Shown here: in pieces, positions 1 to 64,000 of the stretch | Position numbering within the stretch: the first letter of the stretch is position 1 | Layout: each line of letters starts with the position of its first letter | Assembly: GCA_002269645.1 (NCBI GenBank) | Contig: NIVC01001104.1 | Location: 62,001-126,000 of the forward strand | Reading direction: 5' to 3' | DNA length: 64,000 bases | DNA from: Macrostomum lignano | Lineage: Eukaryota | The notes under the pieces: generated by a model | Database searches by the model: none | Told to the model about the DNA's origin: nothing | The model's input: the letters and a program-made list of their open reading frames with translations, nothing else | Position numbers and translations under genes: made by a program

Positions 1-41
1 GTTCCCAGGTGTGCCATCCCATTCCCCTGTTCCCAGGTGTG

Positions 42-983
42 CAGTGGTCGTGGCGGTGGCGCGAATTCGCGCCGACGCGAAAATGGCGCGAATACGCGAA
101 TTTTTCGAGGCTGGCGCGAAAAATTCGGATGGCTAATGGCGCGAAAATTTAGGGAAAAAATCCCATTTTTTCGCCATTGTTTTTTTTGTTTAGAACATTT
201 AAACTCCAGGCACCCATTGGAATAGTTATGCTTCGTGTCGTGGTGTTCTGTACCTCCATAACTATTTTTACCTTCATAGTCGCATGTGAATGTCTGAATT
301 TATTGTTACTGAATAGGTTTTAAAAATACATTTAATGCTAAAGATTTCCGTTCCATTGAACTTTGCATGGTTGTGATTTTAAACTTATTTCCTGCCCACG
401 AATTACTGTACATGCATGAGACAACGCAGCACTGGCTAGACTCTGGAGCTTCTTTTGTATTAGCTAGTAAACTAGCATAGAAGCCCATTAGCCTGTAAGA
501 CCACCCAAGAATAGAAGCTGTAGTTTAAAAAAAATAGCTTTTTGTTTTGAATGTTTGCGCCTTGTAGGAGATGACGAAAGAAGGCGTGAGTTCCCTGGGG
601 AATTACCGGTAGCGTAGCATTACAGTTCCATTTCCCCATGAAACTACCAGTAGCATTAAAATTAGCGTTATCAATAGCATTAGCATTATCACTTTAAGCA
701 TTAGCTTTGGCATTCTAAGCATTAGCGTTAGCATTAGCATTAGCATTGTAGGAGCAAAACAAAATTCATTATTGCACTTTGACTATGACTTACACAGTTA
801 CACTGTCTGTTTAATTTTACAATCAAAACAATATTTGTGTTGCAAACTTATCTGTACCGCAGTTAGCATAAATTCTTATAATCAAAGTTGGGTATTCTTA
901 GCTGGCATATACATGTAGATACCTATGGCGCGAAAAAATTTGGGTGGCGCAAAAATTTAGAAGGAGACCCGCCACGACCACTG
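42..983. mobile_element. Non-autonomous hAT-type DNA transposon (MITE-like), 942 bp
   Basis: Perfect 15-bp TIRs CAGTGGTCGTGGCGG (42-56) / CCGCCACGACCACTG (969-983) flanked by an exact 8-bp TSD CAGGTGTG (34-41, 984-991). AT-rich interior with no transposase ORF. CAG termini plus an 8-bp TSD are typical of hAT. Confidence 0.9.
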
Positions 984-1298
984 CAGGTGTGCCTCTCCAT
1001 TCCCCTGTTCCCAGGTGTGGCATCCCGTACCCCTGTTCCCAGGTGTGGCATCCCGTACCCCTGTTCCCAGGTGTGGCATCCCGTACCCCTGTTCTCGGGT
1101 GTGCCTCTCCATGGCCATTCCCTCTTCCCAGGTGTGCCATCCCATCTCCCTTTTCCCAGGTGTGGCACCCATTCCCCTGTTTCCAGGTGTGCCGCCCTGT
1201 TCCCAGGTGTGGCATCCCATCCCATTTCCCTATTCCCAGGCGTGGCATCCTATACAACTGTTCCCAGTTGTGGCATCCCATATCCCTGTTCCCAGGTG
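984..1298. repeat. 28-nt minisatellite (CATCCCGTACCCCTGTTCCCAGGTGTGG), also at 1-41
   Basis: Tandem degenerate units are visible directly. The array is split by the hAT element at 42-983. Confidence 0.9.
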
Positions 1299-1851
1299 GT
1301 TAATTCTAAAGCTGTTTACATGTAGCTTTTTATAAATAAAAATGCACTTCCGCTGTGATTTCGCAACTTAGTAATAATGCAATCATCAAATTATCCATCG
1401 CCCAAATCCCAAAACAACTGCTTCATCATTATCTAATTTTATCCCATTCGCTCAGCTGTGTTCAGTCCTACTACAATCTGTCCCGTGACAGGGTGAGCTC
1501 AATATATCTGTGTTAAGTCCGATGGCGCCAAACCAGATGAGCAGGCAGATGAGCACGTAACCTGGCCTCACTGCACCCAGCCATCATCAATCAACATCTG
1601 AGCTGTGCCATACGGTAGAATTGATTTTTATAGGCTCATAGGCCGCGTTTTGCTAATCCTGGATCTGCTCCGTCCCCCCATCCCAAATCCCCAGCTTCTC
1701 TCGCCAGCTTTAACTTGTGTCCGTAGCAAGCAGCCAATCTCTGTCTCCCCGCGGGCTGCAGTCTGAAGTCTCCACCTTACCTCTGTCTGTTACACTGCCA
1801 CAAAAAATTGGGATAGGAAAGCAGGGAAGACTGCACTCGCTTGTATCGCTG

Positions 1852-1858
1852 CTATAAG
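1852..1858 (+). promoter_or_regulatory. Candidate TATA-like box of the FSTL4/5-like gene
   Basis: CTATAAG about 60 nt upstream of ATG 1916, with a CCAAT near 1734. Motif match only. Confidence 0.3.
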
Positions 1859-1915
1859 AGAGGAGAGCTGGCTCAGAGCTATCTGTTAGTTCGCTGAAAA
1901 TACACTTTGCAAAAA

Positions 1916-11787
<9,872 letters not shown>

Positions 11788-12367
11788 GTCAGTGGGTGAT
11801 CTTTACGAACTATCTATTCCTATTTGCAATGAAACTGCACTATAAATACTTGCTAACTACTAACAGTAGCTGGAAGGGATTTTCTCCCCGAAATCAAATT
11901 TTTGTTGAAAATGTCATGGCGACTTAAAAAATCTCGGATCCTTTGTTACTTAATTTTTATCTCAAACTTTTACTGTTTCAATTTAAATGAAAATTTTCTT
12001 TTACACTACTGATTAAGGCGTATGGCAAGAATAATTTTATAATCAATTTGTTCAGTTTTTTCAACCTTCATACTGTAATAAATTGAACGAAAAAAGCAAA
12101 CAAGCATTCGATCGTATTTTAATGACCCCCAAACAGGCAACAAGACGAACTTCAAGGCGCGTTTTCAATTATTGTATTGTTACGCTTAAATAAATAAATA
12201 GCCATGTCTCTGTAGGTTATCACATCCTTAAGCCTCAATAAGCGAGTGGCGATTAATTACTGGAGAGATTAGAATAGAACGGGTTGCACAAAACCGAATT
12301 GCAAAATCGATGCGAACACGGTTTGTGCGTCGAAGAGGGTAAACAGTATAGTCACTGGGGCCCGGGC

Positions 12368-15056
12368 TCAGGTCCACAGGGTGCACCGCTTTGCAGGGTT
12401 GAAGGGTGAGCCGGGCTTGCAGCCGAACGCCTTGGCGAACTGCGGCATGTTGGACAGGCTGCCCAGGACCCTGTGCTCGTACACCGAGTGCACATCCGTT
12501 TCCATCAGCTTGCGGCCGAACTGCTTGGTCACGTGACCGCACCACAGCTGGGCGAAGGCCATGAAGAACACCTGGTCAGGTGTGTAGCCCAGTCCAGGCA
12601 GCAGCGAGGCGTCGGAGCTGGCAGTCTCTTGGTGCTTCTGGAACGCTCGATAAGCAACGTAGATCCCGCCATTGTCAGCCATGTTCTCTTCAACAGTGTG
12701 GGCGCCTCGGTTATTCATTCCGTAGGCTTTGTAGTTGCTGTACTGCTGCACGAAGCAGTCCCTGCGAGACCGGTACTGCATGCTGGTAGCGTTGCTCCAC
12801 CACTGCTGCAGGCAGCCTGTGGCGTTGTAGTATCGGCCTCTAGCGTCGAACGCGTGATTCAACTCGTGCCCCACGATGGAGCCGAGTGCTCCAAACAGGA
12901 ACGCGTCCTGGAAGTGCTCGTCGAAGAAGGGCGGCTGCAGGATGCCGGCAATGATGGTCATGCGCAGGGTGGTCTGGCTGTAGAACGCGTTGGCCATCAG
13001 CGGACTCTGGCCCCATTCGAATCTGTGGTGCGGCTGTCTGGAGCTCAGATGGTTGATCGACCATTTGCGCTTTGTGGCCCGGGCGTTCAGATATGACGCG
13101 AAGTAGTCGCCCTTGTCGATTTTGATGTCGTCGTAGAACTTGTCCAACTTGTGGGCGTTCATAATGATCTGAGGATAGCCAACAGTCTGCTTGATTCGGT
13201 CCACCTTGGCCAGGGCTCGAGTTCGGGTCTCCTTATCCATCCAGGGCGCTTCGCTGACAACCAGCCTGAGCTCCTTGTGGATGTGGTCAACTAGAGATGT
13301 CACCTTGGCCAGAGTCTTTGTCGTTATGGTGCGCTGCAGGACCAGAGCTCCGGTGAGGAACTTAAAGGCCAAGTCAGTCTTGCTGGTGCAGTACAGCCAC
13401 AGGTTGTCCAGCACGTTGTTGCCGTAGATGATCTGCTTCTCCTGACGCCGGGCCTCCTGGAACGGGTCGGAGAGGGCGTGCACGAACGAGCGCAGGGTGG
13501 TCATGACCGCGTAGTCGCTGAGCAGCATGGAGGCCGGAGACTTGGCGGCCATGGCCGGGGCGAACAACTCGGCCAGGCCAAGCAGGTATTCCAAGTTGTC
13601 AACTCGCATCAGGGTGGTTGGCTTGATCCGGACGCCCAGGAACTGAGGCGACAGGCGCACGGCCTCGGACACGAGCGACTCCGGGGTGACGGAGGCGTGA
13701 TGCAGCCTGTCGCTGATGTGCTTGCACAGGTCGGTTAAGGTCATCTCGAACCGGCTCGGGTCGGCAATTTTCGGCGCAACTTTTCGGCGCTCAACATAAG
13801 AGTTGCGCAGCCGCTCAAGGCGGACGTCCAGCTGCCAGAGCTCCTCGAGGCGCTTCCTGGACGCGTTGTTAACCGTGGAGCCGATCGCTTTGAGCACCTG
13901 TTCGCCGTAGGCCATGTAGGCTTTGTGAAACTTCTCGTCCGAAGTGACCAGCGCGCTGCGCTGGTAGGGCGCGAATCCCTGCGGTGAGACGGCGAGAATT
14001 TCACCATTAAAGCTACTTCTCACACATCTGGCCTAACTTCGGTCTGCTTCAACCAATCTCAATGATCTCTGTTTCATTTTAAAGCTGAATGAATTGATTT
14101 TGCCCGTCTCACATGAATATCGTAGATTTTTATCTGGCATAGGTTCTGACAAGGCTGATACAAATACTATGCAAACTCATTGTCAACTTCATTGAGGGGA
14201 CTAGGATATCTCTCTGGCGTATTTATTTGACTGGCCACAACCGTCTCCTTTGCAACTCCCGCACAATGACAGCTCGCGAACTCACCTGGTTGATGCGAAT
14301 CGCCCGTCGCCGATGATTGAAGTCGCTCACTGCCGGTTGGACGTTGAAAAATGGCTGCGCTAACAGCGCGTTGGCCTTGGCGATGCGCTCGATGATGCCA
14401 GCGTCTCCCGGATCGCTGCTGGGCGGTCGCGTGGCGGGCACGTCGTTGGTGAGCGACCAGCCGCCCAGACGGCTGATGAGCGACTCGGCGGACTTCTGGC
14501 CCAGGGCCTCGCGGGCGGTCGTGTTGCTGCAGGCTTCAAAGTAGGTGACCGCTTTGGCCGCGGCTTTGCTCCGATGGCCTCGAATGAGCAGCCGGTTGCT
14601 GTACCCGTGGCTGAGCAGCGAGTACAGCCGCAGCAGGTTGTCTCTCGTATCCTTGTAGAAGTTGGAGTACTTGCCGATGCCCGGCTGGGTGGGGTAGGCA
14701 TGGTCCCAGTTGCCGCAGGCGAACCCGTGAAAATCTTCGCACGGCTTCACAGCCCGGTCCACGGTGCGCAGCATGGAGGCCGACTGCAGCACGCAGTTAT
14801 CCGTGGAGCACAGCATCGCGCTGCTGCGCCATTTCACAATGGAAAAGCTGCCCAGAGCGATGAGGCCAGCCAGGGCCAGGAGCAGCAGCAATAGCAGCAC
14901 GAAGCCGCCGACGCTCAGACCGCAGACGGTGCTCGGCTTGTCTTTGTCCTTGTCATCGTCCTGCAGGCGGGTCCACTTGCCCGAGTCCGAGCCGCTTTCC
15001 TTGTAGGACTCGGCGGCCAGACGATCGCGGAGTTTCTCGTCCGGCTCCTGGTCCAT
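12368..15056 (-). CDS. M13 family metallopeptidase (neprilysin/endothelin-converting enzyme-like), type II membrane, 793 aa, 2 exons
   Basis: Exons 15056-14286 and 13978-12368 with a phase-0 GT-AG intron (NQ|GFAP). N-terminal transmembrane segment VGGFVLLLLLLLALAGLIAL, then PCEDFHGFACGNW, NAFY, zinc motif GHELNHAFD, EENMADNGG, DVHS and C-terminal CTLW. Confidence 0.95.
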
Positions 15057-16145
15057 CTCTACTAGCTGTGATTGCCCAGAGCTCGAGAAAAGCCGCGTAT
15101 TGCTTAGCTGGCCAGTTGGTCTCAGCTGCAGTCTTTCCTTTTTTCTAGACTAACAGAATAGGCAGCAACAGTTCGGGGGCAGAGGGCTATACAATGGGCC
15201 TGAGATGAGCGGGGGGCAGCCAACACGTGCTCGCTGGGGCTGCCACGAGCGGCCCGACAGAGTGGAGGTGGAGACAGGCCAGGGAATTCTAAATCCAGAA
15301 TTCTGGAACGCCCGCATTTTCGGGCCAATTGAGAGCAGATAGGCGAGTGCCATAGCTAAGTGTAGCTAAGCGATTTCCTTGCGATTCCAGATTCTAAGTT
15401 CTCGAACTCCTTGGACAGGCCATTGTGATGGGGGTGGGGGACGCGAACGCACATACTGTGCGCACGCATACAACGCCCAAAGCACTCACCTTCACATTGC
15501 TTACCTTTGCTTCATTGAAGTAGATTTGTCTCAAAAATGCCTGGCTATGCATCATCTGGTACGCATGGGGTAGGCAAAGTTTCTGCTTTTATTTGACAGG
15601 GTTCGAATACCTGCCTCTCGCTCTCAAGCTTACCAAGGTTAGCAGAGCTACAGTTAAACTCGGCAAAGAACTCCGCAGGGTTGCTCAAGCCTGGAGAAAT
15701 GCAAAAAAATGTGAGGTGCAGTTCCGACTTTAAACAGAACGAAATGTGAAATTGCAAAGCCTCGTGTGTGCAAAGTTTGTCCAGAGATGTCAAAGACGGC
15801 GCACTAATTCTAGCATCAAGCAAGCAAACCTTGATTATTGAATTTCTATTCAATATATTAAAGTGCTAGCTGGTTAGATATTTTTAGCTAGGTTCAATAA
15901 AACACGGATTTGGCTTGCTAGCGAATTTAAGCACAGCATTGCTTGTTTTTCTGTGTTTGTCCTGCAGCTCTCTTCGTGGTGAGGTTAGCCTGTTTTAAAC
16001 ATCCATGTTCTGCCAGGCAGACGGGCATCCGTCTGGCTCTGCTCGATTTTCGCTATAGAACCATAGATGTTTTTACTACTTACGAGCTAAGGTTGCATTA
16101 CTCTACTGACAGTAGGACAAATTAAATATATACAATTTAAATTTA

Positions 16146-21636
<5,491 letters not shown>

Positions 21637-22241
21637 AATTCTTGGCAGATTCGCGAGTTATGAATTTGGCAGGAGATTTTAACGCGTTTTATGTGAGGCT
21701 ATGAATTGAGCCCCACAGTACAAGCCACGTGATTTTTCTTGATGTTTAATAGCTAGGAATAGGATTTCAATGCAGCATTGTTTGTTTGCCTCTCTGTGAT
21801 ATTCAATGCTGGACAAATACACGACTGACCAACTGATGGTTAAATTCATGCATCTCTCGCGTGACTAGGAATGAATTTTGGGACAAGTATAGGCACAAGT
21901 AGAAAGTTGTCAAACCTTTTGGCAGTGATTTTTAGCGCCCCCAGCACATATTTTGGCGCCGCTGGATTGTAATTAAATGAATGAAAAACTAGTTAGCGAC
22001 AAATTTATAAAATAAACAAGCAAAGATTTATACTGACACCCAATTCGATAATGCCGAGTTTTAATAGCACGTTTATATTTTAACCATGCATAAAGATAAA
22101 ATCTCGAATTGTTTTAGTGCATATTTAGCTACAAAACTTTCAGTAAGGAATATTATCCGATGCATACACACATATTTATTGAACATTTAGGTGGCGCTAA
22201 AAAGGCCAAGTAAACGAACAAACAATTCCAAGTCAAATCAT

Positions 22242-22600
22242 TGTTCATTTGAGCTCTCTCTCTATCCCAAACCCAGCTAAAGTCAGGAAGTCTCGAGTCT
22301 CGACCTTGCGCAGATCAGAAGCCCCCTATGCGAAAGACCTCATTCTTAGCACTGTCAAGGCACCCCTTAGATGCCCAGAATTGGGTTGGTGGCAGAACTA
22401 CTTTAAGCAGTCCCTACCTTTAAAACTCCAGGCCGTAGTTGTGATTAGAACAGTGGGAGTCGGGACTTTGCTATCGGATCACAACCAGTTCTCCATCTAA
22501 AGCGGGTGCCCCTCGGAGGGTCAGTTCTGATCCCTTCTAACCTGGTATCAGTACCTCGCGCCATAGTTCTGAAAGCTATCATTCCCCAGGTTACATCACA
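22242..22600 (-). mobile_element. Solo LTR, 359 bp
   Basis: TG...CA termini (minus strand TGTGATGTAACC...AAATGAACA). Flanks ATCAT (22237-22241) / ATCAA (22601-22605) form a 5-bp TSD with one mismatch. More GC-rich than its flanks. Confidence 0.65.
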
Positions 22601-23263
22601 ATCAAATTTGATTTTCCTGAGCTGATACCGGCATGTAAAAAAGCACGTCCATTACGCCAGCCTGTACATCACACTCCAATTCAGAACTCACCGCCAGTTT
22701 CTTGCTTGCAAAATATTTTATTCTGCTGTACTTTATCATTGAAAGCCCTTTAAAATCAGATTAGATAGCTTTGTAAACCAAAATTGCACCAACAAAAGTG
22801 AGAAACCTTTTCGAGATCCCGCGGGATCCCGGGATCCCGGTCCAATTCGTCGGGATCTCGGGATTGGCAAAACTCGGGATTCTGTATTCCATATTTATAA
22901 CTAAATAAAAAATCTATCAAATTTATATTTATAAATTTCTTTAATTAGAAACGATATTACTTAAAAAACGAGCATATTAATTGCGATTAATAACTTATCA
23001 AAACTGTAATCTTTTGGTTATGAAATATTTTAATTTGTTCATCTTTTTACTCATCGCCAATTGTAAGTCGCGATAAAATTAATTTGTAGTTTTTATCGAA
23101 ATTGTAAATTTGAAATAATAATAATTTCGACTCATGAATTAAAATTATAATTTCCAAAGTGTTGAACAAAAAATCGCTACTTTAGATGTCAGCGCTAATT
23201 CATGCTTAAAAATACGCATATCACAAATCACAATTGATTAGAAGGCAACAACCAGCATCCAGC

Positions 23264-25360
23264 TTAAGGGATAAACACTGTGGCGAAGTAATTCAACAGT
23301 AGCCAGTAGTACTTAATAGTGAACCATGGCACTTTTGTGTCCGAAGTGGCTGACGGCGGCAGCACACTCAGGTAGGCATTGGTGAATACGTATCCATACC
23401 TATTGCTGACATTGCACTGCACCACGAGCGAGTCTCTCACCGTGAGATTGCTAAACTGAAACTCACTGCCGACCGGGGAGAAGCGGCTGTCGGACCCGCT
23501 GACCGGTACACCGTTGATGAGCCACTTCGGGTCGCCGGGCGCGGCGCCAGCCTCGCAGCGGAACGTGTGGCTGCCGCCTTCGGGCACGGAGACGTCAGCT
23601 GGCTTCTGAATCCAGTAGGGCTCGCTGGCCACTCGTACGCGGTAGGTGCCGGCGTCGTTGAAGCCTCCCTCATTGGCGCCGGTGCACTGGTAAACACCTG
23701 CGGTTGCCGTGACAAAAGGGTTGGGGATTTTATGGCGACTCAATTTTATGGAGGTAGTTGTAGCGATTCTGGGTAAGGGCACTTGACTGGGCGATGGACC
23801 TGGGAGCAACTGCGAGAATCTGGCGGAGGCGCAATACTAAATGCACTGGCGATGGGACAAATAGGCGTTCCTTGCCGGCCTCCGGATGTTTTCTAAGAAA
23901 ATCGAGTGCAGTGTCTTGCTGCAGTAGTCCATGCTGAGGATTTGGGCTGGCGGGGCCCGGCACCTGACGATCTGGGAGGCTCGCCTAGTAACTGGGGATC
24001 TGGGAGGCTGGCCTAGTAACTGGGGATCTGGGAGGCTGGCCTAGTAACTGGGGATCTGGGAGGCTGGCCTAGTAACTGGGGATCTGAGAGGCTGGCCTAG
24101 TAACTGGGGATCTGGGAGGCTGGCCTAGTAACTGGGGATCTGGGAGGCTGGCCTAGTAACTGGGGATCTGAGAGGCTGGCCTAGTAACTGGGGATCTGGG
24201 AGGCTGGCCTAGTAACTGGGGATCTGGGAGGCTCGCCTAGTAACTGGGGATCTGAGAGGCTGGCCTAGTAACTGGGGATCTGGGAGGCTGGCCTAGTAAC
24301 TGGGGATCTGGGAGGCTGGCTTAGTAACTGGGGATCTGGGAGGCTGGCTTAGTAACTGGGGATCTGGGAGGCTAGCCTAGTAACTGGGGATCTGGGAGGC
24401 TGGCCCAGCAACCGAGGATCTGGGAGGCTGGCCCAGCAACTGAGGATCTGGGAGGCTGGCCCAGCAACCGAGGATCTGGGAGGCTGGCCCAGCAACCGAG
24501 GATCTGGGAGCGCTCCAGCTCGAGGATGGGGCAGCAGAGCTGGCCGCGGCGAGCTCACCAGCGTGATAATCCGGGTCAATATCGATGAGCCGCAGGCGGG
24601 CGCCAGAGTCCAGCAGTTGCAGCCGCTCCCCCGAAGAGACCTCAGTCGAATCCTTCTTCCACTGGATGCTGGGCGTCGGGAAGCCGGAGAAGAAGCAAAA
24701 CAAATCGAGAGTTCTGTTCGCGAGAGCAGTTATAAAAGAGGGTTTCTGCGCCATGAGCTGAGCAGCAGCCTATGTGATGCCTTTGATCACATCCAGCCGG
24801 TAGCTTCGACCTTGAACAGCCCGTCTAAGAATCCTGTTCTCCACGCTGCATCGGTAGGTTGCCTTGTCGGACAGGTGAATGTTAGAAAACAGCAGGTTGC
24901 CATTCACGGGGTCGATGTTGATTCGATTAGACCGTTGAATCACCATCGGCTGGGCGCCGTCCGCATCTGCAATCCGATGCCAGACTACCGGGGCGTCGGG
25001 GAAATTTATGGGCGGCACGCAGGGCAATGCCAGCCGACTTCCAAGCCGCCGCCGCACCGTGGCACTCGGCTCTTGAAGAAACTGGCCCAGCATGGCAGGG
25101 CGAAGGAACTGCAGGCATTGATTGGGAATTAGTTAGAGAATAAAAATGGGAATAATGAGAATATATAGTACGAAATCCTGGAAGGAATAACCTCGAGGAT
25201 CCTGGGATGATTAACCTGAGGATCTGATGGGATCGCTTACGGTTTACTTGTCGACCTATTAATGAAATTTCCAATTTTCCAAACTTACCGTTAGGTTCGA
25301 AGCGGCCACGCCCAGCTTATTCCCGGCCAGACACTGGTAAGATCCGTCGTCACGGACACG
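23264..25360 (-). pseudogene. L1/neuroglian (hemolin-like) Ig-domain gene: Ig1 tail plus Ig2-Ig4, 5'-truncated, with an internal TAG
   Basis: Exon remnant 25360-25289 (RVRDDGSYQCLAGNKLGVAASNLT, donor GTAAGT), exon 25108-24559 (LPCVPPINFPDAPVVW...NGNLLFSN; LDLFCFFSGFPTPSIQW) and exon 23697-23264 (GVYQC; EPYWIQKPAD...VVQCNVSNRYGYVFTNAYLSV). In-frame TAG at 24772-24770. The 5' part is replaced by retrotransposon sequence. Confidence 0.8.
23965..24515. repeat. 28-nt dispersed minisatellite family, locus 1 (GGATCTGGGAGGCTGGCCTAGTAACTGG)
   Basis: Tandem units in the Ig-gene intron. Same consensus as the arrays at 44.7, 48.0, 50.6 and 63.7 kb. Confidence 0.95.
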
Positions 25361-27224
25361 GACTATCGTGAATCTCCGGCCGTAGAGGAATTGATGGAAG
25401 CGGTGCAGCCCGAACATTATGGCCAGCGCTTCCTTGTCGAGCTGCGAGTAGCCCCGCTGTGCTGCGTTCAGGGTGCGGCTAGCGAATGCCACTGCGCAGT
25501 CTTTGTTGTTGATGCGATGGGACAACACCACACCCACTCCGTATAGTGAAGCGTCACACTCGAGCCGCAGCGGCATATCCGGGTTGAAGTGCACAAGCAC
25601 CGGTGAATGGAGCAGCAGACGCTTAGCTTCGCTGAAGGTGGTTTGCTGCGGCTTGTCCCACGTCCAGCGAACGTCCTTGGCCAGCAGCTGATTGAGCGGC
25701 GCTACTACGGTGGACAGGTTAGGCAGGAACCGGCCGTACTGAGTCAGCATGCCGAGGAACGAGCGCAGCTGGCTGATGTCCTTCGGCGCCGGGGCGTCTT
25801 GAATTGCGGCCACCCTGTCCGTCAGCGGGCTGAGTCCACATGCGTCAATGCGGTAGCCCAGATACTCGACAGAGTCCGTGAAGAACGGGCTCTTTTGCTT
25901 GTTCAGCCTGAGTCCCGACTCAAGGAGGCGCTGCAGAACTTCTTCCAGGTTTTTCTTATGTTGCTGCATCGTCTTGCTGGTGACCAGGATGTCATCGACA
26001 AACACCTGGACAGAGTCGAGACCTCCTAACAGAGTGTCCATCGTCCGTTGGAAGATCGCAGTGGCGCACTTGATGCCAAAAGGCATGCGATTGAACTGGT
26101 AGAGTCCCTTTGGCGTGTTGATCGTGACGAAGGCTTTGCTGACTTCGGCGAGCGGAAGCTGCAGGAAGGCATTGGACAGATCGAGCTTTGTCCACTTGCA
26201 GCCGCCTCCCAGCTTGGCAAACAGGTCCTCGATCTTGGGCAGAGGACCTGCCGCTGCCGCCGTTGCCGCTGCCGCCGTTGCCGCTGCCGCCGTTGCCGCA
26301 GCCGCCGTTGCCGCAGCCGCCGTTGCCGCTGCCACCGTTGCCGCAGCCGCCGTTGCCGCAGCCGCCGTTGCCGCAGCCGCCGTTGCCGCAGCCGCCGTTG
26401 CCGCAGCCGCCGTTGCCGCTGCCGCCGTTGCCGCAGCCGCCGTTGCCGCAGCCGCCGTTGCCGCAGCCGCCGTGGCCGCAGCCGCCGTTGCCGCAGCCGC
26501 CGTTGCCGCAGCCGCCGTTGCCGCAGCCGCCGTTGCCGCAGCCGCCGTTGCCGCTGCCGGGGTTGCCACCGCTGAACCGATTCCCTCTGTGGTGCGCTGA
26601 TGTCGCCTGCTTGCGGCTTCCTCTCTTGCCGAAAAATTGCAGATTGGCCGCAGACTGCGGTGTTGCCTTTTGTGCCATCTCCAGGGACGAATGCTCAGCT
26701 GACTCCAGCGACATCGCCTTCTCTTGCAGGGATTCGAAGGTCGGCTCAACCACTTCCAGCAGCTTGGCTCGGAAGGCGTCACTTCGAAGGCCGAACACAA
26801 GTTGGTCTCGGAGCCGCTCATTTAGCGACACACTGAAGTTGCAGTCAGCTGACAGAGCCTGGAGCCCCGCGATGAATGCAGTGAAGCTCTCGCCTGCTTG
26901 CTGAGTTCGTTGTTGGAAACGGAACCTCGCAGCCAGCTCCGAAAGCTTTGGTGCAAAGTGTGTTGTCAGCAGCTTCCTCAGGTCAGCGTAAGACTTCTGC
27001 GGCACTTGGCCTGTCTGGCACAGCCTCAACAGTGTGATGTAAGCCTCCTCTCAGATCGACGTGATCCTTATATAATGAAGTGTTCCTACCTTGGATCAGA
27101 GTAACCACATTTGCCTCATCCTTCACCTCTTTGCAGATGAAGTACTGCTCGAGACGCTCAAGGAAGACCTCTCGACGTTGGTAGATGGTAGTAGTTGGCC
27201 CAGCATGGGCAGACTCGTCGCCAT
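25361..27224 (-). mobile_element. Defective Gypsy/Ty3 (Mag-like) retrotransposon, copy A internal region (PBS, gag, RT, truncated RNaseH)
   Basis: PBS TGGCGACGAG at 27223-27214. Gag ERLEQYF...LRDQLVFGL; RT PLPKIEDLF...MPFGIK...VFVDDILV; RNaseH LECDASLYGVG...LDKEALA...RRFTIV. Zinc knuckle, protease and RT N-terminus are absent. Identity with copy B ends at 25361. Confidence 0.93.
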
Positions 27225-28415
27225 TGTATGTGTGTCAGACTGCTCTAGTGTGTGTCAGACTACTCTAGTGTGTGTCAGACTGCTCTAGTGTGTGTCAGAC
27301 TGCTCTAGTGTGTGTCAGACTGCTCTAGTGTGTGTCAGACTGCTCTAGTGTGTGTCAGACTGCTCTAGTGTGTGTCAGAGTGCTCTAGTGTGTGTCAGAC
27401 TGCTCTAGTGGTTGTCAGACTGCTCTAGTGGTTGTCAGACTGCTCTAGTGTGTGTCAGACTGCTCTAGTGGTTGTCAGACTGCTCTAGTGGTTGTCAGAC
27501 TGCTCTAGTGTGTGTCAGACTGCTCTAGTGAATGTCAGACTGCTCTAGTGTGTGTCAGACTGCTCTAGTGTGTGTCAGACTGCTCTAGTGGTTGTCAGAC
27601 TGCTCTAGTGTGTGTCAGACTGCTCTAGTGTTTGTCAGACTGCTCTAGTGTGTGTCAGACTGCTCTAGTGTGTGTCAGACTGCTCTAGTGTGTGTCAGAC
27701 TGCTCTAGTGTGTGTCAGACTGCTCTAGTGGTTGTCAGACTGCTCTAGTGTGTGTCAGACTGCTCTAGTGTGTGTCAGACTGCTCTAGTGGTTGTCAGAC
27801 TGCTCTAGTGTGTGTCAGACTGCTCTAGTGTTTGTCAGACTGCTCTAGTGGTTGTCAGACTGCTATCATAAGGATTGGACTGTTCTAACAAACTCAAGAA
27901 GTTTAAATCCAGGCTTTTCCAATATGGGTCAGCTATAATTTCAGTGTGGGTCAGACTGTACTAATGTCTGTGTTAAAAACTCACCAGAGAAGGCACACTG
28001 CACTAAAGCCGCCAGACTCAAAGCTAGAAGCGCCAACCTCATGCTGTAACTGGGGAATTAGAAATAACTCAATACTGTGTCAGAGTACTAGAATTTGATC
28101 AATAAACTCCGAAGTAGTCAGCGAGGATCAACGATTCAAGGTGCCAATTTTATTAATATACTTTTTGCGATATCTTTAATATTGTAACTGAGGCAGTAGT
28201 GTATAATTGCAGGAGTGAGAAAGGCTGAGAGCTAGGCTGACAATACTTATTAGTTAGCAATGAGGTGGTGGCTGCAGACAAATTCAAGCGTGCGCATGGG
28301 GTGGGTGTTGAATACAATACCATTCAAATCATTAAGCTGGTCAATAGCAATCGCCGTGAGTCAACACTTCAGTGCATGCAACCCATAACAAAGTTCAACG
28401 TGTCACGATGTCACA
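27225..28415 (-). mobile_element. LTR (1191 bp) shared between the two tandem Gypsy copies
   Basis: TG...CA termini. On the minus strand it is preceded by PPT AAGGGGGGAGG at 28416-28426 and followed by the PBS at 27223. AATAAA on the minus strand near 28150. Contains a 20-nt array (GTGTGTCAGACTGCTCTAGT) at about 27230-27865. Confidence 0.88.
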
Positions 28416-30405
28416 CCTCCCCCCTTAGTTAACGCCCTCACTGCAGCATCAATCTGTCAGGTGGTGCTCGAACTCGATTCGGGTAGCGCCGGGATACTCG
28501 TTAGCAGCGTCAGCAGTGTCTGCCTGCGGCGAGGCCGACGTGCCGCCAGCGTCAGGTGCCGCGCAGTCCTCGGCCGGGGCTGTGCTGCTGTTCGATTCGG
28601 CCAACCCAGCGGGAGCCGACAGCAGCTGGTCAGCGTGTCGCGCTTGTACGCCGCGTCCGGAATCGACTGTGCAGTTGCGAGTGCCGGCATTGACAATGAC
28701 ACCTTCGGCCCAGCGACTGCTTTCTCCTGCACGAGCAGCAGTGCTGAAATCGCGGTAGAGCACGCGATCTCCAGGCTGGAACTGGCGCACTGGCCGCTGC
28801 TGCTGAAGCTGATGTCGCTGTTGCGTGGCCGAAGTCAACGATGGTGTCAGGAGATCCAGCCGGCTGCGCAGCTGGCGGCCAATGAGCAGCTGACTCGGCG
28901 CGGTGCCACTGACGCTGTGCGGAGTGTTGCGGTAGGCCATCAGCAGTCGTTGAAGTTGCTCATCGGGGTGACCGCACTTACTCAAATGCCGCTTCAGCAC
29001 CTGGACGAAGCGCTCGGCCTGGCCATTGGTCGCCGGGTGGAATGACGCCGAGAAGATGTGCCGGATGCCGTTGGAACTGACGAACTCAGCGAACTCGGCC
29101 GAAGCGAATTGTGGCCCGTTGTCCGACACCAAGCTTCTCGGTAGGCCGAGACGAGCGAAGATTTCTCCCAGGCAGCTGATCGTCGCAGTTGCAGTGGTGC
29201 TGCTCATCCTGTGCACCTCTGGCCACTTGCTGTGCGCGTCGACCAGGACCAGGTAAGTGCGGCCTTCCACGGGTCCCGCGAAGTCGATGTGCAACCGCTC
29301 CCATGGCTCAGTCGGGAATGGCCATGGCTGCACCGGGGCCTTGGATGGATCCGCCTGATTGAGCTGGCAGGTGCGACAGGCTTTTACTGCGGCCTCCAGG
29401 TCTTTGTCAATACTTGGCCACCAGACGTAGCTTCTCGCGAGGGCGCGCATGCGGCTGATGCCAGGGTGGGCTTGGTGCGGCTCGTTCAACACTTGTTATC
29501 GCAGGGCGGCTGGCACCACAACTCGAACGCCCCACAGCACGCAGCCCTGGTCAATGGACAGCTCGCTCTGGCGCCTGGCGAAGTCGGTCAGGTCGGCGCA
29601 GATAGTCGAACCCGTCTGCGGGCAGCGCAGCACGCGACCTAGCACCGCATCCGTCCTGGTGAGCCGCGCCACCGTCGCTGCAGTGGCGGCCGAACCTGCG
29701 CCCTCGTCCATCAGCAGCGAGTTAACCGCTGTCTCCTCCTCGAACTGCTGCGGCAATGGCAGCCGGGACAGCGAGTCGCAGTTGGCGTGCTTCTCCGTCG
29801 GCCGAAACTCGAGCGCATAGTCATAGCTCGCCAGCCGGATCGCCCACCGCTGCATGCGGGCTGCAGCGTGTGCCGGGATGCCTTTCCGCTCGCCCAGTAA
29901 CCCGAGTAGCGGCAGGTGATCAGTGACTATCGTGAATCTCCGGCCGTAGAGGAATTGATGGAAGCGGTGCAGCCCGAACATTATGGCCAGCGCTTCCTTG
30001 TCGAGCTGCGAGTAGCCCCGCTGTGCTGCGTTCAGGGTGCGGCTAGCGAATGCCACTGCGCAGTCTTTGTTGTTGATGCGATGGGACAACACCACACCCA
30101 CTCCGTATAGTGAAGCGTCACACTCGAGCCGCAGCGGCATATCCGGGTTGAAGTGCACAAGCACCGGTGAATGGAGCAGCAGACGCTTAGCTTCGCTGAA
30201 GGTGGTTTGCTGCGGCTTGTCCCACGTCCAGCGAACGTCCTTGGCCAGCAGCTGATTGAGCGGCACCACTACGGTGGACAGGTTAGGCAGGAACCGGCCG
30301 TACTGAGTCAGCATGCCGAGGAACGAGCGCAGCTGGCTGATGTCCTTCGGCGCCGGGGCGTCTTGAATTGCGGCCACCCTGTCCGTCAGCGGGCTGAGTC
30401 CACAT

Positions 30406-33400
30406 CCCAGTGGCAAAGCCGAGCTCGGTCCGAGCTCGGGCCGACGTCGGCCACTCGGCATTCGATCGGCCATACTAAAGTCGGCCAGCCGACGTCGGCC
30501 CGAACTCGGTAGAACCTCGGGGTGCCGCGCCGTTAACCGATTAAAAGTTTTAATCAATTAAGCAGAATTTACCTACGCTAATGAATTCGATATGATTAAA
30601 AAAGAACACCGCATAAATATAGATGAATAATTTACACTGAAAAAGTGACTCTTTTGCAATAAACAAAAACAACGCAATAATACAGCACTTTTGAACCACC
30701 AAAGTGGTGTAATGTGCTTTTTACACATACTAATTGTGTTTTTACTGAATTAGTTTCCTCGTTGAGTAGGTGATTTGACTTTTATGGATTTATTCTCCTT
30801 CGAGACGACCATGAAGTGCATGCGTTATAGGTACGGAAAATTCGAAGTACTGGATTTTAACAATTATATATATGAGTAATTTACCAGATAAAAAGAACAT
30901 AGCTTCGTTAGTAAAAATATAAATAAATAATTAACTGCTTTAGAATTTACTTAAGGCGTAATTATTGCTCATTTTTTGCCATTCATTTGAATATATTGCT
31001 CCCGTGCAGGTCAAGCCAATTGTAAACAGTGTTTGGCTCTTTTTAACGTGGCAATTCATTTAGCTTCTTAGTTATTATTTTTATTACACGTTCTTTGGAA
31101 GCATTTAGATGTTTCGGCAAAAATTCCAGAGACATACTTAGTCTTACAGTTAAGCCGTAACTAATTGAACTATAGCTACACTGTAATGCAATGTAAACTT
31201 GTTTTTTGGGGTTTAATGAAGATTTGCTTACAATTTATGAATAGGCGTATGAAATATGTTTTCATTAATGATAATTAGACATATTACGATGGCAATTCAC
31301 CAGCTATTTTCAGAATGGCCATCAAATAGTTATCTAGGAGTTAAAAGTGAATAAATATCTACAAAAAGCATATTTTCATGATAAAATGTTGAAAAGTATA
31401 GGATTGCAATAGGAGTTACCATAACTTAACTGTAGGAATGATATCTAGCTTAGGTCATAAATCCTGTGATTTGAAAAGTCTAAAATGGCCTAAATAAAGC
31501 CAGATTTTTAGGCTCCTATGATATTTTTATCCCTACTATATTAGGTCTAGCTTCTTATTTTTTATTTGTCTATGGCAATGCCATCATGAATTATATACAA
31601 TCAGTTAATTTAAGACATTGTTTATGTACTATAGGCCAGGATATAATGCCAATTGTGCATTTTATGGCAGGCAATTTAATGTAATTTTGCTATATATGCC
31701 AATTTTTTACTCTTTTGAATAGATTCATAGTATTCAGTTTATACTATATTGTTTTTCTAATGACTTTTTAGTATAACTATAGTATACTTATTTTACTATT
31801 ATAGGTTTTTACTTTATTTTTGCACCATAGACTAGATATTGATGCTATTTTTATATACTAGGGCCCTATGCCATATTTGGCATCAGTTTTGCACTGCAAA
31901 GTTTTGCACATCAATTTTTTTACTTTTTCATCATATGGCTTCAATTCTAACCCCCTTGATGTTCTAGATACAACACTTTGAGAAAATGGGGCGAGATTCT
32001 AAGCCTCCCCACGAGCGATCCAGAAGCAGCAGCACGACACCCATGCCCATGACCACCACATTGAGATGGGCAACGCAGTCGTTGCGAGGGACTTTGCTGC
32101 TGATGGCAGCTGGAAGCCTGCTGTTCTGACCGACTGCTCCAGGGCTGTGTCTCTCTTGCCAGTTTGACGATGGTCGAGAGGTCCATCGGCAGATCAATCA
32201 AGTGTCTGCGCGGCGCCTTCCAAAGTTGAGCAACCGCTATGTGCCGAGGTGCCTGACGATCAACCAGAGGCCCCTGCGGAGACGCCTGGCCAGGCGCCAG
32301 AGTTGAGCTCTGCGGCGCCACTTTGACGTTCGACCAGGGCAAGAGCTTAACCTGACCGGCTGCGCTACCAGTGACTATGGACTGTTCCTCTATGGACTGT
32401 GAACTGATTTGCGTCTTTTATTCCCGTTTTTATCTAACGCTTAATCTTTGTGGGGAGGAGTGTGGTGACTTGACTGAGCAAATTGTTGTTTGTTTTGTTA
32501 GCTTGTTTTTACTCCGTGTTTTGAGGTGGTGTTTTACCAGTTTCGCTGCGTGCTCCCTTCTGCGATATTTCGCTGTACATTCTTATGTACGCTCTGGATT
32601 CTGGCCGCTCTTGCTCTCCACCCTTAAGCCTCTTACACCCAATGTATCGTGCTCAATATTTACAATATAAATTGCAGTCGCTTTCCTCGTATCAAGCGTC
32701 TCGTTCTACAATCTAAAGTGAAGTCTTTACAGTTTATAATGTTAATAAATGCTCAACCAAATCCGTATCGCAACCCTTAACTCAACCTCTGTTTTCAGCT
32801 GTTTAGCTACTTTTTCTCTTTGTTTTCTTGCTTATTGGTTGAAAAGTTAATCTTGTATCATTATTAGCATTTGATAATACACTAGTGTGCTTGTGGTGGA
32901 TTTACTGTTGCGGTTTTCTTTTAATTCAATTATTTTAACTTCTAAATCGTTGTCTTATTTCACAATCATTTAATCCTGAACATGGTTGTTGGTTGTATAT
33001 TTGTTGGGTCAGAGAACTGAGTCTGGTGGATATGTATCTAATTCCGAGGGGAAATCAATTAACTAGTTATACTAGAGGCTCACCATAACTAGGCTCATAT
33101 ACGAGCGTACATTAACACTGCAATGCACTAACATGCTAGGAATGACATGGGATCTTTAACTCGATGGTTTCAATTCGTGTCATGTCATTTTCCCATTCAC
33201 CTTTTCTTTTTCATGTAATACCGAATTGTACATGTACAGTAAAATTATATAGAAAGTGAAAGTGGCACCTACATGTAGTCAATCTGCAAGAAGCAATATA
33301 AGCTTTATAATAAGCTAAATAAAGTATAGTGCAAAGCTACTCGGCATTACCGCGGTCAGCCGACCTCGGCCCGAGGTCGTCGGCCCGAGCTAGAACCGCC

Positions 33401-33468
33401 GTCAACCCGCCGAGCTCGGCCCGATCTCGGCGGACCGAGCTCGGGCCGAGCTCGGCTTTGCCACTGGG
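30406..33468. mobile_element. Non-autonomous CMC/EnSpm-like DNA transposon, 3063 bp, inserted in the Gypsy RT
   Basis: TIRs CCCAGTGGCAAAGCCGAGCTCGG / CCGAGCTCGGCTTTGCCACTGGG with subterminal CCGAGCTCGG palindromes. 2-bp TSD AT (30404-30405, 33469-33470). The empty site GAGTCCACATGCGTC is visible in copy A at about 25833-25847. No transposase ORF. The superfamily is inferred from the CCC termini plus 2-bp TSD. Confidence 0.88.
31960..32710 (+). mobile_element. Decayed 3' end of a second Gypsy element (integrase C-terminus, PPT, 250-bp LTR)
   Basis: Frameshifted QKQQHDTHAHDHHIEMGNAVVARDF...WKPAV / CQFDDGREVHRQINQV resembles Mag-type integrase tails. PPT GGGGAGGAG at 32452-32460, then TGTGGTGAC...TTCTACA at 32461-32710. 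Confidence 0.7.
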
Positions 33469-35558
33469 ATGCGTCAATGCGGTAGCCCAGATACTCGACA
33501 GAGTCCGTGAAGAACGGGCTCTTTTGCTTTTTCAGCCTGAGTCCCGACTCAAGGAGGCGCTGCAGAACTTCTTCCAGGTTTTTCTTATGTTGCTGCATCG
33601 TCTTGCTGGTGACCAGGATGTCATCGACAAACACCTGGACAGAGTCGAGACCTCCTAACAGAGTGTCCATCGTCCGTTGGAAGATCGCAGTGGCGCACTT
33701 GATGCCAAAAGGCATGCGATTGAACTGGTAGAGTCCCTTTGGCGTGTTGATCGTGACGAAGGCTTTGCTGACTTCGGCGAGCGGAAGCTGCAGGAAGGCA
33801 TTGGACAGATCGAGCTTTGTCCACTTGCAGCCGCCTCCCAGCTTGGCAAACAGGTCCTCGATCTTGGGCAGAGGACCTGCCGCTGCCGCCGATGCCGCTG
33901 CCGCCGATACCGCTGCCGCCGTTGCCGCAGCCGCCGTTGCCGCAGCCGCCGTTGCCGCAGCCGCCGTTGCCGCTGCCGCCGTTGCCGCTGCCGGGGTTGC
34001 CACCGCTGAACCGATGCCCTCTGTGGTGCGCTGATGTCGCCTGCTTGCGGCTTTCTCTCTTGCCGAAAAATTGCAGATTGGCCGCAGACTGCGGTGTTGC
34101 CTTTTGTGCCATCTCCAGGGACGAACGCTCAGCTGACTCCAGCGACATCGCCTTCTCTTGCAGGGATTCGAAGGTCGGCTCAACCACTTCCAGCAGCTTG
34201 GCTCGGAAGGCGTCACTTCGAAGGCCGAACACAAGTTGGTCTCGAAGCCGCTCATTTAGCGACACACTGAAGTTGCAGTCAGCTGACAGAGCCTGGAGCC
34301 CCGCGATGAATGCAGTGAAGCTCTCGCCTGCTTGCTGAGTTCGTTGTTGGAAACGGAACCTCGCAGCCAGCTCCGAAAGCTTTGGTGCAAAGTGCGTTGT
34401 CAGCAGCTTCCTCAGGTCAGCGTAAGACTTCTGCGCCACTTGGCCTGGCTGGCACAGCCTCCACAGTGTGATGTAACCCTCCTCTCAGATCGACGTGATC
34501 CTTATATAATGAAGTGTTCCTACCTTGGATCAGAGTAACCACATTTGTCTCATCCTTCACCTCTTTGCAGATGAAGTACTGCTCGAGACGCTCAAGGAAG
34601 ACCTCTCGACGTTGGTAGATGGTAGTAGTTGGCCCAGCATGGGCGGACTCGTCGCCATTGTATGTGTGTCAGACTGCTCTAGTGTGTGTCAGACTACTCT
34701 AGTGTGTGTCAGACTGCTCTAGTGTGTGTCAGACTGCTCTAGTGTGTGTCAGACTGCTCTAGTGGTTGTCAGACTGCTCTAGTGTGTGTCAGACTGCTCT
34801 AGTGTGTGTCAGACTGCTCTAGTGGTTGTCAGACTGCTATCATAAGGATTGGACTGTTCTAACAAACTCAAGAAGTTTAAATCCAGGCTTTTCCAATATG
34901 GTCAGCTAAAGTTTCAGTTGTGGGTCAGACTGTACTTATGTCTGTGTTAAAAACTCACCAGAGAAGGCACACTGCACTAAAGCAGCCAGACTCAAAGCTA
35001 GAAGCGCCAACCTCGTGCTGTACCTGGGGAATTAGAAATAACTCAATTCTGTGTCAGAGTACGCAGTATTGAGTTGCAGACTGTTGTAATTAAAAGTTGT
35101 TGATTCGAATATCACCAGATTCGTCAGGCATCTTAAATAATTTGAAATTTATTCCAGGCACGAATGCGCACGATATAACTGTAGATAGAAGATTAAATAT
35201 TTCAGAAAACATCATTATTTACCTTTCAGAATATGGACTTGCTGACCTACTAATTTATCTAAAACAATTAATACAATTAATAATGGCAGCGCTAGTAGGG
35301 CAGAGCGATTCGGCGCGCGCAATGTCGATTTAGCCTGTCAGCTGATGTCGCTGACGGCGCAATAGGTCGCTTTTGGACAAACCATGCATCAGCCCGTTCA
35401 AGGACTATACACCTCTGAGAATAGTGGATTGGTCCACCATAGGGGCCTAATCTCGGGCCGCCACCTCAAGTTTTGGTCCCTATGGGAGTCTCCGGTGGGC
35501 TAACCATTCGGCGGGGTTCGGATGCCTTCATAGGTGATTGCGTGTCCTAACTGCGAAA

Positions 35559-35858
35559 GGGGGTTGTAGCCTAGTGGTTACGGTAGAGCATCGGACTCAA
35601 GATTTGAAAGTCGGAGGTTCGATTCCCAAAGCCACTGGAACAATTTGTCCTTGAGCAAGACACTAACTCTGCACTGCTTCGATTCACCATGCTGTAAAAT
35701 GGGTGTCAGCATTTGCTGGGGTAATTGAGGGTGTGGCGACCCCCGAACAGCCGCACACTGTCTTCAGATGCACCGTGCAATACATGTAGCTGCGGCTGAG
35801 CTGTCGGTTGCACACCTGGTGCAACTATATGGCAGGTGTAATCAATTATCATTATTTT
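35559..35858 (+). mobile_element. tRNA-derived SINE (CORE-like central domain), copy 1
   Basis: A-box TAGCCTAGTGG and B-box GGTTCGATTCC; central GTCCTTGAGCAAGACACT...TGTAAAATGGG; tail GGCAGGTGTAATCAATTATCATT. Homologous to 49545-49845. Confidence 0.85.
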
Positions 35859-35976
35859 TAATTGCAAAGCTCAATTATTATTGGCAAGGCTATCGCACCG
35901 CTTGCAATCCGCTTGCGGATTCGCAGTCTCCTCAGGGACCACCATTCACGGGCGTAAGCTACCAATCAGTCAGGGT

Positions 35977-36824
35977 CAGGCGCGTCGCCACCGGGGGCAT
36001 GTCCCCCCCCCCACCCAGTAAAAGCTATGGGGGGACATTTGCCAATGCTTTGCTCCCGCCCCCCCAACCCGCCTTGTGACTTGTGGTAATCAATAATTTC
36101 TCTTCAGGGCGTCAAAATATAGCGCCTTCGGCGCCAAATGAATGCCTATGGCGCTAAAATGAGTGCCTTATACGGCGCTAAAATGAGTGCCTGCAGCGCT
36201 AAAAAAAGGAATGCCCGCGGTGCCAAAAGGAGTGCCTGCGGCGCTAAAACGAGTGCCTGCAGCGCTAAAAAAGGAATGCCCGCGGTGCCAAAAGGAGTGC
36301 CTGCGGCGCTAAAATGAGTGCCTGCAGCGCTAAAAAAAGGAATGCCCGCGGTGCCAAAAGGAGTGCCTGCGGCGCTAAAACGAGTGCCTGCAGCGCTAAA
36401 AAAGGAATGCCCGCGGTGCCAAAAGGAGTGCCTGCGGCGCTAAAATGAGTGCCTGCAGCGCTAAAAAAAGGAATGCCCGCGGTGCCAAAAGGAGTGCCTG
36501 CGGCGCTAAAATGAGTGCCTGCAGCGCTAAAAAAAGGAATGCCCGCGGTGCCAAAAGGAGTGCCTGCGGCGCTAAAACGAGTGCCTGCAGCGCTAAAAAA
36601 GGAATGCCCGCGGTGCCAAAAGGAGTGCCTGCGGCCCAAAATGAGAGCCTGCGGCGCTAAAAGAAATGCCTACGGCGCCAAAATGAGTGTCTGCGGCGCC
36701 AAAATGAGCGCTGACAACACGATTCTCATAATACTGGAGATGTAGGAATTTAGTCATGTGCGTGTACTTGTGGAATTTTTGGCTTTGTCCCCCTCCGACC
36801 ATAAAATCCATGGCGACGCCCCTG
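35977..36824. mobile_element. hAT-type MITE (848 bp) carrying an internal 66-nt tandem array
   Basis: TIRs CAGGCGCGTCGCCA / TGGCGACGCCCCTG (1 mismatch). TSD GTCAGGGT (35969-35976) / GTCAGGTT (36825-36832), 7 of 8 identical. Array at about 36150-36710. Confidence 0.8.
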
Positions 36825-37344
36825 GTCAGGTTCGACCATTGTGGGCCGGGCCAGCCCAGCGAGATCGAGGTACATGTAGGTCTGGCCGCCACCGGCGAAC
36901 CAAACCGCGCTCCCGCAAACAAGTGAGAGCCTGCCCCTAAGCCTATGCAATGAAAACCAAACCCAACGTTGCTTAACTTCGGTGAATACAACTATATGGT
37001 TAACAGAATAAAGCAAGTTTCAATTTCACTATCTTATAAATTGTCAGTCAACAAACAAGCAATCAATGCAATATAGAAAACTTATTTTTTATATTTCAGG
37101 CCTTTTTTTTAATTGACCGCTGCGCAAGCTAAAACAAAAAATAATTAATAATAATTCACAGGAAGGCAGATAGGGAAAGCCATCTTTGTAAGTCGTACTG
37201 TACTGTACATGAAGTTGAAGATAATTACTAGAAATAATATTTGCATGTATGGCGGACTGCTGATTCAGGAAATATGTGCCCGAAAAAAATATTAGTTTCA
37301 TCCCTAACTGCATCTACTTAACAATAATAGAGAAAGTCAGGGCT

Positions 37345-37411
37345 AACTGATTAACTAACTAACTAACTAACTAGCTAACTAATTAACTAACTAACTAACT
37401 AACTAACTAAT

Positions 37412-37442
<31 letters not shown>

Positions 37443-37730
37443 TAACTAACTGCTAACTAACTAATTAGCTAACTAACAGACTAACTAACTAACTAATAAC
37501 TAACTAACTAACTAACTAATAACTAACTAACTAACTAACTAATAACTAACTAACTAACTAGCTAACTAATTAACTAACTAACTAACTAACTAATAACTAA
37601 CTGCTAATTAACTAATTAACTAACTAACAAACAGACAAACAAATTTACAAACAAACAAATAACTAACTAACTAACTAGCTAACTAACTAACTAGCCCACT
37701 AACTAATAAACTAATTAACAGCTAATCTGT
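37345..37730. repeat. Degenerate (AACT)n microsatellite
   Basis: Visible tract downstream of BPNT1. Confidence 0.95.
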
Positions 37731-37817
37731 AGAAGAAATGAAAACTCTGGTGGCACATGTCTGGAAGCTGTGAGTGCTCCATAGACAGCGCAAACACTGC
37801 ACTATGCAGCCAGGCCA

Positions 37818-39445
37818 TCAGCTCTGCTTCGGGCCCTGAAGCTTCTGTCGAACATCTTCGGGTATGGCCTCGACGCAGCGCTGATGATCTTCCACCCGCA
37901 TCGCCGCCAGGACGCCGCGGTTGTTCGGCCGTTCAACTCCGGGATCGTAGCGCAGCTGCCGACCGAAGATGTCGGTCAAGCGACCGCCGGCTGCGCGCAG
38001 CAACGCCTCCGGAGCGCAGGTGTCCCACTTCTTGCAGCCGGCCGAGGCGAAGATGTACACGTGAGCCCGCCGCTCCAGCAGCAGCAGCACCTTGTGGCCG
38101 CAGCCTCCGACTCGGAGGGTCTGGGTTTTATAGATGGCGACGGAGGGATAGGTAGGCAGAGGGTAATACTGGAGACAGCGGAGAGGGTAGCCCACACCGG
38201 GCAAAGGGTAACACACAGAGGGCAAAGGGTAACACACAGAGGGCAAAGGGTAACACAGAGGGCAAAGGGTAACACACAGAGGGCAAAGGGTAACACACAG
38301 AGGGTAAAGGGTAACACAGAGGGCAAAGGGTAACACACACAGAGGGCAAAGGGTAACACACACAGAGGGCAAAGGGTAACACACACAGAGGGCAAAGGGT
38401 AACACACACAGAGGGCAAAGGGTAACACACACAGAGGGCAAAGGGTAACACACAGAGGGCAAAGGGTAACACACAGAGGGCAAAGGGTAACACACACAGA
38501 GGGCAAAGGGTGACACACACAGAGGGCAAAGGGTAACACACAGAGGACAGAGGAGAGCCTAACACACAGTGCTGAGGAGACACTGATTGCAGTACTACCT
38601 GAGTAGGACCGCAGGCAGTCACGGCGGCCGTGACAGTATCGCTGTCGTGACTGCGCGTGGTGACAACTACGCGACCAGTGGGCAGAGGCCGGCGCGAGTC
38701 CGAGCCCATGCCGAAGATGCCCAGACCGTCCAGGCCCCAGACCAGCCGGCCAGCCTGACTGGGGTCGGTTAGGTAGCGATAATAAGGCTGGTACACCACC
38801 CCGGCAACAGCTTGACCTTCCAGTGCCACTCCAATCAGCACGGTGACATTGTCGAGTAGATTGTCGGCAAATTCCGATGTGCCATCGAGTGGATCGACCC
38901 AGACTGTTAGATCTTCGGGTCGAACGTTTTGTACTTTTTCGGGGCATCTGCAGTACACAGAGGGTGGGTTGGTTTTTATGTATTTCTTTTAGTTGGTTAT
39001 TTAGTTAGTCAGTTAAGTTAGTCATTCAGTTAGTTAGTTAATTAGTTAGTTAGTCATTCATTAGTTAGTTAGTTAGTTAGGTAGTTAGTTAGTTAGTCCC
39101 CCTAAGTCCAGAAATGCCACGAGTCTCAGCCCTGGCACACCTGTGACACTGCTGCAGCACTTCGTCCAGCGGTTCAACGATCTCATCAGGGCCAAGCGGC
39201 GCCGCTGCAGGGTCCTCCTCCTCCTCGCCGATGACGGTCAGGCCAGGGAAGGCGGCCCGCAGGTTGGCCGTGATGAGCCGCTGGGCGCCTCGATCTGCCT
39301 GCGTCTGCAGATCATTGTGGCCCTTGATGACAATGCCGAGCTCGCCACTGCGCATCACCTCGCGGACATAGGCGCCAGCGCGCACCGCGGCAGATGCTGA
39401 GCAGGCTAGCAGGCGCATTAGCAGTGGCGCAGCTGGAGATGGCAT
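37818..39445 (-). CDS. BPNT1: 3'(2'),5'-bisphosphate nucleotidase 1, 318 aa, 3 exons
   Basis: Exons 39445-39141, 38947-38599, 38120-37818 (957 nt, GT-AG). Motifs DLQTQADR, VIGEE, VWVDPLDGT, VTVLIG, VTTRSH, LRVGGCGHKV and GCKKWDTCAPEALLRAAGGRLTDIFG. Confidence 0.96.
38198..38545. repeat. About 20-24-nt minisatellite (AGAGGGCAAAGGGTAACACAC), BPNT1 intron 2
   Basis: Tandem units are visible. Confidence 0.95.
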
Positions 39446-42400
39446 TGCAATATTGCATGCGAGAGAGTGGAGGAAAACAAAGTTTAAATTGAGTAAATGG
39501 CAGGAGCAGCAATGAAAATTTTCTAGACATTAAAACTGAAATCATTACCTTATAACATAAAATAGCCTTGAACAGGCCTAACTTAATTGATATTAATATT
39601 ATTATTATCATAAGGCACGAGTTAAAAGAGACATGAGACAGTGTAATTTTAAACAGACTAGATAACTAGATAATTTTAAGCTTAGGCCTACTTATAGCAA
39701 CCTTAGTTCTTATTGTCATAAGTAGAAAGCAATGGGACAGTATATATTGCACCCCTACAAGCTATATGTATATTAAGGGCATGACTTATGGGGTTTTTGT
39801 AGTAGATAAGATAACCATACTCATCTCACCTTGTATGAGCCAATATTCCTAAGCCAACATTTCTCTAGTAGTAACAAACTATAAACTTCTAGTCTTTATA
39901 TTACTTAATAGTTTTTGTTTTAGCATTATTAAGATAGGTTAGTTAGCTAGATATTTATCCCAAAAGACAAAGTATACAAATAAAGAAATTTGGTTAAGTA
40001 GTATACAACAAAAAACAAACAAAGGAACAAAAATATATCTAAACTGATATAAATTGCACATATTTATTGAGTAGCCCCCTTCCCCTACTAGACTATAACT
40101 TTCATTTTATTTAGGCATAATTTAAAAAACTCTAAGAGTCTAGACCTAGTCACCTAGAAAATGTACTTCCCTAGCTGACTAGCCTGGCTTGGCATCATAG
40201 ACAACATATTGCATGCAATATAAGTATTAGCATGTAGCAATATAGCTATCTATCTATTTCTGTCACTGTAGCCCTCTCTGCTTATGCTTAGAATTTATAA
40301 GTTTGGATACATAGTATATACTAGGCCTATACCTTGATGCCTTAATTGATGTTGCAAACTATGATACACTGTAGTTAAGTGCATGTGCATATTTTGCTAC
40401 TCTTAGGCCTATCAATCTGATGTAGAAAATTTTATAAGCATTCATGGACAATTCCCAATTTATTACTAGCATGTGCATAGTAAGCCTAGGCTATCTTACT
40501 ATCTATTCTAGACCTATAACGCAATTATTTGATATTTGATAAATTGATAATCATATGCTCCAGATGAATGGGTAATTTAAGTAGGCCTCCATTTCACTTA
40601 GCAAATGAACAATAGACTTCACAAAAATTGCGCAACTGTGCCACAGTTTGACCATGACGACCGTCAACTGAGTGAAATTAAGGTAAGATCGAAAAACCAG
40701 ACTTCAGACTTTAAAAGAAGCACAAAATGCTAAGTTTTTATTAGCAACATCAACATTAACACGGCTAGGAAAAATAGAAAAAAAATGAGTGAAATATCAA
40801 GCTCTGATAGATTCTAGGAAGTTTTTTAAACAATTTTTTATGAGTCCTTCATTTAACTGCACGTTACTAACAATTAAAAATTGAATTTGCAATGCGTGCT
40901 GCTTGGACTTCAAAAAATTGATGTCATGTTATTATAATGCAGAATGCAGCCCTGCTCTTAAAGTAAAAAAACCCAATGTATTTTTGTTCTTACAAAGATA
41001 GGCTTAGGTCCATACATGCATAACCTTTCTATTTTAAACCAGCCATTGAGCTTACTTAAAAAATTTCGCTTAGGCCCTAGAAATACTATTATACTAATAC
41101 TAGTCGTTCTTGTTCTAGTTGCAATTTAGTTAGGCTAGCTTCAGTTTTTCGTTAGGCCCTAGCCAGTTAGTGTGCCGCACAAATGCAAAGTAAAAATTGA
41201 TTACATGTAGGATACAACTTGTATTGCATAATAAAATGTGTAAAACCCATGATGTATTGTATCAAGTACAAACAGGCTTATGCAAATTTGTTTAACTTGA
41301 ACTGCAGAATGTTTTGAAAAAGGCAATTGTTATTATTATGCTATGGTGACCATATAAATAGCGAAACCATTTTTTACAGTCAACACATAAGACACTGTCT
41401 GGGCTTAAGGTTTTAACTTAATGTAGGGAAGGGGGCTAACTATATAAATAGCAAAATTGTTATTTTTATGGTCATCATATGTAAGAAGCAAAATGGCTAT
41501 TTTTACAATCATAGAGATAAAAGTTCATTTACATTAATAGTTAATAATTATATAAGTAAGCTTAAAGCTAGCTGTTGGTAACAAGAACTATTATAAGTTA
41601 CTATAGGTCATATAAATAATGTTTCTTTATTTTTTAAACTTAACAACCTCTTATTTTTTGCAGTGCAAGTTTGTTAATTGTCACTTAATTTATATGTTTT
41701 TTATGGGCCTAGGACCAAGACCACACTTGAGGGAGCTAGAGGAGAAATTTGGCTTAATGTGTAATGTTATTAGATAGGCTCCCTAGTGCTAAAAGGAGAT
41801 GAGTAGATAGAAGAGCCAGCAAGATAAGGTTGGGTTGCAAGAAAGGAACCTATGAGAGGAATAGCAATGCTAGAAGATTGGTAGCTCCCCCTTAATCTGG
41901 GTTTTTTGGCCCTTTGAAAATCTTATTCGCAATTGGATTTTTGGCATTAGAGGCCAATCTGGCAACTTCATCTTCCCCATGCCAGTTGCCAACCTCAAAA
42001 AATGATTTTGTAAATATAATAAAAGTGCCATATGAATCAATATGATGGAATTGTTAGTTTGTTATTGTTTGCCATATAGATAGCAATCTTAGAGTTAAGA
42101 GAACAAATTTCTGCCTTTCAAACATAGCCTTGGAAATATCCATCTTCAAGAATTTGGCTAGTTGCCAATGGGCAACCAAAAATAGCTAGGCCTATTGGCA
42201 ACTGGATTTTGAGCCCCAAAGGCTAGCTAGCAACTAGATTTCTAACCTTAAAAAAACCTAGCCTTCAATACCAATAGCTAGTAATAGGCCTAGCTGTGGT
42301 AGTCTTGGTATATGGATAGTCTTATATCTTAGTTATGCGCCATTTTATATGTTAACCTTAAAAATAACCATTGCTTTTTATTTGTATCATCATTGTAACA

Positions 42401-44229
42401 ATAACAACTGCCTTTAAAAAAACAATAAATAAAAATGATTTCCTGAATACTGGGCTTTATGCAATGCAACCAACCTCTTTAGCCTTATCCCAATAATTTC
42501 ATATTGTAGCATCAAATACACAACACAATTTAGATAAGCTAGGACCTAGGCCTAATTGGGTAGACAAATGCAAATGATCCCAATTGCAGCACATAGGCAT
42601 TTTGGTAAGCAGTATCTAGCATAGATCAGCCTGGCATAGTGCGGCGTGGCATGGCACCCAAGGTGAAATTCATTTAGGTAAAACAAATAATGCATTTTGT
42701 ATAAAAAGTAAAAAAATATATGTACATTATATGTAAAACTTCATCAAAATTTTTCTTTGCAATAAAGGAGCTTCAGTAAATTAATATTGGTGCTAGTGTT
42801 ATCTTTGTGTACATTTAAATCCAATGATATATATAATTTTCTGGCAAAAAAATCTACTATTATGTGTGCCTTTCTTGGTGAATTTTTTTTGTTCTGCGCA
42901 CTTGATTTATAAAGTATATCTTGGCATGGTGCAATGTGGCAAAGTGATAAGAGGCAGCAAAAGGTGCAATGTAGTATGGTGAAGCAGTGGGATGTAGACA
43001 AAACAATGTATATGTACATTATAATGTGTTTTTTCTATATAAAAAAATCTGCCTTGTGTGCCTTCCCCCTAAATCTCCCACTGGGTGCAATATGGCAAAG
43101 TGAAGTGCTTCTCTACCTATCTAAAATCTTTATTTAGGTGCCATTGCGGCACAGTTAGGGTAGGTGTCTGGGGCATCTGGCACCTAAGCCATGCACTATA
43201 ATAAGGCAAAAGATTAACATTACTATATCTAGACCTAATGCAAAAGGCTATGAAGAAGTTAGGGCCTATGACAAGTTTATGCCAAAATCTAGAGCTAGTG
43301 TCAAAGAGATTCAAAATATTTTGTCCTAGATAATTGCCACTGAAAACCTTATAAAAAAGAAACTTTGATTTCAACCAATAATACTGAGTTTTATTGTATA
43401 AAATTATAGTATTTGTCTATAATTAGAACATTAGAATTAGCTAAAAACTAGATCAAAAAGAGTGATTGACATGACATGATAAAATATGTGTTAATTATAA
43501 ACGTTAAAAGTTGGCAAAAATACTCAAACTATCATCTCACTCTTTATAACTACAAAAATATAGACCTATAAACATATTGAACAATTGTACTAATCAGCAA
43601 ATTATCTATCTAGTTCATCTAAAATACCAATCATAAATATTATCAAAATCTAGAATAGGCTAGGCCTAGGCCTAATAAGTATTTAGCAGTGCATAAGTGG
43701 TATAAGGACGATTTTATTTTAGTTCTATAATACTTTAGCTTTTTGCATTGTGCATAAAAGTGTACAAAGTGAGTGTCCTATATTTAGTATATTCAGTAGA
43801 TCTTATCTTTATTTTATTGTCTATATGTAAATTCTAGAGTAATATATATATTTATGGATCATACTTAAATAGCAATGCTAAAAGTATAAAGCTGGAATAA
43901 AATTATCAAATTTCATTTTTAATCCTAGTAAATTCTCATTTTTGTTAGGCCTACCTTTAGCCTTAAGCTTTAGATTTCTTTATTCTATATCCAATGCGTG
44001 GGTTTCTTAATGCAAATGAGAAATTTGGAGTCTCAACTGACTCTGCTGCTTTATAATTGACCTTGGCAAGACTCAAATGGGCAATTAACTTGGCTTGAGT
44101 CCCTTAGGAAAATTTTGTATAACAGAGGTCTTATAATTAGATCTAGAAAAATAAATAAGCAGATATACAGTATTCCGAAAGAATCAATAAGAACTGCATA
44201 ATATCCTCCCAATCGCGCACATATTGCAG

Positions 44230-45903
44230 GCAAAAACTCGCATTGTTGGTCGCGAAGTGGAGTTTGCTCGGCTTCGCCAATTGCTGGAACAGCCTCCCGA
44301 GTCCACGGTGTCCTTTGTACACCTGTGGGGCCCGCCGGGCTGTGGCAAGACCCTTCTGGCCGAGGCTGCGCTATCCGGCCTGCCTCACCTGCGGCTCACC
44401 TGCACCGAGTCGGCTGGCAGCGTCAGGAAGCTGGTAGACTTCATCATTCACCTGGCTTCCAGCGGGGATGGCTGCTCCAGGAGGCCTGATCCCGCAGACG
44501 ACTGGGCCAGCGCTCTTGGCTGCTGCCTCCGGCCCGGAGACTGGCTCGCTCTGGACGACGCCGAGCGTCTGGCCGAGTCCGCCGATGGCAAAATACTGGC
44601 CGCCCTGATGAGAATCCGCCAGCTGACTGGCGCTCGTCTGCTGCTGGTTGGCCGCCTGCCCTGGACCAGCTACGCCAGGGGCTGCGCCGCCGCGGCCGCC
44701 GCCTCTGCCTATTGGTTTGTTTGCTTGTGTTTAGTTGCTTGGGGCGAGTTTCCCAGATCCTCAGTTGCTGCTAGGGGCGAGTTTCCCAGATCCTCAGTTG
44801 CTGGGGGCGAGTTTCCCAGATCCTCAGTTGCTGGGGGCGAGTTTCCCAGATCCTCAGTTGCTGGGGGCGAGTTTCCCAGATCCTCAGTTTCTGGGGGCGA
44901 GTTTCCCAGATCCTCAGTTGCTGGGGGCGAGTTTCCCAGATCCTCAGTTGCTGGGGGCGAGTTTCCCAGATCTTCAGTTGCTGGGCCAGCCTCCCAGATC
45001 CTCAGTTGCTGGGCCAGCCTCCCAGATCCTCAGTTGCTGGGCCAGCCTCCCAGATCCTCAGTTGCTGGGCCAGCCTCCCAGATCCTCAGTTGCTGGGCCA
45101 GCATCTCAGATCGTCAGTCGGTGAGCCAGCTATCCCAAATCCCAAATCGCATCTGCCCCCGCAGCCTCCACCTGCCGGCCTACACCAAGCCGCAGCTGGT
45201 GGACATTGTGTCAGCTGGCCTACCTGGCGGCGACCGCGACCCCATCGTCCAGATGGCCGTCGACATCGCTTTCCCGATGACGCGGCAGCCCGCACTCATC
45301 GCTGAGGCCGTCGCCTCCTGCCGGTCCGCCTGCTCCGCTAGTAGCGGTGGCGGCAAGATCAAAGCGATCCTGTGCTCCCATCTGCGCGGCCTGCTGACTC
45401 CGCTGACGTCTCCAGTCGCATCGGCTGCGCTGACTGGCGTCGGGGGCGTGAAGCAGCAGCAGCAGCAGTTTGCCGACCTGCCGCTGCTCAGCCGCTTCCT
45501 CCTTCTGGCCGCCTTCCTGTGCACCCGCGTGCCGCCCTCTCACGATCGCCGAATGTTCGCCTTCAACTCCGGTCGCCGGCAGAAGCCTCGGAAGAAGCAG
45601 AAAAAGCCGGCTGCAGTAGCCGCCGCCGCCGCTATGGAGGCCCTGGCCGTCCGACCGGTGCCGCTGGAACGCCTGCTGAACATCTGTCGGGTGATCTCGC
45701 GAGAGTCGCAGGTCTTCGACGCCACCGCCGCCCTGCCCTGCCTGGTCGATCTGGTCCGCCTGGGCTTCCTTGCTGCCGCGGCGCCGACCCGAGACCGGCT
45801 GGCCAATCCGCGATTTCGCTGCCTGCTGAGCGAGGAGGCCGCCAACAGGCTTGCCGACCTGTGCGAGTTCTGTTTAGTTGCTTATACTAAGGCTGACTTT
45901 TAG
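44230..45903 (+). CDS. ORC5: Origin recognition complex subunit 5, 2 exons, start codon not in this exon
   Basis: Acceptor TTGCAG at 44229. Exons 44230-44714 and 45165-45903 (phase-2 intron, TG|GTTTGT...CCGCAG|C). IVGRE, Walker A GPPGCGKT, LHLPAYT, SRFLLLAAFL, PVPLERLL and PRFRC match ORC5. Confidence 0.9.
   Translation, partial: AKTRIVGREVEFARLRQLLEQPPESTVSFVHLWGPPGCGKTLLAEAALSGLPHLRLTCTESAGSVRKLVDFIIHLASSGDGCSRRPDPADDWASALGCCLRPGDWLALDDAERLAESADGKILAALMRIRQLTGARLLLVGRLPWTSYARGCAAAAAASAYWFVCLCLVAWGEFPRSSVAARGEFPRSSVAGGEFPRSSVAGGEFPRSSVAGGEFPRSSVSGGEFPRSSVAGGEFPRSSVAGGEFPRSSVAGPASQILSCWASLPDPQLLGQPPRSSVAGPASQILSCWASISDRQSVSQLSQIPNRICPRSLHLPAYTKPQLVDIVSAGLPGGDRDPIVQMAVDIAFPMTRQPALIAEAVASCRSACSASSGGGKIKAILCSHLRGLLTPLTSPVASAALTGVGGVKQQQQQFADLPLLSRFLLLAAFLCTRVPPSHDRRMFAFNSGRRQKPRKKQKKPAAVAAAAAMEALAVRPVPLERLLNICRVISRESQVFDATAALPCLVDLVRLGFLAAAAPTRDRLANPRFRCLLSEEAANRLADLCEFCLVAYTKADF
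44745..45110. repeat. 28-nt family locus 2 (with a 30-nt variant), ORC5 intron
   Basis: About 7 units of CAGTTGCTGGGGGCGAGTTTCCCAGATCCT followed by CAGTTGCTGGGCCAGCCTCCCAGATCCT units. Confidence 0.95.
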
Positions 45904-45931
45904 GCTTTGGGGAGGTTTGATTTGGGGAAGC

Positions 45932-47480
45932 TCTAATCCGATCATAATTAAAGGAATCCAGATCCCCTAATCCGATTATAATTAATGGAATCTAGATAGC
46001 CTAATCCGATCATAATTAAAGGAATCGAGATCCCCTAATCCGATCATAATTAAAGGAATCCAGATCCCCTAATCCGATCATAATTAAAGGAATCCAGATC
46101 CCCTAATCCGATCATAATTAATGGAATCCAGATCCCCTAATCCGATCATAATTAATGGAATCCAGATCCCCTAATCCGATCATAATTAATGGAATCCAGA
46201 TCCCCTAATCCGATCATAATTAAAGGAATCCAGATCCCCTAATCCGATCATAATTAATGGAATCCAGATCCCCTAATCCGATCATAATTAAAGGAATCCA
46301 GATCCCCTAATCCGATCATAATTAAAGGAACCCAGATCCCCTAATCCGATCATAATTAAAGGAATCCAGATCCCCTAATCCGATCATAATTAAAGGAATC
46401 CAGATCCCCTAATCCGATCATAATTAAAGGAATCCAGATCCCCTAATCCGATCATAATTAATGGAATCCAGATCCCCTAATCCGATCATAATTAAAGGAA
46501 TCTAGATCCCCTAATCCGATCATAATTAAAGGAATCTAGATAGCCTAATCCGATTATAATTAAAGGAATCGAGATCCCCTAATCCGATTATAATTAATGG
46601 AATCCAGATCCCCTAATCCGATCATAATTAAAGAATCTAGATCCCCTAATCCGATCATAATTAAAGGAATCCAGATCCCCTAATCCGATCATAATTAAAG
46701 GAATCTAGATAGCCTAATCCGATTATAATTAAAGGAATCCAGATCCCCTAATCCGATCATAATTAAAGGAATCGAGATCCCCTAATCCGATCATAATTAA
46801 AGGAATCCAGATCCCCTAATCCGATCATAATTAAAGGAATCCAGATCCCCTAATCCGATCATAATTAAAGGAATCGAGATCCCCTAATCCGATCATAATT
46901 AAAGGAATCTAGATAGCCTAATCCGATCATAATTAAAGGAATCGAGATCCCCTAATCCGATCATAATTAAAGGAATCCAGATCCCCTAATCCGATCATAA
47001 TTAAAGGAATCTAGATAGCCTAATCCGATTATAATTAAAGGAATCCAGATCCCCTAATCCGATCATAATTAAAGGAATCGAGATCCCCTAATCCGATCAT
47101 AATTAAAGGAATCTAGATAGCCTAATCCGATTATAATTAAAGGAATCCAGATCCCCTAATCCGATCATAATTAAAGGAATCGAGATCCCCTAATCCGATC
47201 ATAATTAAAGGAATCCAGATCCCCTAATCCGACTATAATCAATAGGAATCCAGATCCCTTAATCCCATTATGATCAATGTGAATCTAGATCCCCTAATCC
47301 TATTATGATCAATGTGAATCTAGATCCCCTAATCCTATTATGATCAATGGGAATCCAGATCCCCCAATCCTATTATGATCAATGGGAATCCAGATCCCCT
47401 AATCCCACTATGATCAATAGAAATCCAGATTCCATAATCCCATCATAATCAATAGGAATCCAGATCCCCTCATCACATTG
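45932..47480. repeat. 34-nt minisatellite (TAATCCGATCATAATTAAAGGAATCCAGATCCCC), about 1.5 kb
   Basis: Array starts about 30 nt after the ORC5 stop and degenerates at its right end. Confidence 0.97.
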
Positions 47481-48009
47481 TAAACAAGAAAAATATCCAT
47501 TCCATAATCCAGTTCTTTTAACTGTTTCTTCAGACCCTCCAATTTGATTTCCTTAATCCTTAACAAAGATCTAAATGTATGTTAGGCTACATACTTAACT
47601 GTTTTCATCTTGCATACTTTAGACAGCATTTTATTAACTTAGTAAAATTGCATTTCTACTTTAATATCATGGTGCAATTAACAGCTGAATTTATCTTATT
47701 GCCAAATAAACTTTGTCATCAAAATTCTTGATGACGATGCATTCGATGCATTACATACCATTCATGTAATGGTATGTAATGCATCGCTACTTTTGCCGCG
47801 GTGAAATATAAGTACATTTGGAATTATAATTCCTATTTACGCCCCTAAACCCGTCATCATAAGTAGTACTTGAACGTACAAATTTCTCCAAGACTGCTTC
47901 CTTTGTTGGTGATCTAATTTGCAAAAATAAGGACCAAATTAGATTACGTATATTTTGATGTGCAAAGAGGCTTGTATGTTTGTGAACTATATATGGCCGC
48001 CACCCTCCC

Positions 48010-48350
48010 GGATCTTGGAAGCCAGCCTCCCAGATCCTTAGTTGCTGGGCCAGCCTTACAGAGTGTCAGTTGCTGGGCCAGCCTCCCAGATCCTTAGTTG
48101 CTGGGCCAGCCTCCCAGATCCTCAGTTGCTGAGCCAGGCTCCCAGATCCCCAGTTGCTGGGCCAGCCTTCCAGATCCCCAGTTGCTGGGCCAGCCTCCCA
48201 GAGTGTCAGTTGCTGGGCCAGCCTCCCGGATACTCAGTTGCTGGGCCAGCCTCCCAGATACTCAGTTGCTGGGCCAGCCTCCCAGATACTCAGTTGTTGG
48301 GCCAGCCTCCCAGATCCCCAGTAGCTGGGCCAGGCTCCCAGATCCCCACT
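48010..48350. repeat. 28-nt family locus 3
   Basis: CAGTTGCTGGGCCAGCCTCCCAGA units, intergenic. Confidence 0.95.
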
Positions 48351-49544
48351 GTCTGGGCACCTGTGTCTGCATTCAGTTAAGCGGTACGAGCTATTGCAGA
48401 TGAAAAGAATGAACCAGAGGCGGCCTGCAGGTGATTGATGTCTCACTGTTTAATTAAAACAGTAATTGGGCACCGCACAACTTTAGTGAATATACGTTAA
48501 AAAAAATTTATATTTTAAAGCAAACAGCTATTAATTCGATTTTGTAGGTTCAACCAAAACTTAGCTACATATAGTAGCTATCTGATAGAATAAGGTAATA
48601 ACAATAATAAGCACGCTGATCAGGAATATATGTTCATGAATAAAAAACTGGCAGTTTTGTCTAGCTACTATACATTTAGAGAGTAGAAAAAAAGGTTTTT
48701 AATATTTAAAATTTCTACAAAAAGTCTACAAATGAACGAATTCTCATAATCATTGTATGTAAATTGTGATACTAGATCGGGCATTTAGTGGCTGAAAAGA
48801 TTAACAAACAATGAAACGCTACAGTATCCTTGTATTTATAGTATGTTCAGCTATGAATAACCGCATTGATAGATTAATAGATACAAATGTCGATACTATA
48901 CCTATACCAGGATATTACGCGTATGATATTAATTATAAAAACTTTTATTTGATGCTCTACTGATAGTAGAAATATAGGGAAATGCGTTGACAATAAGAAA
49001 CAATGAAAATGTGTTGAATACTGTACTTTCAAAAATAATAGTTCTTTATTAGTTCCAACTCAAAAATCGGGCATTATCTAAGATAATAAATAGCACCTTC
49101 TTAAGGAATAATTTTTTTCTAGGAAGACGTCGGAGATAGTGACCACTTGAATATAGCACTTATAGGAAATCTGTAATAGCACATAAACAATGAATTCTTT
49201 CTTAGAAATTCACGAGCGGTGAACTAGCACAAATGTAAAATATATAGTCAGTCAATTACAGAATTACGTAAACGCTCGTAAAAGTCATGCTTTCAAATCG
49301 AAATCATGCATGCCATTACTTTTTAAATCTAAATAGTAAAGCCTGTCTTTACTCTTTATAGATCCAGTGGGGCATGCAGTTCGATCGGAGGAGGCCGTCC
49401 AAAGGGCGACAATATTTGGTGTATTGATGGGCGCCCTGTCATTTCGCCTGTTTCCTCAGTCGCGCACTGCACCCCTCTTAATTATCCACCCTAAACCCCC
49501 TGATTTAAATATTTTTCATAAATACGCTCGTAGACTTGTAAACC

Positions 49545-49845
49545 AATGATAATTGATAAAACCTGCCCCAATTGGGCCAGATGTGCAACTGACAGCTCAG
49601 CCGCAGCCATTGCGCGGCGCATCTGAAGGCTGCGTACGGCTGTTCAGTCCAAGTACTGGGGGGTCGCCACACACAGTCTCAATTACCCCAGCTAATGCTG
49701 GCACCCATTTTACAGTTGGGTGAACTGAAGCAATGCAGAGTAAGTGTCTTGCTCAAGGACACAAATTGTTCCGAGTGGGTCGGGAATCGAACCCCCGACC
49801 TTTCAATCGTAATTCCGACGCTCTAATCACTGGGCTATAACCCCC
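49545..49845 (-). mobile_element. tRNA-derived SINE, copy 2
   Basis: The reverse complement aligns by eye to 35559-35858 (GGTTCGATTCCCG, GTCCTTGAGCAAGACACT, TGTAAAATGGG, GCGGCTGAGCTGTC). Confidence 0.85.
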
Positions 49846-50005
49846 TGTTACCCAATTACTCTAATATACTAATTATTTCACTTATTAGATTTTATTAGAT
49901 TTCGCTACATATCGCCCGGACATGCTCAGGATTTCAATGAATTCTAATAAAAAATCAAAAAAGTTCTCAACAGCTACTTATTAGCTTGAAGCCTCATTTT
50001 AATCG

Positions 50006-51306
50006 TCAAAAGGGATGCTTGAAACCGTCACCGCCGTAGCCTGGGGGGTAAGCCGGTGCTCCGTAATGGCGCTGCTGCGGCTGCTGCTGCATCTGAAACT
50101 GCATCTGCTGAGCCGACTGTCCAGTAGTAATGGAGCCCCTATAGGAGGCTGACAGCGGATGCTGCAGATGTCCGGTAGTGGCCGATTTTAATGCCGAAGA
50201 ATGCTGCTGAGAGAACACGGCTGTATTCGCGGCGGCTTTCGCCTGACGAACGCCTGCCACGGGGCTCGGACTGCGGGCTGCGCGCTTACCCAACCTGGTC
50301 GAAGATGAAGCTGGCGGAGGCTGGCTGTGCCGCATATCTTGCAAGTAAAGGCTTGTCTGCTGCTGCTGCTGCTGGAATTGCTGCTGCAGGTGTGGCAAGT
50401 GGCTCTGCACCTCCTTCTGGCGCTCCTTCTGGACTGACTCCTCGGCAAAGACCTCCTTGAAGCGGCTGAACAGCTTGCTCTTCTCTTTGCGCAGTTTTTC
50501 GAGGCGGCCTTGGAGTCGCTCTACCTTTCAGCGGGTACAGGACACGTGGTGTTGGGCCAGAGGTGAATGCTCAGGCTACGCTACCGCCACCCTCCCAAAT
50601 CCTCCGTTGCTGGGCCAGCCTCCCAGATCCTCAGTTGCTGGGCCAGCCTCCCAGAGTGTCAGTTGCTGGGCCAGCCTCCCAAAGTGTCAGTTGCTGAGTC
50701 AGCCTCCCAGACTGTCAGTTGCTGGGCCAGCCTCCCAGATCCCCAGTTGCTGGGCCAGCCTCCCAGAGTGTCAGTTGCTGGGCCAGCCTCCCAGAGTGTC
50801 AGTTGCTGGGCCAGCCTCCCAGATCCTCAGTTGCTAAGCCACCCTCCCAGATCCTCAGTTGCTGGGCCAGCCTCTCAGATCCTCAGTTGTTGGGCCAGCC
50901 TCCCAGATACTCAGTTGCTAGGCCAGCCTCCTAGATCCCCAGTTGTTGGGAGAGCCTCCCAGATCCTCATTTTTTGGGTCACCTTCCAAGTTCCAGTCCT
51001 CAGTTGCTGGGCCGCCGTCCCAGATCCTCAGTTTCTGCGCCAGCCTCCCAGATATTCAGTTGCTCACCTTCCCAAATTCTCTTAGAATGACAAATTAAAA
51101 GCTTGCAGGCTCCCAACCTCATCTTTGGTCTTTCTCAACGACTGCAGCGTCTGCCTGCGGAGTTCCTCCCGCTCTGCTCGCAGCCGCTGATTGGTGGCGT
51201 CAAGCATTTTCATGTCGGCGTCCTTCTTGCGCTGGCGGACGATGTGCCGCTTCAGCGATTGGTACATCGCCTGAGACATTTTCGGTCGGTCATACATCAG
51301 AGGCAT
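50006..51306 (-). CDS. GPS2: G protein pathway suppressor 2 homologue, 235 aa, 2 exons
   Basis: Exons 51306-51118 and 50524-50006 (phase 0). MPLMYDRPKMSQAMYQSLKRHI...TKDEVERLQGRLEKLRKEKSKLFSRFKEVFAEE matches the GPS2 N-terminal coiled coil, followed by a Q/P/S-rich tail. Confidence 0.88.
50600..51060. repeat. 28-nt family locus 4, GPS2 intron
   Basis: CAGTTGCTGGGCCAGCCTCCCAGA(TCCT/GTGT) units. Confidence 0.95.
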
Positions 51307-53396
51307 CTCGATCTGAAAGTAGAATTTCGAATCTAATTATTTATAGACTTGCATGCTGTTCTTACAGTGTAATCAGTGTTGTGCCTTTAGAATAACTTTC
51401 TTGCTAAATTCAACTTTAATTTTTTATCAGTTTCTACAATATCCAAATTCATAGCTATATCTAAAACATATCATTATTAACATGAGAGTTTTTAAGGAGG
51501 GTAATGTTTTTAAACAGGAACTATTCCCACGGGAATACCTTGATTTCATAGGAATAGAAAGGTAGAAAGAACTAACAATATGATAGTCTATAAATATTTG
51601 TTATAACTCAATGTCAAAGACTATAATAAGACTATTTCTCTGATAGAAAGACATTGTAATCATAGAAGTCTTCTCATGCATGAGTCTTTTAATGAGTTAT
51701 ATTTTATTCTAAAATAAATTATAAAGTATTTTAAAATAGTTTAATACTTGAAAATAACCAAATATATAAACTTTGTCTTATTCAAGAATAGTTTAAAACT
51801 TGTTATTATAAATCTGAATATATTTCAATGCATAGTCTCTAAAAGTAAGTTTCATAATTTTTTTCAATAGAATGGTTTCAAAAATGCTCTAAAAACTACA
51901 AAATGCTTGATGAGTAGACTAGACTGGAATAGATGTTAGATTAGAGTAGAATCTAGAAGAGAATAACTTTTGCAATTGTAATATATCTGTGTATCTAATT
52001 TAAAAGTAAAGAATTTTGTATTTACTTTATCTCTGAGCTGTATTTGTATTATAGTATTTCTATAGTATTTCTCTTTTATTGTACTTTCTACTGTATTTTT
52101 TTATGTAATGTTGCGTAATTGTTTTATAATGTAGTTTTGTTTTAACAAACAATATTATTATTAATTAATATATAATAAATTGTTAATGATTCACTCATAA
52201 GAGATTGCTACTTTGATTTGGCACTTTCGGCTGAGAATTCAAAAACAGGCTCCACGGTATTCATTTCGTTACACAATGCAGGAGCAAAGTATTATGAATA
52301 TTCTTCTAAAACGTTTTAAACAAAAATGCTAACTTGCATTCATGAATATGTCTTTTACAAATTTTTTTACAAGCCACAATTCAAGACATACAGTAAATGG
52401 TACCTTAACGTCAATAGTCACTAACTAAAGTAGACTCGTAATGCTAAGAAATCTGTTATATTGAATTTGATTTAAAATAAATATTTGAGTCCTGAATTCG
52501 CACCATGTTTCGAGTTTTGAATGTGCGACGAGTGTATTATTTTCTGAACTTCCGTGAAAGCTTTTCAAAGTCTTACTGCTGAATGTAGATCAGTTTCTAG
52601 GATAATTATGAATTCAAAAATATTTTAGTCAGTAGATTAAACAAAAAGTAACTACAATTTAGAATAAAATCTAATATAATTTATTATAAAGTCAAATATA
52701 ATTTGCAGTCCAAAAATGCAAAAACATGCATGTGTATACTTGACATTTGAAAAAATTGTGTTCCTTAGCTAAGTACGCAACTCACGTTACTTTAGGAAAT
52801 ACATGTACCAGATGAGGACGCACCTTTTTTCAATCTTAGAACCGCACATTTTGCTTCGATGCGCTTTTCCCCTACTGTCAGTAGGCTAGCTTAGGAATTT
52901 CTCTCCATTCTCTCATCTAGGCTAAGTTCTTTACTATTTTATGCCATTACTATTAGTTATGTTAGAAACTCAATGTACTTCTCTTAGGATTCTAATTTTG
53001 GATCGTTTACGCACCTTTGAAGGTCAGACTGTCTGGGTTTGAGATGGATTGACCTCCAACAGTCTAGACAGGCGACACTAAGTCTGGGAGGAACGTTTTC
53101 AACCTCGTTCTGACCCCCAGATTTGTGGCTTTTTTTACTGTTTTCGGTGATTTATGGCCGTCTAGCTGTCACTTTTGGCTCCAGCCTGTCTGGGTCAAAG
53201 AGGTCTTTCCAGCTTTCCCCACTCGCTCTGTTGCTTTCTCCTTTAATTTATGGGCTTTTTGCTGTCACTTTTGGCGCCAGGATGTCTAGACAAGTGACTT
53301 TTATTATGTTTTGCTTATGATTTATGACCGCGCCTGTCAACTTCCTTGGGGTCTGAAGGCCACCTGGTGGGGTAGGTTTTGGGGTCTTGAGCTCAG

Positions 53397-53528
53397 CCAA
53401 TCAGAGTCGACCTGACTGCCCCCGGCTCGACCAATCAGAAAATTTGGCGCCTATTTTAACAAAAGCTCTCAGCCAATCGGAAAATTCAGCGTGAGTTATA
53501 ACAAATCGGCCGCGTGAGAGCTATAAAA
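53397..53528 (+). promoter_or_regulatory. Pol II promoter-like cluster: three CCAAT boxes plus TATAAAA
   Basis: CCAAT at 53397, 53431 and 53473 in NF-Y-type context (e.g. AGCCAATCAG), TATAAAAG at 53522, then GC-rich sequence. No downstream ORF. Confidence 0.5.
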
Positions 53529-55689
53529 GGCGGCAACTCGACCCGCGCTCGAGTAACCTCCTCCCTGCTGCTTCCCCGACCCTTCGGGCGGTTTCCGGAC
53601 TTGCTGGTATCTGATTCCGGCTGCCCCTTCGGCATCTGAGCCCCCTTCCCCCGGCAGTTTCGGCTTCAGCAGCTAAGTTTTCCCTCGGCAAGTGAAGAGT
53701 AGCGGCGGCAATCGTCAGTTAAGATCAGCAGCAGCATCCCGTCTGAGCGCTTCGGTCTCTGTGGATTCCTTGGCTACCGGCAGATAGGCCCTCTGATTGG
53801 TTTGGTGAGAGGCTTTCTTGACCTGCTTAACTGGGTGCACCCTTTGACTGACCCCTCCCTAGGTAGTCTGATAGGATTTGCGGTTTTGCTTACTTGCTTT
53901 TGTGTGCCAATCTCGAGGCAGAAGTGTTAGTTAATATTAAAATTAGCCATTTGCTCTAATTCAATCTAAAGTGTTTAGGATTGCGGATTAAGTAAGAAAG
54001 TTAAATCTGAAAGTTAAAGACTTAGCGTTTTCTTTCTTTTTCGCAATGCCAGCTGAGATGAGCGGCTAGATCTAGGGGCAGAGGTCACAGTGGACCGGAA
54101 GCGACACAGTTCCCAGTCAATCAGTCGATCTAAGAAATCATTATGTTAAGCATGCAAACTAAGAGCCAGACTGGCGCTTTGGCGCGGTCACAGGCAGTTA
54201 AGCGGCTAAAGTAAGTTAAATATTAGTCTAAAGATCTCCGAAAGTGACAATACATCTACATCATCGCTATCTGTCGACGTGTTAACACATTTAGTGCCAA
54301 AAGCGTGCAGTTGCGTGTACTGATACATGTACTTCTGGGAATTTGGTAATGAAATAGTACAGTTAGTAGTGTATAGAGGCTCGCCAGCGCAAGAACCCCC
54401 TGCAGAAGTCCTCTCTGTCCCTGCATGGCCAATGCGATCTTAGTCCCAGAAGCGTCCCTTCTATTCGGCTATGACTTCGAGATGGACAGCTAAAAGGCAC
54501 TAGATGGCAGGTAAGTGCAGTGCCCCTCTAGTCGGAAGTCCGATTTCGATAGCTCCGGTTTGGTGAGCCGGGGCGCACGGACTGGTGGCAGCGGGTTAGT
54601 TAATCCGCGGGTTTAGCTAATTTCTACCTTTCAAATTCTCCCTGCTTGTCTCTCGCTGTCTTCTCCAAGCTATAGAACCTTGCTGCTCGCCCACAATCTA
54701 GCTACGATGGGGCTGATCATCTGACAGGAGTGAGAGGCCAGAGTTCTAAGTGATTAATTTCTGAGTTCTGAGGCCCGAAGCTACAGGCTTAAAAAGGCCG
54801 AACCCATCATACCGTTATAATATTTCATGTAGGTATAGTTACGGGATTTTCGACAAGAGAAAACGCTGAATAAATATAAGTACGGTGGATCTAAGTACCG
54901 GATCTAAAACAAAAAACTGCAGCCTGACTGAAAATTATGTACATGTACATGTTACAATGTAAACATGTACATATATATTAGCAGCTATAATGGATAAGCT
55001 ATATAGTCTCTAATCTAAGCTACTCTAAGCTATATAGTTTGCTACTACGCAGTCAGCTGCACCGTTTGGAGCCCCTCATTTGTTTGTTGCATTTGTTTTC
55101 GATTAAATGTGCAGTATATAGTCCCGAATAAAAAATTTCTACATGATGGAGCCATCAACTTTCTTTTCTTCGATATGTCCATTTAGTCGCCGCCATCAAG
55201 GACCACCCTACATGTAGAAGTTATTCCGGAAAGTCTAGTGGTCCTTTGTCGCCACTTTGGCCGATTAACTCACCTGTGGGCAAAGAACATATACATAAGG
55301 CATGTACATATACAGCTTATTTCGGCTGTACTCACAACAAAAATTGCAAAATGCAAAAAATGCGGTCATGCATGTATAATCTAAAAAAATATTGTAGACA
55401 AATGATTTCTAAGAATCTGAATTATTGAGACACGCGCGCTCTTCATCAGCCGCGATTGTAAGGCACAGATTCCATGAGGAGAATTTAGCGAAAGACAGCT
55501 GCAGCGCTTTCTCAGAAGCGTATCACCGCGTCTCCTGATTCGTCTATGTTTTATTGCAAAATCTAATAATGCTTTGCGTTGCATTATTTCACATGTACTC
55601 CATACAGATAATAGCTCTATAAATACATGTATATAATAATGTGTCAGATCACCTTCATATATGTACAGTGAAATCAAGGCCTTAGATTG

Positions 55690-55800
55690 CATGACAGTGT
55701 ACACAGCCTTCAAGATGCGCTGCGCAATAGCTGCAGCTGAGCTGTTGGTTGCACATCTGGCCCTGCAACTAATTGGGCAGGTGTAATCAATTATAGTATT
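55690..55800 (+). mobile_element. 3' fragment of the same SINE family
   Basis: GCTGAGCTGTTGGTTGCACATCTGG...GGCAGGTGTAATCAATTAT matches the 3' ends of SINE copies 1 and 2. Confidence 0.7.
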
Positions 55801-56229
55801 ATTACTACTCGTATTGTCTACGGTAAAACCCCATTTGACAGGGGCAGAGCCGCTCAGTGGTAAGGGATATCTTGCGATTAACAAATTCAAGGCGAAGAGA
55901 ATGTTCATGCCTACTAATGATTAGAAAGTCAGGGCCGCTGTCTGTGTGTGTGAATGAGTGCGCCTGCGTACAGTGCATGGCGCGCTTGTAAGTGTGCTCA
56001 GCAGGACTCAGCGGAATGGGCGGAATGCCTCAGCGCTGGTTGTAGGACGATGTCGCTGGACGAGTTGGCTGAAGATACATGTAGCAAAATTTTAGAAGAG
56101 TTGTAGAATTCGGATAATTTGAAAAGCAGCAGCCATTTCGGTTGCTACGAGCGTAAGTTCGCACTTTCATTTGCTTTTCCGTGTCTTCAAATATTTTTTC
56201 TGACAAAATTTATTGACTAAATTGGTTGT

Positions 56230-57630
56230 CTGAGGTCATGTCCTCAGATAGCCTTTTGCATAAATTTGTCTCTGAGGTCATGTCCTCAGATAGCCTGTTG
56301 CATAAATTTGTCTGAGGTCATGTCCTCATGCAGATAGCCTGTTGCATAAATTTGTCGGGGAGGCTTCACAAGCGCTAATTTTCATAAGCGCTAACTCACC
56401 TACTTTCGCAAGCGCTAAACTTCACAAACGCTAAACTTCAGAATAGCGAAATCACCTACTTTCACAAGCGCTAAACTTCACAAGCGCAAAACTTCATACA
56501 AATTAGCATATTTCAAATTAGCTACGAATTTGTCACCTACTTTCACAAGCGCTAAACTTCACAAACGCTAAACCTCACAACCGCTAAAACACAAATGTCG
56601 CCTACTTTCACAAGCGCTAAACTTCACAAACGCTAAACCTCACAACCGCTAAAACACAAATGTCGCCTACTTTCACAAGCGCTAAACTTCACAAACGCTA
56701 AACCTCACAACCGCTAAAACACAAATGTCGCCTACTTTCACAAGCGCTAAACTTCACAAACGCTAACCTTTACAATCCCCAAAACGCGAATGTCGGCTTC
56801 TTTTACAAGCGCTAAAATGTTAATTTACTATATATACTAATATACTATACTAATATACTATACTAATATACTAATATACTATTTTAGCGCTTGTGAAAGT
56901 AGACGACATTCGTGCTTAGCGTTTGTGAAGTTTTGCGCTTGTGAAGTTTAGCGCTTGTGAAAGTAGCCGACATTCGTATTTTAGCGGTTTTTAACGTTTA
57001 GCGTTTGTGAAGTTTAGCGCTTGTGAAAGTAGGCGACATTTGTGTTTTAGCGGTTGTGAAGTTTAGCGTTAGTAAAGTTTAGCGCTTGTGAAAGTAGGTG
57101 ACAAATTCGTAGCTTGTCCTCAGATAGCCTGTAGCATAAATTTGTCTCTCAGGTCATGTCCTCAGATAGCCTGTAGCATAAATTTGTCTCTCAGGTCATG
57201 TCCTCAGATAGCCTGTAGCATAAATTTGTCTCTCAGGTCATGTCCTCAGATAGCCTGTAGCATAAATTTGTCTCTCAGGTCATGTCCTCAGATAGCCTGT
57301 AGCATAAATTTGTCTCTCAGGTCATGTCCTCAGATAGCCTGTAGCATAAATTTGTCTCTCAGGTCATGTCCTCAGATAGCCTGTAGCATAAATTTGTCTC
57401 TCAGGTCATGTCCTCAGATAGCCTGTAGCATAAATTTGTCTCTCAGGTCATGTCCTCAGATAGCCTGTAGCATAAATTTGTCTCTCAGGTCATGTCCTCA
57501 GATAGCCTGTAGCATAAATTTGTCTCTCAGGTCATGTCCTCAGATAGCCTGTAGCATAAATTTGTCTCTCAGGTCATGTCCTCAGATAGCCTGTTGCATA
57601 AATTTGTCTGAGGTCATGTCCTCTCAGATA
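56230..57630. repeat. 42-nt minisatellite (CAGATAGCCTGTAGCATAAATTTGTCTCTCAGGTCATGTCCT) split by a foldback element
   Basis: Units at about 56230-56355 and 57115-57630. Confidence 0.93.
56520..57114. mobile_element. Foldback/MITE-like element with modular inverted arms
   Basis: Perfect 39-bp inverted termini AGCTACGAATTTGTCACCTACTTTCACAAGCGCTAAACT (56520-56558 / 57076-57114), repeated CACAAGCGCTAA modules in both arms, and a TATACTAA-rich centre. No clear TSD. Confidence 0.7.
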
Positions 57631-58093
57631 GCTAGTCTGTTGCCTAAGTTAGTGCCCTGTGTCCTTGGAAAGTTTGCCGTCTAAATCTAAAATCCATTAC
57701 TTCAAATAATCCAGTGCAGAATATACCGTATAGACTGCTACTACGAGTACTATGCTCGTAATTCCAATACTCTGTTCACGTTACATACTCAGGCGCCATA
57801 TCGCTTACGTTGAAACGGCAAAAGTCAAAAGAAGAAGCAGGATTCTAACGATTATATTCTCAGCTGTACCACTGACAATTCATTTGCGATCTTATTTATT
57901 CAATTTTCAATTTAGCTCGTAAATGGATCGGGTTTGAGAAGGGATTTGGTTTCAGGTCATTATAGGCTCTGGGGATACCACGTTGCCTGAATAAACAAGG
58001 TGAAAAAATCCAAGTCCTGTTCACTACAAATACGTTCGATTGAATAGTGCATCATTCGGAAAGCTTTCTTTGAAATTTATCATTCACTCGAAA

Positions 58094-58999
58094 ATGCCTC
58101 TGGTGCAACGCTTTCAGTTGCTGTTCTCTGCAGCAATAGTGCTGCTGCTGCTTCTGTCAGTCGCTGTCATTCGCATATTCAACAACTTTCCTATTAGTCA
58201 CAGAATCGCAGGAATTGGAAACATTAATGTTGGCCAGTCGAAAGCTGCAGCTCCGACCCCGAGGTGGCACAAAGGTCACGCGCTAAGCAATATAAACTTA
58301 AATCAGCTGTCTGCTGTTGAGCTTGAGAATCTTTACTTCAACGTGACTGACGAGCTACAGATCGCCTGTCCAACCAGTGTCCGAGTTGGAGACGCTCTGG
58401 ATGGAGGCTGGGATGTCTGCATCAGCGAGCCCTTCAACATCGGCAAGTCCTGCGTGGCGTTCTCGTTCGGCATCAACAACGTCTGGAGCTACGACGACGA
58501 GCTGTCGGGCCGGTTCGGCTGCAAGGTGTACATGTTCGACCCAAGCATGCCGGTGCCGGATCACCAGCGAAGCCGGTCCGCCTGGTTCTACCAGGTGGGC
58601 CTCTGGGGCAACAAGAGCAGCGAGGGGAGCTCAGGCTGGAGGATGCGCACACTGTGCGAGCTGTTCGTGGATCTCGGCTTCAGTGACGGCAAAGTGGACA
58701 TCGTCAAAGTGGACATCGAATACTGGGAGTGGGACAGTCTTGACCGGGCCATCAGTGAAGGCTGCCTGAGGCGGGTCAAGCAGCTGATTTTCGAGTCTCA
58801 CACTGCCGAGATGCGCGGCCAAGGCTCGGACTATGCGAAATTTCTGCGAGTGTGGCGGCGCCTCTTTGATCTCGGCTTTCGCGTCTGGCACTCGCACAGG
58901 AATCCGCAGTCGGTATTCTTTGAAGGCCTGTCGGGCATCGTCAGGGCCTGCTGCTACGAGCACTACTTGATTAACACCAACTTTCTGTCCGCGTCATAA
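58094..58999 (+). CDS. METTL24: METTL24-like (Methyltransf_22/FkbM-related) methyltransferase with N-terminal membrane anchor, 301 aa, single exon
   Basis: ATG at 58094 followed by hydrophobic LLFSAAIVLLLLLSVAVI. RVGDALDGGWDVC, CVAFSFGINNVWSYD, GCKVYMFDP, VDIVKVDIEYWEW, VKQLIFESH, GFRVWHSHRNP and CCYEHYLIN are typical of this family. Confidence 0.82.
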   Translation: MPLVQRFQLLFSAAIVLLLLLSVAVIRIFNNFPISHRIAGIGNINVGQSKAAAPTPRWHKGHALSNINLNQLSAVELENLYFNVTDELQIACPTSVRVGDALDGGWDVCISEPFNIGKSCVAFSFGINNVWSYDDELSGRFGCKVYMFDPSMPVPDHQRSRSAWFYQVGLWGNKSSEGSSGWRMRTLCELFVDLGFSDGKVDIVKVDIEYWEWDSLDRAISEGCLRRVKQLIFESHTAEMRGQGSDYAKFLRVWRRLFDLGFRVWHSHRNPQSVFFEGLSGIVRACCYEHYLINTNFLSAS

Positions 59000-59129
59000 A
59001 TCTATAGATTGATAAATTAGAGAAATTAATGAGTCAATAAAATTAGGCTGCCTAAAAGTAATTCGCCATTATAGATATTACGCAAACAAATTATTTTTGG
59101 GTCCACGACAATTGACACTTTAGGTTAGT

Positions 59130-59350
59130 AGGGTGAGCGTTGGGGTTTAGGCTGGGGTTTGGGTTTTAGGTTAGGGCTAGGTTTTTGTTTAGCGTTGGGG
59201 TTTAGGCTGGGGTTCGGGTTTTAGGTTAGGGCTAGGTTTTTGTTTAGCGTTGGGGTTTGGGCTGGGGTTCGGGTTTTAGGTTAGGGCTGAGGGCTTTAGT
59301 TAAGGTTGAGTTTTATAAACTCAAGTTTAGGATAAGGTTTAGGTTAGGGT
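59130..59350. repeat. Telomere-like TTAGGG-rich degenerate repeat with a duplicated unit of about 59 nt
   Basis: GGTTAGGG / GGGTTTAGG motifs. AGCGTTGGGGTTTAGGCTGGGGTT occurs 2-3 times. Confidence 0.7.
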
Positions 59351-60298
59351 TATTATGTTTATCAGTTAATTTGGAGCAATCAAATTGCCACAGCCAGTTA
59401 TCGTGTTCCCATTATATTCCAGGGCCTCATCCATGCATGCAGCTATATTCTTCCGTGACAGTGATTAAAGTGAATGAAGTATTCATTTCAGTGAGGCAAA
59501 CTGTAGTTATTATACCTGGTGGTGCTTCCGACATTTAAAACCCAAAATTATTGACAAATTATAGTTTGAAATCTGCTTGAATGTGGCAGTTCTCTCTCTG
59601 ACAAGCACATTAAAGTATACATCTGCATCATACCGTACATACTACCTAACGGAATGATAGAAGTAATATAGTTAGAAAGGACGGAGTAAAAAATACGAAA
59701 ACAAAATACGGTAGAATATATACGCGTAACAGCCTCCACTCTTGATTTTAGTGACGCAAGCAAATTCGTTACTTTTGAATTTTTTCACACGAAAATAACA
59801 AAATAAAAAAGGCCCATTTGGACAAGTCGACAAAAAAGCAAGCAAAATGAAACGTGACGGACACACGGAGAGACGGGAGGTCTAAGAGTTTTGTAAAAAA
59901 ATGAAAAGAAAACCATTGGAAACAATGGAGCAAACAGGATTGAAGTGTGTTACAGTTGGAATTTAGTCATCAAGGCCAAATAATAGAAAATACTACTTTC
60001 GATTTGGGCGTCTGTTTGGCGTCTTGTTAAATAAATTTGCGCGCTGAGGTGAAATAAAAAACTACCCCCAATTTATTGTCTTCCTCAAAATGTACATTGT
60101 GACGACAACGACATCAAGTCGGTTAATTTATCCAGCCTCTTTATCTGTTTCTTTTCTTCTCTTACTGAAATTTGAAATTCTAACGGAGAATTCAGATAAA
60201 TTTAGATAGCCATGCGCGCTCATATGCCCAAAAGAAAGTAGACTAAGCGCTTTTTGCAAGAAAATTAAACGAGAAGCCCATCTACTGTAGTCCTTCCT

Positions 60299-61012
60299 CT
60301 AGAAGATGCCAGCGGGCACTGGACGGCCGCGGCGCAGGATCAGCGGCTCCAGCAGGCCGCCTGGCGGCAGCTGGGTGGCCAGCTTCTCGGCCACGAACTC
60401 CGTCCGGGAGGAGACGCCACCGCCACCTCCGCCGCTGCGCTTTGTGGCGGCGGCTGCCGGGGCCAGGCCGAGTTCGCTGAGGCGCTCGCTGACCAGGCCG
60501 CCGCCGCTGCCGCGTTTGCCAGCGGACGAAGGCGCACCGCCGGAAGCTGACGACGCTCGCAACGGTTTCCGCTCAACCGTGCCCGGCTGGCCAGCGCGGC
60601 CGAGACTGGCCGGTTCGGGGCCCAGGCCGACCCTGGCCGCCATGTGCAGCAGTTCCAGCAGGCTCACCAACATTTTGCGACGGAGTATGACCGCCTCAGC
60701 TTCTGTCATCTCTTCGTCCGGCGTTAAAGTTGAAAATGCGTCAGACACGGCGCGTTCCGACTGGCGCAGCAGGCGCTGGAACCGCCTGTGGATGCGCGCG
60801 GTCTGGCGGGCCAGCTCGGCCAGGCGGTCCAGTTCGGTTAGCTGGTTGGATGTCTCGGTGCGCATAGCAACTAACTCCTGGGACTGTGACTCGGCCTGGG
60901 CGCCGAGCAGGCTGTGCTCGGACTGCACGGAGTCGCCGGCCTCGGCTCGCTCCTCCATGTCGATTAGTTGAGTGTCGCGGTCGCGACACACGTCGGCGAG
61001 GCTGCGGATTGT
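60299..61012 (-). CDS. Terminal exon of a coiled-coil protein, tentatively CFAP157-like (partial)
   Basis: Acceptor AAATCGCAG at 61013, phase 0, open to TAG at 60299 (237 aa). GC-rich codon-like composition, a coiled-coil N-half, and RRKMLVSLLELLHMAARVGLGP, which resembles invertebrate CFAP157 C-terminal segments (from memory). Confidence 0.55.
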   Translation of the reverse strand, partial: TIRSLADVCRDRDTQLIDMEERAEAGDSVQSEHSLLGAQAESQSQELVAMRTETSNQLTELDRLAELARQTARIHRRFQRLLRQSERAVSDAFSTLTPDEEMTEAEAVILRRKMLVSLLELLHMAARVGLGPEPASLGRAGQPGTVERKPLRASSASGGAPSSAGKRGSGGGLVSERLSELGLAPAAAATKRSGGGGGGVSSRTEFVAEKLATQLPPGGLLEPLILRRGRPVPAGIF

Positions 61013-61913
61013 CTGCGATTTAAAAAAAAGGAAATAAAAAATTGTTTCTTAAAAAAATTATTATCAATGCAGAGGCTGCGTCTTTGGAGGTGACATACGA
61101 CTCGTAGAATGGGCCAGAGGGCATCACAAATTCGGAATATCACAAACCCGAAATATCAAAAACCCGAAATATCAAAAACCCGAAATATCAAAAACCCGAA
61201 ATATCACAAACGACAAACCCGCTAGCACTTTCGGTGCTATGATATATCGAGCCTATGATGAACAATGCTTTTCGGAGTTGTGATTTTTCAGGTTTAGTGA
61301 TGGTGGGCGACCCGGGGCCAGTACCGGTCGGGAGCCGCGACCTTTTGCTCTTCCCTGCCGAGCAGCATCAACCAAAATAACCATTTGACTTTCACTTTTA
61401 CATCGCAAAACAACGCTCGTATTGTCTGTCCAGTGAAAAACCAGACCAAGTGGCACTTAAAAAAACTTCAGTTCACTTCAGTTAAACTATTGTACATGTA
61501 TAGTTTGTAGCAGTCTGTATTCCAATGACAGACTCAGAGGGGGTTTTCAAAATTGATGTAAAACTGACTAGGCAGCAAGCTCTGCTCTGGTGAGGTATTG
61601 CAGATAATTAATTACAAAGAAATTTACATTCAATCAACGTGAAAACTGTACAGAAAAACTTGTTAGACGAGATGTACTAAGAAGCTATTTCTAAATGTAC
61701 ATTGCATTGTACATTCACTATAAATGGGTGTTTGAGGAAGGGGGGTCATAAAACCCAAAACAAACCCCCCAAACCCAAGCACCCCAAAGTTATAAAATTC
61801 TACGCCAGGACCCAACAATTGGCTTCAATAGAATGCCTGCTGAACCAAATCGAAGTTAAATAGGCACTTTTTTGTTGAACCAAGACTTGGGACTCGCAAA
61901 CAAGAAGCAAGAA

Positions 61914-63651
61914 ATGTCCTTAATCAGCTATGACGACCAATTCGACGGCGAGAAGACGCGCTCGTCGCACAGCCGACAAAAAAAACAGTTGCAAGTTTCC
62001 GTCATGGCTTGTCCGGCTTTTGATCCGATCCAGAGACAGTCTTATAGACAAATTGAACTGACTGTGTCTACGGTAAGCGACTTGCATGTACGAGTAGCGT
62101 ACGATTTCGCATTGAGTCGAGTTGTGCATTTACAATGCGTAAAACTGCCCGAATAACGACATGAAATACTAGAGCGGAGGTTGGCCAACGTTTTTACCAC
62201 AAGGGCCAGATAGAGAACCTAGGTCATAACTGCGGACCGGAGGAGGGAAGAGGAGGGAATAAAGAAGGGGGAGATAGGGAGAAAGAGGCTTGAAGCGAGG
62301 GAATTAACGAGAAAAGAGAAGACGAGAGGAAAGAACAAGAAGAGATGAATTGGGAGAGGAGAGAAGAGGAGAGAGGAGAGGAGAGGAGAGGAGAGGAGAG
62401 GAGAGGAGAGGAGAGGAGAGGAGAAGGGAGAGGAGAAGGGAGAGAGTAAAGTAGAGGAGAGGAGAGGAGAGAGGGGAGAGAGTAGAGTAGAGGAGAGGAG
62501 CAGGGAGGAGAGGAGAGGGGAGAGAGTAAAGTAGAGTAGAGAAGAGGAGAGGAGAGAAGAGGATAAGAGAGAAGAGGAGAGGAGAGGAGAGAGGAGAGGG
62601 GAGAGGAGAGGGGAGAGGAGAGGGGAGAGAGTAGAGTAGAGAAGAGGAGAGGAGAGAAGAGGAGAGGAGAGGAGAGGGGAGAGGAGAGGGGAGAGTAGAG
62701 GGGAGAGAGTAGAGTAGAGAAGAGGAGAGTAGAGAAGAGGAGAGGAGAGAAGAGGAGAGGAGAGGAGAGGGGAGAGGAGAGGGGAGAGTAGAGGGGAGAG
62801 AGTAGAGTAGAGTAGAGAAGAGGAGAGAAGAGGAGAGGAGAAAGGAAAGAGTAGAGTAGAGGAGAGGAGAGGAGAGAGGAGATTAGATAGAAGAGCGCTG
62901 AGAAGAGATATAAGCACTGAGCGGGCCGGATTTTGCTGACCCCTGTTAACTAGAGACTCAATTTTCTTCTGTACTTTCTAAAAAATAGAATTTTTCTCGT
63001 TTTGGCGTTCGTTAAAATTCAAATCTAGCTCAAATTTCGTGTCAAACGGTATTGTTAAATAAACAATCGTTAGGCAGTTAACACAGCTAAATATTTTATT
63101 AATTGTGTTTTTTTTTAAAGCTGTTTTCCGAATTACTAAAAACGACAATTTTACAGTCCCAATGTTTGGCGCCAATTTGAATAAAATAAAATAAAATAAA
63201 ATGGAATACGATCCTTTGGCGCCTGGTATTACGAGTAACTGCATCACCATATAGCGCAGGCGCTCTAAACTTCATTCATCAAGGGGCCAATCGCATCCGG
63301 CACGTTCGGCTCCGTGTACCGAGGCCGCCTGTCCGAGTCAGGCGAGTCGGTGGCTCTCAAGCGGGTGCTGCAGGATCCGCGCTACAAAAATCGGGAACTG
63401 CGCACTCTGTACACACTTGGTGAGCACGAGAATCTGGTGCGACTGCGCTACCACTACTACTGCCGGGGCAAGATGGACCCGGGCAAGCTCTATTTGCACC
63501 TGGTTACTGAGCTCTTCCCGGAGAGTCTGTTAGACTTGCTGGCAAGATACAGGAAAGCTGAGACCTTGCCTTCCATGCTCAAAGTGCGAATCTTTGCCTA
63601 CCAGCTTCTGCGAGCTATCAATTATATGCATTCGCATCGCATCTGCCACAG
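61914..63651 (+). CDS. GSK3: Divergent GSK3/shaggy-like Ser/Thr kinase, exons 1-2 (continues beyond window)
   Basis: Exons 61914-62072 (phase 0) and 63284-63651 (donor AG|GTGAG at HR|). VSVMACPAFDP, GTFGSVY, VALKRVLQDPRYKNREL, NLVRLRY, LYLHLV and YQLLRAINYMHSHRICHR. Confidence 0.85.
62175..62945. mobile_element. Possible hAT-type MITE filled with a GA-rich microsatellite (about 62240-62880), GSK3 intron 1
   Basis: Left CGGAGGTTGGCCAAC...GGGCCAGA and right GCGGGCCGGATTTTGCTGACCCCTG. Flanks share ACTAGAG but are offset, so the TSD is imperfect. Confidence 0.45.
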
Positions 63652-63699
63652 GTGAGCGGCTGATGACGGAGCAGCTGGGACCATCTGGGACAGCGTCAG

Positions 63700-64000
63700 A
63701 CTTAGAAACTGGGAGTCTGGGAGGCCGGCCCAGCACTGGGGATCTGGGAGGCTGACCCAGCAACTGAGGATCTGAGAGGCTGGCCCAGCAACTGAGGATC
63801 TGAGAGGCTGGCCCAGCAACTGAGGATCTGAGAGGCTGGCCCAGCAACTGAGGATCTGAGAGGCTGGCCCAGCAACTGAGGATCTGAGAGGCTGGCCCAG
63901 CAACTGAGGATCTGAGAGGCTGGCCCAGCAACTGAGGATCTGAGAGGCTGGCCCAGCAACTGAGGATCTGAGAGGCTGGCCCAGCAGCTGAGGATCTGGG
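63700..64000. repeat. 28-nt family locus 5, GSK3 intron 2
   Basis: GAGGATCTGAGAGGCTGGCCCAGCAACT units running off the window end. Confidence 0.95.

What the first reader, a model, noticed from the sequence alone, without database searches (positions are those of the whole stretch)
25259..28415. In-frame fusion of a Gypsy RT-RNaseH to an Ig cell-adhesion gene, downstream of an intact LTR
Seen: identity with the other retro copy stops at 25361 (GACTATCGTG vs 29925). The pol frame continues without a stop into RVRDDGSYQCLAGNKLGVAASNLT, the C-terminal strands of an Ig domain, ending at a GTAAGT donor (25288) whose phase matches the Ig2 exon acceptor (25109). A real ATG at 26821 opens this frame: poly-Ala linker, RT (FVDD), RNaseH, Ig1 tail, Ig2. 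There is no LTR or TSD at the junction, so this is a recombination/deletion joint rather than a normal insertion. Inference: the complete LTR (27225-28415) could drive a spliced RT-RNaseH-Ig chimera, a snapshot of retroelement-host gene fusion. The RT lacks its N-terminal subdomains and the RNaseH lacks its last Asp, so enzymatic activity is unlikely.
Basis: partly seen in the sequence, partly recalled or inferred. Interest (0 to 1): 0.8.

Follow-up and report, generated by a model that had tools for sequence, protein, structure and literature searches.

The report
Dead retrotransposon fused to broken neuroglian-like gene
A defective gypsy-type retrotransposon fragment really does abut, in frame, the tail of the first Ig domain of a neuroglian/L1-like adhesion gene. 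However, the supposed intact LTR upstream contains that gene's own signal-peptide exon and the gene is otherwise wrecked, so this looks like ordinary genomic debris rather than a new fusion gene.

Summary
The junction is real in the assembly. Copy A of a gypsy-type element matches copy B perfectly up to 25361. The next base starts the last 24 codons of Ig1 of a neuroglian/L1-type gene, in frame. The GTAAGT donor and Ig2 acceptor are confirmed by gap-free alignment to a 1413-aa relative (P0135).

The interpretation mostly fails:
- The "intact LTR" (27225-28415) does have PPT/TG and CA/PBS edges. Inside it, though, lies the Ig gene's own exon 1 (signal peptide MRLALLALSLAALVQCAFS, then GTGAGT), the best match in the whole window to P0135's signal peptide.
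- That exon-1 block, a 20-bp minisatellite and the retroelement form a 1.7-unit tandem array, cut off at both ends.
- Both element copies are dead: gag is frameshifted, and protease plus the RT N-terminus are replaced by a 15-bp minisatellite.
- The ORF's ATG (26821) lies out of frame in gag, behind six upstream ATGs.
- The Ig gene lacks about 72 codons of Ig1, carries a TAG at a conserved Tyr codon, and has no exons beyond Ig4.

An in-frame joint has a 1-in-3 prior. Most likely this is a deletion scar in a decaying locus. Interest is low.

The parts
25259..26821 (-). It comprises out-of-frame gag, poly-Ala/Thr from the 15-bp repeat, partial RT, partial RNase H, 24 Ig1 codons and 9 intron codons.
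25289..25360 (-). Remnant of the Ig1 exon (last 24 codons, RVRDDGSYQC...NLT) of a neuroglian/L1-type gene. Donor GT at 25288-25287.
   Evidence: P0135 residues 92-113, 77% identity
25361..26248 (-). Element copy A: RT (Pfam RVT_1 positions 58-205) and the first three quarters of RNase H, ending abruptly at 25361.
26249..26567 (-). 15-bp minisatellite (21.3 copies) at the site of an internal deletion. The deletion removed the gag C-terminus, protease and RT N-terminus (residues 196-532 of the L003 relative).
26568..27212 (-). gag remnant of copy A, readable only across at least two frameshifts that copy B shares.
27213..27223 (-). Primer-binding site TGGCGACGAGT. Its first 10 bases, TGGCGACGAG, are also the first 10 of the 11-nt PBS next to the LTR in the relative L003.
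27229..27864 (-). 20-bp minisatellite (31.8 copies, unit CACTAGAGCAGTCTGACACA) between exon 1 and the PBS. Degenerate units also flank exon 1.
27985..28042 (-). Exon 1 of the Ig gene: ATG, 19 signal-peptide codons and 1 nt, followed by the GTGAGT donor (phase 1).
28089..28415 (-). LTR 5' portion (starts TGTGACA, contains TATATTAATAAA), unique in the window. The PPT lies at 28416-28426 just upstream.
28449..30405 (-). Element copy B: complete RNase H and integrase, contiguous open frame, 46% identical to the L003 relative.
30406..33468 (.). 3,063-bp non-autonomous DNA transposon with terminal inverted repeats, inserted into the RT of copy B. Absent from copy A.
33469..34662 (-). Copy B RT, 15-bp repeat (8.3 copies), gag and PBS.
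34663..35062 (-). Second copy of the exon-1 block (start codon mutated to ACG) plus the 20-bp repeat (8.8 copies). Homology with copy A starts sharply at 35062 = 28088.
24559..25108 (-). Ig2, linker and first half of Ig3 as one exon, with an in-frame TAG (24772-24770) where the relative has Tyr.
23333..23697 (-). Second half of Ig3 plus Ig4. This is the last part of the gene detectable in the window.

Best explanation
The region is a decayed 5' fragment of a neuroglian/L1-type Ig adhesion gene, entangled with a dead Ty3/gypsy element. It is not an LTR-driven fusion gene.

Most likely history (inferred):
1. A non-autonomous gypsy copy came to lie in intron 1, just downstream of the signal-peptide exon and an intronic 20-bp minisatellite. 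It begins exactly at its PBS and has no 5' LTR. That is consistent with end-joining capture of an incompletely reverse-transcribed cDNA, or with a later deletion.
2. The unit [exon-1 block, minisatellite, PBS-gag-RT-RNaseH-IN-PPT, first 327 bp of the 3' LTR] was tandemly duplicated. The joint is at 28089|28088.
3. A DNA transposon landed in the distal copy (B).
4. In the proximal copy (A), a deletion ran from mid-RNase H to the middle of the Ig1 exon. It removed the rest of the element, the rest of intron 1 and about 72 Ig1 codons. This created the 25361|25360 joint, which happens to be in frame.

The 520-codon ORF is an accidental by-product of joining two recently functional coding sequences.

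Shown: the anatomy, the homologies and the lesions. Inferred: the order and mechanism of events, and the lack of function.
For: Exon 1 inside the 'LTR':
- The signal peptide of the 52%-identical relative P0135 finds its best match among all 127,888 six-frame positions of the window at 28042(-). The score is 38, z about 5.5, and the runner-up is the duplicate at 35016.
- The match has the same length (19 codons plus 1 nt) and is followed by GTGAGT.
- It sits on the right strand, 2.6 kb upstream of the Ig1 tail.
- No other exon-1 candidate lies between it and the next upstream gene at 38128-39445.

Tandem unit:
- The copy A / copy B homology blocks are collinear from 28088/35062 to 25361/29925.
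- The 327-bp LTR stub has no second copy in the window.

Dead element:
- The PBS is verified against relative L003.
- Residues 196-532 of the relative's polyprotein are missing in both copies.
- gag is frameshifted. RVT_1 is matched only from position 58, and RNase H only to position 76 of 105 in copy A.

Broken gene:
- P0135 residues 20-91 and 425-1413 find nothing on the minus strand.
- A TAG aligns to Tyr within an otherwise contiguous exon.
- Unrelated genes box the locus in.

Translation is unlikely: six upstream ATGs precede 26821, and the same ORF start exists in copy B.

Precedent for insertion of LTR-retrotransposon replication intermediates at breaks: PMC11372161.
Against: - The outer edges of 28415-27225 look like a true LTR (PPT/TG at one end, CA/PBS at the other).
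- The 13 nt at the start of the shared block (GTACTCTGACACA) resemble the minisatellite unit. They would also give a 6/7 terminal inverted repeat with TGTGACA. So part or all of the block could be element-derived, which is the LTR-with-captured-exon rival.
- A/B divergence is not uniform: exon-1 block 4.0%, gag 1.7%, RT/RNase H about 0.3%. A single simple duplication does not predict this; gene conversion would have to be invoked.
- Apart from the TAG, the Ig2-Ig4 exons keep all hallmark Cys/Trp residues and have no frameshifts. Decay is therefore recent, or the TAG is an error or a polymorphism.
- No reads, RNA data or second genome copy were available.
Confidence: 0.6

Rival explanations
1. 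28415-27225 is a genuine 1.19-kb LTR of this element family that has incorporated the host gene's first exon and a piece of intron into its U5 region, between the old LTR terminus and the PBS. The array LTR(truncated)-B-LTR-A arose by unequal exchange between LTRs. Both ends were then truncated, the right one into the Ig1 exon.
For: - Canonical edges: PPT then TG at 28416/28415, and CA-A-PBS at 27225-27213, with the PBS confirmed in relative L003.
- The sequence CTAGTACTCTGACACA that spans the stub/block boundary resembles the minisatellite unit and gives a 6/7 inverted repeat with the LTR start.
- LTR-part divergence (4%) is higher than internal divergence (0.3%), as expected if the LTRs are older than the internal duplication.
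- Anything inserted between R and the PBS would be copied into both LTRs at the next transposition (established reverse-transcription mechanism).
Against: - It needs a rare exon capture and then, by coincidence, residence next to the very gene the exon came from; or an in-situ origin plus loss of the native exon 1. None is found upstream.
- Copy B's 5' LTR would have to be truncated within 13 nt of the stub/exon-block boundary.
- U5 would be about 900 nt, whereas the stub alone has normal LTR proportions.
- gag divergence (1.7-2.6% at its 5' end) does not fit a clean LTR-versus-internal split.
Confidence: 0.25
2. The joint at 25361/25360, and possibly the 28089/28088 joint, is an assembly artefact in a region dense with near-identical repeats and minisatellites. 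The real Ig1 exon is intact in the organism.
For: - The joint coincides exactly with the end of a 99.6%-identical repeat.
- The window is saturated with tandem arrays that trouble assemblers.
Against: - A false join normally needs sequence shared by the two true loci. No homology between the element beyond GTC and the Ig1 tail is visible.
- The independent lesions of the gene (TAG, missing downstream exons) fit a truly degenerate locus.
Confidence: 0.1
3. One reading: the LTR (or the exon-1 promoter) drives a transcript whose 520-codon ORF is translated and spliced into an RT-RNaseH-Ig1tail-Ig2 chimeric protein, an incipient element-host fusion gene.
For: - There is an uninterrupted ORF from 26821 across the joint to a consensus donor whose phase matches the Ig2 acceptor.
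- A TATA-like TATATTAA lies in the stub.
Against: - Its first ~190 residues are out-of-frame gag plus repeat-encoded poly-Ala/Thr.
- RT and RNase H are truncated. A third of an Ig domain cannot fold.
- The product would stop at the TAG after Ig2.
- Six upstream ATGs and a strong donor precede the start codon.
- The ORF is explained by the youth of its parts and a 1/3 chance of frame match.
Confidence: 0.04

Closest known systems
Ty3/gypsy LTR retrotransposons annotated 'K02A2.6-like' (for example the element in L003, ENA ERZ25878340)
   Same: RT-RNaseH-IN order. The integrase has H2C2 and rve domains and is 45-51% identical to many such proteins. Its PBS matches the relative's in the first 10 of 11 bases (TGGCGACGAG), and its PPT directly precedes a TG-initial LTR.
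   Different: It is non-autonomous: about 337 residues (gag C-terminus, protease, RT N-terminus) are replaced by a 15-bp minisatellite, and gag is frameshifted. There is no canonical 5' LTR and no target-site duplication. It is arranged as a 1.7-unit tandem array with a host exon inside each unit.
Neuroglian / L1CAM / contactin family of Ig cell-adhesion molecules
   Same: The Ig1 tail through Ig4 align colinearly to contactin-5, contactin-2 and neurofascin structures (E 1e-35) and at 52-61% identity to P0135. The signal peptide is homologous to P0135's.
   Different: Only the signal peptide, the last third of Ig1, and Ig2-Ig4 are present. There is a nonsense codon in the Ig2-Ig3 linker. No Ig5-6, FN3, transmembrane or cytoplasmic exons are found in the 23 kb downstream.
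Insertion of LTR-retrotransposon cDNA intermediates at double-strand breaks (yeast Ty1; PMC11372161)
   Same: An element fragment that begins at the PBS, lacks a 5' LTR, has no target-site duplication and ends inside or at the 3' LTR is what a captured replication intermediate would look like.
   Different: The precedent is in yeast with mostly short inserts. Here it is only inferred from anatomy, and a later deletion of the 5' LTR is an alternative.
Domesticated element-host fusion genes (for example SETMAR, recalled from the literature, not tested here)
   Same: An element-derived coding sequence is joined in frame to host exons through a host splice site.
   Different: Known cases have intact, conserved, expressed ORFs with foldable domains. 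Here both partners are truncated within domains and there is no evidence of conservation or expression.

Membership tests
Ty3/gypsy LTR retrotransposon | pol domain order RT - RNase H - integrase | tested here: met
   Pfam RVT_1, RT_RNaseH(_2), Integrase_H2C2 and rve occur in that order on the minus strand. Colinear with the L003 polyprotein.
Ty3/gypsy LTR retrotransposon | PBS next to the 5' LTR and PPT next to the 3' LTR | tested here: met
   PPT AAGGGGGGAGG is followed by TGTGACA. The PBS TGGCGACGAGT matches the L003 PBS TGGCGACGAGG.
Ty3/gypsy LTR retrotransposon | Two matching LTRs flanking one internal region, with a target-site duplication | tested here: not met
   The LTR start (28089-28415) has no second copy. 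The shared 'LTR' part contains a host exon. Both array ends are non-LTR joints, so no target-site duplication is possible.
Ty3/gypsy LTR retrotransposon | Intact gag, protease and RT (autonomy) | tested here: not met
   Relative's residues 196-532 are absent. RVT_1 is matched only from position 58. gag is frameshifted.
Neuroglian/L1-type IgCAM gene | Signal peptide followed by a four-Ig horseshoe (Ig1-Ig4) homologous to L1/contactin | tested here: inconclusive
   The signal peptide, Ig1 tail and Ig2-Ig4 are present and colinear. The first ~72 Ig1 codons are absent.
Neuroglian/L1-type IgCAM gene | Ig5-Ig6, FN3 repeats, transmembrane and cytoplasmic domains | tested here: not met
   tblastn of P0135 residues 425-1413 finds nothing on the minus strand of the window. 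An M13 peptidase gene follows 8 kb downstream.
Functional element-host chimeric (domesticated) gene | ORF made of complete, foldable domains with a usable start codon | tested here: not met
   The N-terminal ~190 residues are out-of-frame gag and repeat. RT, RNase H and Ig1 are all truncated. Six upstream ATGs precede the start, and a TAG follows Ig2.
Functional element-host chimeric (domesticated) gene | Transcription across the joint, and conservation or purifying selection | not testable with these tools
   No reads, RNA-seq or second genome of this species are available. No identical or near-identical proteins are in the databases.

The most novel reading that the evidence does not exclude
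The 1.19-kb block is a working LTR that has captured a host signal-peptide exon, with its splice donor, into U5. That would make the element a mobile carrier of a first exon able to splice into downstream genes. The RT-RNaseH-Ig ORF would then be a side effect of one such copy recombining with its source gene.
Probability: 0.2. Interest if true: 0.5.

Novelty: new member of a known kind. Interest (0 to 1): 0.2.

Why it matters
Mainly as an annotation caution. An ORF that joins RT/RNase H to Ig domains, sitting behind something with LTR-like edges, would be called a chimeric gene by automatic pipelines. Comparison with one full-length relative shows that the 'LTR' hides the host gene's own first exon and that the locus is a rearranged, disrupted gene remnant.

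If the minority reading is right (an LTR that has captured a first exon), it would be a natural example of an LTR element carrying a portable signal-peptide exon. That would be of some interest for exon shuffling.

Tried and rejected
- Looking for the missing Ig1 N-terminal half and downstream exons. phmmer with the window's own Ig domains against all six-frame segments and tblastn with P0135 found only an unrelated Ig gene on the plus strand (6076-7437).
- Looking for other copies of the element or LTR. Word-indexed protein searches gave no hit above 55% identity except a 74% partial one. Exact-pattern scans of metagenome contigs for the stub/exon-block junction and for a gag motif returned nothing. 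The LTR-versus-host question could therefore not be settled by copy comparison.
- Testing whether copy B's upstream flank is a diverged LTR stub. The Smith-Waterman score was below the shuffle mean, so this was rejected.
- tRNA and Rfam scans of the window found nothing.
- A 33-nt mini-intron that would remove the TAG at 24772-24770 was considered and rejected. P0135 aligns straight through that stretch with matching length.
- Exon 1 splicing directly to the Ig2 acceptor was considered and rejected, because phase 1 meets phase 0 and the frame breaks.
- The first Ig query in the word-indexed database gave only one weak hit. The exhaustive representative search was needed to find P0135.


Full report
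**Setting.** Everything relevant lies on the minus strand. The window is eukaryotic (metazoan), gene-dense and extraordinarily rich in minisatellites. The locus is boxed in by unrelated genes:
- an inositol-monophosphatase-family gene at 38128-39445 (-);
- an M13 peptidase at 12368-15056 (-);
- further out, ORC5-like, methyltransferase and kinase genes.

**Observation check.** A self-comparison shows two copies of one retroelement.
- Copy A runs 25361-28088. Copy B occupies 29925-30405 and 33469-35062, and is split by a 3,063-bp insertion.
- At the 3' end of copy A the alignment with copy B is perfect up to ...TTCACGATAGTC (25361) and then falls to noise.
- The ORF 25259-26821 (520 aa) reads through this point into RVRDDGSYQCLAGNKLGVAASNLT.
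- Pfam finds RVT_1 (profile positions 58-205 only), RT_RNaseH_2 and RT_RNaseH (positions 2-76 of 105) in this ORF. Copy B has the full RNase H and an integrase.
- The tail is a true Ig1 end. The concatenated Ig exons align colinearly to contactin-5 residues 71-382 and to contactin-2 and neurofascin (E about 1e-35).
- The exon ends at 25289 and the donor GT is at 25288. The acceptor AG is at 25110-25109 and the next exon starts at 25108. A relative aligns across the splice without a gap.
- So the reported junction, frame, donor and acceptor are all there. The frame match itself has a 1/3 prior.

**The Ig gene.**
- The word-indexed protein search found almost nothing. The exhaustive search found P0135: 1413 aa, 52% identical, carried by two transcript-like Logan contigs.
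- P0135 is a full neuroglian/L1-type molecule. Its nearest named relatives are tick neuroglian and mollusc L1-like/NRCAM proteins.
- tblastn of P0135 against the window gives three matches:
  - residues 92-113 to 25351-25286;
  - residues 114-305 to 25105-24530, as one uninterrupted exon;
  - residues 295-424 to 23701-23333.
- Nothing matches residues 20-91 (first two thirds of Ig1) or residues 425-1413 (Ig5-6, FN3 repeats, membrane anchor, tail) anywhere on the minus strand.
- Within the Ig2-Ig3 linker the window has TAG (24772-24770) where P0135 has Tyr. Residues on both sides are conserved and the length is the same, so this is a nonsense codon, not a mini-intron.
- Ig2-Ig4 otherwise keep their Cys/Trp hallmarks. 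The damage is therefore recent, or partly error or polymorphism.

**The 'LTR' contains the gene's own exon 1.**
- P0135 begins MRLILATLLMAALLQYANT. I scored this 19-mer against all 127,888 six-frame positions of the window. The top hit is MRLALLALSLAALVQCAFS at 28042(-): score 38, with background mean -17.9 and sd 10.1. The second hit is its duplicate at 35016(-), whose ATG has become ACG. The best unrelated hit scores 30.
- The window ORF has the same length as the signal-peptide segment of the P0135 mRNA (19 codons plus 1 nt). It is followed by GTGAGT, giving a phase-1 exon end.
- It lies on the same strand, 2.6 kb upstream of the Ig1 tail. No other candidate exists up to the next gene.

**Anatomy of the retroelement.**
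- After the integrase stop (28451-28449) comes the PPT AAGGGGGGAGG (28426-28416), then TGTGACA... (28415), a proper 3'-LTR start.
- Only 28415-28089 (327 bp, containing TATATTAATAAA) is unique. It has no second copy in the window, and copy B's upstream flank is unrelated to it.
- From 28088 the sequence is shared with copy B (35062 onward). In order it holds 46 nt of leader, exon 1, about 120 nt, a 20-bp minisatellite (31.8 copies in A, 8.8 in B), then ...ACA-A-TGGCGACGAGT.
- That last motif is a genuine PBS. In a related element (L003; integrase 50% identical, 152-bp LTRs) the 5' LTR ends ...ACATGACA, followed by ATTT and TGGCGACGAGG.
- Compared with the L003 polyprotein, both window copies lack residues 196-532 (gag C-terminus, protease, RT N-terminus). 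A 15-bp minisatellite sits in their place. gag needs at least two frameshifts to be read.
- The element was therefore dead before the two copies diverged.
- The ATG at 26821 lies in a non-gag frame. The same ORF start exists in copy B (33356-34255). Six ATGs, including exon 1's, precede it downstream of the stub's TATA.

**Architecture.** Read 5' to 3' on the minus strand:
- unrelated flank;
- [exon-1 block, 20-bp repeat, PBS-gag-RT(+DNA transposon)-RNaseH-IN-PPT, LTR stub];
- [exon-1 block, 20-bp repeat, PBS-gag-RT-RNaseH(partial)];
- Ig1 tail, intron, Ig2...

This is a 1.7-unit tandem array whose two ends (35062 and 25361) are both non-canonical joints.

**Most likely history (inferred).**
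- An LTR-less, PBS-initial element piece lay in intron 1. It got there either by end-joining capture of a replication intermediate, as documented for Ty1 cDNA at breaks (PMC11372161), or by later loss of the 5' LTR.
- The exon-1-plus-element unit was tandemly duplicated. The joint is at 28089|28088, with GTA/GTAC microhomology.
- A DNA transposon hit copy B.
- A deletion from mid-RNase H of copy A to mid-Ig1 exon produced the reported joint.
- I put about 0.5-0.6 on this.

**Main structural rival (about 0.25).**
- In this reading 28415-27225 is a real LTR that has captured exon 1 into U5, and the array arose by LTR-LTR unequal exchange.
- In its favour:
  - the canonical PPT/TG and CA/PBS edges;
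  - the resemblance of CTAGTACTCTGACACA at the stub/block boundary to the minisatellite unit, and to an inverted copy of the LTR start;
  - higher divergence in the exon-1 block (4.0%) than in RT/RNase H (about 0.3%).
- Against it:
  - the improbable adjacency of a captured exon to its source gene, or else loss of the native exon 1;
  - truncation of copy B's LTR within 13 nt of the stub/block boundary;
  - a U5 of about 900 nt;
  - an intermediate gag divergence (1.7%) that fits neither model cleanly.
- Copies of the element elsewhere in the genome would settle this. None could be reached.

**Function.** A functional chimera is very unlikely under any of these histories.
- The ORF's first ~190 residues are out-of-frame gag and repeat-encoded Ala/Thr.
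- The RT lacks its N-terminal third. RNase H stops just before the conserved TDH motif and so lacks the last two of its four catalytic carboxylates. This rests on the known DEDD motif, read from the copy A / copy B comparison.
- Twenty-four residues of Ig1 cannot fold, and the spliced product would end at the TAG after Ig2.
- Exon 1 (phase 1) cannot be spliced in frame to Ig2 (phase 0).
- ORF integrity is explained by the youth of the pieces (A versus B 0.3% in RT/RNase H) and a one-in-three chance of frame match.
- Misassembly of the joint cannot be excluded without reads (about 0.1).

**Verdict.** The sequence observation is real. The 'intact LTR driving a spliced RT-RNaseH-Ig chimera' is not supported. 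This is an ordinary, if intricate, example of retroelement-associated rearrangement and pseudogenisation at the 5' end of a neuroglian-like gene.

Noticed in passing
window 30406-33468: A 3,063-bp AT-rich insertion in the RT of copy B. It has 44-nt terminal inverted repeats (93% complementary, CCCAGTGGCAAAGCCGAGCTCGG...) and an apparent 2-bp AT duplication of a CATG target. No transposase ORF is evident, so it is probably a non-autonomous DNA transposon.
   Followed up: partly
window 23969-24510, 44751-45143, 48021-48348, 50586-51053, 63683-64000: One 28-bp minisatellite family (unit about GATCTGGGAGGCTGGCCTAGTAACTGGG) recurs in both orientations. It appears in an intron of the Ig gene, inside the ORC5-like ORF and at three other sites, which suggests a dispersed, possibly mobile, repeat carrier.
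   Followed up: no
window 6076-7437 (+): A second, unrelated Ig-domain gene on the opposite strand (Pfam Ig_3/I-set hits). Its exons are separated by a 45-bp-type minisatellite array.
   Followed up: partly
window 12368-15056 (-): An M13 (neprilysin/ECE-like) peptidase gene in two large exons, immediately downstream of the truncated Ig gene. Its position shows the Ig gene has no room for its 3' two thirds.
   Followed up: partly
window 44224-45903 (+): A 559-codon ORF with AAA_16 and ORC5_C domains. It reads straight through a 28-bp minisatellite array as GEFPRSSVAG repeats, which is either an intron or a repeat expansion inside an ORC5-like gene.
   Followed up: no
window 35540-35720 (-) and 49545-49825: A tRNA-like/SINE-like sequence upstream of copy B, with a 79%-identical inverted copy 14 kb away. 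ARAGORN and Rfam call nothing there.
   Followed up: no
window 25361-28088 vs 29925-35062: Divergence between the two tandem units rises steadily along the unit: RNase H/RT about 0.3%, gag 1.7%, exon-1 block 4.0%. A simple duplication does not explain this. Gene conversion or a composite origin is possible.
   Followed up: partly
L003 6435-6586 and 10905-11056: A related gypsy element in an ENA assembly has 152-bp LTRs (99% identical) and an 11-nt PBS that shares its first 10 bases (TGGCGACGAG) with the window element's (last base G vs T). It has an intact gag-PR-RT ORF of 775 aa followed by a 592-aa RNaseH-IN ORF, and is useful as a reference for this clade.
   Followed up: partly

What the first reader, a model, noticed from the sequence alone, without database searches (positions are those of the whole stretch)
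44188..44260. ORC5 has no start codon of its own: candidate for spliced-leader AUG initiation
Seen: in-frame TAA at 44188, no ATG before the acceptor TTGCAG|GCA (44229/44230), and the first in-frame ATG lies about 130 codons in, after Walker A. Known: flatworm spliced leaders end in AUG, which can act as the initiator. Adding it gives M-AKTRIVGRE, the expected length of an ORC5 N-terminus. GPS2 (TTTCAG|ATCGAG ATG, 6 nt) and possibly the M13 gene (CACAG|9 nt ATG) also have acceptors in frame with their ATG. Alternative: a cis exon at 40605-40682 (ATG...AAG|GTAAG, phase 0) would also splice in frame. Either way, an essential replication gene depends on a spliced-in start.
Basis: partly seen in the sequence, partly recalled or inferred. 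Interest (0 to 1): 0.7.

Follow-up and report, generated by a model that had tools for sequence, protein, structure and literature searches.

The report
ORC5 gene probably started by spliced leader
A flatworm (Macrostomum-type) ORC5 replication gene has no start codon of its own and most likely borrows the AUG at the end of the trans-spliced leader, a mechanism known in flatworms since 2006, so this is a probable but unproven new example, not a new phenomenon.

Summary
The sequence observation holds. An intact two-exon ORC5 gene (44230-44714, 45165-45903) opens directly after TTGCAG|GCA. An in-frame TAA lies 14 codons upstream, with no ATG in between. The first in-frame ATG is codon 127, behind the Walker A motif.

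Ortholog alignments and Pfam place the protein's N-terminus within a few residues of the acceptor.

The window comes from a Macrostomum-type flatworm, not M. lignano itself. The three Macrostomum spliced leaders (SLs) described so far are identical over their last 35 nt and end in ...TTGCATG. The ORC5 acceptor fits the M. lignano trans-splice motif [T/C]TNCAG. Joining the SL there gives M-AKTRIVGRE, seven residues before the conserved GRE, against 3-17 in eight orthologs.

The proposed cis exon (40605-40682) is chance-level: 66 phase-0 ATG..|GT candidates lie upstream, and one of its quality appears in 26% of simulations. It would also give an unusually long N-terminus. It is not excluded.

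I could not reach any transcript of this species, so trans-splicing at 44230 is inferred, not shown (about 0.65).

SL-AUG initiation is established flatworm biology (Cheng et al. 2006; Echinococcus and Schistosoma surveys). This is a new member of a known kind, of modest interest.

The parts
44188..44190 (+). In-frame TAA that closes the ORC5 reading frame 14 codons upstream of the exon
44221..44223 (+). In-frame ATA, one transition away from ATG. It could be a relic of a former own start codon, or the site of a base error or polymorphism (speculative).
   Evidence: read directly from the sequence
44224..44229 (+). 3' splice acceptor TTGCAG. It matches the M. lignano trans-splice motif [T/C]TNCAG and is the only in-frame AG between the stop codon and the conserved core.
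44230..44714 (+). ORC5 exon 1 (AKTRIVGRE...AASAY + TG). It holds the AAA+ domain with Walker A at 44329-44352 and the first in-frame ATG at 44608-44610 (codon 127).
44715..45164 (+). The single ORC5 intron (GTTTGT...CGCAG), almost wholly minisatellite (30-nt units with 28-nt variants). It stays open in the exon frame.
   Evidence: the junction ..AY|C|LHLPAYTK aligns with Drosophila ..IVCLHLAQYNK
45165..45903 (+). ORC5 exon 2 with the ORC5_C domain and the TAG stop at 45901-45903. The C-terminus ..YTKADF aligns with the ..YLYDF(V/L) ends of orthologs.
40605..40682 (+). It is a chance-level rival and is not part of the preferred model.
37818..39445 (-). Divergent neighbour: BPNT1 (3'(2'),5'-bisphosphate nucleotidase), three exons, own ATG at 39445. 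I used it to place the organism (62% identity to M. lignano BOX15_Mlig003614g1). It shows that no same-strand gene lies upstream of ORC5.

Best explanation
The ORC5 pre-mRNA is transcribed from somewhere in the AT-rich 4.8-kb spacer that separates it from the divergent BPNT1 gene. Its 5' part (the outron, including the in-frame TAA and six upstream ATGs) is removed by spliced-leader trans-splicing at TTGCAG|G (44229/44230). The Macrostomum SL (...CAATTTATTGCAUG) is joined directly to GCA AAA ACU. Its 3'-terminal AUG therefore becomes codon 1, and the protein starts M-A-K-T-R-I-V-G-R-E.

Shown here:
- the gene structure and ORC5 identity;
- the lack of any own AUG before codon 127;
- the reading frame and motif of the acceptor;
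- from the literature, the AUG-terminated SL of the genus.

Inferred:
- that the window's species carries that SL;
- that this acceptor is used in trans;
- that translation starts at the SL AUG.
For: 1. ORC5 identity and integrity. Pfam ORC5_C scores 4.3e-19. AAA_16 runs from profile position 2 at residue 5. PDB ORC5 chains of fly and human match at 3e-14 to 8e-14, and the exon junction aligns exactly. The spliced frame is open for 408 codons with GC3 0.77.

2. No own start codon. TAA sits at 44188, no ATG lies before the acceptor, and the first in-frame ATG is codon 127, behind Walker A.

3. The N-terminus lies at the acceptor. Human C10 and fly R15 align to residues 7 and 8. In a nine-sequence alignment the eight orthologs have 3-17 residues before the [C/G]R[E/Q/K/D] motif, and the SL-Met model gives 7.

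4. The acceptor is real. TTGCAG fits [T/C]TNCAG, the top motif at 9,551 of 21,754 M. lignano trans-splice sites. An in-frame copy in the 13 available positions is expected 0.02 times, and it is the only in-frame AG there.

5. Organism and SL. The best hit of the neighbouring BPNT1 among 5.8 billion proteins is M. lignano at 62% identity; the next best is 53%. The intron minisatellite also occurs in an M. lignano UniProt entry at 79% over 40 aa. The SLs of M. lignano, M. cliftonense and M. hystrix are identical over their last 35 nt and end in ATG. The genome paper marks that ATG as a translation start codon.

6. Prior. 20-30% of Macrostomum genes are trans-spliced, and these are enriched for conserved and stem-cell genes. 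Use of the SL AUG as initiator is documented in flatworms. In E. granulosus, 143 of 187 SL-bearing clusters are full length from the SL ATG and some require it. 35 S. japonicum genes are reported to use it (Cheng et al. 2006 as cited).

7. No same-strand gene and no GC-rich island lies between 39446 and 44200 that could be a real coding exon.
Against: - There is no RNA evidence. No protein or transcript of this species' ORC5 is in the searchable collections.
- The species is not identified. That it has an AUG-ending SL is extrapolated from three congeners.
- The [T/C]TNCAG motif also occurs at cis acceptors. BPNT1 intron 1 in this window ends in CTGCAG. The motif therefore argues for splicing at this site, not specifically for trans-splicing.
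- The closest ORC5 I found (P0125, a transcript contig from run SRR26183987, 37% identity) carries its own ATG after a 64-nt leader with no Macrostomum SL. Dependence on the SL is therefore not a general property of this gene family.
- The SL AUG has a pyrimidine at -3 (TTGC AUG G), whereas four genes in the window that have their own ATG all have a purine there.
- The composition argument against the cis exon is weak. ORC5's own first 26 codons have GC3 13/26 against 11/26 for the candidate.
Confidence: 0.65

Rival explanations
1. A conventional cis-spliced first exon supplies the ATG. Either 40605-40682 (ATG...AAG|GTAAGA, phase 0, intron of 3,547 nt) or another small upstream exon is spliced to 44230.
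For: The 40605-40682 segment is open, is phase-compatible and has a consensus GTAAG donor. The 44229 acceptor would serve a cis intron equally well. About half of conserved Macrostomum genes are not trans-spliced, as estimated from the figures. The candidate's GC3 (11/26) is not clearly lower than that of ORC5's first 26 codons (13/26).
Against: - 66 phase-0 ATG..|GT candidates exist in 39446-44180, three of them with GT[AG]AG donors.
- A candidate of 20 codons or more with such a donor appears in 26% of first-order Markov simulations of the region (mean 0.42). The candidate is what chance provides.
- Its overall GC is 0.41, close to the 0.34 of the surrounding non-coding DNA and below the 0.56-0.65 of real first exons in the window.
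- It would put 32 residues before the GRE motif, against 3-17 in the eight orthologs aligned.
- No 100-nt window in 39500-44199 exceeds GC 0.47.
- The peptide MNNRLHKNCATVPQFDHDDRQLSEIK has no counterpart at the N-termini of the aligned orthologs.
Confidence: 0.2
2. The start codon is missing only in this sequence. ATA at 44221 (in frame, giving M-LQAKTRIVGRE if it were ATG) would reflect a base-call error, an allelic variant or a recent mutation, and the gene normally uses its own ATG.
For: ATA is a single transition from ATG and lies three codons upstream of the exon start. The resulting N-terminus, 10 residues before GRE, would be normal. The nearest ORC5 relative uses its own ATG just before LVGRE.
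Against: This is purely hypothetical, with no second copy or reads to compare. Substitution errors are rare in polished assemblies. A good acceptor sits between this codon and the conserved core, which would be an odd coincidence (expected 0.02).
Confidence: 0.05
3. Translation starts at a non-AUG codon. In an unspliced leader that could be CUG at 44194, AUC at 44203 or 44212, AUA at 44221 or UUG at 44224. A near-cognate codon inside exon 1 is the other possibility.
For: Several near-cognate codons lie in frame after the TAA. The bacterial-code ORF lister picks TTG at 44224.
Against: Non-AUG starts are inefficient. An unspliced leader would carry six upstream ATGs within 400 nt (43854-44077). 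This reading also ignores the acceptor, for which a standard explanation is available.
Confidence: 0.05
4. The copy is not expressed as full-length ORC5. It is either a decaying duplicate or gives an N-terminally truncated product from Met127 that lacks the ATP-binding motif.
For: The protein is divergent (at most 31% identity to any ortholog) and its middle region is shortened. Macrostomum genomes carry many duplicates.
Against: The frame is open for 408 codons with strong codon bias (GC3 0.77). Walker A, the DDAERL Walker B-like motif and the ORC5_C domain are intact, and the first 126 codons match AAA_16 at 2.8e-9. The splice sites are preserved.
Confidence: 0.05

Closest known systems
Flatworm mRNAs that use the spliced leader's 3'-terminal AUG as initiator methionine (Cheng, Cohen, Ndegwa & Davis 2006, J Biol Chem 281:733; surveys in Echinococcus granulosus, PMC3510090)
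   Same: The organism is a flatworm whose genus has an SL ending in AUG. The acceptor sits directly in front of the conserved coding sequence and in frame. There is no nearby AUG of the gene's own, and the conserved N-terminus is complete only if the SL AUG is used. [quoted passage not shown]
   Different: In those studies the SL-mRNA junction was observed in cDNA, and for Schistosoma translation from the SL AUG was tested. Here the junction is only predicted from genomic DNA. The lineage is a free-living macrostomid, for which I found no gene-by-gene list of SL-AUG-dependent mRNAs.
slORFs: open reading frames created by SL trans-splicing in nematodes, ascidians and euglenozoans (slORFfinder, PMC9851317)
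   Same: The start codon is supplied in trans by the leader.
   Different: Those slORFs often start at near-cognate NUG codons and are frequently new or alternative ORFs. Here a canonical AUG would complete the main, ancient ORF of a housekeeping gene.
Metazoan ORC5 (human 5UJM/7JPO chain E, Drosophila 4XGC chain E)
   Same: The AAA+ domain with Walker A, the ORC5_C domain and the C-terminal ..DF end are shared, and the N-terminal tail is short.
   Different: Identity is only 20-31%. The lid and middle regions are shortened. The gene has a single intron filled with minisatellite, and it has no start codon of its own.
ORC5 transcript P0125/L002 (Logan contig from run SRR26183987, organism not named)
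   Same: It is the nearest relative found (37% identity over the matched stretches). It also has a GC-rich coding region with an AT-rich leader, and a very short N-terminus (M-LVGRE).
   Different: It carries its own ATG after a 64-nt leader that has no Macrostomum SL.

Membership tests
SL-AUG-initiated flatworm mRNA | The organism has a spliced leader whose last three bases are AUG | tested here: inconclusive
   The SLs of M. lignano, M. cliftonense and M. hystrix are identical over their last 35 nt and end in ATG. All reported flatworm SLs end in AUG. The window's species is only placed near Macrostomum, and no SL RNA gene lies in the window.
SL-AUG-initiated flatworm mRNA | A 3' splice acceptor lies directly upstream of the coding sequence, in frame, so that the SL AUG becomes codon 1 | tested here: met
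   TTGCAG|GCA at 44229/44230 is in phase 0 and fits [T/C]TNCAG. It is the only in-frame AG after the TAA, and the chance expectation is 0.02.
SL-AUG-initiated flatworm mRNA | No AUG of the gene's own can give a protein with the conserved N-terminus | tested here: met
   The first in-frame ATG is codon 127, behind Walker A. The orthologs' N-termini align to the acceptor.
SL-AUG-initiated flatworm mRNA | The SL sequence is observed joined to the acceptor in mature mRNA | not testable with these tools
   No transcript or protein of this species' ORC5 is in the collections.
SL-AUG-initiated flatworm mRNA | Translation actually starts at the SL AUG | not testable with these tools
   This needs ribosome profiling, N-terminal proteomics or a reporter assay.
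ORC5 (origin recognition complex subunit 5) | An N-terminal AAA+ ATPase-like domain with Walker A, plus the ORC5 C-terminal domain | tested here: met
   Pfam PF14630 ORC5_C scores 4.3e-19 (69.7 bits against a cut-off of 28.2) and PF13191 AAA_16 scores 2.8e-9. The PDB ORC5 chains 4xgc_E, 7jpo_E and 5ujm_E are the top hits. Walker A is GPPGCGKT.
ORC5 (origin recognition complex subunit 5) | Collinear with orthologs from end to end | tested here: met
   The nine-sequence alignment runs from the GRE motif to the terminal DF and has 20 invariant columns.

The most novel reading that the evidence does not exclude
This macrostomid lineage has lost ORC5's own start codon (possibly ATG to ATA at 44221), although a related ORC5 still has its own. 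If so, an essential replication-licensing subunit is now obligately dependent on SL trans-splicing for translation. Origin licensing in proliferating stem cells would then be tied to SL availability. It would also be a dated example of how trans-splicing lets a gene's own AUG decay.
Probability: 0.5. Interest if true: 0.35.

Novelty: new member of a known kind. Interest (0 to 1): 0.25.

Why it matters
It matters mainly for annotation. Gene finders that demand a genomic ATG will truncate such genes at Met127, extend them through the open minisatellite intron, invent an upstream exon, or drop them altogether. That may be why no macrostomid ORC5 turned up in the protein collections.

Biologically, it would add a core replication factor, in a free-living regeneration model genus, to the list of flatworm genes whose translation depends on the SL AUG. 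It would also give a simple test case for how often macrostomids depend on the SL AUG. It does not reveal a new mechanism.

Tried and rejected
1. Homology searches with the full ORC5 and with its low-complexity-free N-terminal 151 aa found nothing. There was therefore no same-species or close-relative protein whose N-terminus I could read.

Look-ups of the contiguous 559-aa ORF and of a single-exon neighbour (58094-58999) found no record. The species could not be named and no RNA contigs were reached.

3. Synteny route. I fetched the M. lignano BPNT1 locus (L001, NIVC01000224.1). It holds no ORC5 within 10 kb and shares no upstream DNA with the window.

4. The full HMMER search of 1.84 billion representatives gave ORC5 orthologs at no more than 37% identity. 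Many other hits were spurious matches to the translated intron satellite. The nearest ORC5 (P0125) comes from an unnamed run, and a paper search for that accession found nothing.

5. Idea: the TATTGCA just upstream of the ORC5 acceptor and of the BPNT1 ATG could be a fossil of the SL 3' end. Rejected, because a local-alignment scan of the whole window against the SL gives only background scores of 20-22 and these sites are not among the best.

6. No SL RNA gene or any Rfam family is present in the window.

7. Idea: base composition rules out the cis exon. This holds only weakly, because 5' ends of real genes here also have low GC3.

8. The upstream 4.8 kb has no repeat copies elsewhere in the window that would mark the candidate exon as part of a mobile element.

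9. A search for papers linking Macrostomum and ORC5 found none.
Full report
**1. What is in the sequence**

TAA sits at 44188-44190. It is followed in frame by GAA CTG CAT AAT ATC CTC CCA ATC GCG CAC ATA TTG CAG, then GCA AAA ACT CGC ATT GTT GGT CGC GAA (A-K-T-R-I-V-G-R-E) from 44230. No ATG lies between the stop and the TTGCAG|G acceptor.

A script built the spliced CDS from 44230-44714 and 45165-45903. It is 1,224 nt and 407 codons plus TAG. Walking upstream in frame meets TAA at 44188 first. The in-frame ATGs are codons 127, 192, 200, 292 and 319. The Walker A motif GPPGCGKT is at codons 34-41, so the first ATG lies well behind it.

**2. What the gene is**

- Pfam gives ORC5_C (PF14630, E = 4.3e-19, 69.7 bits against a cut-off of 28.2). 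It also gives AAA_16, starting at profile position 2 at residue 5.
- The best solved structures are ORC5 of Drosophila (4xgc_E, 2.8e-14) and human (7jpo_E, 5ujm_E).
- The exon 1/exon 2 junction I inferred (..AASAY|C|LHLPAYTK; donor GTTTGT, acceptor CCCCGCAG) aligns with Drosophila ..IVCLHLAQYNK.
- The C-terminus ..VAYTKADF* aligns with the ..YLYDF(V/L)* end of orthologs.
- The single intron (44715-45164) is almost entirely minisatellite. It happens to stay open in frame, which is why a mechanical ORF list shows one 559-aa ORF from a TTG at 44224.
- The coding sequence has GC 0.66 and GC3 0.77, set in spacer DNA of about 30-34% GC.

The gene looks functional.

**3. Where the N-terminus must be**

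Human Cys10 and fly Arg15 align to residues 7 and 8 of the exon-1 translation. I aligned the SL-Met model with eight orthologs recovered from a full HMMER search of 1.84 billion representatives. The orthologs have 3-17 residues before the invariant Arg of the [C/G]R[E/Q/K/D] motif. M-AKTRIV-GRE has 7. The protein therefore begins at or within a few codons of 44230, and the genome offers no AUG there.

**4. Which organism, and does it have an AUG-ending SL?**

The divergent neighbour is a three-exon BPNT1 gene on the minus strand, with ATG at 39445. Among 5.8 billion proteins its best hit is M. lignano BOX15_Mlig003614g1 at 62% identity; the next best hit, from an annelid, is 53%.

The 28-nt intron satellite, when translated, matches the tail of an M. 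lignano UniProt entry (A0A1I8J1R5) at 79% over 40 residues.

Exact look-ups of window ORFs found no record. ORC5 itself had no hit in the word-indexed search.

The window is therefore from a Macrostomum-type flatworm other than the annotated M. lignano assembly. I cannot name the species.

The literature reports the following:
- The M. lignano SL is CGGTCTCTTACTGCGAAGACTCAATTTATTGCATG (PMC8629364).
[quoted passage not shown] The authors mark that ATG as a start codon (PMC10468722 main text and Table S3).
- No SL RNA gene lies in the window.

**5. The acceptor**

In M. lignano the top motif at 21,754 trans-splice sites is [T/C]TNCAG, placed exactly at the junction. TTGCAG fits it.

In the 4.7 kb upstream the motif occurs 8 times (0.0017 per nt). 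An in-frame copy at one of the 13 codon boundaries between the TAA and 44230 is therefore expected 0.02 times. It is also the only in-frame AG in that stretch.

This argues strongly that 44229/44230 is a real splice junction. It does not tell trans from cis, because BPNT1 intron 1 in this window ends in CTGCAG.

**6. The cis-exon alternative**

Several points count against it:
- The region 39446-44180 contains 66 phase-0 ATG...|GT candidates, three of them with GT[AG]AG donors.
- First-order Markov simulations of the region give at least one candidate of 20 codons or more with such a donor in 26% of runs (mean 0.42).
- Its GC is 0.41, against 0.34 for its surroundings and 0.56-0.65 for the first 26 codons of four real genes here.
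- It would give 32 residues ahead of GRE, outside the 3-17 range of the eight orthologs aligned.
- No 100-nt window in 39500-44199 exceeds GC 0.47.

One point goes the other way. Its GC3 (11/26) is not clearly different from that of ORC5's own first 26 codons (13/26).

The alternative is unsupported but not excluded. I also cannot rule out some other tiny exon that ends in ATG|GT.

**7. Prior knowledge that bears on the choice**

- 20-30% of Macrostomum genes are SL trans-spliced.
- 69.9% of trans-spliced genes are conserved with human, against 36.9% of the others, and trans-splicing is enriched in stem-cell genes. A replication-licensing subunit fits that class.
- In Echinococcus granulosus, 143 of 187 SL-bearing clusters are full length when read from the SL ATG. 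[quoted passage not shown]
- 35 S. japonicum genes were reported to use the SL AUG, and 10 of 15 Echinococcus orthologs do the same (PMC3510090).
- The founding paper is Cheng et al. 2006 (J Biol Chem 281:733). It is cited, but I could not read it.

**8. Counter-evidence and limits**

- The nearest ORC5 found (P0125, 440 aa, 37% identity) comes from a 1,421-nt transcript contig of run SRR26183987. It starts M-LVGRE from its own ATG, after 64 nt of AT-rich leader that has no Macrostomum SL. Dependence on the SL is therefore not ancestral for this gene.
- The M. lignano BPNT1 locus has no ORC5 nearby, so no orthologous 5' region could be compared.
- ATA at 44221 is one transition from ATG. It may be a relic of a former start codon, or a base difference peculiar to this sequence.
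- The SL AUG has U at -3, whereas four own-ATG genes in the window have a purine there.
- I did not see any RNA of this species.

**9. Verdict**

The best explanation is SL trans-splicing at 44229/44230, with the SL AUG as initiator (about 0.65). The rivals are:
- a cis-spliced upstream exon (about 0.2);
- a sequence-specific ATG-to-ATA difference at 44221 (about 0.05);
- non-AUG initiation (about 0.05);
- a non-functional or truncated copy (about 0.05).

The mechanism is established flatworm biology, so the finding is a new member of a known kind. Its practical value is for annotation, as a reminder that ATG-less first exons are expected in these genomes.

They are statistically empty, because being in frame is a 1-in-3 event and both genes have their own ATG.

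Noticed in passing
window 44715-45164; also 48021-48345 and 50586-51064: The only ORC5 intron is filled by a 30-nt/28-nt minisatellite (AGTTGCTGG[GGGCGAGTTT/GCCAGCCT]CCCAGATCCTC) that stays open in the exon frame, so naive ORF calling gives a 559-aa read-through. The same 28-nt family recurs twice around GPS2. Its translation occurs in the tail of M. lignano UniProt A0A1I8J1R5 ('ARL3'), which suggests satellite read-through in public flatworm proteomes.
   Followed up: partly
window 45933-47474: A 34-nt satellite (CTAATCCGATCATAATTAAAGGAATCCAGATCCC, about 45 copies, 93% matches) begins 30 nt after the ORC5 stop codon. The 3' UTR and polyadenylation site must lie in or before it.
   Followed up: no
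window 44221-44223: In-frame ATA three codons upstream of the ORC5 exon start, one transition from ATG. It could be the decayed former start codon, or a variant or error.
   Followed up: partly
window 51304-51314 (minus) and 15054-15067 (minus): GPS2 (TTTCAG|ATCGAG ATG) and the M13 peptidase (TCACAG|CTAGTAGAG ATG) have acceptor-like sites 6 and 9 nt upstream of their own ATG, with no stop codon between. An SL AUG there would add M-I-E or M-L-V-E. Only the GPS2 site fits [T/C]TNCAG.
   Followed up: partly
L001 9990-10040 (M. lignano NIVC01000224.1, BPNT1): The GenBank 'partial' CDS of BOX15_Mlig003614g1 starts 2 nt after an acceptor (TTCCAG|CTTTAAG). An SL AUG joined there would read ATG CTT TAA, a two-codon mini-uORF. 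The real start would be the gene's own ATG at 10035. This is a contrast case to ORC5.
   Followed up: partly
window 38200-38600 (minus strand, BPNT1 intron 2): This intron also consists of a minisatellite (units like GTTACCCTTTGCCCTCTGTGTGT). Satellite-filled introns seem to be the rule in this window.
   Followed up: no
window 25259-30557 and 33356-34439 (minus): These are fragments of an LTR-retrotransposon gag-pol (reverse transcriptase, RNase H and integrase-like ORFs) in at least two copies. They carry expanded GC-rich hexamer repeats that translate as (AAAATA)n or (GNGGC/S)n inside the ORF.
   Followed up: no
window 4380-5320, 16300-18300, 20470-21640, 62200-62920: Long simple or low-complexity arrays give spurious ORFs of hundreds of codons on both strands (TD/SV, GSET, poly-H/I/D/M and PQYHS repeats). 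GC skew is very strong locally, up to 0.86 at 20-21 kb.
   Followed up: no
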